From Haliotis cracherodii (lineage: Eukaryota): a DNA stretch of 64,000 nt. The stretch lies in the NCBI RefSeq assembly GCF_022045235.1, contig NW_027266274.1:17174001-17238000 (forward strand), written 5' to 3'. This document shows positions 1-64,000 of the stretch, in pieces. The notes under the pieces were generated by a model. The model saw only the letters and a program-made list of their open reading frames with translations. It made no database searches and had not been told where the DNA came from. Every line of letters begins with the position of its first letter. Position 1 is the stretch's first letter. The translations under genes were made by a program, and so were the position numbers.

Positions 1-360
1 TCACCCGTAATGGGATGTCCTCAGGTCTTTGTTTAGCAGACGCGAGAAAAAAGATCTGATCTTAATGAGATTGGTGCGACGTAGAACTAAAGCTTTATGA
101 AGCTTGTTTAGTTTTCTTTAGGGGTGCCCAGCTGATGTTAGCTTGCTGTGCCTATATGCCTTCAATGCCTGTCATACCTGTGAGTGCAGTATTATGGTGT
201 TAACAAACTGTTTGAGCATGTACAGCGCCATATTTTGTTTCCAGGCTGTTGTTGGTGATTCTATAATTCAGATCAACAACACTCCCAAAACACTGAACCG
301 CTTCACTCAATATATTTCCAAACACCAAGGAGTGCATGTTTTATTTAGTCATGGTAGAAT

Positions 361-517
361 GGAGATATACATACTGTGTTTTCAATGTAGTGCAAGGTTA
401 CCTGAAGATTTAACCGCGCTAAATTTAACACTGCACATTCGGTTCCAAATTCAGTTTTGCACAGTTAATTCTACAGGTAACCTTACTCTACATTGAAAAC
501 ACAGTATGTATATCTCC
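361..517. mobile_element. Foldback/MITE-like palindrome
   Basis: GGAGATATACATACTGTGTTTTCAATGTAG (361-390) is the exact reverse complement of 488-517, and imperfect pairing continues inward. Confidence 0.7.
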
Positions 518-2293
518 TAATAGTCTCGCTTGTAAAGATAAAAACATATCGAAGGCCAAGTAAAACCAAGATGGAATAGAGCATACACAACCAATCACAA
601 CCTATTTATGAAAGAAGTAAGAAATGTAGCTATAAACACATCGATACAAAAATATCCCCTAAACTTCCACTATAAACAACATGCTAAAAAGTTCCAAATT
701 AAAAACCAAAAGAAAAAATAAACACACACAAGAAACAACGTTATTGCTGAAGATTGGATTACCCGTATGGTTCCGCTGCTGCTGCGACTTGCTGTCCTAA
801 AAGGTTAACACTAAAACTCATCTGTGTGTGTAGACATGTAATAAATATATAATAAATAGAACATTATGTTCGTGTCCATGTCATACTAAGTTTACGTCAC
901 TTGTGGATAAATTCTGGTATTTCTCTAGCGAGACCAGAATTAAGACACTCTTGTTGTAAACAAGAACACTCGTATAATATCCTTGCTAACATCCTGGTAT
1001 AGATCTGCAGTTGAAGACTTAGGTACAGGGCTTGGAAGTGTAACAATAAGTTTTACACAGTCGGTGATAGGACAACTCATGTGGTGTTATACGTAACACA
1101 AAGCAAACAAATTCTACATATTCATTGAAACTTGTCTATTCCGATTAATGTTTAATGTTTCAAATTATTTATTTTCACTTGGTACGGAGTTGCTTTTTTG
1201 TGTACGAGTCATCCAGTTGATTAGGAACAAGTGGGTACAGGTTGTCCAACACTTGGGTACGAGTCCGCCCAAACAGTTTGGGTAAGGATTGTCCGTGCAG
1301 TCACCGCCCAGCTAACACGAAAATGTTATAAAAAAACATCCTTAAAACAGTGTACCAATCTTTCCGGGAATGTTTTAAAAAATGTTTTCTTCACGTGACT
1401 TTGTATGGTTCCAGACATGTTTTAAAAACATTTTCCGGAAACATTTGGTTATAACGTTTCAAAAATGTTTTTGTAAACGTTTTATTCATGTGATATTGTA
1501 TGGTTCCAGAAACGTTTTAGAAACATTTTCTGTGAACATATGATCATAACGTTTCTAACATGTTTACATTTAAGGAACGTTTTCTGTGAACATTTGGTTA
1601 TAACGTTTCTAAAATGTTTTGTAAAGAAACAAGGGTGTTGGAAAGGCAGTTATGCTGCCAATGTTCAAAACGTACAACACCCACTCACTGGTAACAAGAT
1701 ACAAATGATGAGGACAACTAGTCAGAGACTGTAAACCCTTCAGCCATGATGTCTTCAACATTCAGTCAACAAAGAGCTTCAACACTCAGTTCTGTGGACA
1801 TTTTAATATTTTTAGAAACCTTTACATCTTTCTAAATTATTGATTGTCAGAATCTTCTTTCATTGGTCCACTTGATCCACTTTTCTGAAACAAAAACACA
1901 TTCTGAATAAATCTGAAGCAGTCATTAATATATATACAGTATAGATACATCCAACTGAAGAGACAATATTCCATTTAAGATAACGTTTTATCTTTATCGT
2001 TTTATTCTAACAATATGTTTGCAGGTGTTTGGTGGAAACATATTTTAATATTCATTTAGAGACAGATAAAGTCTTGTGGTAACTATAATAGTATAACAGT
2101 ATCACGCATCATATTGAATACAAATGTGTGGTATAGATTTTCCGCATATGCACAATGAATGTTTCACTGCGATCACTGCGTATTGTGTACGTTGGTGTCT
2201 GGTGCAGTTGTTAGGCTTTCAGGAATGTTATTGCCTAATCCCCTCTGCCACAAAGGCTTCCACAAAAATGATAATCTGACATCTGGTAGTCTT

Positions 2294-2679
2294 GGGGCAC
2301 GTTGCAAGCCACGAATCACTTAGAGAAAGCAAATTAATTGCTGCAACAGGTCGAAGCGCATGCGCACTCTTCCAAAATGGCAGCGCAACTACCGTTTGGT
2401 TGTCTTGACATAGAAGAACATAACGAAAGAGACTTGATGAAAGCTGATGAAATTTATGACTACTTTGATGATGTGGAGCAGACTGAGGATGATGGGGTGT
2501 TAGCTACCTTTGCTCATTTCCTCGTAAATCCAGTCCGCTGTCAAAGTCAGATGCCATTTTGGTTTGAGACCGAAGCGACCTCAGCCAGCGATTGTTTCAC
2601 TTGCAAGCGGCTAAACGTTAGCACACTGTTGTAAGGTGAATCACAGCTTGCAAGCGATTCGCACTTTGCAAAGCACCCC
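2294..2679. mobile_element. 386-bp TIR element (PIF/Harbinger- or ISL2EU-like) with an N-terminal transposase-like ORF fragment
   Basis: Imperfect TIRs GGGGCACGTTGCAAG / CTTTGCAAAGCACCCC. The homologous sequence at about 17134-17390 lacks the insertion (empty site GTAGTCTAGATC). Internal ORF 2338-2634 (MAAQLPF...MPFWFET). Confidence 0.6.
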
Positions 2680-3674
2680 TAGATCATGTTTTTTGTGTAC
2701 CCCTCTGACAAGTGTAAATTGGCACGGCTCCAATGGCCGATGGCAATGAATACACAATGCCATTGAGACACTGTTTAGAAACGCTGATACTGGTTTTGAA
2801 AATGAACTTACCCCCTTCGACGATCCAGCTCTTGCTGCACAATGTCACTTGCATGTAGAGTAAACTTGAACTGATGATGGCGAGTGCCAAATATGACATA
2901 ATAGTGTGATGTCATTCTGAAGTCATTTCACGAAACAAATGTCAATTTGTCATGACATTTTTTCAATTGTTTTTCGAAATGCTTTTTTAAATTTTTGTGG
3001 TAATTTTCAAAAACGTTTTAAGACATTTTAATAACTGGTCATGAAAAATAATTAAATGTGAGAGAATGCATCTTTGACCATAGATCTATATTTATTCACT
3101 TCTCAACGTTGTCTCTCTCACGCCCTGCAAATTATGCGCGACTAAATGTAACTGCGTGTGACACTATTTGTGATCAGCAACAAACAAATCATGTGAAGTT
3201 TTGTCTTACTCATATCTGCTATATTTTCTTTAGAAATTTAGTCTACAGATTTAACTGTAACTGTTGTGAAAATGTTCTGTTACTGTATTACCAATACACA
3301 GCATTATGAAAACAGAGTGTGCCAGCTGGCGAACTTGTATCCAACTATAGGCTGTTTGGGTCCTTATCAGTACTCACATGGCGATTATACTCATGAAATT
3401 TTTTTCCAGCATAACATTTCTGCAATGTGTTTAAAACATTGCAATAACATTTTATAAAAAAGTATCTCCTATGTTGTGGCATGATGTTCTTGAAAAACAT
3501 TTTAAAAACATGTTAATAACATTTTGAATAATTATGAAACATTTACACCTTATTCGGATGATTTTACATATGTGTACACAGTGTATTTAAAACATGATGA
3601 TAACATTTCATTAAATATGTTCCGGCAAAACATTTCTGCAACATGTTGAAAACACTGTAATAACATGCTATGAT

Positions 3675-3940
3675 TGGTTGGTTGGTTGGTTGTTTAACGC
3701 CGCACTGAGCAGTATGACAGCTATGTGACTGCAGTCTGTAAATAATCTAGTCTGGACCAGACAATCAAGTGATTAATATCATGAACCTCAATCCACACAA
3801 TGTGGGATCGATGACATGCATCAACCAAGTCAGCGAGCCTGACCACCCGATCCCGTTAGTCGCCTCTTACGAAGCGTAGTTGCCTTTTATGGCAAGCATG
3901 GGTTTCTGAAGACCTATTCTACCCCGGATCTTCACGGGTC
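3675..3940 (-). mobile_element. SINE family 1 (non-tRNA head, RTE-5'-like motif)
   Basis: Minus strand reads GACCCGTGAAGATCCGGGG...GTAAGAGGCGACTAA...GCGGCGTTAAAC(AACC)n. 15-bp TSD ATAACATG(C/T)TATGAT at 3660-3674 and 3944-3958. Confidence 0.85.
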
Positions 3941-5414
3941 TATATAACATGTTATGATATAGTTTTGCCTATGTTATAGCATGATGTTCTTGAATAACAT
4001 TTTGAAAACATTTCAATAACATTTTGAATAGTTCTAAAACATTTCTAAAAACGTTGATAAAATGTTTTGACGAAAATGTTTTTGAAAAAAATACAATGAA
4101 ACCTTTTGAAAATGTTTTGAAAATGTTATGTGTTAGCTGGTCGTCTCACTATACATCACCAAACAGTCAAACGGGCGCGGAACCTCCAATGTTGACAAGT
4201 CAGGACGCGAAACTTGACATTATATCTCAACCCGGGGATTGTGTCATGCCTGTCATGTCTGTGTCAATTTCCCACAGAACATACAAACACATACTCACCA
4301 ATTGTGTGTCACTGCCTCCTGAGACGGTAAAATTCGTCCACAGTCAATTTGTGCCGTCTTACTTCCTAGTTTCCGAGGAAATCCCCAAACCTATTTTTAG
4401 TATCATACGCACAAAATATTTTAGGCCATTTGATTGGTCCATGCGGCCGGCAGCCAGCCAATCTCCGGCGCAGTTGTGACTATGACTCATCATAACAAGG
4501 AACTCCGGGTAGGAGAGTCGCAGCCAGCCAGCCAGCATAGTATTATGCTGAGTCACTACTTCGTTGGAGTGTATTATAAAATCCTCCAGATCCTCCACTT
4601 GGTGTCGCTGCACTTGTTCCGCTTTCAAATCAAAGGACAGCTAAACCAGTTTACCGTAACGTCAAGGTGAAGGTTGTTTAAACCGGTCGTTCCAGTCTGT
4701 CCCAATCTGTCGCAGAAACGAACGGGAACCAGTCTAGGTATAAAACGTCACAGGAAGGATGCGAAGCAAATAATAATATATATCTATTTTTGAAACAAAA
4801 AAGGACATTATTACGTCGAAACACAAATTGATGAATATTTTTCGGTTGCGAGTGATAATATGAATAATAGTATTTTGGGGAGGGACTGCAGACATACGTT
4901 GTTCGGAACGTGACACGAACAGACGATGACAGATAAAGTGTTTTGGTGTTTGCCGTCCTCAGAACTGATGCAGGTTGTACCTCGGCCACACCGTAGCCGG
5001 GTCAAAATAATGTATAAGTTCATAAACCTAACTTCATATCATTCAAATATTAAATCTTTCGCTTTTCTCAATGTCTGAAAATACGTATTTTATTTCAAAT
5101 TAATTATTTTATCGATAAATTTGAAAAAGATTGACATGTTCCATACAGACCCCTTGTGAAATTTTTCCAATATCATTTCCTGAAATGGTTAAAGCGCAAT
5201 TTAAAGACCTTTTAAAGCAAATAGTAAATAAATTGAAATAATAAGATCAACAAACATATTTATAAAAATGGTCAAACTAACATCTGAGTTACTATTTATT
5301 TTCGTACGATCGTGTAATGTAAGTCAAATGACATCTCAGCATTTGTCGCCTCGATTTTGAGGCTCGGACACGATGTTCAATGCCAAAATATATGTTGATG
5401 ACAGATGAAGTGTT

Positions 5415-8400
5415 TCATGCATACTCGTGAACCTCCCCACCCCAGGCCGAGGGACGCTCATCATGCATACTCGTGAACCTCCCCACCCCAGGCCTAGGGA
5501 CGCTCATCATGCATACTCGTGAACCTCCCCACCCCAGGCCGAGGGACGCTCATCATGCATACTCGTGAACCTCCCCACCCCAGGCCGAGGGACGCTCATC
5601 ATGCATACTCGTGAACCTCCCACCACAGGCCGAGGGACGCTCATCATGCATACTCGTGAACCTCCCCACCCAAGGCCGAGGGACGCTCATCATGCATACT
5701 CGTGAACCTCCCCACCCCAGGCCCAGGGACGCTCATCATGCATACTCGTGAACCTCCCCTCCCCAGGCCGAGGGACGCTCATCATGCATACTCGTGAACC
5801 TCCCCACCCCAGGCCGAGGGACGCTCATCAGGCATACTCGTGAATCTCCCCACCCCAGGCAGATGGACGCTCATCAGGCATACTCGTGAACCTCCCACCA
5901 CAGGCCGAGGGACGCTCATCATGCATACTCGTGAACCTCCCCACCCCAGGCCCAGGGACGCTCATCATGCATACTCGTAAACCTCCCCACCCCAGGCCGA
6001 GGGACGCTCATCATGCATATTCGTGAACCTCCCCACCCCAGGCCCAGGGACGCTCATCATGCATACTCGTGAACCTCCCCACCCCAGGCCGAGGGACGCT
6101 CATCATGCATACTCGTGAACCTCCCCACCCCAGGCCGAGGGACGCTCATCATGCATACTCGTGAACCTCCCCACCCCAGGCCCAGGGACGCTCATCATGC
6201 ATACTCGTGAACCTCCCCACCCCAGGCAGATGGACGCTCATCATGCATACTCGTGAATCTCCCCACCCCAGGCAGATGGACGCTCATCAGGCATACTCGT
6301 GAACCTCCCCACCCCAGGCCCAGGGACGCTCATCATGCATACTCGTGAACCTCCCCACCCCAGGCCGAGGGACGCTCATCAGGCATACTCGTGAACCTCC
6401 CCACCCCAGGCCCAGGGACGCTCATCATGCATACTCGTAAACCTCCCCACCCCAGGCCGAGGGACGCTCATCATGCATACTCGTGAACCTCCCCACCCCA
6501 GGCCGAGGGACGCTCATCATGCATACTCGTGAACCTCCCCACCCCAGGACGAGGGACGCTCATCATGCATACTCGTGAACCTCCCCACCCCAGGCCGAGG
6601 GACGCTCATCATGCAGACTCGTGAACCTCCCCACCCCAGGCCCAGGGACGCTCATCATGCATACTCGTGAACCTCCCCACCCCAGGCAGATGGACGCTCA
6701 TCATGCATACTCGTAAATCTCCCCACCCCAGGCAGATGGACGCTCATCAGGCATACTCGTGAACCTCCCCACCCCATGCCCAGGGACGCTCATCAGGCAT
6801 ACTCGTGAACCTCCCCACCCCAGGCCGAGGGACGCTCATCATGCATACTCGTGAACCTCCCCACCCCAGGCCGAGGGACGCTCATCATGCATACTCGTGA
6901 ACCTCCCCACCCCAGGCAGATGGACGCTCATCAGGCATACTCGTGAACCTCCCCACCCCAGGCCCAGGGACGCTCATCAGGCATACTCGTGAACCTCCCC
7001 ACCCCAGGCCCAGGGACGCTCATCATGCATACTCGTGAACCTCCCCACCCCAGGCCGAGGGACGCTCATCAGGCATACTCGTGAACCTCCCCACCCCAGG
7101 CCCAGGGACGCTCATCATGCATACTCGTAAACCTCCCCACCCCAGGCCGAGGGACGCTCATCATGCATACTCGTGAACCTCCCCACCCCAGGCCCAGGGA
7201 CGCTCATCATGCATACTCGTGAACCTCCCCACCCCAGGCCGAGGGACGCTCATCATGCATACTCGTGAACCTCCCCACCCCAGGCAGATGGACGCTCATC
7301 AGGCATACTCGTGAACCTCCCCACCCCAGGCCCAGGGACGCTCATCAGGCATACTCGTGAACCTCCCCACCCCAGGCCCAGGGACGCTCATCATGCATAC
7401 TCGTGAACCTCCCCACCCCAGGCCGAGGGACGCTCATCAGGCATACTCCTGAACCTCCCCACCCCAGGCCCAGGGACGCTCATCATGCATACTCGTAAAC
7501 CTCCCCACCCCAGGCCGAGGGACGCTCATCATGCATACTCGTGAACCTCCCCACCCCAGGCCGAGGGACGCTCATCATGCATACTCGTGAACCTCCCCAC
7601 CCCAGGACGAGGGACGCTCATCATGCATACTCGTGAACCTCCCCACCCCAGGCCGAGGGACGCTCATCATGCAGACTCGTGAACCTCCCCACCCCAGGCC
7701 CAGGGACGCTCATCATGCATACTCGTGAACCTCCCCACCCCAGGCAGATGGACGCTCATCATGCATACTCGTAAATCTCCCCACCCCAGGCAGATGGACG
7801 CTCATCAGGCATACTCGTGAACCTCCCCACCCCATGCCCAGGGACGCTCATCAGGCATACTCGTGAACCTCCCCACCCCAGGCCGAGGGACGCTCATCAT
7901 GCATACTCGTGAACCTCCCCACCCCAGGCCGAGGGACGCTCATCATGCATACTCGTGAACCTCCCCACCCCAGGCAGATGGACGCTCATCAGGCATACTC
8001 GTGAACCTCCCCACCCCAGGCCCAGGGACGCTCATCAGGCATACTCGTGAACCTCCCCACCCCAGGCCCAGGGACGCTCATCATGCATACTCGTGAACCT
8101 CCCCACCCCAGGCCGAGGGACGCTCATCAGGCATACTCCTGAACCTCCCCACCCCAGGCCCAGGGACGCTCATCATGCATACTCGTAAACCTCCCCACCC
8201 CAGGCCGAGGGACGCTCATCATGCATACTCGTGAACCTCCCCACCCCAGGCCCAGGGACGCTCATCATGCATACTCGTGAACCTCCCCACCCCAGGCCGA
8301 GGGACGCTCATCATGCATACTCGTGAACCTCCCCGCCCCAGGCCGAGGGACGCTCATCATGCATACTCGTGAACCTCCCCACCCCAGGCCCAGGGACGCT

Positions 8401-8804
8401 CATCATGCACACTCGTGAACCTCCCCACCCCAGGCAGATGGACGCTCATCATGCATACTCGTAAATCTCCCCACCCCAGGCAGATGGACGCTCATCAGGC
8501 ATACTCGTGAACCTCCCCACCCCATGCCCAGGGACGCTCATCAGGCATACTCGTGAACCTCCCCACCCCAGGCCGAGGGACGCTCATCATGCATACTCGT
8601 GAACCTCCCCACCCCAGGCCGAGGGACGCTCATCATGCATACTCGTGAACCTCCCCACCCCAGGCAGATGGACGCTCATCAGGCATACTCGTGAACCTCC
8701 CCACCCCAGGCCCAGGGACGCTCATCATGCATACTCGTGAACCTCCCCACCCCAGGCCCAGGGACGCTCATCATGCATACTCGTGAACCTCCCCACCCCA
8801 GGCC
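5415..8804. repeat. 46-bp minisatellite, about 74 copies
   Basis: Unit TCATGCATACTCGTGAACCTCCCCACCCCAGGCCGAGGGACGCTCA; highly homogeneous. Confidence 0.97.
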
Positions 8805-8982
8805 AAATTTGATACTCGAATTTCGCTAAACATAATCCCGTGGATGAAGCAGATGTGAAACTGAAACTAATCAAATATCATCATTTTACTAATTATTTTC
8901 GGGATTAGTGGATCTGTAATTAACTGTATGAAGGAGTGTAGTCCTTCGCTATGACTGTGGAATTTATAAACTGGTATATATA

Positions 8983-9685
8983 TACTCAACAACAAAAGTT
9001 CCCGTGACACCAATATTTTAGTGTATTTTTCAAACAAGTAAAGTTTGGTTTTCAATATTGTAGTACATGTATGGAATCAAGTCACAAAAACGCAACTGCT
9101 ACAGAAAAGCATGCATTCCATGCAAAAGTTGACTTTTTTGCAAGCCCCATGCATTTCACTACCCAAATATGGGTATAAAAACATGTGCGTTAACGGGATT
9201 CCCTATTTCCATTTGCATTGTTTAGCATCATGCTGACAACAACCACTCAGAAAAACAACAAAATTACGCAATTATTCAACATTACGAAATGCCGCCTGTC
9301 CGAAAATGTGCGTCTGGAGGCATCGGTATGCTTGAAGCAGGATCGAGTCAACGTGATGTTGCAAGACAATTTAACGTCCACAGAAACACCATTTGGTGTT
9401 TATGGCAACGTTGGCAACAGACGAATGCAGTCAGAGACCATCCTCGGAGTGGCAGGCCACGCGTAACCACTAATCGACAAGACAACTGGATTCGAACAAC
9501 ACACTTACGAAATCGATTCCAGCCAGCAACAGTGACTGCAAGAAGCATCCCTGGCCTTCAACGAATATCTTCACAAACCGTACGTCGTCGCCTCAGATGT
9601 GCAGGGATTGTCACCGAAAGACCCACCAGACGTCCCATTTTGGCAGGAAACCACCGTCAAGCACGTCTACAGTGGTACAGACAGT
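8983..9685 (+). mobile_element. Tc1-family transposon, 5' half (frameshifted transposase N-terminus)
   Basis: ORF 9289 onward: GMLEAGSSQRDVARQFNVHRNTI...RSGRPRVTT...RRPIL, the Tc1 paired-like DNA-binding domain. Frameshift near the start and truncated before the DDE domain. Confidence 0.85.
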
Positions 9686-9970
9686 ATTTGTTTATGGGGA
9701 GGGGTTGTGTGTGCGTGTGCGTGCGCGTGTGCGCGTGCGTGTTGGTGTTGAAAACAGGTGTGTGCAGTTGGTTTTACGTCTGTAACACCATAAACGCAAC
9801 ACATATTGAAGTCAACTATTAAAAATAAATATGTAATAATAATATCTTCACAGACTTCACATTTAATATTTGACACAAACACTGGGGACAACAATCCAAA
9901 GTCGGTGACATCCGTTAGTGGGTTAATGGCACAGAAGTCTAGCCAGTATAAGCAGTCACACGCACACACA

Positions 9971-10002
<32 letters not shown>

Positions 10003-10170
10003 GAAGTGCATGCATGTCGCTTTATGAATGCAATAATCTTGAGTCTGACGTTAAGCCCCATTTCACCTCACTACATACTCCCCTGGTGAGATTACACGGA
10101 ATTCCCTAATTTCCACGTTTCTACGTGTAAATTCTTGCCCCAGTTGAAACAACGGTAGAATACCCATCTA

Positions 10171-10652
10171 CACTCTTCAAAAAAAAGAAACGCACGGGTA
10201 GATTTTCAGAAAATGTATTGTACCTAATAAAGTCGATATATTTAAATTAATATCATAGACACAAATATGAAATTTTGGAGCTCGATAGTCACATGTCGCT
10301 GTACAAAGGCACTGAAAACTGTTCATTGTCATATCACATAAGTCACAAGGTGGCGCTGAACTCAGTATCCCCTGTGACCGTGTAGACGTTCATCCTAGAG
10401 GTGTTCGACTGGGTTGAGATCTGGAGATCTCGACGGTCAGCGCAAGACGTTGATGTTGGCATTATGAAGGTAGTCTACCGTGACACGAGCTGTGTGCGAG
10501 CGTTGTGTGGAGCGTTGTTCTTTTAAAACAGCTCCCTCTGGCGGTCAATGATTGGAAGTAGATGATGTTGAAGAATTTGATTCATGTAGCGATTTGCTGT
10601 CACATTTTCCTGAACCACAACCAAGTCAGATCTCGTGGTGTAGGATATATCC

Positions 10653-10683
<31 letters not shown>

Positions 10684-11615
10684 ACACGCCTCCCGCCCCC
10701 AACCCACACACACACCATGACACTACCTCTACCGAATTTGTCGAATTCACGTACACAATGTGGGGCAAAACGCTCATTCCGACGACAATAAACACGTTGT
10801 CTTCCATCTCGTCGGTGAAGAAGAAATCGTGATTCATCGCTAAACCACACTCGTCTCCAGTTTCTCAAATTCCAAGGCTGCATGTAAGGTATGGCACAAA
10901 CGCTAGCGTCGCTGTCCATGCATCTGTTGCAAAACAGGGACGATGACTGGTCTTCTGGGTCGGATTCCAGCCTCGCGAAGATGGTTCCTGGCAGTCTGGT
11001 CCGATATCCTCCCCAAACCAGGGATGCGTCCTGCAGTTTCCGTAGCTGTGGCATTGCGATGACGTAGGTGGAACAGTCGAATGTAGCGATCCTGTGCAGG
11101 GGTGGTATCTCTTGTTCGGCCGGTTTTCGGACGGTCTGCAGTAGAATTGAACTGTGTGTATCGGTCACAAAGGTGGCAAATGGCGCTGTGGTGGACGTTG
11201 AAGTGGCGTGCAACAGAAGACTGCGATTCCCCTCTTTGGATACGTCCTATGGTGATGTTCCGATCGGCAGCGCTGAGTCTCGGCATTTTCGAACTTGAAA
11301 AATGTTGACAATTGAATGACAAATTATTGGCTTGTGCTTGCCTTTTTATAGCCACTACCACGAGTTATGGCATTCGTAACTTGCACGTGCATTTTGCTTT
11401 ACTGTTTTCCTCCATGACATTTTTGAACAAGTGTGAAAACAATGCCGTTTAAGACATTGCAAATCGACAATGGCTGCGTTTTGACCCACCTTTTGTCGAA
11501 TATCAGACCACCAACATTTTCCAATAACATATATCCAATTTATATACCGAATTTTTTGTGTAGTCAGGTTCAATATACTACATACTACGCGTGCGTTTCT
11601 TTTTTTTGAAGAGTG
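10171..11615 (-). mobile_element. Full-length defective Tc1 element
   Basis: TIRs CACTCTTCAAAAAAAAGAAACGCACG / CGTGCGTTTCTTTTTTTTGAAGAGTG with TA TSDs (10169-70, 11616-17). Transposase from ATG 11286: MPRLSAADR..., WFSDESRF, SPDLNPVEHL, with stops and frameshifts. Confidence 0.93.
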
Positions 11616-11659
11616 TAAAACATTATCCGCGCTGTTCATGACAGTTGTGACACACCCAT

Positions 11660-12316
11660 ACCCAGTTAGATACGGAGCCGATACCCGGGTAGATAAGGAG
11701 CCGATAGCGGGGTAGATAAGGAGGCGATACCGGGTAGATAAAGAGGCGATACCCGGATAGAAAAGGTGCCGATACCCGGATATATAAGGAGCCGATAGCA
11801 GGGTAGATAAGGAGACGATACCCGGGTAGATAAGTATGCGATACCCGGGTAGATAAGTATGCGATACCGGGGTAGATAAGGAGCCGATAGCGGGGTAGAT
11901 AAGTATGCGATACCGGGTAGATAAGGAGCCGATATCAGGGTAGATACGGAAGCAATACCCAGGTAGATAAGGAGGCGATACCCAGTAAGTTAAGGAGCCG
12001 ATAACCGTGTAGATAAGGAGGCGATGCCCGGGTAGATAAGGAGCCGATATACGGGTAGATACGGAGGCGATAACCAGGTTGATAAGGAGGCGATGCCCGG
12101 GTAGATAAGAAGCCGATAACCGGGTTGATAAGGAGCCGATAACCGGGTAGATAAGGAGCCGATAACCAGGTAGATAAGGAGCCGATAACCAGGTAGATAA
12201 GGAGGCGATGCCCGGGTAGATAAGGAGGCGATACCCGGGTAGATACGGAGGCAATACCTGGGTAGCCGATACCTAATTAGTAAAATAGCCGATACCCGGG
12301 TAGATAAGGAGCCGAT
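11660..12316. repeat. 23-bp minisatellite
   Basis: Unit GATAAGGAGCCGATACCCGGGTA, about 28 copies. Confidence 0.93.
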
Positions 12317-12759
12317 AAGGGGCGGGTGAGGAGGGGGGAACGATGGAGTGGTGGAGTGGCGTGAGAAATCCAAATGTAGTATGTTGCAGGATACAAAATT
12401 CTAGTTCCGCCTTTGAAATAACTCCTTTAGTTTAAATTGAAAAGGTGCCCCAGCTAGTGAGATGAGATTCAGAACCTGATGAAAATCTAGAATTCCTTCA
12501 TTTAGAGCTTTTGTATTACAGAAACGGCTGGGAGGGAGGGAAATGATGGGGTTCAGGGAATGTGAGACAAACTAATCGATACGGTACACGAACCATCAGC
12601 AGATAGTACGAAACAGTGGCAGCCAGTCAAATGGTGGCAAATATTATGCGCAGCTGCAGCTATAAATAGGAAAAAGGGATTTCCCAGAAGAAAGACAGGA
12701 GGTGAAATTTCGACATACTGATCATCGATTGAGCCAGCGGCAGCATGGGCGTCACACAG

Positions 12760-14362
12760 TCTGTGAGTGTTCAGCAGTTCCATTTGTCTAGATCTAGTTG
12801 TGTTGTGTGTTCCATCTGTCTAGATCTAGTTGTGTTGCGTGTTCCATCTGTCTAGGTCTAGTTCTCTGTGAGTGTTCAGCAGTTCCATCTGTCTAGATCT
12901 AGTTGTGTTGTGTGTTCCTCTGTCTAGGTCTAGTTGTGTTGTGTGTTCCATCTGTCTAGGTCTAGTTCTCTGTGAGTGTTCAGCAGTTCCATCTGTCTAG
13001 ATCTAGTTGTGTTGTGTGTTCCTCTGTCTAGGTCTAGTTGTGTTGTATGTTCCATCTGTCTAGATCTAGTTGTGTTGTGTGTTCCTCTGTCTAGGTCTAG
13101 TTGTGTTGTGTGTTCCATCTGTCTAGGTCTAGTTGTCTGTGAGTGTTCAGCAGTTCCGTCTGTCTAGATCTGGTTGTGTTGTGTGTTTCTCTGTCTAGGT
13201 CTAGTTGTCTGTGAGTGTTCAGCAGTTCCGTCTGTCTAGATCTAGTTGTATTGTGTGTTCCATCTGTCTAGGTCTAGTTGTCTGTGAGTGTTCAGCAGTT
13301 CCACCTGTCTAGATCTAGTTGTGTTGTGTGTTCCATCTGTCTAGGTCTAGTTGTCTGTGAGTGTTCCGTAGTTCCGTCTGTCTAGATCTAGTTGTGTTGT
13401 GTGTTCCTCTGTCTAGGTCTAGTTGTGTTGTATGTTCCATCTGTCTAGGTCTAGTTGTGTTGTGTGTTCCTCTGTCTAGGTCTAGTTGTTTTGTGTGTTC
13501 CATCTGTCTAGGTCTAGTTGTCTGTGAGTGTTCAGCAGTGCCATCTGTCTAGGTCTAGTTGTCTGTGAGTGTTCAGCAGTTCCATCTGTCTAGGTCTGGT
13601 TCAGCAGTTCCGTCTGTCTAGATCTAGTTGTGTTGTGTGTTCCTCTGTCTAGGTCTAGTTGTGTTGTGTGTTCCATCTGTCTAGGTCTGGTTGTCTGTGA
13701 GTGTTCAGCAGTTCCATCTGTCTAGGTCTGGTTGTCTGTGAGTGTTCAGCAGTTCCGTCTGTCTAGATCTGGTTGTGTTGCGTGTTCCGTTGTCTAGGTC
13801 TAGTTGTCTGTGAGTGTTCAGCAGTTCCATCTGTCTAGGTCTGGTTGTCTGTGAGTGTTCAGCAGTTCCATCTGTCTTGGTCTGGTTTTCTGTGAGTGTT
13901 CAGCAGTTCCGTCTGTCTAGATCTAGTTGTGTTGTGTGTTCCTCTGTCTAGGTCTAGTTGTGTTGTGTGTTCCATCTGTCTAGGTCTAGTTGTCTGTGAG
14001 TGTCCAGCAGTTCCATCTGTCTAGGTCTGGTTGTCTGTGAGTATTCAGCAGTTCCGTCTGTCTAGATCTGGTTGAGTTGCGTGTTCTTCTGTCTAGGTCT
14101 AGTTGTCTGTGAGTGTTCAGCAGTTCCGTCTGTCTAGATCTGGTTGAGTTGCGTGTTCTTCTGTCTAGGTCTAGTTGTCTGTGAGTGTTCAGCAGTTCCA
14201 TCTGTCTAGATCTGGTTGTGTTGTGTGTTCCGTCTGTCTAGGTCTGGTTGTCTGTGAGTGTTCGGCAGTTCCATCTGTCTAGATCTGGTTGTGTTGTGTG
14301 TTCCGTCTGTCTAGGTCTAGTTGTCTATGAGTGTTCGGCATCAGGTTTTCAATCTGTCTAGA
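12760..14362. repeat. Mosaic minisatellite of 31-32-bp and 41-bp units
   Basis: Units TCTAGTTGTGTTGTGTGTTCCATCTGTCTAGA and TCTAGTTGTCTGTGAGTGTTCAGCAGTTCCATCTGTCTAGG are interspersed irregularly. Confidence 0.93.
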
Positions 14363-14422
14363 GGATGTTCGTTTCCATTGTTTCAGTTCTTCATTACAAT
14401 TTCTCATACATCTGAGAGACAT

Positions 14423-14677
14423 GAGACCCTTGAACACCCGGGGTAGAATAGGTCTTTAGCAACCCACACTTGCCGTAAAAGGCGACTATGCAAGTCGTAA
14501 GAGGCGACTAACGAGATCGGGTGGTCAGGCTCGCTGACTTGGTTGATGCATGTCATCGTATCTCAATTGCGTGGATCGATGCTCATGATGTCAATCACAG
14601 GATTGTCTGGTCCAGACACGTTATATAGCTGGATCATTGTTGAGTGCGGCGTTAAACAACATGAAACAAACAAAACG
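14423..14677 (+). mobile_element. SINE family 1
   Basis: Homologous to 3675-3940; TSD GAGAGACAT at 14414-14422 and 14678-14686. Confidence 0.85.
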
Positions 14678-14904
14678 GAGAGACATACTTATAGATGACT
14701 GTTCATTTTATTACTTGACTTTCAGGTTGGCAGAGCATGCCTGACTTACAGACACAACCAGTCCAAGTTCTTCTTATTCCGCTGTCAGCTACATGTAATT
14801 TCCCCACAGCTTCAAACATTCAGCTAACATAAATATCTTTTACCCAATGCTTCGAGGTTCATATATTAAGTGTTTCAAGGTATACTTACTTTTGTCTGAC
14901 TAAA

Positions 14905-15078
14905 TTCTTCACAATATGCTTACACTCCGTTAAATAATGCTTCAAGGTATGCTTACACTCCGTTAACTAATGCTTCAAGATATGCTTACACTCCGTTAAC
15001 TAATGCTTCAAGATATGCTTACCCTCCGTTAACTAATGCTTCACAATATGCTTACACTCCGTTAACTAATGCTTCACG
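14905..15078. repeat. 33-bp minisatellite
   Basis: Unit TATGCTTACACTCCGTTAACTAATGCTTCAAGA, about 5 copies. Confidence 0.85.
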
Positions 15079-15274
15079 TTATCCATATATTACTTCAGCT
15101 ATACACATCTCAATACGTTCTTGTTTGTACATATTTTTTTCTTGTTTTAACTTATTGATTCAAGATATCTGCACATATAAAAGACTTAAAGCTTCCAAAT
15201 ATTCATACTTCCATTTGACTAAATACTTCAGGAGATAGTCCTTAACATAAATGTTTCAAGATATACCCACATCC

Positions 15275-16095
15275 CTTCAAAATATACATGAATTCCTTTA
15301 TCTTAATGCTTCAAAATATACATGTATTCCTTTATCTAAATGCTTCAAAATAGACATGAATTCCTTTATCTAAATACTTCAAAATATACATATATTCCTT
15401 TATCTAAATGCTTTAAAATAGACATGAATTCCTTTATCTAAATGCTTCAAAATATACATGTATTCCTTTATCTAAATGCTTCAAAATATACATGAATTCC
15501 TTTATCTAAATGCTTCAAAATAGACATGAATTCCTTTATCTAAATGCTTCAAAATATACATGAATTCCTTTATCTAAATGCTTCAAAATATACATGAATA
15601 CCTTTATCTAAATGCTTCAAAATAGACATGAATTCCTTTATCTAAATGCTTCAAAATATACATGTATTCCGTTATCTTAATGCTTCAAAATATACATGAA
15701 TACCTTTATCTAAATGCTTCAAAATATTAATGAATTCCTTTATCTAAATGCTTCAAAATATACATGAATTCCTTTATCTAAATGCTTCAAAATAGACATG
15801 AATACCTTTATCTAAATGCTTCAAAATAGACATGAATTCCTTTATCTAAATGCTTCAAAATAGACATGAATACCTTTATCTAAATGCTTCAAAATATACA
15901 TGAATTCCTTTATCTAAATGCTTCAAAATATACATGAATACCTTTATCTAAATGCTTCAAAATATACATGAATACCTTTATCTAAATGCTTCAAAATATA
16001 CATGAATTCCTTTATCTAAATGCTTTAAAATATACACGAATACCTTTATCTAAATGCTTCAAAATATACATGTATTCCTTTATCTAAATGCTTCA
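15275..16095. repeat. 34-bp minisatellite
   Basis: Unit AAATGCTTCAAAATATACATGAATTCCTTTATCT, about 24 copies. Confidence 0.95.
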
Positions 16096-16107
16096 TGGCG
16101 CAGGTAT

Positions 16108-16911
16108 TTGTCAACCAGCCAGTACATGATTAAATATAAAATTCCTCACACACTGTTTCCTTAATTACACCTTGTCAACCACCCAGTACATGATTAAATA
16201 TAAAATCCTTCACAACCTGTTTCCTTAATTACACCTTGTCAACCACCCTGTACATGATTAAATATAAAATCCCTCACAATCTGTTTCCTTAATTACACCT
16301 TGTCAACCACCCTGTACATGATTAAATACACAATCCCTCACAATCTGTTTCCTTAATTACACCTTGTCAACCACCCTGTACATGATTAAATACAAAATCC
16401 CTCACAATCTGTTTCCTTAATTACACCTTGTCAACCAGCCAGTACATGATTAAATATAAAATCCCTCACAATCTGTTTCCTTAATTACACCTTGTCAACC
16501 ACCCTGTACATGATTAAATACAAAATCCCTCACAATCTGTTTCCTTAATTACACCTTGTCAACCAGCCAGTACATGATTAAATATAAAATCCCTCACAAT
16601 CTGTTTCCTTAATTACCCCTTGTCAACCACCCTGTACATGATTAAATACAAAATCCCTCACAACCTGTTTCCTTAATTACACCTTGTCAACCAGCCAGTA
16701 CATGATTAAATATAAAATCCTTCACAACCTGTTTCCTTAATTACACCTTGTCAACCACCCAGTACATGATTAAATATAAAATCCCTCACAATCTGTTTCC
16801 TTAATTACACCTTGTCAACCAGCCAGTACATGATTAAATACAAAATCCCTCACAACCTGTTTCCTTAATTACACCTTGTCAACTAGCCAGTACATGATTA
16901 AATATAAAATC
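16108..16911. repeat. 64-bp minisatellite
   Basis: Unit TTGTCAACCACCCTGTACATGATTAAATATAAAATCCCTCACAATCTGTTTCCTTAATTACACC, about 12.5 copies. Confidence 0.95.
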
Positions 16912-17130
16912 AGACAATCCAGTGACTAATATCATGGACAGCGATCCACGCAAATGGGATACAATGACATGCTCGCTGACTTGGTTGATGCATGTCATCG
17001 ATCCCAATTGCGTGGATCGATGCTCATGATATCAATCACTGGATTGTAAGGTCCAGACTCAATTATTTACAGACCGCCGTCATATAGCTAGAATATTGTT
17101 GAGTGCGGCGTAAAACAACTAACCAACCAT
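16911..17130. mobile_element. SINE family 1 fragments in foldback arrangement
   Basis: 16914-16971 is an inverted copy of about 16990-17047; the + copy continues to the GCGGCGTAAAACAAC tail. Confidence 0.75.
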
Positions 17131-17872
17131 CAAGTGCATTATGGAATATATTTTCCGCATATGCACATTAAACTTTTCACTTCGATCATTACGTATTGTG
17201 TAGGTTGGTGTCTGGTGCAGTTGTCAGGCTTTCAGGAATGTTATTGTCTACCTCTCTCAGCCACCGAGGCTTCCACAAATATTAAAGTCCGACAACTGGT
17301 AGTCTAGATCACGTACTTTGTGTACCCCTCTGACAAGTGTGAATTGGCACGGCTCCCATGGCCGAGAGCTATGAATACACAATGCCATTTAGAAAGTGGT
17401 CAAATGAAACAAATGTTATATTTACACAATGCCATTTAGATACTGCTTCTCAGCGGTCTCTCTCACGCGTCTTTTACCACAGATCTATATTTATTCACAG
17501 ACTGCCATTATTTACAGACTGCCACCATATAGCTGGAATATTGCTGGAATAACAACAAACAAACAAACAAACAAAAACACAAAAAACACATGGGTGTTAT
17601 CGATGAAGACCACGTTCAGGGACAAATGCACTGTTGATAAGTTTCCCTTGTGGGAGAAGGGTGTACACATTTGACAAAACACAAGTCATAACTGTACGTG
17701 GTTCATTTCATACAATGCAAAAATCAAGCAGTTCCTTTGAAGATTTACATGGTATTAATTCTACTCGTTTCAAAAACTTCAAAATCCTAAAAAGTGTAAA
17801 AAACATCAGAATATTGGTACAGTTAAATGATAATTTTATTTCTAGTTCACAGTATGTTTTATTGATATCCAG

Positions 17873-20800
17873 ATCAGTGACAAGCCAGAGCTAGTGTACA
17901 AGAAAGTCGATCTTCCTGAGGACTCCAAGCACAAACTTGCGTTTGTCCTGGAAAATGTCCTGTCTCCAGCGGTAAGAAACATACAACAGTGTAGAAAATA
18001 ACATTCAGGCCACCGAAACAATACATAATGAGTATTTTTTACAACCACAACCAAAAAGGACCGCCTTACCTATACTTAGAGAGTATTTGTCACAACCAGT
18101 ATCAGAAAGCTCATGTAATTATGACTAGTATTTGTCACCCTTCCCTACTGTAACCCCGTCAACTGTTGATACAATCTATCTCTGTCCAATCCACTACACC
18201 TCTAACCACCTCCACTACACCTCTATCACCCCCGTTTCATCCACCCCACCCCAAACGTCACTGTACTCCATCTATCCCCATTCACCACCCCCCCCCCCCC
18301 CTTCGCCATAACACCCCATCCATATCCACTGCACTACACCCCTCCCTGTTTCACCTCTTCCCTTCCCCAGTACACTCCACCCCTCCCTGTTTCACCTCTT
18401 CCCTTCCTCACTACACTCCACCCCTCCCTGTTTCACCTCTTCCCTTCCTCACTACTCCCCACCCCTCCCTGTTTCACCTCTTCCCTTCCTCACTACACTC
18501 CACCCCTCCCTGTTTCACCTCCACCCTTCCTCACTACACTACACCCCTCCCTGTTTCACCTCTTCCCTTCCTCACTACTCCCCACCCCTCCCTGTTTCAC
18601 CTCTTCCCTTCCTCACTACACTCCACCCCTCCCTGTTTCACCTCTTCCCTTCCTCACTACACTCCACCCCTCCCTGTTTCACCTCCACCCTTCCTCACTA
18701 CACTACACCCCTCCCTGTTTCACCTCTTCCCTTCCTCACTACTCCCCACCCCTCCCTGTTTCACCTCTTCCCTTCCTCACTACTCCCCACCCCTCCCTGT
18801 TTCACCTCTTCCCTTCCTCACTACACTACACCCCTCCCTGTTTCACCTCTTCCCTTCCTCACTACACTCCACCCCTCCCTGTTTCACCTCTTCCCTTCCC
18901 CACTACTCCCCACCCCTCCCTGTTTCACCTCTTCCCTTCCTCACTACTCCCCACCCCTCCCTGTTTCACCTCTTCCCTTCCCCACTACTCCCCACCCCTC
19001 CCTGTTTCACCTCTTCCCTTCCTCACTACTCCCCATCCCTCCCTGTTTCACCTCTTCCCTTCCCCACTACTCCCCACCCCTCCCTGTTTCACCTCTTCCC
19101 TTCCCCACTACTCCCAACCCCTCCCTGTTTCACCTCTTCCCTTCCCCACTTCTCCCCACCCCTCCCTGTTTCACCTCTTCCCTTCCCCACTACTCCCCAC
19201 CCCTCCCTGTTTCACCTCTTCCCTTCCCCACTACTCCCCACCCCTCCCTGTTTCACCTCTTCCCTTCCTCACTACTCCCCACCCCTCCCTGTTTCACCTC
19301 TTCCCTTCCTCACTACTCCCCACCCCTCCCTGTTTCACCTCTTCCCTTCCTCACTACTCCCCACCCCTCCCTGTTTCACCTCTTCCCTTCCCCACTACTC
19401 CCCACCCCTCCCTGTTTCACCTCTTCCCTTCCTCACTACTCCCCACCCCTCCCTGTTTCACCTCTTCCCTTCCTCACTACTCCCCACCCCTCCCTGTTTC
19501 ACCTCTTCCCTTCCCCACTACTCCCCATCCCTCCCTGTTTCACCTCTTCCCTTCCCCACTACTCCCCACCCCTCCCTGTTTCACCTCTTCCCTTCCCCAC
19601 TACTCCCCATCCCTCCCTGTTTCACCTCTTCCCTTCCCCACTTCTCCCCATCCCTCCCTGTTTCACCTCTACCCTTCCCCACTACACTCCACCCCTCCCT
19701 GTTTCACCTCTACCCTTCCCCACTACTCCCCATCCCTCCCTGTTTCACCTCTTCCCTTCCTCACTACTCCCCACCCCTCCCTGTTTCACCTCTTCCCTTC
19801 CCCACTACTCCCCATCCCTCCCTGTTTCACCTTTTCCCTTCCCCACTTCTCCCAACCCCTCCCTGTTTCACCTCTTCCCTTCCCCACTACTCCCAACCCC
19901 TCCCTGTTTCACCTCTTCCCTTCCCCACTTCTCCCAACCCCTCCCTGTTTCACCTCTTCCCTTCCCCACTTCTCCCCATCCCTCCCTGTTTCACCTCTTC
20001 CCTTCCCCACTACTCCCCACCCCTCCCTGTTTCACCTCTTCCCTTTCCCACTACTCCCCACCCCTCCCTGTTTCACCTCTTCCCTTCCCCACTACTCCCC
20101 ATCCCTCCCTGTTTCACCTCTTCCCTTCCCCACTTCTCCCCATCCCTCCCTGTTTCACCTCTACCCTTCCCCACTACACTCCACCCCTCCCTGTTTCACC
20201 TCTACCCTTCCCCACTACTCCCCATCCCTCCCTGTTTCACCTCTTCCCTTCCTCACTACTCCCCACCCCTCCCTGTTTCACCTCTTCCCTTCCCCACTAC
20301 TCCCCATCCCTCCCTGTTTCACCTTTTCCCTTCCCCACTACTCCCCACCCCTCCCTGTTTCACCTCTTCCCTTCCCCACTACTCCCCACCCCTCCCTGTT
20401 TCACCTCTACCCTTCCCCACTCCACTCCACCCCTCCCTGTTTCACCTCCACCCTTCCCCAGTACACTCCACCCCTCCCTGTTTCACCTCCACCCTTCCCC
20501 AGTACACTCCGCCCCTCCCTGTTTCACCTCCACCCTTCCCCAGTACACTCAATCCCTCCCTGTTTCACCTCTACCCTTCCCCACTTGACTCCACCCATCC
20601 CTGTTTCACCTCTACCCTTCCCCGCTACACTCCGCCCCTCCCTGTTTCACCTCCACCCTTCCCCAGTACACTCAAACCCTCCCTGTTTCACCTCTACCCT
20701 TCCCCACTCCACTCCACCCCTCCCTGTTTCACCTCCACCCTTCCCCACTCCACTCCACCCCTCCCTGTTTCACCTCTACCCTTCCCCACTTGACTCCACC

Positions 20801-23800
20801 CATCCCTGTTTCACCTCTACCCTTCCCCACTACACTCCACCCCTCCCTGTTTCGACTCAACAGGCGGAGATTAATTATTTCTTATGGAATGTCAGTGGTT
20901 CATCGAGAAGACCGAGAAGAAAGGGTACAAAAGAGCTCTGATCAATCTTGGCAAAGGGTATGTAAAATGGAGTTCATTCTTGTACTGTTCTATCGATGGA
21001 AAATATATCACATACAGGACACATCACTAAGGAAACATGTGATAATTCCTTGTACTCACGGTGGTAGATATATCAGATACAAGACACATCACTAAGAAAA
21101 CATGTGACAGTTCCTTGTAGTTTCGGTGGTAGATATATCAGATACCAGACACATCACTTAGGAAACATGTGATAATTCCTTGTGGCAATTTCTTGTACTG
21201 AATGTGGTGAAGTCGTTACATCACTGTACAGCTGTACTTGACTGAGGTAAGGTGGCAACATCACTGTACAGATGTATCTGAATGAGGTGGGGTGGCTACA
21301 TCACTGTACAGCTGTACTTGAATGAGGTGGGTGGCTACACCACTGTACAGCTGTACCTGAATGAGGTGGCTACATCACTGTACAGCTGTACTTGAATGAG
21401 GTGGGATGGCTCCATCATTGTACAGCTGTACCCGAATGAGGTGGGATGGCTACATCATTGTACAGCTGTACCCGAATGAGGTGGGATGGCTACATCATTG
21501 TACAGCTGTACTTGAATGAGGTGGGGTGGCTACATCACTGTACAGCTGTACCCGAATGAGGTGAGGTGGCTACACCACTGTACAGCTGTACCCAAATGAG
21601 GTGAGGTGGCTACATCACTGTACAGCTGTACCTGAATGAGGTGAGGTGGCTACATCCATGTTCAGCTGTACTTGAATGAGGTGAGGTGGCTACACCACTG
21701 TACAGCTGTACCCAAATGAGGTGAGGTGGCTACATCACTGTACAGCTGTACCTGAATGAGGTGAGGTGGCTACATCCATGTTCAGCTGTACTTGAATGAG
21801 GTGAGGTGGCTACATCACTGTACAGCTGTACCTGAATGAGGTGGGGTGGCTACATCACTGTACAGCTGTATCTGAATGAGATGAGCTGGCTACATCACTG
21901 TACAGTTGTACTTGAATGAGGTGGGCTTGCTACATCACTGTACAGCTGTACTTGACTGAGGTCAAGGAAACATGTGGCAATTTTTTGTACTGAAGGTGGT
22001 AGATATATCAGATACAATACACATCACTAAGGAAACATGTGACAGTTCCTTGTACTGAAGGTGGTAGATATATCAGATACAAGACACATCACTAAGGAAA
22101 CATGTGACAATTCCTTGTACTGAAGGTGGTAGATATATCAGATACAAGACACATCACTAAGGAAACATGTGACAATTCCTTGTACTGTAGGTGGTAGATA
22201 TATCAGATACAAGACACATCACTTAGGAAACATGTGACAGTTCCTTGTACTGAAGGTGGTAGATATATCAGATACAAGACACATCACTAAGGAAACATGT
22301 GACAATTCCTTGTACTGAAGGTGGTAGATATATCAGATACAAGACACATCACTAAGGAAACATGTGACAGTTCCTTGTACTGTAGGTGGTGATGAGGGAG
22401 AAGTTTTCTGATATATTGAACGTGACATTATACATTATATGCCGGAAATGTTTAGATGGAAGTTAATGCTGAGCTTTTTCCAGTCAAGAAGTGGCAGCTG
22501 TGGTGAGAAATAGTTCCCGATACATGTGGGACTCGAGGAAGGTGTCGGAGAAGCTCTGGAACAGGATGAAGACATATGTCCCCGAAGTGTTCAAAGGGAG
22601 GAGGGCTTTGGGTCTGAATGAAAGGTAGATTGCAGTTGTGTGTCTTCCCCATAAGGGTATTTTGATTATATCAGTGTTGTCTTTCTGTTGGTTACTAAGG
22701 GACAGACCATTTTATAGTCTAGGGGGGGGAGGGGGAGGAACCAAGGACTGTGTGTCGAGAGTCGATATGTTTTACCTGCAGCTGCGAAATCAGATATTTG
22801 TTTATCTAAATAATTGAGCCTGATTTTTTTAAAGAAAAACAACACTGTATTTTTGTGGCAGGCCATTTCATGTGTACCCAATAAAAATCACAGTCTTATA
22901 ATAGGTCCTGGATTAATACGCCGACCCTCATTGTCTACTGTCGAGTAATAAGGATCTCTGTCTCAAGGCTTCGCTTCCTCCGCTACGAACCTGGAGAATA
23001 TTTCAGGATTCACAAGGATGGGATCTACACAAGGAAAAACATGGAGCGAAGCTACATCACTGTACAGCTGTACTTGAATGAGGTGAGGTGGCTACATCAC
23101 TGTACAGCTGTACCTGAAAGAGGTGGGCCGGTTACACCATTGTACAGCTATACTTGAATGAGGTGAGGTTGTTACACCATGGTACAGCTGTACATGAATG
23201 CGATGAGGTGGCTACATAACTGTACAGCTGTACCTGAATGAGGTGAGGTGGCTACACCACTGTACAGCTGTACCTGAATGAGATGGGGTGGTTACACCAT
23301 TGTACAGCTGTACCTGAATGAGGTGAGGTGGCTACACCACTGTACAGCTGTACCTGAATGAGGTGAGGTGGCTACACCACTGTACAGCTGTACCTGAATG
23401 AGATGGGGTGGTTACACCATTGTACAGCTGTACCTGAATGAGGTGAGGTGGCTACACCACTGTACAGCTGTACCTGAATGAGGTGGGGTGGTTACACCAT
23501 TGTACAGCTGTACTTGAATGAGGTGAGGTGGCTACACCACTGTACAGCTGTACCTGAATGAGATGGGGTGTCTACATTACTGTACAGCTGTATCCAAATG
23601 ATGTGAGGTGGCTACACCATTGTACAGCTGTACCTAACTGTGGTGAGGTGGCTACACCCCTGTACAGCTGTACTTGAATGAGGTGGTGTGGCTACATCAC
23701 TGTACAGCTGTACCTGAATGAGGTGAGGTGGCTACATCACTGTACAGCTGTACCTGAATGAGGTGAAGTGGCTACATCACTGTACAGCTGTACGTGAATG

Positions 23801-26766
23801 AGGTGGGGTGGCTACATCTCTGTACAGCTGTACCTGAATGAGGTGAAGTGGCTACATCACTGTACAGCTGTACCTGAATGAGGTGGGGTGGCTACATCAC
23901 TGTACAGCTGTACCTGAATGAGGTGGGGTGGTTACACCATTGTACAGCTGTACCTGAATGAGGTGGGGTGGCTACATCACTGTACAGCTGTACCTGAATG
24001 AGGTGGGGTGGCTACATCACTGTACAGCTGTACCTGAATGAGGTGAGGTGGCTACACCCCTGTACAGCTGTACTTGAATGAGGTGGGGTGGCTACATCAC
24101 TGTACAGCTGTACCTGAATGAGGTGGGGTGGTTACACCATTGTACAGCTGTACTTGAATGAGGTGAGGTGGCTACATCACTGTACAGCTGTACCTGAATG
24201 AGGTGAGGTGGCTACATCACTTTACAGCTGTACCTGAAAGAGGTGGGCCGGTTACACCATTGTACAGCTATACTTGAATGAGGTGAGGTTGTTACACCAT
24301 GGTACAGCTATACCTGAATGAGGTGAGGTGGCTACACCACTGTACAGCTGTACCTGAATGAGGTTGGGTGGTTACACCATTGTACAGCTGTACTTGAATG
24401 AGGTGGGTTGTCTACATTACTGTACAGCTGTACCTGAATGAGGTGGGGTGTCTACATTACTGTACAGCTGTATCCAAATGAGGTGAGGTGGCTACACCAT
24501 TGTACAGCTGTACCTAACTGTGGTGAGGTGGCTACACCCCTGTACAGCTGTATTTGAATGAGGTGGGGTGGCTACATCACTGTACAGCTGTACCTGAATG
24601 AGGTGAGGTGGCTACATCACAGTACAGCTGTACCTGAATGAGGTGAAGTGGCTACATCACTGTACAGCTGTACCTGAATGAGGTGAGGTGGCTACATCAC
24701 TGTACAGCTGTACCTGAATGAGGTGAAGTGGCTACATCACTGTACAGCAGTACGTGAATGAGGTGGGGTGGCTACATCTCTGTACAGCTGTACCTGAATG
24801 AGGTGAAGTGGCTACATCACTGTACAGCTGTACCTGAATGAGGTAGGGTGGTTACATCATTGTACAGCTGTACCTGACTGGTGAGGTGGCTACATCACTG
24901 TACAGCTGTACCTGAATGAGGTGGGGTGGTTACACCATTGTACAGCTGTACTTGAATGAGGTGAGGTGGCTACATCACAGTACAGCTGTACCTGAATGAG
25001 GTGAGGTGGCTTCATCACTGTACAGCTGTACTTGAATGAGGTGGCAGGGGTGGCTACATCACTGTACAGCTGTATCTGAATGAGGTGGGTGGCTACATCA
25101 TTGTACAGCTGTATCTGAATGAGACGAGGGTGGCTTTGCTACATCACTGTACAGCTGTACTTGACTAAGGTGAGTGGGATGGCTTCATCATTTTCGACGT
25201 CTCCTCTCAAACCCGTGTTTTTAAGAAGCTGGCAGCGTGTGTAGATTACGCTGAAATTCAGATCCAGGAGACTTTACTGCTTTCAACATTGAGATTATTG
25301 AAAACTAAGACCGGTTATTCTCGAGCATTGCAGTTGTATATTTACAGGGCTTCCAAGGAGGATGCACAACGTTCTTTTCCAGTGATGCTTTACAAAAGGT
25401 GCCAGTTGTCCCAAAGAAAGGTACAGTAGTACAATAGTTACAGAATATTCCACCCGTCCGTTAGCTGTAAACCTACAAACTCTTCTTCATCTTCATAATG
25501 ACTACACTTATCAATATCAAATTACCACGCCACGCCTCGCCTCCACTCACCACCGCACCACACCACACGTTGTACAGTTCCGAACAAAAAGAAACTGGTA
25601 TTTAATTTTTAAATTTGTTCTAGAACAAATACATTGACACATAACTGTTACGTTCAAAATATATGCGTGTTTTGAAGCAGTGCCAGAGGGATCGAAGTAC
25701 CTTGTCTCTTATCCCACCCCTACCACGCCAGAATGGTCCATGACGTTTGATTTCATTTGCTTCATCTGAATGTGTTCGACACGTATTAACTATATATTTG
25801 TGCTACAATTATTTCCTGTTTCATTCACAAAATGTCCATGCAAAGAAAATCTGCGTCTCCCCTCCAGACCTTAATCACAGCAATATTTGTATTCTATTGT
25901 GTATGTCAATGTTTATAACTTTTCATTATAACTAGTCCTGTTCATCTGTTGTACTCTGCCCCCTGTGGGGGGGCGGTCGGGTAGCCTAGTGGTTAAAGCG
26001 TTCGCTCGTCAAGCCGAAGACCCGGGTTCGATTCCCGACATGGGTACAATGTATGAAGCCCATTTCTGGTGTCCCCCGCCGTGATTTTGCTGGAATATTG
26101 CTCAAAGCGGCGTAAAACCAAACTCACTCACTCACTCACTGCCCCCTGTGCGTGTTGTCTTCTTCTTCTGCCTGTAGCACATGATAGTAGCAGGTGTGAA
26201 AGAGTTGCTTTGGCTTATGAACATCGCACAAAGAAACATTCAAGCAGGTCTATCTTTCAGTCATTGTAAAAATATCCCAAACGTATAGAAAAAGTTAATA
26301 CAAGAAGATGTTCAGATGAATATTAATTGTATCCTTATGGAAGGGTCGCTGTAAGATGGGCTGGGTTGTCAAAAGCTGGGGTGTCGTCACACAAGCTTTA
26401 TATCACCGAAGAAAGGCGAGCTTGTACCTCTGGTGAAGGTAGTTGCTTCAGTATTGTACGCCTTATAGTGATGCAGACTGAAAAAAGCCCATTGATGCAG
26501 GTTTGAAAACATTGTGGGATTCGTCCATGTTGTGTAGAAAGAAGTAAGAACACATTGATGCAAGTTGCTGGTAAACTACTAGATGTGTTGCTGTATTTTG
26601 ATGTTTGACCTTACGCCTGTCACCGTCCCCTGCAGGGTCAGCGCTGATATTCCAACACGACATTCTCCACGAGGGGTCGGAGGTGACGGAGGGACTGAAG
26701 TACGCGGTCAGGACAGACGTCATGTACTCGGCAGAGCGAGTAACAGATTCTCCGAGGATGAAGTAA
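17873..26766 (+). CDS. 2OG-Fe(II) oxygenase, prolyl 4-hydroxylase-like (P4Hc / 2OG-FeII_Oxy_3 type), multi-exon
   Basis: Phase-compatible exons 17873-17971, 20887(or 20896)-20957, 22484-22624, 22968-23082, 25348-25420, 26636-26766. They give ...LAFVLENVLSPA-ECQWFIEKTEKKGYKRALIN...VRNSSRYMWDS...GLNERLRFLRYEPGEYFRIHKDG...SYITVQLYLNEGFQGGCTTF...PKKGSALIFQHDILHEGSEVTEGLKYAVRTDVMY...RMK*, with HxD...H and K/R co-substrate motif. Start uncertain: possible exon 17715-17751 spliced to 17853. Expected acceptor of the ECQ exon reads TG instead of AG. Confidence 0.88.
18340..20852. repeat. 41-bp pyrimidine-rich intronic minisatellite, about 61 copies
   Basis: Unit CCCTCCCTGTTTCACCTCTTCCCTTCCTCACTACACTCCAC; it explains the 875-aa ORF. 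Confidence 0.96.
20980..22390. repeat. 65-bp minisatellite, split by a 40-bp array
   Basis: Unit AAGGAAACATGTGACAGTTCCTTGTACTGAAGGTGGTAGATATATCAGATACAAGACACATCACT at about 20980-21200 and 21965-22390. Confidence 0.9.
21215..21962. repeat. 40-bp minisatellite (exon-end/splice-donor derived), upstream array, about 19 copies
   Basis: Unit GCTACATCACTGTACAGCTGTACTTGAATGAGGTGAGGTG, the same as 23051-25175. Confidence 0.93.
23051..25175. repeat. 40-bp minisatellite whose first unit is the 3' end of a coding exon plus its donor site, about 53 copies
   Basis: The first unit, 23051-23090, encodes (S)YITVQLYLNE followed by GTGAGGTG. Confidence 0.96.
25968..26138 (+). mobile_element. tRNA-derived SINE family 2
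   Basis: A box TAGCCTAGTGG, B box GGTTCGATTCC, tail GCTGGAATATTGCT..GCGGCGTAAAAC(CACT)n. 12-bp TSD CTGCCCCCTGTG. Confidence 0.9.
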
Positions 26767-26990
26767 ACTCCCTGACATGATGAAGTAAACCCCCTGACAT
26801 GATGAAGTAAACTCCCTGACATGATGAAGTAAATTCCCCAACATGATGATGTAAACTCCCTGACATGATGAAGTAAACTCCCTGACATGATGAAGTAAAC
26901 TCCTCTAGGATGAAGTAAACTCCTCTAGGATGAAGTAAACTCCCTGACATGATGAAGTTAACTCCCAAACATGATGAAGTAAACTCCCCG
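26757..26990. repeat. 22-bp minisatellite seeded on the oxygenase stop codon
   Basis: Unit GATGAAGTAAACTCCCTGACAT; the first unit contains ATG AAG TAA, the end of the CDS. Confidence 0.88.
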
Positions 26991-28005
26991 TCAGTTTACA
27001 TTGCACTATATGATATACCAGTTTATGTTGACATCTTTAGTGCATCCTGTTGACATCATTAGTGCATCCTGTTGATTGTTTAGTGAATGTTATGTAGCCA
27101 GCTACAAAAGTATCAGTTGTGTGCCTTCAGCAGTGCCGCTGTGGTACTCTCCCTACATTAGACACCCAACCAGTGCATGTCGTCATCCCCAGGAGTCACG
27201 CAGACCACTGGTTGATAGCATGAGCAATGTCCACTTCGTTGGCACGACGACACACAATCTGTTGTGTCACTCCTGTGCCCACGAGATCCTCATCCTGTCT
27301 TAACTGCGATGGACGTGCGTGTGTGTCGAGGAAGGGGGTGGGGATGGGGCTGGGGGTGGGGGTGGGGGTCGTGGGTTAAGGGTTAAGGGGGTACGTCTGA
27401 CAGTGATATCTGCTCAAAGACAGTAAAGGTGACAAGACAGTGAAGGGGTCCAAGTTTTCCAGGCATAAAAAAATCTTCTTCTGAATGCAACTTGTCCAAA
27501 TTTCTCCAGTAAGTAGGCAGGCTTACATTTACATATTTATGCCGATCAGTTATATCTGCTTTCACGTGATTGGTCGAATTTCAGTGTCATTTCTGCAGTT
27601 ATTGATGGATTCACATTAACACATCGGTGATGTATGTATATTTTTGTGTGAAGTAATTGGCTGAATTTCCAATGGTATCAACTCCATCGAATGTTGCCTG
27701 AGATGAAGTTGTTGTCGTTATTGTGACCTTGTTCAAACCCTTCCGGGTATTTTCTATTTCTGGTTTTGGTATTAAACGTTTCCACATGATAGTATTGTTT
27801 CACTTCCACAGCCGTAACACAACAAGAGTGAATGAGTATAGTTTTAAGCCACTTTTAGCACTATTCCAGCAATGTCACGGCGGGATGAGAAGGATGTCGT
27901 TCACGTTATTTGATCAGGGCGCACGTGACGTGTCAGGCATGGAGCAGGCCATGTTCGTCATTATATAAACAGTAAACACGTTTGAAATGTTTAACAACAA
28001 CAATG

Positions 28006-29572
28006 GTGTCCCCAAAAATGTTAAATGCATTAGAATCCATTTATTCCTGTGTTTAAAGCTGTGTTAAGATCAGAAATTGTTTTACAGAATGTTTTGATTG
28101 CCCTCTAGGCTGCGTAATGAGTCCATTTTTATTTTCTATTTTTATAAACGACTTAGCTTTGTATATAGAATCAACATGCACTCCAGGTGTGCAGCTACAC
28201 CCTGACACTGTACAGATGTTCCTATTGTTGTTTGCTGATGATGTTGCATTTATTGCTGATACTGTGTATGGCCTTCAAAAACGCATAAAAGCTCTGGAAA
28301 GTTTTTGTAGTAACCATCATCTAACAGTCAACTTGGATAAAACTAAGGTAGTGGTATTTAAAAATTGGGGTATTTTATCAAAATATGAAAAGTGGTATTA
28401 CGAGGGTCAAAAACTTCAGTGTGTAAGTTCTATTAAATATCTCGGTACCATTCTTTCAAAAACTCTCTCCTGGTCTTTGCATGTTAATAGTGCTGCTTTA
28501 CAAGCTAAAAAGGTCCTATTTGGTGTCATTAAATCTCTAAAATTGCTTCAACCTCTTCCTTATGCCTTGTTTTTCAAAACATTTTATTCTAAAATATCTC
28601 CAATTCTTTTATACGGTGCCGAGATTTGGGGCGTAGATACTTACAAAGAATTAGAGCAAACCCAGGTACTAGCATGTAAACGCTTTCTTGGGCTTAAACA
28701 ATCTTCATCAAATCATGTGGTTAGGGGGGGAATGCGAAAGGTATCCTATGTACATATGTGCTTATAAGCGTGTAGTTACTTATTGGTACAGAATTTTACA
28801 TTTGCCTGAAAATAGATTAGTTAAGAAATAATATAGATTATTAGTACTTAATGTTAAACATGGTAAGATCAACTGGGTCTCTAAAATCAAACACATTCTC
28901 TACTCGTTTGTTTTTGGCTACATATGGGAGATGCAATTTAGTAATAATAGTAGAAGTTTTATTTCGGAATTTGTAAACCGTTTAAAAGCCTCATCTGAGC
29001 AAGATTGGCATACAGCTGTTTCATCTAGCACTAAATCCCAAAGTTACTCTCTTTACAAAATTTCATTTGGCTTAGAAAGCTATATCAATGTAGTAAATGT
29101 TTCAAAATTCAGAGCTGCACTTGCTCAGTTGAGATGCTCCTCCCATCGGCTGCGAATTGAGACCGGTCGATATATTAAGGAAATCAGAGAACAGAGACTG
29201 TTTGATTTGTAACCAGAATTTTATAGAGGACGAATATCATTTTGTGCTTATATGCCACGCTTATAGTGATTTAAGAGCTGAACATATTCCTCCTAAATAT
29301 TTTACAACCCCATCTAAAAATAAATTTAATGCTCTTGTCATCCACTAACTTTAAAATCATACGAAATCTAGCAACCTACGTTTACAAAGCTTTTCGACTT
29401 CGTTCATTGCATACAGTCTAAATATTTATTTGTATATATGCATGTGTATGTGTATGAATGTGTATGGATATACATGTAAAATAGTGGTAATTCTTTTTTC
29501 TCCCTCTCTCTGTAAATAGGTCTGTGTAATAGGCCTACGGCCTAACACTTTTTGTGAACAAACAATATATAT
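28006..29572 (+). mobile_element. 5'-truncated, degenerate non-LTR retrotransposon (RTE-X-like) RT and C-terminal zinc finger
   Basis: SPFLFSIFINDL...LLFADD...VNLDKTKVVVF...YLG; LRCSSHRLRIETGRY; CN..IEDEYHFVLIC. 3' hairpin TAGGCCTACGGCCTA; TSD AACAACAATG (27996-28005, 29573-29582). Confidence 0.88.
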
Positions 29573-29801
29573 AACAACAATGAAATGTACTTCAAGTCCA
29601 AGCCAAATTTTGCTGATGCTGATGCTCAGGAAGATGTGAAACAGAGATTAGAACACAAAGACACTCTGAAACTAAGTACTCCTTGTCCATCGCTAGAAAC
29701 TTGGCTTCGAAAAAATCAAGCAAAACAGTAAATATATTGAACACAGTATGTCTCTAAATTTAAGTGATAATTCTTCACAGATATTGAGAATACATTCCGC
29801 A

Positions 29802-30113
29802 TCACCCCACCGGAATGAGGTTTCCTGCGCTCACGGCCCGGAGCGAGTCCACATAGATCCACTCCATGGCGCGGTACGGAGCCAACAGCTTGCAGTAGTA
29901 CACGCCCCCGTAGGAGCCGCGAGTCGTCACGAGGGAGGGGGAGGTTACCTCCAGCGCATTCACAGTTTCCTTCGACTGCAAGTTCCTTGCAACCCATTGG
30001 GCGCCCGTACCGGTTTTAACGTCGTTTTCGAAAACCATTCTCCTCACTGCACGTTTCTGGTAGCGAGTCCTAGCCACGCTGGAGGAAGAGCTGAGAGCCA
30101 GTTGGAAAGCAGC
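29802..30113 (-). CDS. Duplicated terminal exon (7b) of alpha/beta-hydrolase B: candidate alternative last exon or remnant of a third paralog
   Basis: Intact CACACAG acceptor, phase 0, 103 codons AAFQLAL...YYCKLLAPYRAMEWIYVDSLRAVSAGNLIPVG*. No upstream exons of its own were found between 30.1 and 36.4 kb. Confidence 0.7.
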   Translation of the reverse strand, partial: AAFQLALSSSSSVARTRYQKRAVRRMVFENDVKTGTGAQWVARNLQSKETVNALEVTSPSLVTTRGSYGGVYYCKLLAPYRAMEWIYVDSLRAVSAGNLIPVG

Positions 30114-30130
30114 CTGTGTGTAGAGGGTCA

Positions 30131-30945
30131 ACACACCATGTACAACAATCTCCACCCAGCGTCATGTCATGTGCAACTATTGCCATACAGGGACACACCA
30201 TGTACAACAATCTCCACACAGAGACACACCGTGTACAACAATCTCCATACAGAGACACACCTTGTACAACAATCTCCACACAGAGACACACCGTGTACAA
30301 CAATCTCCATACAGAGACACACCATGTACAACAATCTCCATACAGAGACACACCATGTACAACAATCTCCACACAGAGACACACCATGTACAACATTCTC
30401 CATACAGAGACACACCATGAACAACAATCTCCATACAGAGACATACCATGTACAACAATCTCCATACAGAGACACACCATGAACAACAATCTCCACACAG
30501 AGACATACCTTGTACCACAATCTCCATACAGAGACACACCATGAACAACAATCTCCATACTGAGACACACCATGTACAACAATCTCCATACAGAGACACA
30601 CCATATACAACAATCTCCATACAGAAACACACCATGTACAACAATCTCCATACAGAGACACACCATGTACAACAATCTCCATACAGAGACACACCATGAA
30701 CAACAATCTCCACACAGAAACACACCATGTACAACAATCTCCACACAGAGACACACCATGTACAACAATCTCCATACAGAGACACACCTTGTACATCAAT
30801 CTCCATACAGAGACACACCTTGTACAACAATCTCCACACAGAGACACACCATGTACAACAATCTCCATACAGAGACACACCATTAACAACAATCTCCACA
30901 CAGAGACACACCTTGTACAACAATCTCCATACAGAGACACGCCAT
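30131..30945. repeat. 31-bp minisatellite
   Basis: Unit CACACCATGTACAACAATCTCCATACAGAGA, about 26 copies; same family as 36831-37395. Confidence 0.95.
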
Positions 30946-33900
30946 GATGCTCAGTACAGCAAAACATTATACATGAAAGTTATGAGAAATGTTTACAAAA
31001 ATACGAATCATATTTGCAGTCAGAACTAATCACATTCAACCAACTCGAGATGCAGCAGCAATAATGTTGCCTTTCCATTTATACGGTGTCTAAATCAATT
31101 TCTTGCAAAGTACATTAAACTTTGGTTTTTGTTGTTTATTTTATGAAGAATAGTCAGTGGATAATGATCAGTGTACATTTGTATAGGAAACATCTGTCGT
31201 ACCCTAGTACACTTTAAATTTTGTAAAGCTTACAACAGAGCAAGGGTCTCATTTTGAATGGTGAAATAATGTCTCTGATGTTTGTCAAATTTTCGTAAAT
31301 AATAACAAACAGGATAATCAAAGTATTATGCTTCTTCCTGCTATACGATGCCTGCTCCAGCACCAATGTCACTGGCATCTACAGCTACTTTGAAAGATAT
31401 TTTAAAGTTGGGTGCCCGGAGACCAGAACAATTCACGAGAATGGCTTTAATTTTCTTAAAAGCAGACTGAAAATTGCTGTCCCAAACAAATTTCACCTTT
31501 GTGCCAAGCAAATCAGTGAGAGGGGCCACCACGTGTGAGAGATTTGGACAAAATCGACAGTAGTAACCAGCCATATCCAGACATCTCAAAAGTTCCTTTT
31601 TGTTTTGTAGATCTGGGAATTTTGAAATAACTTTCATCTTTGCTTGTACGGGCTGCACCTGACATTGTGCGTGTGCAAATTGTAACAGTCAACTTGGCTT
31701 CAGTGAGTGTCTCCTCGAAGAAGGCAAGGATCCTCTTCAGGTGTTCGTTCCACTCCATGGAATGATAGATGACATCGTCAACATTGACTTTGACACCTTC
31801 AAGATTGGCCGTGATGTCAGTGTCCAGCATGTACTGAATCTCCTTCTTCAGAGCTTTAAGCTAGATTGGATTCATCCGATAGGGATGTTGTTTTACAGGC
31901 ACAGAGTCTCCTACATCTACATCATGAAATATGTTTACACACTAAATCTGTACGGCCAGGTACATCCGTGAACAAGTGAACAAACTCTTCAATTAACTCT
32001 GACACTTGGGTGTTTTGCTCAGATGACAAATGACTTAACTTATCATCCAAGTTAGCTAACACTTCAGAATTTTAAGTTAGGGCTCGCATAATCAGCAATG
32101 CCATCACACTTGACAAACTCTTAATTATCATCAGCATCACAGCCTGATGCAATATGCATAGGAGAAACAGTGGCAACACACTAAGTGGGTACATTGCCAT
32201 GTCTTTCATGATACTTTCTAATCATATTGACATGACAAAGCTGTGTCTTTTTACGACGGCCTGGTGTTTGTACAGCATAGTCAATATCACTGATTTCTCT
32301 GTCAAAACCATACGGACCGTTGTACCTAGCATGTAATTATTGACCAGGGATTGGAAAAAACACTCCGACTTTATCGCTAGGACTGACATTTCTCGCGTGA
32401 GACTTTTTGTCATAATGTATTTTCATTTTGTCCTTGGATACCTTAAAGTTTTCACTAGCAACTTCACAAGTTTTTGAGAGCCTAGCCTGAAATGATGAGA
32501 CATGCTCCAACAAACCCATTTCAGACTTATCATTCAGCCAATACCCCTTCAAGTGCCTTAACGGTCCACGGTACAGCCAAAGACAAGGTCAAAAGACCTA
32601 GGGGCTCCTGAACTGACTCCATCATAGCAACAACACTAAATGAATGCCTTCATCCAATTCCTTCTCAGTCTCAAAACAGTAGGTCCGTATCATATTCTTA
32701 AGAGTCTGATGAAATCTCTCTAAAACCCCTTGAGATTCTGAGTGGACTTAATCTGAGTGGTGAAGAACTATACAAAAGCCTTGATAATAACTTGAGCTGT
32801 AGTTTTCCATAAAGGAATAGCCTCTGGAATCCTCGTGGAAGTACACATGATAGTGAGCATGTACTGCTTTCCTGACTTAGTTTTAGGCAAAAGGACCAAC
32901 ACAATCAATGATGACTTTACTGAAAGGTTCCCCCAAAGCTGGACTGGGTTCAAAGGGGTGGCTGGGATTTTCTGATAAGGTTTGTCAACCATTTGACACA
33001 CGTGGCACGTTTTGCAAAATTCAGACACATCATGCCGCAAATGAGGCCATAAGAAATGGGACACAGTTTACCCAATATACCGCCTGTAATATCACTAACT
33101 GCCCCCTACCCAGAACTGGTTCCTCAAGCGCCAAACTGTCAGAATTTTTATTACTTTCCTTTGAAAAGAGAATGAACCATAAAAGTGCCAGCCAACTCAG
33201 AACTGGAATCATTCTCAGAAGAGCTTTGTTTAGCCATAGCATGAGTAACATCACCCGAAGAGAAAATACCTGGAATTTCTTTTTCAAGATTTTCAGTACC
33301 TTCCGAAGTGCTTGGCTGAAGACAAATAACAGGGTCCCCCAACCACCTCCCCCCTACCAAATAATACCCAATGAGCTTGTCTACACCCTTAACAGGTAGG
33401 GGCTCTACAACACCCACCTTGACCAACCCAGACACCAAAATCTGTCTTAAAATTCACCGAATGGAGAGGTTAACAGGTATAGCCACATAAACCCTCTCAC
33501 AAAACCTCAGGGTCATCTGATGACTCCTCAGAAAGTGGTAAATAACCATCCAAAATTAGAGTTTGAAGAGCACCAGTATCCCTCAAAGCGGTAACGGGCT
33601 TAACAGTAGAACTGTCAGCTTAGCTGACACAAACTTTTACTCATATAAGGTAAGTACTCCTCTCACAACAGACTCCTCTCACCGACAGACTTTGATTACT
33701 CATCTACATCAGCTAATTCCTCATTAGCCGAACCCCAAAAGGTTGTGACTTGACATCCACAAAAGCATTCGGGGAAGAATGGCTGTTTTTGAAAGCTCCA
33801 AAATGATATACCCTGGCTTACGGTAATATCTACAAGTAAGCTCTGACGAAAATCTAGGGACCAACTGGAGTAGATGTTTTGTCAACAAACTCAGAACCAG

Positions 33901-35369
33901 ACTTGTTAGAACTAGATCAATTAGCGGGTGGACTAGCCTTTCCTGATGTGTAATATGTCTGTAACTCCTGCCTGTAAACCCTGACTCCTTAAAACTAACC
34001 CTGTTAATAATCGTCAGCCAGAGCAGCAGCCTTGCGTAACTGATCCACTTTCTGCTCATCAAGTTGTCTGAATGTCCATTGACACACACTACTTAAAATC
34101 CTGTCAGCAAGACCTTTGAAGTACAGCACCTATCAAACAGAGTTTCCACCTCCCTTGCAAACCCAACAAAAGTAGTAAAACCATCGCTTCTTAGCAGACC
34201 TAAACTTTTGCCTGTAAGCTTCAGGAACCAATTCATAAGCCTTCAAAACTTCAGCCTAAGAAACAACCTGATAATCAGAATGCCTATCAATGGGTAAAGT
34301 ACAATACACGTCTTGAGCATTTACCCTGAACACACTTTGCAACAACATGGTCCATTGATCCTGCGGCCATTCGAAACTGTATACTACCTTTTCAAAATGT
34401 AGGAAAACTTTCTCCACATCACATTCAGAGAATTGCGGAACAAGTCTAATCTGCTTGGAAAGATCAACCGATCCATCACATCACCTGTTGAGGTACGGGG
34501 GAGAGATATCATTCTGTAATTCAATTTGCTTCAGTTTAATTTCTTTATAGGTTTCAATTTCTATTTGCTTACTCAGAAATTCACTCTCTTCTTTTTCTTT
34601 CTCAGCTTCCAATTTCAAATTTTCTTTTTCATTCTTAACATCAATTTCTTTAAGCCAAAATTCTTTCTTATTCTCAACTTCGATTCTTGACCTTTCTTTA
34701 CATTTTTTAAGCCAAATTTCAATAGACATTTTTTCTCTTCCAAATTATAATTTCTTCAAAGCCAAAACATAAGTCTTTTATTAAAGCAAGGTCAATCATC
34801 TTCATTCAAATGTTTTCCCCAATCAGGTAAGTTATCAAGATGTTCTTGCCATTAGCCTTAAGCATACCCGATTTGATATCAAGTTTGTAATGTCTGGCCA
34901 ATTCGACCAGTTCAGACTTTTTGAGCATACAGACTTGTTTCGTTGAAGGTTGGCTAACGGATTCCAATTCACAAAAAACACAGTGATTGTTGGCTTCGCA
35001 CAGTATTAGACATTAAAATCTTTCTCCAAATTTGTGTACAAATACTTTGTGATATATTTAATTTCTATCCCGGACGAGCCCCAAATTTCTGTTACATGTC
35101 GATTCCCAAATTGATACACAATTTACAAATGTATTACACAATTCACTAGGTTTACAAAAAAATACAATTACAATGGCAGTACACAATAGAGAGGTAATAC
35201 AATATTCATTGGCAAATATATAATATGATAGCCGTGTTCAGTATCAACTACAAAAATAACAAAAGTAATAATAGTATATTCACCCAGCGGCGACAGTTGT
35301 CAAACTTCAGAGATGAGCCTTGGCAGGGAATCAGGATGGGGGATCTACTCACGAACGCTGGTCTTGATG

Positions 35370-35802
35370 TTTGTTTGTTTGTTTGTTGTTTAACGCCGCA
35401 CTCAGCAATATTCCAGCTATATGATGGCGGTCTGTAAATAATCGAGTCTGAGCCAGACAAGGCAGTGATTAATATCATTAGCATCGATCAACGTGTAGCG
35501 GCCATAAAATGTCCGAGTCCCGTTATGGGATTCGAACCACGGACCTTCAGATCCGAGGTCGGATGCCTTGTCCACATGACCAAAGAGGTTAACCCCGTCA
35601 GCAAGCTGACAAGGTAAGGATGCCATCTGTGGGATGACTCCACGCCCTGCTACACACGCAGTTGGGATCGATGACATGCATCAACCAAGTCAGCGAGTCT
35701 GACCACCCGATCCCGTTAGTCTCCTCTTACGACAAGCATAGTCCCCTTTCACAGCAAGCATGGGTTGCTGAAGACCTAGTCTACCCCGGATCGTCACGGG
35801 TC
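35370..35802 (-). mobile_element. SINE family 1 inserted in the Gypsy LTR region
   Basis: Same head and tail as 3675-3940; interrupted by 35494-35654. Confidence 0.85.
35494..35654 (-). mobile_element. 161-bp solo-LTR-like element containing a tRNA-like (Arg-TCG-like) Pol III module
   Basis: TGTAGC...GCTACA termini and 4-bp TSD AACG/CACG. Internal TGGTCATGTGG (A box), CCTCGGA loop and GGTTCGAATCC (B box) on the - strand. Confidence 0.65.
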
Positions 35803-36486
35803 TGGATGTAATGAAATGTGTGAGAGACAAAATGTGTGAGAGATACGAGAGGCACAGTCTTGTCCCCCTGATATACAGTCTAACTGGCTACTGGACATTT
35901 CTACACAGTGCCATCACCTGTGTAGCGGCTCTAGAACATCACAGATTATTCCATCCATGTCCACTGTACACCGGAAGTTTACACGCGACTCTAGCATCTA
36001 AATATAGACACTTCCTCAAAACTGCTTTCATTAAACAGTACCACATTCCTGACAACTAATCACTGTCCAAACACAATGCAACGAGCATCTACCGAATCTC
36101 AACGGAAACAATGGAACACAGCTACAACCACCGTTCAACAACAAAATACACTGCATATAAAGCGTATATACTGCTGTCTTCCTCAGGCTAGCTGACTCCA
36201 CTGTTAAGATGTTATTGATCCTAGATGACGCCACGAGAGGTACGTAGTTAACCCAAGCTGGACACACGAAAAGGATGGCGTAAATCCAACTTGATCAGGG
36301 CGCACGTGAAGTGAGGGGCACCAACATGGATCTATTCAATAAATGAACAGTCAACACGTAATTCTTGTTCATGGCTAGAAACTTTTCTTTGAAAAAAATC
36401 GAGCAAAACAGTACAACACATTTAATTCAGCATATGACTAAATTTAAATGAAACAATCTTCACAGATATTGTGAACACATTCTCCA

Positions 36487-39400
36487 TCATCCCACTAGAC
36501 TGGGGGATTTTCCTGCGCTCACGGCCCGGAGCGAGTCCACATAGATCCACTCCATGGCGCGGTACGGAGCCAGCAGCTTGCAGTAGTACATGCCTCCAAA
36601 AGACGAGATGAAGGTGTTGAGACTCGTCACAAGGGAGGCAGAAGTTACTTCCAGCTCAGTCGCAGTTTCCTTTAAGTCCAACTTCCATCCTACCCATTGG
36701 ATGCCAGTGCCAATTTTAACGTCGTCTTTGAAAACCATTCTCCTCACTGCACGTTTCTGGTAGCGAGTCCTAGCCACGCTGGAGGACGAGTTGAGAGCCA
36801 GTTGGAAAGCAGCCTGTGTGTAGAGGGTCAACACACCATGTACAACAATCTCCATACAGCGTCACGCCATGTACAACAATCTCCATACAGAGACACACCA
36901 TGTACAACAATCTCCATACAGCGTCACGACATGTAAAACAATCTCCATACAGAGACACACCATGTACAACAATCTCCAGACAGAGACACACCATGTACAA
37001 CAATCTCCATACAGAGACACACCTTGTACATCAATCTCCATACAGAGACACACCATGTACAACAATCTCCATACAGAGACACACCTTGTACATCAATCTC
37101 CATACAGAGACACACCATGTACAACAATCTCCATACAGAGACACACCATATACAACAATCTCCATACAGAGACACACCTTGTACAACAATCTCCATACAG
37201 CGTCACGCCATGTACAACAATCTCCATACAGAGACACACCATGTACAACAATCTCCACACAGAGACACACCATGTACAACAATCTCCATACAGAGACACA
37301 CCATGTACAACAATCTCCAGACAGAGACACACCATGTACAACAATCTCCAGACAGAGATACACCATGTACAACAATCTCCATACAGAGACACGCACATTG
37401 TTGAGACACGCACAATGAGCATGAAGAAGATGGGTTTGGGTCCTGATTTTCACAGACAGCTGTTACTACAAGTCAACTGGGCGGCCCACGTTATCACATT
37501 CAAACAGGAACACGTATATCTCTCACCTCGTTGATATCTTTGCACGTGATGGAAGGGGCGGACCCGGCCTTGACCCCCGACAAAGATTTCACGACAGCTT
37601 CACGTGTCTTCATCTTGGCCTCGAGTTGGTCTGGGGATGCTTTGTTTGTGGAGACATCCATGGGGTTGAAGGGCAAGCCCACGTGGGTGACGGTAACGAC
37701 GTTGTTGGTGCCCGTCTGTGCCTTGGCCAGCACAAACTGAGCCTCGCCGTCCTCCTTGTTCGTGATCTGATATACACAGATATACTACAGTTGACCTGTG
37801 TGTGATATACACAGATATACTACAGTTGACCTGTGTGTAATATACACAGATATACTACAGTTGACATGTGTGTGGAATACACCGATTTACTACACCTGAC
37901 CTGTGTGATATACACAGATATAGTACAGTTGATCTGTGTGTGATATACACAGATATACTACAGTTGACATATGTGTGATATACACAGTTATACTACAGCA
38001 TACTACAGTTGTCCTCTGTGTGATATACACAGATATACAACAGCATACCGCAATGACCTGTGTGATACAGACATATATGGGCGAGTGAACATTTATCACA
38101 CGATGTACATGTTTAATACCCATAGTTTTAGAAAAATAACCGATTTAATAAAAATTGCATTAGCATTTGTGCAAAGAATGACTTCACGCGCACCAGTTTC
38201 TTCCTTACGTAATCCGAACGGCATAGTTGACGTCATTCGAGCCTTATTGTGAAATGATGTCTGAATGACCTCAAAATGGAGTTCAAAAGGATTAAGAAAT
38301 AATGGCTAATAATGACATTATAACACTCGCATGTGTGTCCAACTGATTCTACGAAACTCAAGCAAGAATTCATGCATTACACTTGCTCGCGTTCAGGAAA
38401 TTAAAGACATCTGACATTCGTTTCATCAGTATGTGCAAAGATTGTGCATTTATTGGAACCTCTTCTACTTCATAGAAGTACATCATGATATACATGGATA
38501 TACATCAGTAAACCTCTCCCATATTACATACATGGATATACATCAGTAAACCTCTTCCATATGATATGCATGGATATACATCAGTAAACCTCTCCCATAT
38601 GATATGTATGGATATACATCAGTAAACCTCTCCCATATGATATGTATGGATAAACATCAGTAAACCTCTCCCATATGACATGCATGGATATACATCAGTA
38701 AACCTCTCCCATATGACATGCATGGATATACATCAGTAAACCTCTCCCATATGATATGCATGGATATACATCAGTAAACCTCTCCCATATGATATCCATG
38801 GATATACATCAGTAAACCTCTCCCATATGACATGCATGGATATACATCAGTAAACCTCTCCCATATGATATACATGGATATACATCAGTAAATCTCTCCC
38901 ATATGATATGCATGGATATACATCAGTAAACCTCTCCCATATGATATGTATGGATATACATCAGTAAACCTCTCCCATATGATATGCATGGATATACATC
39001 AGTAAACCTCTCCCATATGATATGTATGGATATACATCAGTAAATCTCTCCCATATGATATGCAGCGATATACATCAGTAAACCTCTCCCATATGATATG
39101 CATGGATATACATCGGTAAACTCTCCCATATGACATGCATGGATATACATCGGTAAACTCTTCCATATGATATACATGGATATACATCAGCAAAACGTCT
39201 TCAGTGTGATACACGTGGATATACACCAGTAAAACCACTCTAGTTGAACTGTATGGAGCTTACTAATTGTAGCAATCTCGTTAAAGTAGACAGAGACAAC
39301 CAGTTGATATGCTTTCTGACTGCTCGCCTACCTTCAGCGTCTTGGCGATGTCGCCTAGCAACAGTTGCTGGGCGCGGATGGTCCAGCCGGACACCTTCTG

Positions 39401-42400
39401 GTCATTCACGTCGAGGGTCTTGAGGTCCAGCAATGGCTGTGGCCGGGAGGAGAGTGGGGTTAGTCTTGTTTGTTTGTTTGTTTGTTTGTTTGTTTGTTAT
39501 GAATAGAGTCTGGACCAGAGCATCCACTGATTGACATCATAAGCATTGATCTACGCAAATGAGATACGATGACATGCATCAATCAAGTCAGCGAGCCTGA
39601 CCACCCGCCTCTTACGTCAAGGGGTTGCTGAAGACCAATTCGTACGGGGATCTTTACGGGTCATCCTGTACATTAGTGCTGAATACAGTATCATCATGTA
39701 CAATAGTGTCGAACACAGTGTCGTCATGTTTAGCAGTGTCGAACACAGTGTCGTTATGTACTGAGTATCAAACACAGTGTCGTCATGTACATTAGCGCCG
39801 AACACAGTGTCGTCAGGTACAGTAGTGTCGTCATGTACAGTAGTGTCATACCCAGTGTCGTCATGTAAAGTAGTGTCGAACACACTGTCGCCATGTAAAG
39901 TAGTGTCGAACACACTGTCGCCATGTAAAGTTGTGTCGAACACACTGTCGTCATGTACAGTAGTGTCGAACACACTTTCGCCATGTAAAGTAGTGTCGTA
40001 CACACTGTCGCCATGTAAAGTAGTGTCGAACACACTGTCGTTATGTACAGTAGTGTCGAACACACTGTCGTCATGTAAAGTAGTGTCGAACACACTGTCG
40101 CCATGTAAAGTAGTGTCGAACATACTGTCGTCATCTTAAGTAGTGTCGAACACACTGTCGTCATGTACAGTAGTGTCGAACACACTGTCTCCATGTACAG
40201 TAGTGTCGAACACAGTGTCGCCATTTACAGCAGTGTTGTACACAGTGTCGTCATGTACAGTAGTGTCGAACACAGTGTCGTCATGTACAGTAGTGTCGAA
40301 CACACTGTCGTCGTGTACAGTAGTGTCGAAGACCGTGTTGCCATGTACAGTAGTGTCGAACACAGTTTCGTCATGTACCCTTTTCGGTGTGCAACCTTGC
40401 TGCATGTAAATACAATAAATACCTTGACCACTGCGGTGTGCAACAAGACTGAACCATTAAAATGTTTACTTTCATGATGCGACTTGTAGCCGCATACGCC
40501 TGCTTGAGGGCGACCTTGGCCTTCGAGACGTCGGTCTGCGGCTGTTGAAGCGTTGCTACCAGGAAGTTATTGCAGTGCTGCGCAATCACTTTGTGCGCAC
40601 TTGATTCAGTGACCTCTGCGGCAAGGTCCTCCTTGACGACCCCTGAGGGCATGGTGCCTGACGCGAACTGGGCGTGGTTGATGCCAGACATGATGACGAC
40701 AGGGGTGCGGTACATAGCGTTGGCGTCCTTAGCAACGTCACTCTGCAACTCCCTGGAATCAGTTTTACGTGCACGTCGTGCATACAGTACCCGGATGGTG
40801 ATTGGGGCTAAACAAACTCACACAGGGTGACGTGACGGGGGTTTAAGCAAACATACACAGGGTGACGTGACGAGGGGCTAAACAAACATACACAGGGTGA
40901 CGTGACGAGGGGCTAAACAAACATACACAGGGTGACGTGACGGGGGTTTAAGCAAACATACACAGGGTGACGTGACGAGGGGCTAAACAAACATACACAG
41001 GGTGACGTGACGGGGGTTTAAGCAAACATACACGGGTGGACGTAACGAGGAGTTAAACAAACATATACAGGTTGACGTGACGGGATTTTAAACATAGGAT
41101 CTCGTCATCTCTAAACAAAGCAAATTCTCACATTTGGGCTACTGACGTATACGTCTGATGCAATGATTTGTAAACGTTCTAGATTGGGGAGCAATTAATG
41201 GTACGAAAAGTACATATGTAAAAAGGATAAAGAGCAGGGCGGGATTTTGGTCGCATTTTCATTCCGTTAATATTTTTTGTAATATCATTCAACAAGTTTG
41301 TAGTACTCGTCGTTAAAAGATCTTCAGTGTAGACGGTGCTGACGTAGTGCATGGAACTCACTGGAAGGTGTCTGCGATCCTGGTGATGCGTGTGTTGCCG
41401 TCCAGGTCGCCGGAGATAGTGAGGACAGGAAGAGGGTACTGGGACAGGGGATTCCCCTTGGTGATGTAGGATGCCAACAGCAGGATGCCCTTTAACTGTT
41501 TGGCATGAGATTTCCCATGGTTCCCAACGAAGACGCCTGTTAAGAGAGAGAGATACTGTTATTTGAAAGTGATTTTACATTCAGTAGAACAGTTGTAAAT
41601 ATGAATGCAGAAAGTGCCCGTGGCAGCAAATGATTGACTTGCTCGTAAAATAGACGTTGAGTGATGTCGTGGCCAAATTTGAACAACAGTTACTGTAAAC
41701 TTTCAATAATGGTTTTAATCGTTCGGGAGGTTTCTGTAGTGTACAGTTTCTAGAAGACTGGCTGAACCATTAAAGCAGCGACAAGAGAGAGATTCGAGAT
41801 CTTTTTCGACCTCACTTATTTCTAATCTACTTGCTAAGTGTGGTTTGTATTACTGTTTGGAAGCATCGCATTCCTACCAGCTTCCAAAGCCATTCTTGAT
41901 TCAAGAATGAAGGCTTCTTTCAAGACATTCCGACAATATTCTGCACATCTGTGTTACTAACTATAATTCACAGGTCCTTTACCCACTGCTGCAGCCACGT
42001 ATTTGTCGAGATGTCTTGACTTGTTTATTGTAAACCTGAAACCATGTGTTTAAACTATTATTTACTGATTATTTATTGATCTTGTGTTGTCGGGGGCACA
42101 GGTAGCCCAGTCGTCTAAGGCGACGCGATTTGCTGTGCAGAGTTGCGTCCATTGGGCACGCCAGAAACCTGTGATTGTGGGTTCGAATCCCGGTTCGCCC
42201 CGATTATGTTTCTAGGTTTGTCAGAACCATACCCGTGCTCGTGGGTTTCACCGAAGTGGTAAACGTCTGAGACCTGCATCACCTCGGGCTTTCCTCCCAC
42301 ATTAAGCTGACACGCCGTGATATAACTGGAATACTGCTAAAAGCGGCGTTAAATCCAACTCACTCACTCAATCTTGTGTTGTCAATTTTACTGATTGCCT

Positions 42401-44101
42401 AATTCAGTTTTCTGCAAATCAATTCCTTAGTTGGCATCTGTGTTTCAGTATTAATACAACATCACTCAAGATTATCAAATAAAATTGGTTTAATGTTTAC
42501 CCTGTAATTTGGTTGTTCCCATTGGTCAGATGTTGATTTGAAATGACTAGTTTGAACCAAGGGGTACACTGTGACGATGTTAATTTTTTTCTAGAAAATC
42601 AAATACCTCCGAGACTGTGTCCTGCCAGGAAGACGTTGTCAGAAGTCATTCCTTTCTTCCGGAGCTGCGCAATGGCGTCCGTGACAGCCCCCGACAGCTG
42701 TAGGGGGTTTGGGAGATCGGCGATAAACTCCGCCAGAACAACTACCCAGAGTTTCAGAGGAGACGACTTCTGTATTTCCTGCCCTGTGTTGGACAAAGAA
42801 AATTAAAACACGTTGTTGATCTTAGCATTAGTATTAGCTAGCGATGACCAAGGCAGCCTCGGGGCCTAACATATATCTACATCTGTATATCTGACTTCGG
42901 TATTATATATAACATATATCTACATCTGTATATAAGACCTCGGTATTATATATAACATATATCTACATCTGTATATCTGACCTCGGTATTATATATAACA
43001 TATATCTACATATGTATATCAGACCTCGGTATTATATATAACATATATCTACATCTGTTTATCAGACCTCGGTATTATATATAACATATATCTACATCTG
43101 TATATCTGACCTCGGTATTATATATAACATATATCTACATCTGTATATCTGACCTCGGTATTATATATAACATATATCTACATCTGTTTATCAGACCTCG
43201 GTATTATATATAACATATATCTACATCTGTATATCTGACCTCGGTATTATATATAACATATATCTACATCTGTATATCTGACCTCGGTATTATATATAAC
43301 ATATATCTACATCTGTATATCTGACCTCGGTATTATATATAACATATATCTACATCTGTATATCTGACCTCGGTATTATATATAACATATATCTACATCT
43401 GTATATCTGACCTCGGTATTATATATAACATATATCTACATCTGTATATCTGACCTCGGTATTATATATAACATATATCTACATCTGTTTATCAGACCTC
43501 GGTATTATATATAACATATATCTACATCTGTATATCTGACCTCGGTATTATATATAACATATATCTACATCTGTATATCTGACCTCGGTATTATATATAA
43601 CATATATCTACATCTGTATATGAGACCTCGGTATTATATATAACATATATCTACATCTGTATATCAGACCTCGGTATTATATATAACATATATCTACATC
43701 TGTATATCAGACCTCGGTATTATATAAAACATATATCTACATCTGTATATCTGACCTCGGTATTATATATAACATATATCTACATCTGTATATCTGACCT
43801 CGGTATTATATATAACATATGTCTAAATCTGTATATCTGACCTCGGTATTATATATAACATATATCTACATCCTTTTTACATCTGCTCTCGGCACCTCGA
43901 GGGACCTTGCATGAGAGACTAGTCTTATGACCCAGCTAGCGACCTACCTAGTGGAATATACTGTTCTCCCTTCACGTAGGCCCCGGGCACGATGACCAAG
44001 GCAGCCTCGGGGCCTTGTTTGGCCTGGGGGGTCAGGATGTGAGGGGTGACGGCTAGGGTCACGCCCAGGACGGAGGTCAGCAGCAACACAGTGGCCGTCA
44101 T
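36487..44101 (-). CDS. Secreted alpha/beta-hydrolase (Abhydrolase_5-like) paralog B, 7 exons, 486 aa
   Basis: Exons 44101-43948, 42783-42607, 41536-41362, 40752-40470, 39436-39332, 37766-37527, 36813-36487. All GT-AG and in phase (1461 nt). Signal peptide MTATVLLLTSVLGVTLA; triad GHSLGG / SGDLDG / INHAQF. Confidence 0.93.
36831..37395. repeat. 31-bp minisatellite
   Basis: Same unit as 30131-30945, about 18 copies. Confidence 0.95.
37768..38072. repeat. About 35-bp minisatellite abutting an exon-6 acceptor
   Basis: Unit TGATATACACAGATATACTACAGTTGACCTGTGTG. Confidence 0.88.
38485..39235. repeat. 38-bp minisatellite
   Basis: Unit CATGGATATACATCAGTAAACCTCTCCCATATGATATG, about 20 copies. Confidence 0.95.
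39466..39662 (-). mobile_element. SINE family 1 (internally deleted)
   Basis: (TTTG)n tail, GTCTGGACCAGA body and GACCCGTAAAGATCCC head on the - strand. Confidence 0.8.
39665..40378. repeat. 30-bp minisatellite
   Basis: Unit TAGTGTCGAACACACTGTCGTCATGTACAG. Confidence 0.94.
40805..41095. repeat. 35-bp minisatellite
   Basis: Unit AAACAAACATACACAGGGTGACGTGACGAGGGGCT. Confidence 0.9.
42092..42370 (+). mobile_element. tRNA-derived SINE family 3 (Leu/Ser-like head, TTTCCTCCCAC body)
   Basis: TAGCCCAGTCGTCTAAGGCG...GGTTCGAATCCC, shared GGAATACTGCTAAAAGCGGCGTTAAA tail, 13-bp TSD ATCTTGTGTTGTC. Confidence 0.9.
42867..43872. repeat. 43-bp AT-rich minisatellite
   Basis: Unit TAACATATATCTACATCTGTATATCTGACCTCGGTATTATATA, about 23 copies. 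Confidence 0.96.
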
Positions 44102-44872
44102 CTTGGGAACTGCTCCAGTCAATGTAGGAAGCGGCAAGAGCTTGCCGCAATGTTTTTGAAGGTGTTACTTATGTAAACTGATAAGGCTGGGTAATTAGAC
44201 GTCTGTCGCAGGACATTCGTCCTAGTTTCCCTGGTCGTCTGAGATTATCGAAAACATCCGATAGCGTAAAGGTTAAAACACCCATTTTTTTTAAAACAGC
44301 ACTTTTATATATCACGTGATATACTACATGTCAAAATAATCAGTTGTCAGGTATATGCACTATACTTTTAGGGTATATCAAAGTGTCATATCGTACACCT
44401 GTCTTTACCTGCGTCAGGTATTTGCACTATACGTTAATTGTATGTTAAATTTTACATCACACGCCTGTATTAACCTGCGTCAGGTATATCAATTAATGGT
44501 TACATCGTACACAACGGCATCGTAACATCGTACACAAGAATTACCTGTGGTAAGGTATATGCGCAATACGTGGATATTAATATAAGTGGTATATTAATAA
44601 GCGGCACGAAATAATAAACAAATTTTAACCAAAACATATTTAAAAAGCTATTTGCATTTCAGAGGTGACAGGTAAGTCTAGACCAAAGCAAGGAGTGCAA
44701 GATCACCATTACACAAGCGTATTGTGAAAGTTTGGCCTCATGAGCGTGGGTGTTGCTAGGACATCGTTCTAGATGCTGACACCAGATACGCCGTGGTCAC
44801 TGACACGTAGAACCAGTCGAACAATATCGGCTTGTCTCATCTGCATACCTGGATCCCGGCGTGCTTCTCAAT

Positions 44873-45182
44873 ACACACGAGACTATGACACACACGAGAC
44901 TATGATACACACGAGACTATGATAAACACGAGACTATGATACACACTTGACTATGAAACACAGTAGGCTATGACACTCGCGAGACTATGAAACACACCTG
45001 ACTATGACACACATACGACTAGGATACACACGAAACTATGATACACGCTTGATTATGAAACACACTTGATTATTAAACACACTAGACTATGACACTCACG
45101 AGACAATGATACACGTGAGACTATGATACACACGAGACTATGACACTCACGAGACTATGAAACACACGTGGCTATGAAACAC
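44873..45182. repeat. 17-bp minisatellite
   Basis: Unit GACTATGATACACACGA. Confidence 0.88.
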
Positions 45183-45199
45183 ATTTCCTTGTCAATTTT

Positions 45200-46150
45200 C
45201 GACCGTTTGTTATCATATAAATAAATATATATGTTCTCTGCCTCCTAGCATTTAGCCATGTATACACCCGATAAAGGAGTAAGTATATACGTTGCGTTTC
45301 TCATAATAAACAAGTTGACATTAATCAGTTCTCTTCCTTATGTGTATGAGTAAATGCCTTTCAAAGACTTTCTCATCTCATATTTGAATGTTCTACTGTT
45401 GAACAATGCTTCTATATACTGCTCATGTTTTATATGCCTTTTTACCACAAACTTTTAAACACCTTTAGCTTTTCTTATCTCCCGCTACCAGGCTTCTTTA
45501 TAGATAAGAAAAAAATGCACTTCGGTCTTAATCCAACATACTCTGCATTAGGAGTTCCAGCACATTCATCCTTCATCTTACCTAATACCTTCTTATTTAC
45601 TGTGCTGTGCAACTGATTATCTTTTGGGTAATCACTTGTATCACATATATGTAGTTTTTGCCATATATTTATATGCATCATCAGTTTTCTATTTCCAATA
45701 ACAAAGAATCTGTATCGGTATTTTACACCCGTCATCTACCACAACATTGCTTCTTAAGTTCATTGTAATAAAAGTCATACATTAAGTGTTTTGACAAGTC
45801 AAGAGTACTCATACCAACATAGACTGGTTCGTTGAATGTTATATTGCTCTTCCTTATACGTAATGCCGCCAAGTCGTTGTCAAATATCTTACTTCTGTTA
45901 AAAGCCCGACTGGCTATAAGTTGCCTTAGTCTTTCTTCCTCATTAGATCTGACTAATTTAACATCAACACGCTTCCTTAGATTCTCCATATTTTTATCCC
46001 AAAACTGAGTTATTCATGAGTTTATATAGATTCTTTTCGAACTCACTAGTAGCTTTCTTTCTTAAATCTGTGTTCAGCCTTATATTGGGCTCCATCCAAG
46101 TACTTTGGCCAAACTTAAGAACTCTATATATGTTCTTATACCTAATGATA
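45200..46150 (-). pseudogene. Polinton/Maverick (adintovirus-like) protein-primed DNA polymerase B fragment
   Basis: RKKATSEFEKNLYKLMNNSVLG, MENLRKRVDVKLV...PVYVGMSTLDLSKHLMYDFYY and DTSDYPKDNQLHSTVNKKVLGKMKDECAG...YVGLRPK in successive broken frames. Confidence 0.85.
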
Positions 46151-46192
46151 GATACAACTGGATATTTTTTATGGTAGTCTATATATGTTACA

Positions 46193-46349
46193 GGAAACAA
46201 GTATAATCAGTGATTAAGTCTATTAACTGGAAATTTCAGTGATTATGTCTAATAACTGATTCACTCGGTGGTTATGTCTAATTACTGAAATCTTCAGTAA
46301 TTAGACATAATCACTGAAATGAACCAAGGGATTTTATACTTGTTTACCG
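46193..46349. mobile_element. MITE-like inverted-repeat element
   Basis: AAACAAGTATAA / TTATACTTGTTT termini; internal TCAGTGATTATGTCTAAT inverted repeats. Confidence 0.6.
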
Positions 46350-46468
46350 AAAGCATATCCCTGCCTTTTTATAACAACTTGTGAGAAGGCTTCATAATCC
46401 TGTCCTAAGCCAATCAGGCAAACACATATGAATTGTTCACCTTGACCAGATACCTCACACTTCGACTC

Positions 46469-46642
46469 ATGGAGCCTCACGATACCTTCAGAGATACACT
46501 GTACAAGATGTATGAGGAAAACAGGCGTGTCCTCATCCCGAAGGAGCTTTACTTGGAATCTATTAACAACTTGCTAGAAGCCTCCATTACCACTAAGAAG
46601 ACACCACACCACTACTACCTCCTGAAGAAGTATGAAGTATGA
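46469..46642 (+). pseudogene. N-terminal fragment of a KRBA2/SCAND3-like (Ginger-type) integrase, cut by the assembly gap
   Basis: ...KKTPHHYYLLKKYEV motif recalled from KRBA2-like integrases; short and unverified. Confidence 0.45.
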
Positions 46643-46895
46643 NNNNNNNNNNNNNNNNNNNNNNNNNNNNNNNNNNNNNNNNNNNNNNNNNNNNNNNNNN
46701 NNNNNNNNNNNNNNNNNNNNNNNNNNNNNNNNNNNNNNNNNNNNNNNNNNNNNNNNNNNNNNNNNNNNNNNNNNNNNNNNNNNNNNNNNNNNNNNNNNNN
46801 NNNNNNNNNNNNNNNNNNNNNNNNNNNNNNNNNNNNNNNNNNNNNNNNNNNNNNNNNNNNNNNNNNNNNNNNNNNNNNNNNNNNNNNNNNNNNNN
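46643..46895. other. Assembly gap (253 N)
   Basis: Run of N. Confidence 0.99.
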
Positions 46896-47214
46896 ATTTT
46901 GGTACGCATTTTTTCAACATTGGCTAATTTAGTCTTTCCCGTCGAGTTATGTTGATATTCGGCCATCCAATGTCTATTAACTATTAATCTTTCAGGAGCT
47001 TGCGGATAACAGTTATGGTGTTAACATACATTTGTGAGGTATTCTAAGTCATGTTCTGGTATATACCCTTTATCAGAATCTTTGGGAATATTATTCACAT
47101 CGACATTGTCTACCCCCTGAAAAACACAGGTGGGTGAAGGTTGACTCATAGCCCATCGGTACAGCAACACTTGCCGAGTAAAACGATCAGTGTATATATG
47201 CAGACGTTATGGAA

Positions 47215-47345
47215 CGAGAATGACAGTCAGTTCTTGTGGTAAGAGAATGACAGTCAGTTCTTGTGGTAAGAGAATGACAGTCAAGAGAATGACAGTCAGT
47301 TCTTGTGGTAAGAGAATGACAGTCAGTTCTTGTGGTAAGAGAATG
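47215..47345. repeat. 27-bp tandem repeat
   Basis: AGAATGACAGTCAGTTCTTGTGGTAAG repeated about 4.5 times. Confidence 0.85.
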
Positions 47346-47985
47346 CGTAACATCCTTGACTACAACAAGGATGATAGCAGATGAACCCCTCAAGACCATG
47401 CGGAATTATGCATCCAAATCAAGCCCCTGACTGGACCACCTAATGTCATACGGATTGAATAGTACAACTAATAATAATCAACGTGAAAGTCCTTCTACTC
47501 TGCTCCAGTTAAAGATGAAAAATACAATAGAGGTAGAAGCGAATTGTTCTCAGCATTACAGTATAAGAAGTTAAGGCGGTGCATTATTACAAAACTCAAA
47601 GTTTCAATACTTTCTGATCTTGGAGACACAGAAGGATTTGATAAACCTGGTATTGAAAGCAGATTATATGTTTTACACTTACAAGATAATGTATAAAAGC
47701 AGAAAGAAGTTACATTTGCAGCACCTATTCTAGGAGATTTAAATGATGTTGAGGTAAGAGAACCCATTAAAAACACCTTGTACAATGGTGTCCTCACTGG
47801 TGATGATAAATGGATTATGCTTGAAACAAAAATCGACCGGCTAACAAATATCCTCATTAAACCACCATATGTGATTATGACGGGTAAGGCACGTCGTTTA
47901 AATAGGTTCATGAATCGTAGAATTATACTGGGGGCTTATATTCCATCAAAACAAAAGTGCGTGTTCATTGCTCCACTACCAGAGA

Positions 47986-48157
47986 TGGGGCGGTCGGGTA
48001 GCCTAGAGGTTAAAGCGTTCGCTCGTCACGCCGAAGACCCGGGTTCGATTCCCGACATGGGTACAATGTGTGAAGCCCATTTCTGGTGTTCCACGCCGTG
48101 ATATTGCTGGAATATTGCTAAAAGCGGCCTTAAACCATACTAACTCACTCACTCACT
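47986..48157 (+). mobile_element. tRNA-derived SINE family 2
   Basis: Near-identical to 25968-26138; 12-bp TSD CACTACCAGAGA. Confidence 0.9.
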
Positions 48158-48390
48158 CACTACCAGAGAAACCGGGCCATCTGTTAATGTGTCGCCCAGT
48201 ATTTAAGGATGTGAGCTTAAATGTGGTTGCTGATTTCAATTATGTATTCAAGAACTTGAGTGCAATACCTCCCAGATCTACACTTTATATTGTCTTGTTG
48301 CTCCTGAAGATTTCCTCGCTGTATTACCGGGTCTAAGTCTTAGATGGCGTAAAAACTATGAACCATTTAAAGACTCATGATAGTTAATAT

Positions 48391-49213
48391 ATGACGGGTT
48401 TATATCCTATCCTTAATGAAGTATCGGAATAGATGGATACTGTTGATGGAATTCGAAAACATCAAATAAGTGAAATAAAACATCAACTACAGAAGGAGCG
48501 GGATTCTCAAATTGGATTATAAAACAAGTATCGCGGAGTTGTGAATGCTGTTGGTGGAGTGGACATTACGCTTATACAGTCAACTGCGGTTATAACGAAC
48601 ACGCTTATAACGAACTGACGGATATAACGAACTTACTTTTTGGTCCCGACTATTTGCTGTAGTTATGCTGTATATATGCTTATAACGAACTACGGTTGTA
48701 ACGAACTAAAATTAGTAGTCCCTTTGAGTTCGTTATAACCGTACTTTACTGTAGTTGCTAGCATGGGCTTGGTGCAGCTGACGTTGGTTTGTCTCTGGAC
48801 TGACAGGAATAACTCGCCAGATGCAAAAGAAAGCACTAAAACATGATAGTATTCGTGGGCTGGCTGACGCAAAGTTAAACAGCATTGACGAGCATGTATC
48901 AACAGCACTGGCTCAGGGTGAGATATCTATGCAAAAGAAAGCACTAACACATGATAGTATTCGTGGGCTGGCTGACGCAACGTTAAACAGCACTGACGAG
49001 CATGTATCAACAGCACTGGCTCAGGGTGAGATATCTATGCAAAAGAAAGCACTAAAACGTGATAGTATTCGTGGGCTGGCTGACGCAAAGTTAAACAGCA
49101 TTGACGAGCATGTATCAACAGCACTGGCTCGTGGTGAGATATCTATGGAAGATTTTCGTTTAGTGTTGTCAGAACTCACCAAAGACAACACAATGAAGCA
49201 GGATATTCGATAA
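48391..49213 (+). pseudogene. Polinton/adintovirus-associated hypothetical protein, disrupted
   Basis: MTGLYPIL...QISEIKHQLQKERD...KYRGVVNAVGGVDITLIVASMG...KKALKHDSIRGLADAKLNSIDEHVSTAL..GEISMEDFRLVLSE. Disrupted by stops, a MITE insertion and a 108-bp triplication. Family assignment is from recall and proximity to PolB. Confidence 0.55.
48577..48751. mobile_element. Tc1/mariner (pogo/Tigger-like) MITE
   Basis: CAGTCAACTGCGGTTATAACGAAC / GTTCGTTATAACCGTACTTTACTG TIRs with TA TSD; removing it restores the reading frame DITLIVASM. Confidence 0.85.
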
Positions 49214-49483
49214 AATTCGAATGGGTCGGGTTGTGATCTGCGGGGGCTGGTTGGAAAGGGGAGGGTGTCATATAGCTGGAATATTGCTGAGTGCGGCGTT
49301 AAAAAACAAACAAACAAACAAACAATAACAGTTGTATTTAGACGGCTCAGGTGTACATGTTTCAGTTTTTCAATCGACTACTCGGCGGTGGCTGGAGACC
49401 TGTCCGAACACAAGCGGGATGTGTCTCTAGTCAACTACATCGACATCACAGAACAACAGCCACATCACAGGACAACAGCGACA

Positions 49484-52400
49484 TCATAGGGTGTGGTTCC
49501 TGAGCGAGTCGACGTATATCCACTCCATGGCGCGATATGGCGACAACAGTTTGCAATAGAACATCCCGGCCAAGGACGAAATCACGAAATCCACGGGCGT
49601 TATCAAGGAAGCGGAAGTCACCTCGAGCGCATGCTCCGTTTCTGTAAACTGAAGTTTCCATGGTAACCACTCTAGTCCGGTCTTGAGATTGGTGTCGTTC
49701 TTGAAAACCAGCGGCCGTACAGCTCGAGTGCGATACCGATACTGTGCCCGGAGGGAGGAGGAAGTAACAGCCAGTTTCGTCGCGGCCTGTGGGCAGAGAG
49801 AACATTTCATTATTTTATTATTACGAAGTCGTAAAGACCTGGGTGCCGTTGTACAAAGCAACCTTAGCGCTACGACAGTCGTAAGTCTATGTAAGGGTAT
49901 TGGAGTTACAATCACCTTAGCGCTAAGACCACTTTGTACAACGGCACCCGGGCAGTCTCCTACCCAGAGTTCCATGCGGCCAGCATCGTACCTCTGCCAT
50001 AGGCCAGCGCCATGTAACAATTCGTCACATCTTACACAGTCAATTCAAAATATTGCACATGTTTTTTCAGCTGTTTCATTTTTGACAAGTCTGTATATTT
50101 AGATGAACATATGTCATAGAATGGTTAACTATCACTGAGCAAATATCCTAAATCGTGAAAAACTATTTCCATTTGCGTAGTTATCCTATGTTTACATTGG
50201 TTGTACGGCTCCGCGTGCTGTTTTCGAAGCGATACGGCCACTTTGATGTATAAATATATATACGTTGAATGCACCTCAATATCGCAGTTGTAGTAGCATA
50301 TCTATATGATTATGCAACATAATATATACAGCGCCTCAACATACTTGCATTAGGCTTATTTGTTCTGATTTCAGAATAAGCGCGTTCGTTCGTTTACAAT
50401 CAAAAGAAAAGTCCGGTCACGTAATATGCAAATTTGACGGTGGCAGTGGTGTTATGCTAAGTCATCACTGTGTCGGACTCAGACGACCTGGCTTGTGCCA
50501 TTCATTAAGACGTGTTACGACATTGGGGTGTTACGACCTTGTTATCATGCTACTAAGGCGTTATGACTGGTTATCATTATACTAAGGCGTCAGTACAACT
50601 ATGGTTATCATGCTATTAAGACGTTACGACCTATTTATCATGCTACAAAGACGTTACGACTGATTATCATGCTATTACGACGTTACGGCCTATTTATCAT
50701 TCTACTAAGACATTACGACTGCTTATCATGTTATTAAGACGTTACGACCTAGTTATCATGCTACTATGGCGTTACGATTGGTTATCCTGCTACTAAGACG
50801 TTACGACTGGTTATCATGTTATTAAGACGTTACGACCTATTTATCATGCTACTAAGACGTTTCGACTGGTTATCATGCTACTAAGGCGTTACGGCTGTTA
50901 TCATGCTACTAAGACGTTACGACCTAGTTATCATGCTACTAAGGCGTTACGACTGGTTATCATGTTACTCATGGTTGAACCTGGATCTGACAGAGGTATC
51001 GTGGAGACGGTATCCACTTGGTCGGAAGATACCCGGTGATCCTGTTCAGCAGTACCTCGTTAATTTCCCTGCAACTTCCGGCTGAGTCTGTAACAGTGCT
51101 GGCACCAGGGGTCGCTGCTTGAACAATTGCGTCACGTGATTTCATCTTAACCTCGAGTTGTAGAGGAGAGTCAAGGTTCGTGGAGATGTCCAGGGGGTTG
51201 GAGGGAAGGTCAACGTGGGTGTAGGTGTCGACAACTACTTCATCTTGTCCCGTCTTGTTGATCTTTGGTTTCGAAGAACCGAAGTCCACCGAGTCATACA
51301 CGGTGTTGACCACCTACATGAAACATAAAGTCGCTATCAATAGATAGAGACTATTTCATGAAACATAAAGTCGCTATCAATAGACAGAGACTATTTCATG
51401 AAACATAAAGTCGCTATCACTAGATAGAGACTATTTCATGATAATTAAGTAGCTTTTAATAGATACAGACTATTTCAAGGAAAATAAAGTAGCTTTTAAT
51501 TGATAGAGACTATTTCAAGAAAAATAAAGTAGATTTAATAGATAAAGACTATTTCATGAAACATTAGGTAGCTTTTAATAGAGAGAGACTATTTCAAGAA
51601 AAATAAAGTAGCTCTTGATAGATAGAGACTATCTTCATGAAACATTAAGTAGCTTTTAATAGACAGAGACTATTTCACGAAAATTTAAGTAGATTTAATA
51701 CATAGAGACTATTTCATGAAACATTAAGTAGCTTTTAATTAATGGAGACTATTTCAAGAAAAATAAAGTAGCTCTTGATAGATAGAGATTATCTTCATGA
51801 AACATTAAGTCGCTATCAATAGATAGAGACTATTTCATGAAACATTAAGTAGCTCTTGACAGATAGAGACTATTTCATGAAACACTAAGTCGCTATCAAT
51901 AGATAGAGACTGTGTCATGAAACATTAAGTCGCTATCAATAGTTAGGGACTATTTCATGAAACATTAAGTAGCTCTTGATAGATAGAGACTATTTCATGA
52001 AACATTAAGTAGCTCTTGACAGATAGAGACTATTTCATGAAACACTAAGTCGCTATCAATAGATAGAGACTGTGTCATGAAACATTAAGTCGCTATCAAT
52101 AGTTAGGGACTATTTCATGAAACATTAAGTAGCTCTTGATAGATAGAGACTACCTTCATGAAACATTAAGTAGCTCTTGACAGATAGAGACTATTTCATG
52201 AAACATTAAGTCGCTATCAATAGATAGAGACTGTGTCATGAAACATTAAGTCGCTATCAATAGTTAGGGACTATTTCATGAAACATTAAGTAGCCCTTGA
52301 TAGATAGAGACTACCTTCATGAAACATAGAGTATGAAACCGTCTGCCAGGCGTGTGACGCCATCAAGCCCGTTGATGGTGGTAGCAACCACATCGTGCGT

Positions 52401-55101
52401 GACCCACACTCAGTTAATGTTGTGTTATATAACTACGTAACATCACCAGATTCGCTGACTAGTGGGGCGTATGTACGAGCAGTGTAGCTCACCATCATGT
52501 ACCTGTGCTTGTACAGACAATCTAGCACAGATAACAATCACCTGGAGTGTTGTGCCCACGTTGCCAGCAAGGATCTTCTGTGCCTGGACGCTCCATCCGG
52601 ACACCAAGTGCTTATTCTCGTCCAGCGTCTTCATTTGAAGCAGAGGCTGGAACGGAGAACGAAATACCTAGCAAGTGCTTAAACAGAGGACGCAATACCT
52701 AGCAAGGGCTGAATTAGAGAACGCAATACCTAGCAAGGGCTGAATTAGAGAACGCAATACCTAGCAAGGGCTGAATTAGAGAACGCAATATCTAGCGAAG
52801 GCTTAAACAAAGAACGCTATATCTAGCAAGGGCTGGGTTAGAGAACGCAATATCTAGCAAGGGCTGGATTGGAGAACGCAATATCTAGCAAGGGCTGGGT
52901 TAGAGAACGCAATACTTTCCAGCTTCCTCTCACATCACTCCGACATAGTCCACACAGCAGCTGGTTGGGATGGGTGCAGCTGGGTGCAGCTGGGCGCAGT
53001 TGGGCGCAGTACATTTGGAAGCTCTCTCCATCCATGAAATAAAGTTTTTCACATCGAATATAGAAGGATGAAGGTAGTTGCATTGTGCGTTATCTAAGCC
53101 AACAGCCCTACCTCCATGATGCTGCTGGTGTTCCTATACGCCTGGGTCAAGGCCGCCTGTGCACTTGTCACGTGACTTGTAGGCTGCTGCAGAGTAACAA
53201 CCATGAAGTCGTTGCAGTGCCGAGCTATTGCTATGTGCGCAGTCGTCAGGTTCACTTCCGGGTCAATGTCCTTCTCGAGGACGCTTGGTGGCATTGTACC
53301 AGACGCAAACTGGCCGTGGTTTATTCCAGGCATGACGACGACGGGAGTGCGGTACATGGCGCTGACGTTGTGAGCGACGTCGCCTTTCAGTTCCCTGTTG
53401 ACAAGGACAGTTTCCCTTCTTTATGTAAGACACGATATCCTCGTAACATCACGTTCACGCAATATGCATTACAGATTCATAGATCAGCGGCTGCTCGTCA
53501 TCACCATGTATTGTATTCAGGCCATAGGCCCATATACATAGTATTACAATAATATTATATATATACAATTGTGTACATGTACAAGTTTAAACATGCAGAC
53601 TTATATGCACAGAGATGTGCACGTGTACAATTTTGTGAAAAATAAATCGCATCACAACACAACAAGAAGATTAAAGCATTTGATTAATAAAGGCAAATAA
53701 CCTCAAGAATAATTAAACATCATTTGTACAAAGACGGTTGCGAAGTCGTAAACTATAATTAATGTATAGGATAGTATTCTTTTGTTGCTCGTTAGATATT
53801 TCATCAAAACGGAGCAGCTTGATTAGTGTATTGATGTTTTGGGGTAAACCTTGGAAATATTTTGTTCTGAGCGATTCATAACATGGAGATGTCAGTACAA
53901 CGCGTTTCTATGTTACACGTCTGTTTAACGTCGCCGTCTAAACGACATTTCAGTGATAACACGCGGTTGCAGCTTATTGTGGATGGGATTGAGTGAGTGA
54001 GTGATTGAGTGAGTGATTGAGTGAGTGAGTATGGTTTCACGCAACATCTGTAGAACTCGTGCCGACAACGACCCCTTCAGCTTTAGTATTCACCAATAAC
54101 ATGGTTCACTTAATCTCGTAGCATATAATGCATATAACTTACTTTTAATAAAGATATGACTATTATTTCGCGAGAATTATAATGCGTCCTTCATTTTTGT
54201 AAGTGCGACGTGTGTCTCAGTGATTTCGCAAGACTTACTCTATACCATGTCCTATTCTGTCCTACAATTCTCACGGAACCGGAAGTAATATACGGTCATG
54301 TGCAGAATTCTCAGTACGTCACTAGTGAGTGAGTGAGTATGGTTCTACGCCACTTTTAGCTACATTCCAGCAATACCACGGCGGGGAACACCAGAAATTG
54401 GCTTCACACATTGTCTCGGGTCTTCGGCGTGACCAACGGAACTGGACGGAACTAAACGGAAAGCCTTAGGTGACGATGCGGGTTGGAAACATAATACCAA
54501 AGGGCACGGGTATGGAGTCGACAGATCCAGGCGATCACAATATCAGAGGATCCTGTTACAGTTAAGGGACACTACTTTTTTATTTGCCCTTGAAATCTGC
54601 AAGAAACTCATGTGTTTTGAATTTGCAGAGCAGCAAAGTAGATAGTGTTACTTTAACGGTCTGCTATCACTCACTGGAAGGTGTCGGCGATCCTGGTGAT
54701 ACGTGTCAAACCGTCCAGGTCGCCGGAGATAGTGAGAACAGGAATAGGGTACTGCGACAGAGCATTCCCCTTGGTGATGTACGACGCCAACAGCAGGATC
54801 CCCTTTAACTCATGTGCGTGGGAATTTCCATACTCGCCAACAAAGACCCCTGACAAAACACCGCATACACGCGTACATAACTCAAGTCTATTACAGGACT
54901 CGATTTGAGGTACTGGATTTACCTTGCACCGGGTGCACGTTGACATGAAAAGCTAGTTGCACACTAAAGGTGCAACATAGATGCATCAAGTAATCTAGAT
55001 AAGTACAAGGATCTCTGATGATTATGTCATGTGTCGTGAATTCGACATGACAGACGGACTAGTGAAGTAGTGTGATAAGTAAAGCTTAGATATGGTCACA
55101 C

Positions 55102-55168
<67 letters not shown>

Positions 55169-58100
55169 ATCTCTAAGCTTTACTTACCACACTACATCAC
55201 TAGTCCGTCTGTCATGTCGACTTCATATTTACTTCATGTCGACTTCATGTACCGACAAATATATATTTGTCACTTCAGTTCAGTTTATTCTCAGAAAATC
55301 CCACCAACGATTGTACATGAGAAACATTATAATATAAATTCAGAATATAATAAAAATATCCGTATCAAGATGATAGGAGAATTGTGCAAATACATATAGG
55401 ATCAAAGGTTACAAAGAAATATGATAGAAATAAAGTAACAAGAGTCTCATACACGTTTTCGAACAGCTTCAACATTTCTAAATATGGTATTGATGAATTT
55501 GGACAAGTTTTTCATATCTTTGACTTAAATGCTGCATAAACATTTTTTAAATTTATGCAAATTAGGCCATTCAGAAAGATCTTAAGGTATGTACATAGAC
55601 CGCCACTGGAGAAGAGCTTCACATCTAAACAGGTAATGAAACTCGTCACCAACCGCGGGAGAACTACATTAATTACATAAACGTTCTACTCTTGGGATAT
55701 CAGGCCAGCGTCCAGTTTCAGTTTCAGTTATGGTTTGTGGTTCTGAATTTTAAGATTTGGTGACAAACATTTTTAGGCTTCTATAGATATTTTTCAAAGG
55801 TTATATTTTCTTTAAACATTTTATAGTACATACCCTAAGAACTCTCAGTAATGGAACTGTGCTAATTCTGCAGGAACTGGTCTTTCAACATTTCTTTAAC
55901 TTTTAAAGCTGGCCTTGGAGATGAACACAGGAACGGGTTGTCGAATATTTCACCGAGACCACAGTTGTTTAGTATTATCTTGACAAGTGTTGTCCATTTT
56001 AGTTTTTTTTCAGAGATGCAAGCGTAGTAATGTGCGATCAATGTATAGACCATATTTGTTAATTTGGGAGTTTGATTATAGATTGCCAGTTTATGCCAGA
56101 ATAGAATAACACGTTTGTACATTTTGATATGGAGGGTTCCCTGCCGAGCTGCCCGTAAATCATATAATTTGGTGTTGCATTTCGAAGACCTGCTGCCAGT
56201 TTAAGAAATTTTAAGTGACCTTTTTCTATTAGTTTTATGTTTTCAAATGCCCAGATTTCCCAGCAGTACATTAGGATCGGGGAAATCAAAGAATCAAATG
56301 CGGATTTTAAACAACTCAAAGGCAACTTAATATTACGTCTTATTAAGTAATGAGAGCATAGCTTTTGTTGCATTTTCTACTAAGGTTTTGATGGCTTCTA
56401 CAAATCTCCCGTTTCTGTTAAACTTTATTCAAAGGTAAGTATAGTTATTGACAATTTCTATAGTTTGGTTGCCATAGGTGAATGAATATTTCAGATTGCT
56501 GTTTCTAGCAGGCCTGGTTCCAAAAACTATTATTTTGGTTTTGGACAAGTTTACATTTAGTTTCCATCGTGAACAGTAATTATGAAAATTGTCAAGTGAT
56601 TGTTGTAGGTCTGCAGGGTCTTCACTGAATAAGGCAGCAGCATCTGCGTATAACAAAACGATAAACTGCAGGCAAAATATTAGATTGTCATTGATTGGTT
56701 GCGCCTTAGTGCATGTTTATGCAACATATGTTTCATTGTCCAGAACAATTATGGCAGTAACACAATGGCTGAACGGAAATGCATAAAAGTGTTTTGTATA
56801 TCTGCTGTGGTAAAGTTATTAATATTATTCATAATTAAACTTTTCAAAGTTATAGTTGCTTTGTTGTAATATTATCTTATAATGAACGAGATCAATAGAG
56901 GCATGCAGATATTGTTAAAATTGAAACCCACAACGTTGTGAGTGCGTAGTTTTTATTCAACCATGAATCATACTTCTCTATGAGAGTTATCTCCCTGTGC
57001 TTAGCGTGATGTATGTTTACTCCTGTAGCCTGGCACGTCAATTATTCACGCTGTACAAAAGCGCTCGTACCTCGCTAAACGGAAACTTGGTCGACGTTTC
57101 CCGCCCGTCCCCATGACAGAGCTTGCCATCCTTTGATCTTTGAGCCCGAGTAACACAAACATGTTTAGTGTACTAATGTACAGCTAGAAATGTTTTAAGA
57201 TATTTTCATAATGATTTCTGCATTTCGTACGTACACGTAACATTATCTATGCGTGAGACAAAGATATGGTTCCTCTCAAAAATGTGTTAACATCGATCTT
57301 ACAATTGCTCGCATCATAAAGTGTACCTCCCTTTGATCATTGACCCCGATTTACACATAATTGTACATGGTTAGCATAATAAGATACAATTAGGAATGTT
57401 TTAAAACATATTTTTATAATTATTTATGGATCTCGTATGTACACATCATTATACCTGTGCGATATAACGATAAGATTTCTTTTTAAAGTTTGTTTACATT
57501 TTTCCAACTATTACGCATCTCCATGTTACTTTCTCTTACCAAAAACAAACAAAGTAAATTATACATCCAGAAGAGCGGATTAACAATACAGTTTTCAAGG
57601 TGCCTATCGTGACAAGCATTATAATTACATCAGAAACCATTATCCAGCCGATAAGTAGATTGATAGTAAGGCTAGTAGATTGATAGTAAGCCAAGTAGAA
57701 TGGTGGTAGGGTGGGTAGATTAATAGTAAGTCACGTAGATTGATAGTAAGTCACGTAGAGTGATAGTAAGCCAAGTAGATTGATAGTAAGCAAAGTAGAA
57801 TGGCGATAGGGCGAGTAGATTGATAGTAAGTCACGTAGAGTGATAGTAAGCCAAGTAGATTGATAGTAAGGCTAGTAGAATGGCGGTAGGCCGACAAGAT
57901 TGATAGTAAGGCTAGTAGAATATCATATGACAGTTCGACAAGCCAATAGGGAGGTCAGTCCTGCTAATTCAGTCGTGTAAGGTCCTCCCTGGTTATACCT
58001 ATGTATCAAGGGACATATATTTCAAACATTCATCCAAACGGAACCTTTATGATTTTACCTCCTAAACTGTGACCAGCCAGGAAAATGTTATCAGAGGTCA

Positions 58101-58917
58101 TCCCGCGCTTCCGGAGCTGCGCAGTCGCGTTTGCTATACCCTTGGGCAGCTCTACTGGATTTGGAAGGTCATCGAGGAATTCCCCGAGCACGACGACCCA
58201 GAGTCTCAGGACTGCCGACAGTTGGATCTGAGTACCTGCAACACAACATCTCGTGTATCTGCCCCGCTCAACCCCCTTCACCAACTTGCCCATGTGGTCC
58301 CGTGAACATCCGGGTTAGAAATGGTCTTTAACAACCCATGCTTGTCGTGATAGGCGACGAACGGGATCGGGTAGTCAGGCTCGCTGACTTGGTTGGTACA
58401 TGTCATCGTATCCTGATTGCGTAGATCGGTGTTTTCATAACCACTGAATTATCTGGTCCAGACTCGGTTATTTACAGACCGCCGTCATATAGCTGGAATA
58501 TTGCTGTGTGCGGCAACCAACCAACCCACATCAATCGATCAATCAATCAATCAATCAATCAACCATTAAGTCAATCAATCATTAAGTCAATCATTCAATC
58601 AACAAACAATGCTGTTTCAGGTGTAAATCTTTGCAACAGTATCAATCGATAATGCTACACAGTAAATAACAATGTTCACAAGAATGACGTTTTCAAAAAT
58701 CATGCCGTACACGTCGTCTTAATTGTAGGTAGTTCGTGTCGTAGGACAGAAACTTACCTAATGGTATATAGGCTTCTCCCTTCAGATATGCCCCAGGAAC
58801 AATAATCAGCGCCGCCTCTGGCCCTGTTTCGATCAGAGGGGGGAGAACGTGGGGGGTGACCGCGAAAGAACACGTTACCCATCCAAGAACGGCCACGACA
58901 ACAACAACCTTCCACAT
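49484..58917 (-). CDS. Secreted alpha/beta-hydrolase (Abhydrolase_5-like) paralog A, 7 exons, 486 aa
   Basis: Exons 58917-58758, 58235-58059, 54849-54675, 53394-53112, 52646-52542, 51313-51056, 49786-49484. All GT-AG, same phases as paralog B (1461 nt). Signal peptide MWKVVVVVAVLGWVTCSFA; triad GHSLGG / SGDLDG / INHGQF; C-terminus FYCKLLSPYRAMEWIYVDSLR. Confidence 0.93.
49838..49952. mobile_element. Short MITE (Harbinger-like)
   Basis: GGGTGCCGTTGTACAAAG / CTTTGTACAACGGCACCC inverted termini. Confidence 0.7.
50510..50970. repeat. About 29-30-bp minisatellite
   Basis: Unit about GTTATCATGCTACTAAGACGTTACGACTG. Confidence 0.88.
51317..52330. repeat. 40-bp minisatellite abutting an exon-6 acceptor
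   Basis: Unit CATGAAACATTAAGTAGCTCTTGATAGATAGAGACTATTT. Confidence 0.93.
52655..52915. repeat. About 31-bp minisatellite abutting an exon-5 acceptor
   Basis: Unit AGAGAACGCAATACCTAGCAAGGGCTGAATT. Confidence 0.88.
54326..54435 (-). mobile_element. SINE family 2 fragment
   Basis: (GTGA)n tail, CCAGAAATTGGCTTCACACATTGT and TCGGGTCTTCGGCGTGAC. Confidence 0.7.
55042..55220. repeat. Inverted repeat enclosing a (TA)n microsatellite
   Basis: About 52-bp arms TCGACATGACAGACGGACTAGTGA... / ...TCACTAGTCCGTCTGTCATGTCGA flank about 30 TA units. Confidence 0.85.
55285..56660 (-). mobile_element. Degenerate RTE-X-like LINE 3' fragment
   Basis: LYADAAALFSEDPADLQQSLD...WKLNVNLSKTKIIVF...YTYL; SPILMYCWEIW; RLRNATPNYMIYGQLGR-like segment; CN.C...GDEFHYLF.C zinc finger near 55620-55690. 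Confidence 0.85.
56660..56975. repeat. Dispersed repeat, inverted copy of 60671-60970
   Basis: About 300 bp of reverse-complement homology (e.g. CACAACGTTGTGAGTGCGTAGTTTTTATT vs AATAAAAACTACGCACTCAAAACGTTGTG). Confidence 0.8.
57652..57920. repeat. 20-bp minisatellite
   Basis: Unit AGTAGATTGATAGTAAGCCA. Confidence 0.85.
58297..58530 (+). mobile_element. SINE family 1 (single-motif subfamily)
   Basis: GTCCCGTGAACATCCGGG...GCTTGTCGTGATAGGCGAC...GCTGGAATATTGCTGTGTGCGGC(AACC)n. Confidence 0.82.
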
Positions 58918-60099
58918 CCTCAGCTCGCAGCGACTGAACGACCTGGAACCTGTGCGATCTCATGTATTCATATCAGTAATATACAAGGCTGGGTCATGTG
59001 ATAGTTAGTTTGGCCGATAAACAGCGCCAAGCACATGCGTCTGGGTTCACGAGAACTTCCACAGTTGTCCATTGACGACTTTCGACAGATGGTGGCTGCT
59101 TCTTTTTGTTTATTGTTTGTTGTTTCGTGTCGGCATGCAAAAGAAACGCGAATACCTATTATGTTGGTCAATAGAAGAAGAATTACTCATATTCAAGCGA
59201 TCTTAGATTAGTTCGACGCACAAACGAACATATTGGTATGTTGCGTGAATCGACGGCCATGGACGCATCACATGTGACGTCATAGATCCATGACTTGAGA
59301 TGCACCATTTGTTTCATGCAGGATTAGCGTGTAAAGTTTGGAAATCACATGCAGCATATCGTGATAAGAATAAAGACACTCTGTGGTGACACTTGACTGG
59401 TTTTGTCATTAAGTGGTACACATTGGAAACATCTATTTTAACGTACATACCTCTATATATGTTTTTTTTTATGGTTCGCGTTTCTTTTGGCTTTGAGTAC
59501 ATGTATATATCAGGATCAGGGTTACATTCTCTGCATATCTCCGTGAACCAATCATCGACGTCTAGTCATGTTTAGACAAACCGATATAAGCATCACGTGG
59601 TCCATCATGGGGGTGGTGGGTTTTTTAAAAAGAAAAGACACAGCTCATTATTTAGTGTAAGTAAAAATCTCCATCTCCTTGAAAAACAATCTCATCCTCA
59701 AAAAAAGAAGCAGTCTCGACCGCAATACGGCCATCCTCATCAATACAGAGTATGTCGTGAGCAAAGCCATAATGTTTGACATCGAGACATGAGCATGACA
59801 GACATGTCTGTGACACGTATTTATTAGTAAATCCTTGGACAGGGTTATTGACTTCACTTGTCCCGCTGTGATATGACTGAAACAGTTGTTGAATGTGACA
59901 TGAAATGTTTCATTTATCCCTACTTGGAAACAAATACAACATAAACATACTTGTCAAAAGACATGAATTATAAATCAACGTCATAAAAAACTATGCCTTG
60001 AATGAGAACAAAAAAGAAGGTATTGTGTCCAAAGTTTGGAGGGTGGGATCAGTTGTTCAGTATTCGATCAACCGGCAAAACTGAAATCATTTTAATCCT

Positions 60100-60530
60100 T
60101 CCTAATGTCACAACTGTCAGTCAATATTGTGTATGTGCCCACCACGGGAATCTATGCACGCACCAACTTGACCCTGAGGAGATGTGACACGTCTGATCAC
60201 TGTAGCACACAAGAAATGGGATTCAACGCCATTCTTCTCAGAGGGCCTGTGCCGACTGATCCTTGGTATAAGGGCGACCTAGCCATGCTCTAATTTGACG
60301 TTCAAGGTAGTCTCACAAGAGTCCTATAGGTGATAAGTCTGGTGATTGTGTTGGCCAGGGCAAGATGTATGGGGACTTGTGTTGTTTTGTTGAAAAAGGG
60401 TCTGTCCTGTTTTGTTGCAAGAACGGTAGTACAACAGAGACTGGTCAATGTGACGCTGTCCAGTGACGTTTCCTTCCAAAATAACCAGATCTGTCTTGAC
60501 TTGGCTACAGATGCTGCATTGCAGGATTAA
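60100..60530 (-). pseudogene. Tc1 transposase C-terminal relic
   Basis: VKTDLVILEGNVTGQRHIDQ...LFQQNNTSPHT and a terminal WWAHTQY (GGHTRY-like) segment. Confidence 0.7.
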
Positions 60531-60670
60531 TGTTGCCACATTGACGGGATTACAGATGCTGCAGTGCATGGCTAATGATGCCCAATCTCATTAAAATCAT
60601 ATCTAAGTTCTCGCTGCCGCTAAACAAAGATCTGAGGACATTCCATTACGGGTCATGTCAGAACGATGAA

Positions 60671-60970
60671 GAAGTATGATTCATGGTTAAATAAAAACTA
60701 CGCACTCAAAACGTTGTGGGTTTCAATTTTAACTATATTTGCATGCCTCCATTGATATAGTTCATTATAATATAATATTACAACAAAGCAACTTTTACTT
60801 TGAAAAGATTAATTTTGAACAATATCAATAAATTTACCGCAGTAGATATACAAAACACTTTTATGCCATTCCGTCCAGCCATTGTGTTACTGACATAATT
60901 GTTCGTTTAATTCCTGACAATGCAACATACGTTGCTAACATGTGATGCGCCAACAAAGGTTTTGTTTATG
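60671..60970. repeat. Dispersed repeat, inverted copy of 56660-56975
   Basis: See 56660-56975. Confidence 0.8.
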
Positions 60971-61131
60971 CCATTCGGTTAAAACTTTAAACATTCAACA
61001 TCTATACCACTGTGATTGCGCCAACGTAATACCTCTTTTAGCTTGAAGACAATACCACATGGCATTGTTGTGAAAACATTACTTGTTTTGTTTTCATGAT
61101 GTTTGATCTATGTTTTTATATTACATATAGA

Positions 61132-61217
61132 GAATCTCACCCGAGTGTTTTTTTTTAATATCAAATATATCAGAGAGTGTTGATATATTTGATATCAAAA
61201 GACACGAGGGTGAGATT
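61132..61217. repeat. Palindromic hairpin (MITE core)
   Basis: AATCTCACCC..GTGT...ATATCAAATATATCA / TGATATATTTGATAT...ACAC..GGGTGAGATT. Confidence 0.7.
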
Positions 61218-61521
61218 TTAATGATCATCCAACATCATTCTTCCAACTTTTTCAGTTTGTAGACAGTAATAATTAAGCGCAGTGTCTTAGTGTAAAAAGT
61301 ACTGCTAATAGCTTCAACAGCAGAGCCATTAGTGACGTCTTTGTTACATGACGTCAATATAGGCTGTAAAGCATTGTTATGCAATTTCATTGCAGCGATA
61401 TCTACAATGTAGATACAGCTTGATCTCTCCCAATATATATACCAAGTGATATCTCCGGTGATAGCCAGTTTTGGATGATAAATGTACTTAAACTCAAATG
61501 TGTCATGTTCTCATTCCTGAT

Positions 61522-61784
61522 GGGGGCACGGGTGGCCCAGTCGTCTAAGGCGCCACGATTCGCTGTGCTTTGGGCACGCCAGAAACCTTTGATTGGAGGT
61601 TCGAATCCCGGTTCGCCCCGATTATGTTTCTAGGTTTGTCAGCACCATACCCGTGATCGTGGGTTTCACCGGAGTGGTAAACGTCTAAGACCTGCATCAC
61701 TTCGGGCTTTCCTCCCACATTAAGCTGACACGCCGCGATATAACTGTAATACTGTTAAACGCGGCGTTAAACCCAACTCACTCA
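61522..61784 (+). mobile_element. tRNA-derived SINE family 3
   Basis: Homologous to 42092-42370; 12-bp TSD CTCATTCCTGAT. Confidence 0.9.
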
Positions 61785-62555
61785 CTCATTCCTGATACTG
61801 AAGGTACCACATGCAAATTACAATTTGTTTAACCTTCAGGGTTACATCTGTAAGTTTTATGACAGTATAGGTACTTACATCAATAGGTAGGTATGCTACA
61901 ACATTTCTTGGAGCTGTGTTGATCCTCTGGAACAAAGTTATCTTGTATTTTAGTTATTTGCATCTGCGTACCTAATTAATTTATAAAATGCGTCGTGGTA
62001 TTTCTGGAATATTGCTAAAAGCGGCGTAAAGCCATACTTGCTGCTACCTGCCCTACTCCATGGTCGGAAAGGTCCCGAACGGATGAACTGGTATGACTGG
62101 GGTCCGTCTTTCGCTGCGCAACATAACAAACTGTATCAGTCAATTATGGAACTCTTCCTCACCAGAGTCACAAATATTGATACTTCCGGATAGCGATGTG
62201 GGATTTATTCACATGTGCTTATTTGTTATCATTTGAATAAATACAGACCTTTCAATGTCAAATATTTAAATAAACACAAGAAAATCAAGCAGTTACCACT
62301 CCTCTTGTTTGTAAAAGTCGCCATACCGACTTACGACCCTCGCGACGAGATCTTCTAGAATCGTCTGGAGACACTTCGATTTTTCCACATTAATCTTGAC
62401 AAGCGTCGAAGAATTACTGAACAAACCTATGCGTGCGCAATTATGATGAGAAGTGCGATATATATTGAGTAACTCTTCAGCTGTGTGGAAGTCAGAAATA
62501 GTTGATATCGAGACAGTGCCTATTCCAGGAGTAACGGGACTGAGTATAACTCGCT

Positions 62556-64000
62556 ATGGCAGCACCTGGTGACGACGGTAATGGAGGCCCATCTAGAATC
62601 CCAAAAGACATGAAGAGTCTTCTCCAGTTCTGTGTGCAGGCCACACAAGCCGAGGATCCTACGACCTCAGCAGATTTTAGCCAGATGTCTGATGAGGTAA
62701 TAACCCGATAGTTAATGTAATCGGGCCCATTGCCACCCTGTTGTAAATAATATTTGTTGATTTTCATGGTTTGAAAACGTATTTTTAAAATTAAACCTCG
62801 ACATTTGAGACAATAAGCATGATAAGAGAAGTCTCACGTGAAGTCAGTGGTAATTCAGCAAAATATAATCATATAGAGGTCTAACTATTTCATATATTTA
62901 TATGTGATTTTCTACTTGCATTTTAAAAAGAAAATACCACCAAAATCAGAGCTGTGATGTCCTTCACTCTGGAGAACAGTGGCATTTCTAGCCACTTTCT
63001 TGAAATATATTAATCATAGGGATAGGAATATTCATGATACCACACTCACATTACCATGCACACAACCTGCAGATGTTCCTGTTAAATGACTAGTGAACAC
63101 CGGTTTTCATCCTTTAGCTGTGACTGAGACTGACTGTCAGCCTCCAATCTGTTCCACAGCCGGACTTCATTACTGGTCCCAAAGACATTTTAAACATTTG
63201 CAGTTTCCTTTTATTTTCTGTTTTGATGCAGCTCATCTTTTAATTCTAACAAAAGGTTCAATGGCAATATTGAGTCTGATTCTAGATGTTTTTTAAACCT
63301 TTTATTTTGATCAGTGGAAATGAAAGTTGATGCAAGCGTATTGTTTTGTCTGGAATGAGGCTTTGATTTTTAACGTTTGTGTCTAACTACAAGTTTTAAT
63401 TTTGCTGTTAGAAATGAAAAGGGGCCCTGGGGCCCTGGGGCCCTGGAGGTTTTCTGTTACAGTTTTTTAGTCTAGGGGCCCCCAAATCTCCCCCTTTGAC
63501 AGAACGTACATGATCCCTTGAGCATGTTGCATTGTTTACTTATTATAACATGATGATGTTCTATTAGTATCATGAGGTGGATATTTCAGCGGAAGGAATG
63601 GCTGGAGAAGGCGCTGACCGACATGAGTGTGAACCCAGTGGAGAGAATGCAGCTGTGTGTCCGTGTGGTCAAGATGGAGGGCGACAGCGATGACGGTGTG
63701 GAGAAGAAGGTAACTGCCCTGGAGGAGATTACCGAGTGGGCAGAACAGATCGACTTCGCTATAGGTGTGTACAACCTTCACAGCATATCAAGATTATCTC
63801 CCTTCAGGTTACCATGGCTACAGCTTTGATTAATTATTTGATCTTCTGCTGTGTGTATGATGTCTACTGTGTAAATATCAATTCTTTGTGTTGAAATATC
63901 TGTAACCAGGTGTAGTGATGTCTGTTGGATTTACTCGTTGACATATTTGTTGATAAGATGTCTGCGGGTCATTTTTGCAGACTTTCACAAGATTGGTGGA
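62556..64000 (+). CDS. HSPBP1: Hsp70-binding protein 1 (Fes1-like nucleotide exchange factor), 5' part; runs off the window
   Basis: Exons 62556-62696 (MAAPG...PKDMKSLLQFCVQAT...QMSDE), 63590-63764 (RKEWLEKAL...ALEEITEWAEQIDFAI) and 63981-end (DFHKIGG), in phase. Matches the HSPBP1 motifs M(S/D)EER..WL.EAL and DFxKIGG. Confidence 0.9.

What the first reader, a model, noticed from the sequence alone, without database searches (positions are those of the whole stretch)
29680..37527. Duplicated, intact terminal exon with a hypervariable core: candidate swappable C-terminal cassette for a secreted hydrolase
Hydrolase B exon 7 (36813-36487) has a second copy 6.7 kb downstream (30113-29802). The copy keeps the same acceptor, phase, adjacent 31-bp minisatellite and an open frame, but has no upstream exons of its own. 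Divergence is mosaic. About 125 nt spanning the acceptor differ at 2 positions and about 82 nt encoding YYCKLLAPYRAMEWIYVDSLRAVSAG differ at 1. The intervening 47 codons carry about 18 amino-acid changes plus an in-frame 4-codon indel (KDDVKIGTGIQWVGWKLDLKETATELEVTSASLVTSLNTFISSFGGM vs ENDVKTGTGAQWVARNLQSKETVNALEVTSPSLVTTRG----SYGGV), and the 3' UTRs are visibly diverged. Inference: an old duplication whose framework is homogenised by gene conversion while a variable segment diversifies. This would give one catalytic domain two alternative C-terminal specificity modules by alternative last-exon splicing across a Gypsy insertion.
Basis: partly seen in the sequence, partly recalled or inferred. 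Interest (0 to 1): 0.8.

Follow-up and report, generated by a model that had tools for sequence, protein, structure and literature searches.

The report
Duplicated last exon, alternatively spliced
An abalone gene for a secreted alpha/beta-hydrolase has two copies of its last coding exon, and both are spliced to the same upstream exons to give two proteins with different tails; public annotation already lists both isoforms and this kind of arrangement is known, so it is a neat but ordinary case.

Summary
Exon 7a (36813-36487) and exon 7b (30113-29802), with about 130 nt of 3' UTR and a 31-bp minisatellite, form a 1.0-1.3 kb duplicate at 88% identity. Divergence is mosaic: identical runs of 64, 57 and 43 nt, P<0.001.

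The main interpretation also holds. Exons 1-6 exist only once upstream. RNA-like contigs from two studies hold the 7b-specific core and UTR but not its intron, and the shared exon-7 start is joined to gene B exon 6.

RefSeq already lists both forms. Haliotis cracherodii XP_071104985.1 ends exactly with the 7a peptide and XP_071104986.1 with the 7b peptide, and they share residues 1-378. H. rufescens and H. rubra have matching isoform pairs.

Synonymous divergence is 0.05 in the two conserved blocks and 0.40 in the core, which indicates partial gene conversion.

The "hypervariable" reading is not supported. Core dN/dS is 0.45, and all differences fall on positions that vary across the family. 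Every family-conserved residue is kept, and the 4-codon deletion lies in a predicted loop.

A role in specificity was not tested. This is a new member of a known kind (oyster AOX exon 10, Drosophila pipe). No other note of this scan on this window covers it.

The parts
37527..44101 (-). Gene B exons 1-6, shared by both isoforms. Approximate coding pieces: 44101-43946, 42784-42605, 41537-41361, 40751-40470, 39436-39332, 37766-37527. They encode a signal-peptide-like N-terminus, GHSLGG, SGDLDG and GINHAQF.
   Evidence: Exon translations match residues 1-378 of RefSeq XP_071104985.1 and XP_071104986.1 exactly, piece by piece. Exons 2-3 give weak PF12695 hits, and PF12695 is recorded for the full-length RefSeq protein.
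37525..37527 (-). Exon 6 end and donor: ...AACGAG|GTGAGA, phase 0.
   Evidence: Sequence read directly. The loose end of the spliced contigs matches 37529-37558.
36831..37392 (.). 31-bp minisatellite in intron 6, directly upstream of the 7a acceptor (18 units).
   Evidence: TRF.
36487..36813 (-). Exon 7a, the proximal last coding exon (108 codons plus stop). It gives isoform X1 (486 aa).
   Evidence: Translation. It is identical to the C-terminus of XP_071104985.1.
36358..36486 (-). The part of the 7a 3' UTR that is homologous to the 7b UTR. It holds an ATTAAA signal at 36426-36421, 63 nt after the stop.
   Evidence: Alignment and motif scan.
36162..36357 (.). Unique, non-duplicated flank downstream of 7a.
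   Evidence: No other match in the assembly for query positions 352-548.
30962..36161 (.). Spacer of dispersed repeats and degenerate LTR-retroelement pol fragments (RNase H-like 31344-31688, integrase H2C2 32771-33067). It holds no hydrolase exons.
   Evidence: Pfam, copy number in the own genome, tblastn, repeats elsewhere in the window.
30131..30946 (.). 31-bp minisatellite with the same consensus, directly upstream of the 7b acceptor (26 units). It marks the upstream limit of the duplicate.
   Evidence: TRF and blastn.
29802..30113 (-). Exon 7b, the distal alternative last coding exon (103 codons plus stop). It gives isoform X2 (481 aa). The conserved blocks are 30113-30030 and about 29896-29815. 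The divergent core is about 30029-29897.
   Evidence: Translation. It is identical to the C-terminus of XP_071104986.1. RNA-like contigs lie on 29855-30056.
29676..29801 (-). The part of the 7b 3' UTR that is homologous to the 7a UTR. The ATTAAA of 7a reads GTTCAA here.
   Evidence: Alignment and motif scan.
28200..29675 (-). Likely extended 3' UTR of 7b transcripts. It runs antisense through a LINE-like reverse-transcriptase fragment (28057-28764, + strand). AATAAA/ATTAAA candidates lie at 29430, 29330, 28963, 28588 and 28254.
   Evidence: RNA-like contigs X1 rec1 and X2 rec19 continue from 29884 to about 29030 and about 28200. Pfam RVT_1. Motif scan.

Best explanation
The region is the 3' end of a gene for a secreted alpha/beta-hydrolase of the 'alpha/beta hydrolase fold-5' family (PF12695). 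This is gene B of a tandem pair, and the protein identity shows the window to be Haliotis cracherodii.

A segment was duplicated in tandem. It comprised part of the intron-6 minisatellite, the acceptor, the last coding exon and about 130 nt of 3' UTR. Transposable elements later filled the spacer, which is now 5.4 kb.

Both copies kept the same acceptor, phase, frame and stop. Transcripts either splice exon 6 (donor after 37527) to the proximal exon 7a and end at its ATTAAA, or read through and splice exon 6 to the distal exon 7b. The two proteins share residues 1-378 and differ in the last 108 or 103 residues.

Gene conversion has repeatedly copied two tracts between the exons: the acceptor region with codons 1-28, and the block YYCK...SAG. 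The 47-codon core, the tail and the UTR keep the old divergence. The core is under moderate purifying selection, not diversifying selection.

Shown here: the duplication, the mosaic, the single set of upstream exons, 7b sequence in spliced RNA-like data, and public isoform models that end in 7b. Inferred: the direction and timing of conversion, read-through of the 7a poly(A) site, the 7b poly(A) site, and any functional difference between the isoforms.
For: Duplicate and mosaic.

One set of upstream exons.

RNA evidence. Runs X1 and X2 come from two studies and have no depth on intron bin 30124-30156.
- Each holds a 202-nt contig on the 7b-specific core 29855-30056.
- Each holds a contig from 29884 into the UTR and beyond.
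- Each holds a contig of 1165 or 1235 nt that lies on 30030-30115 and then runs into letters matching the end of exon 6 at 37529-37558, 28 of 30.
- That long contig stops where 7a and 7b diverge, as expected if both continuations exist in the RNA.
- X10 holds two equal-length (64-nt) variants of the exon-7 start. One is 7b-type (0 mismatches, depth 77) and one is 7a-type (2 mismatches, depth 1572). Both have 6 letters beyond 30115 that did not align to the intron.

Public models: XP_071104985.1 ends exactly with the 7a peptide and XP_071104986.1 with the 7b peptide, and residues 1-378 are identical. H. rufescens LOC124121713 X1/X2 form the same pair. H. rubra LOC124288171 X1/X2 share 379 residues and differ at 13 of the last 105. 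The substitutions seen in X1/X2 (T36N, V41F, Q46E, S67T) are those of H. rufescens isoform X2.

Gene conversion: pS is 0.05 in both blocks and 0.40 in the core, P=0.0003. The 44 intron bases before the acceptor are identical. The same blocks against gene A have pS about 0.6, so their synonymous sites are free to change.

7b is constrained:
- Its only coding indels are 12 and 3 nt, while the UTR has three 1-nt indels.
- Core dN/dS is 0.45, P=0.04.
- All 22 differing core columns avoid the 9 family-conserved columns, P=0.0015, or 0.07 if only half of the changes are charged to 7b.
- S8 and R43 mark the 7b type in three species.
- The AlphaFold2 model of isoform X2 has pLDDT 89-98 over residues 381-470, and the deletion falls in the loop 442-448.
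Against: - No single read or contig links exon 6 to the 7b-specific core. The first 86 nt of exon 7 are shared by both copies, so with 31-mer contigs the link is read from the topology of the contigs.
- The runs are only guessed to be RNA, and depth cannot be used quantitatively.
- X10, an RNA-like run of another organism label, shows no 7b core contig at 95% likeness or more.
- The XP_ models are automatic predictions, and I could not inspect the evidence behind them.
- 7b has lost the ATTAAA that 7a uses.
- Between H. cracherodii and H. rufescens 7b changed at 6 of 103 residues and 7a at 2 of 108. This is compatible with relaxed constraint, though not significant (P=0.16).
- The H. rubra 7b-type exon is closer to the H. 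rubra 7a-type exon than to H. cracherodii 7b. The duplications could therefore be independent rather than one old event followed by conversion.
Confidence: 0.85

Rival explanations
1. 7b is a decaying relic of a partial duplication. It is spliced only as noise because it inherited a perfect acceptor, and isoform X2 has no selected function.
For: 7b has lost the 7a poly(A) signal. It changes about three times faster than 7a between two species, 6/103 against 2/108. It carries a 4-residue deletion and W43R. X10 shows no 7b core contig.
Against: The frame is open in the window, in RefSeq H. rufescens isoform X2, and over the laid 7b core in run X17, which shows no gaps or stops there. The coding indels are only multiples of 3. 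Core dN/dS is 0.45. No family-conserved residue is lost. S8 and R43 are shared by the 7b type across three species. The deletion lies in a predicted loop of a confident model. 7b core contigs have roughly a quarter to a third of the word depth of the shared upstream contig in X1 and X2, which is only a rough figure.
Confidence: 0.12
2. The core of exon 7 is a hypervariable cassette under diversifying selection, with conversion protecting the framework.
For: 7a and 7b differ at 22 of 47 core columns while the flanks are nearly identical. 7b is the fastest-changing part of the protein between two species.
Against: Core dN/dS is 0.45, with pS 0.40 and pN 0.22. Core nucleotide identity (about 70-80%) is close to that of the non-coding UTR (about 78-80%), so the core shows baseline divergence, not excess. 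Differences between the window and the X1 allele of 7b are about 4 non-synonymous codons to 3 synonymous. The differing columns are the ones that vary throughout the family.
Confidence: 0.08
3. 7b is the last exon of a separate third hydrolase gene with its own upstream exons and promoter.
For: The locus is a tandem gene array (genes A and B), so a third copy would not be surprising.
Against: No homologue of exons 1-6 lies between 30113 and 36487 or anywhere else in the window apart from genes A and B. The assembly has only four exon-7 homologues. The only upstream partner seen at the acceptor in RNA-like contigs is gene B exon 6. RefSeq places 7b in the same gene as 7a.
Confidence: 0.02
4. 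The second copy is an assembly artefact, such as a haplotype or collapsed repeat placed twice.
For: The copies are flanked by minisatellites and transposable elements, which are places where assemblies fail.
Against: The copies differ by 12%, with fixed indels and different flanks. An independent DNA-like run holds the 7b core and the 7b exon joined to its intron. Two other species have the same isoform pair.
Confidence: 0.01

Closest known systems
Alternative oxidase (AOX) of the oysters Crassostrea virginica and C. gigas: tandemly duplicated terminal exon 10 (Liu & Guo 2017, PMC5589949)
   Same: It is a mollusc gene with a tandem duplication of the last coding exon plus part of the 3' UTR. 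Both copies carry a stop codon, and alternative splicing gives two proteins of nearly equal size that differ only at the C-terminus. One copy evolves faster between species, and the functional sites are kept in both.
   Different: In AOX the copies are adjacent and about 64% identical, and the choice is described as an alternative 3' splice site that includes one or both copies. Here the copies are 6.7 kb apart across transposon debris, and each is a separate terminal exon preceded by its own minisatellite. Parts of the exons are kept 98-100% identical by gene conversion.
Drosophila pipe, with tandemly repeated homologous terminal exons used mutually exclusively, and the PGRP-LC 3' variable regions (Acta Naturae 2022, PMC9013439)
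   Same: Homologous duplicated 3'-terminal exons are chosen one per transcript, so one common N-terminal part gets alternative C-terminal parts.
   Different: Those cases have larger arrays (eight clusters in pipe). For PGRP-LC the choice is made by competing RNA structures. No such structure was sought or shown here, and this locus has only two copies.
Dscam arrays of duplicated alternative exons in Daphnia and Drosophila (PMC3236188)
   Same: Tandem exon duplicates are used alternatively to vary one part of a protein.
   Different: They are internal mutually exclusive exons. GENECONV found no gene conversion between the Dscam paralogous exons, whereas here two tracts are clearly homogenised.
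Small alpha/beta-hydrolases: AroC 9eh6, Pseudomonas carboxylesterase 1auo, chlorophyllase 8fjd, cutinases/PETases, acyl-protein thioesterases
   Same: The N-terminal domain of the family model (residues about 15-260 of the Patella homologue) superposes on these structures at Z 17-22, rmsd 2.5-3.4 Å over 184-221 residues. Foldseek gives E=2e-9 to 1e-6. The GHSLGG, DLDG and NH motifs are present.
   Different: Sequence identity is only 12-23%. The animal family adds a C-terminal half of about 230 residues, whose last 100 are encoded by exon 7. The structure searches did not cover that half, and no member of the family has a known substrate.

Membership tests
Alternative 3'-terminal exons born by tandem exon duplication | Two homologous last exons lie in tandem, in the same orientation, in one gene | tested here: met
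   88% identity over 1035 nt, both on the - strand, 6.7 kb apart.
Alternative 3'-terminal exons born by tandem exon duplication | Only one set of upstream exons serves both copies | tested here: met
   tblastn finds exons 1-6 only in genes A and B. The genome has four exon-7 homologues.
Alternative 3'-terminal exons born by tandem exon duplication | Each copy has its own acceptor, open frame in the same phase, and stop codon | tested here: met
   The acceptors are identical, the phase is 0, and the stops are homologous.
Alternative 3'-terminal exons born by tandem exon duplication | Each copy has its own cleavage and polyadenylation site | tested here: inconclusive
   7a has ATTAAA 63 nt after its stop. 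7b lacks it, and its first AATAAA lies 374 nt downstream. Contigs run on for 0.85-1.7 kb, but contigs cannot show RNA ends.
Alternative 3'-terminal exons born by tandem exon duplication | Transcripts join the common upstream exon to either copy | tested here: met
   Spliced RNA-like contigs run from exon 6 into the shared exon-7 start and stop where the 7a and 7b sequences diverge, and a separate contig covers the 7b core. RefSeq isoforms X1 and X2 end in 7a and 7b. Caveat: no single molecule spanning exon 6 and the 7b core was seen.
Alpha/beta hydrolase fold-5 (Pfam PF12695, Abhydrolase_5) | Match to the Pfam model above its gathering score | tested here: met
   Single exons score below the threshold: exon 3 gives 21 bits, exon 2 gives 12 bits. 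Full-length homologues score 33-58 bits against a cut-off of 27. PF12695 is recorded for the H. cracherodii protein itself.
Alpha/beta hydrolase fold-5 (Pfam PF12695, Abhydrolase_5) | Ser-Asp-His catalytic residues in the nucleophile elbow GxSxG, after a strand (D), and in a loop (H) | tested here: met
   GHSLGG, SGDLDG and GINHAQF are present in gene B. H107, D156 and H195 are invariant or nearly so in the family alignment. That these residues are catalytic is inferred from the fold match.
Gene conversion (concerted evolution) between duplicates | Identical tracts are longer than the overall divergence predicts | tested here: met
   Runs of 64, 57 and 43 columns; permutation P=0.001, and P<1e-5 for the two longest together.
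Gene conversion (concerted evolution) between duplicates | Homogenisation affects silent and non-coding sites, not only constrained residues | tested here: met
   pS is 0.05 in the blocks and 0.40 in the core. The blocks have pS about 0.6 against gene A. The 44 intron bases before the acceptor are identical.
Gene conversion (concerted evolution) between duplicates | Tree topology differs between converted and unconverted segments across species | not testable with these tools
   Only protein sequences of other Haliotis species could be reached. At the protein level S8 and R43 follow exon type, while most other positions follow species.
Diversifying-selection cassette (hypervariable region) | Excess of non-synonymous over synonymous change in the variable part | tested here: not met
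   Core dN/dS is 0.45. Between alleles or species of 7b there are about 4 non-synonymous codons to 3 synonymous.

The most novel reading that the evidence does not exclude
The two last exons are a selected pair. Partial gene conversion keeps the structural framework and the splice signals of both copies matched, while selection protects a few isoform-specific surface residues (S8, R43, the shortened loop 442-448) from being converted. The secreted hydrolase would then exist in two forms with different partner or substrate preference. The split would have been kept since before the divergence of the Californian abalones (H. cracherodii, H. rufescens) from H. rubra. This would be an example of conversion-limited divergence within a single gene's alternative exons, the opposite of the conversion-free Dscam arrays.
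Probability: 0.3. Interest if true: 0.5.

Novelty: new member of a known kind. Interest (0 to 1): 0.3.

Why it matters
The finding shows that a raw-sequence reader can recognise an alternative last exon made by exon duplication, and the call is borne out by RNA-like data and public annotation.

Biologically it adds a second mollusc example to the oyster AOX case. One feature has not, to my knowledge, been described for such exon pairs: parts of the two alternative exons, and their acceptors, are kept identical by gene conversion while the middle stays diverged. That makes the locus a small natural test of how conversion and selection for isoform difference balance each other.

The protein family is widespread in marine invertebrates (406 relatives in the representative library) and has no known substrate. 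An isoform pair that differs only in the last 100 residues gives a handle on what the C-terminal half does. It does not open a long-standing question.

Tried and rejected
- Pfam on single exons gave nothing useful for exon 7; the weak KilA-N and MaoC hits are chance.
- Sequence search of solved structures with exons 4 and 7 found nothing.
- The word search with the 7b peptide alone found only distant fragments, because of the length window.
- I looked for a third gene's exons and found none.
- I looked for homology beyond the duplicate on both sides. There is none upstream of the arrays. Downstream there is only a 46-nt similarity, 36268-36313 against 27887-27932. It could be the flank displaced by the LINE insertion or a shared repeat, and was left open.
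- Polarising the core changes with gene A as outgroup failed because synonymous sites are saturated: 14 changes derived in 7b, 11 in 7a, 9 ambiguous.
- The structure searches covered only the N-terminal domain, so I make no claim about the fold of the C-terminal half or about whether the core faces the active site.
- No paper mentions LOC124121713.
Exons were searched one by one, and full-length work used database proteins returned by the tools (P0001, P0159, P0171 and relatives).
- Read laying was given 961 letters.
- No tool reported any stretch as human-like.

Full report
**What is in the sequence**

On the - strand, 36813-36487 and 30113-29802 are two open copies of one coding exon. blastn aligns 29676-30692 with 36358-37392 at 87.9% over 1035 nt. 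Each copy is preceded by a 31-bp minisatellite with the same consensus, 18 and 26 units long. The last 44 intron bases and the acceptor are identical. Homology ends about 130 nt into the 3' UTR, at 36358/29676. No similarity exists upstream of the two arrays.

- 2 differences in about 127 nt across the acceptor.
- 1 difference in the YYCK...SAG block.
- 18 substitutions plus a 12-nt in-frame deletion in the 47-codon core.
- UTR identity of about 78-80%.

A permutation test shows the mosaic is not chance. The longest identical runs are 64, 57 and 43 columns, P=0.001 for the longest, and no shuffle in 100,000 reached the sum of the two longest.

**The gene**

Stop-free stretches and tblastn show two tandem seven-exon paralogues on the - strand. 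Gene A spans about 58959-49499 and gene B spans 44101-36487. Exon 7 is present three times and exons 1-6 only twice. The whole 1.18-Gb assembly has four exon-7 homologues, the fourth on another contig, and only one 7b.

Single exons give only weak Abhydrolase_5 hits. A full HMMER scan with the exon-7a peptide found 406 relatives. Most are proteins of about 480-510 residues in which this exon encodes the last 100 or so residues. The full-length relatives carry PF12695. Their sources call them 'alpha/beta hydrolase fold-5 domain-containing' or 'uncharacterized' proteins of molluscs, echinoderms and a hemichordate.

An AlphaFold2 model of the Patella homologue is confident (pLDDT 94.7). Its N-terminal 15-260 superposes on small carboxylesterases, chlorophyllase, cutinases/PETases and acyl-protein thioesterases at Z 17-22. 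The C-terminal half was not covered by those searches, so I say nothing about its fold.

**Is 7b used? RNA-like data**

One run search and one laying were allowed. I laid four runs on 29200-30160, which is 961 letters. All four are Logan contigs, so strand, ends and levels cannot be read from them.

X1 and X2 come from two studies. I take them as RNA for three reasons: their contigs total only 44-78 Mb, they hold spliced contigs, and they have no depth on the intron bin 30124-30156.

Each of X1 and X2 holds three contigs:
- A 202-nt contig on the 7b-specific core, 29855-30056.
- A contig from 29884 through the UTR to about 29030 (X1) or about 28200 (X2).
- A contig of 1165 or 1235 nt that lies on 30030-30115 and then continues with 30 letters that match 37529-37558, the end of gene B exon 6, at 28 of 30.

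That long contig ends three letters beyond 30030, which is where 7a and 7b begin to differ. This is expected if both continuations are present. No contig carries the 7b intron boundary in these runs, whereas the DNA-like run X17 has one at 30030-30154.

X10 holds two 64-nt variants of the exon-7 start. One is 7b-type (depth 77) and one is 7a-type (depth 1572). In both, six letters beyond 30115 did not align to the intron.

The weak point is that the first 86 nt of exon 7 are shared by both copies. No single 31-mer contig can tie exon 6 to the 7b core, so the link is read from the arrangement of the contigs.

**Is 7b used? Public proteins**

I searched with the C-terminal part of the Patella protein, which reaches full-length relatives. 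This returned Haliotis proteins, and their clusters hold isoform pairs.
- XP_071104985.1 (H. cracherodii isoform X1, 486 aa) ends exactly with the window's 7a peptide.
- XP_071104986.1 (H. cracherodii isoform X2, 481 aa) ends exactly with the window's 7b peptide.
- The two share residues 1-378, and those residues match the window's exons 1-6 piece by piece.

The window is therefore H. cracherodii, and the annotation already contains the alternative last exon.

H. rufescens LOC124121713 has the same X1/X2 pair. Its 7b carries T36N, V41F, Q46E and S67T, which are the substitutions I had read from runs X1 and X2. H. rubra LOC124288171 X1/X2 share 379 residues and differ at 13 of the last 105.

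These XP_ entries are automatic models. They agree with the contigs but are not an experiment.

**Gene conversion, not hypervariability**

Nei-Gojobori counts are as follows:

| Segment | pS | pN | dN/dS |
|---|---|---|---|
| Block 1 (codons 1-28) | 0.05 | 0.016 | 0.33 |
| Block 2 (YYCK...SAG) | 0.05 | 0.000 | 0 |
| Core (47 codons) | 0.40 | 0.22 | 0.45 |

- The contrast in pS between blocks and core has P=0.0003.
- The same blocks compared with gene A have pS about 0.6, so their silent sites are free to change.
- The identity also covers intron sequence.

Together these points indicate conversion tracts rather than protein constraint.

The core is no more diverged than the UTR. Its dN/dS is below 1 (P=0.04). 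The name 'hypervariable' therefore does not fit: the core is simply the part that conversion has not reached.

**Is 7b constrained?**

Evidence for constraint:
- In an alignment of 55 family members of at least 440 residues, plus the four exon-7 peptides of this genome, every conserved column is kept in 7b. These columns include R17, Y18, F28, D31, G37, W40, L45, V56, S58, T63, G74 and the Y-C-K...R-A-x-E-W...D-S-L-R motif.
- All 22 differing core columns are family-variable ones, and the 4-residue deletion lies where the family varies in length.
- The chance of missing all nine conserved core columns is 0.0015. It is 0.07 if only half of the changes are charged to 7b.
- The coding indels are 12 and 3 nt, while the UTR has three 1-nt indels.
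- The model of isoform X2 keeps the same secondary structure, with pLDDT 89-98 over residues 381-470. The deletion falls in the loop 442-448.
- S8 and R43 mark the 7b type in all three species.

Evidence against:
- Between H. cracherodii and H. rufescens, 7b changed at 6 of 103 residues and 7a at 2 of 108. The difference is not significant, P=0.16.
- 7b lacks the ATTAAA that 7a uses.

**Origin and surroundings**

The spacer 30962-36161 is made of dispersed repeats with degenerate RNase H-like and integrase fragments. These are out of the canonical order, so the spacer is a patchwork rather than one Gypsy element. The stretch 36162-36357 is unique. Downstream of 7b lies a LINE-like reverse-transcriptase fragment on the + strand, and the RNA-like contigs cross it. 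The upstream breakpoint of the duplication is hidden in the minisatellite. How the duplication arose was not resolved.

**Comparison with known cases**

The oyster AOX gene has a tandem duplicate of terminal exon 10 plus part of the UTR, used alternatively, with one copy evolving faster (PMC5589949). Drosophila pipe and PGRP-LC use homologous terminal exons alternatively (PMC9013439). For the Dscam exon arrays no gene conversion was found (PMC3236188). Partial conversion is the one less usual trait here.

**Verdict**

The core of the interpretation, an alternative last exon with conversion of the framework, is supported. The 'hypervariable specificity cassette' part is not supported or was not tested. 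This is a new member of a known kind, already modelled in RefSeq, and of modest interest.

Noticed in passing
window 29594-29654: This 61-nt stretch in the 7b downstream flank is absent from runs X1, X2 and X17, where CGTCG stands in its place. It is 97% identical to an exon-like piece at G000:C9:19973019-19973081 and lies inside a 2515-nt RNA-like contig of X10. It looks like a small templated insertion copied from an expressed gene, and is polymorphic or specific to this assembly.
   Followed up: partly
window 37768-39998 and 30131-30946 / 36831-37392: The introns of gene B are packed with minisatellites of 31, 35, 38, 30 and about 48 bp units. The two 31-bp arrays before exons 7a and 7b share one consensus although they lie 6.7 kb apart.
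   Followed up: partly
window 28057-29593: A LINE-like reverse-transcriptase fragment (RVT_1, + strand) and a very high-copy repeat (DNA word depth in the thousands in X17) lie antisense within what seems to be the long 3' UTR of 7b transcripts.
   Followed up: partly
window 49499-58959 (gene A): The upstream tandem paralogue matches RefSeq XP_071104987.1. It has no 31-bp minisatellite and no second exon 7. Its exon-7 peptide is identical in H. cracherodii and H. rufescens (0 of 100 residues differ).
   Followed up: partly
Read-laying run X10 on window 29662-30024: This RNA-like run has very high depth (1500-4500) on the shared exon-7 start and a 7b-type variant of it at depth 77. Yet no contig lies on the 7b core at 95% likeness or more. 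The core contig may have been filtered as too divergent, or the 7b-type variant may be a 7a allele. This is unexplained.
   Followed up: no
window 36268-36313 and 27887-27932: A 46-nt similarity (score 42 against a shuffle maximum of 27) links the unique flank behind 7a and the DNA just beyond the LINE fragment behind 7b. It may be a remnant of a longer duplicated flank split by the LINE insertion, or a shared repeat motif.
   Followed up: partly
proteins P0174, P0175, P0177, P0178 (H. rubra LOC124288171 X1-X4): The four H. rubra isoforms combine two slightly different N-terminal parts (11-13 differences) with 7a-type or 7b-type last exons. This suggests two gene copies or haplotypes merged in one gene model.
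   Followed up: no
G000:C7:35547523-35547807 (L004): A fourth, distant homologue of exon 7 (36% identity) lies on another contig. It marks a further family member outside this locus.
   Followed up: no
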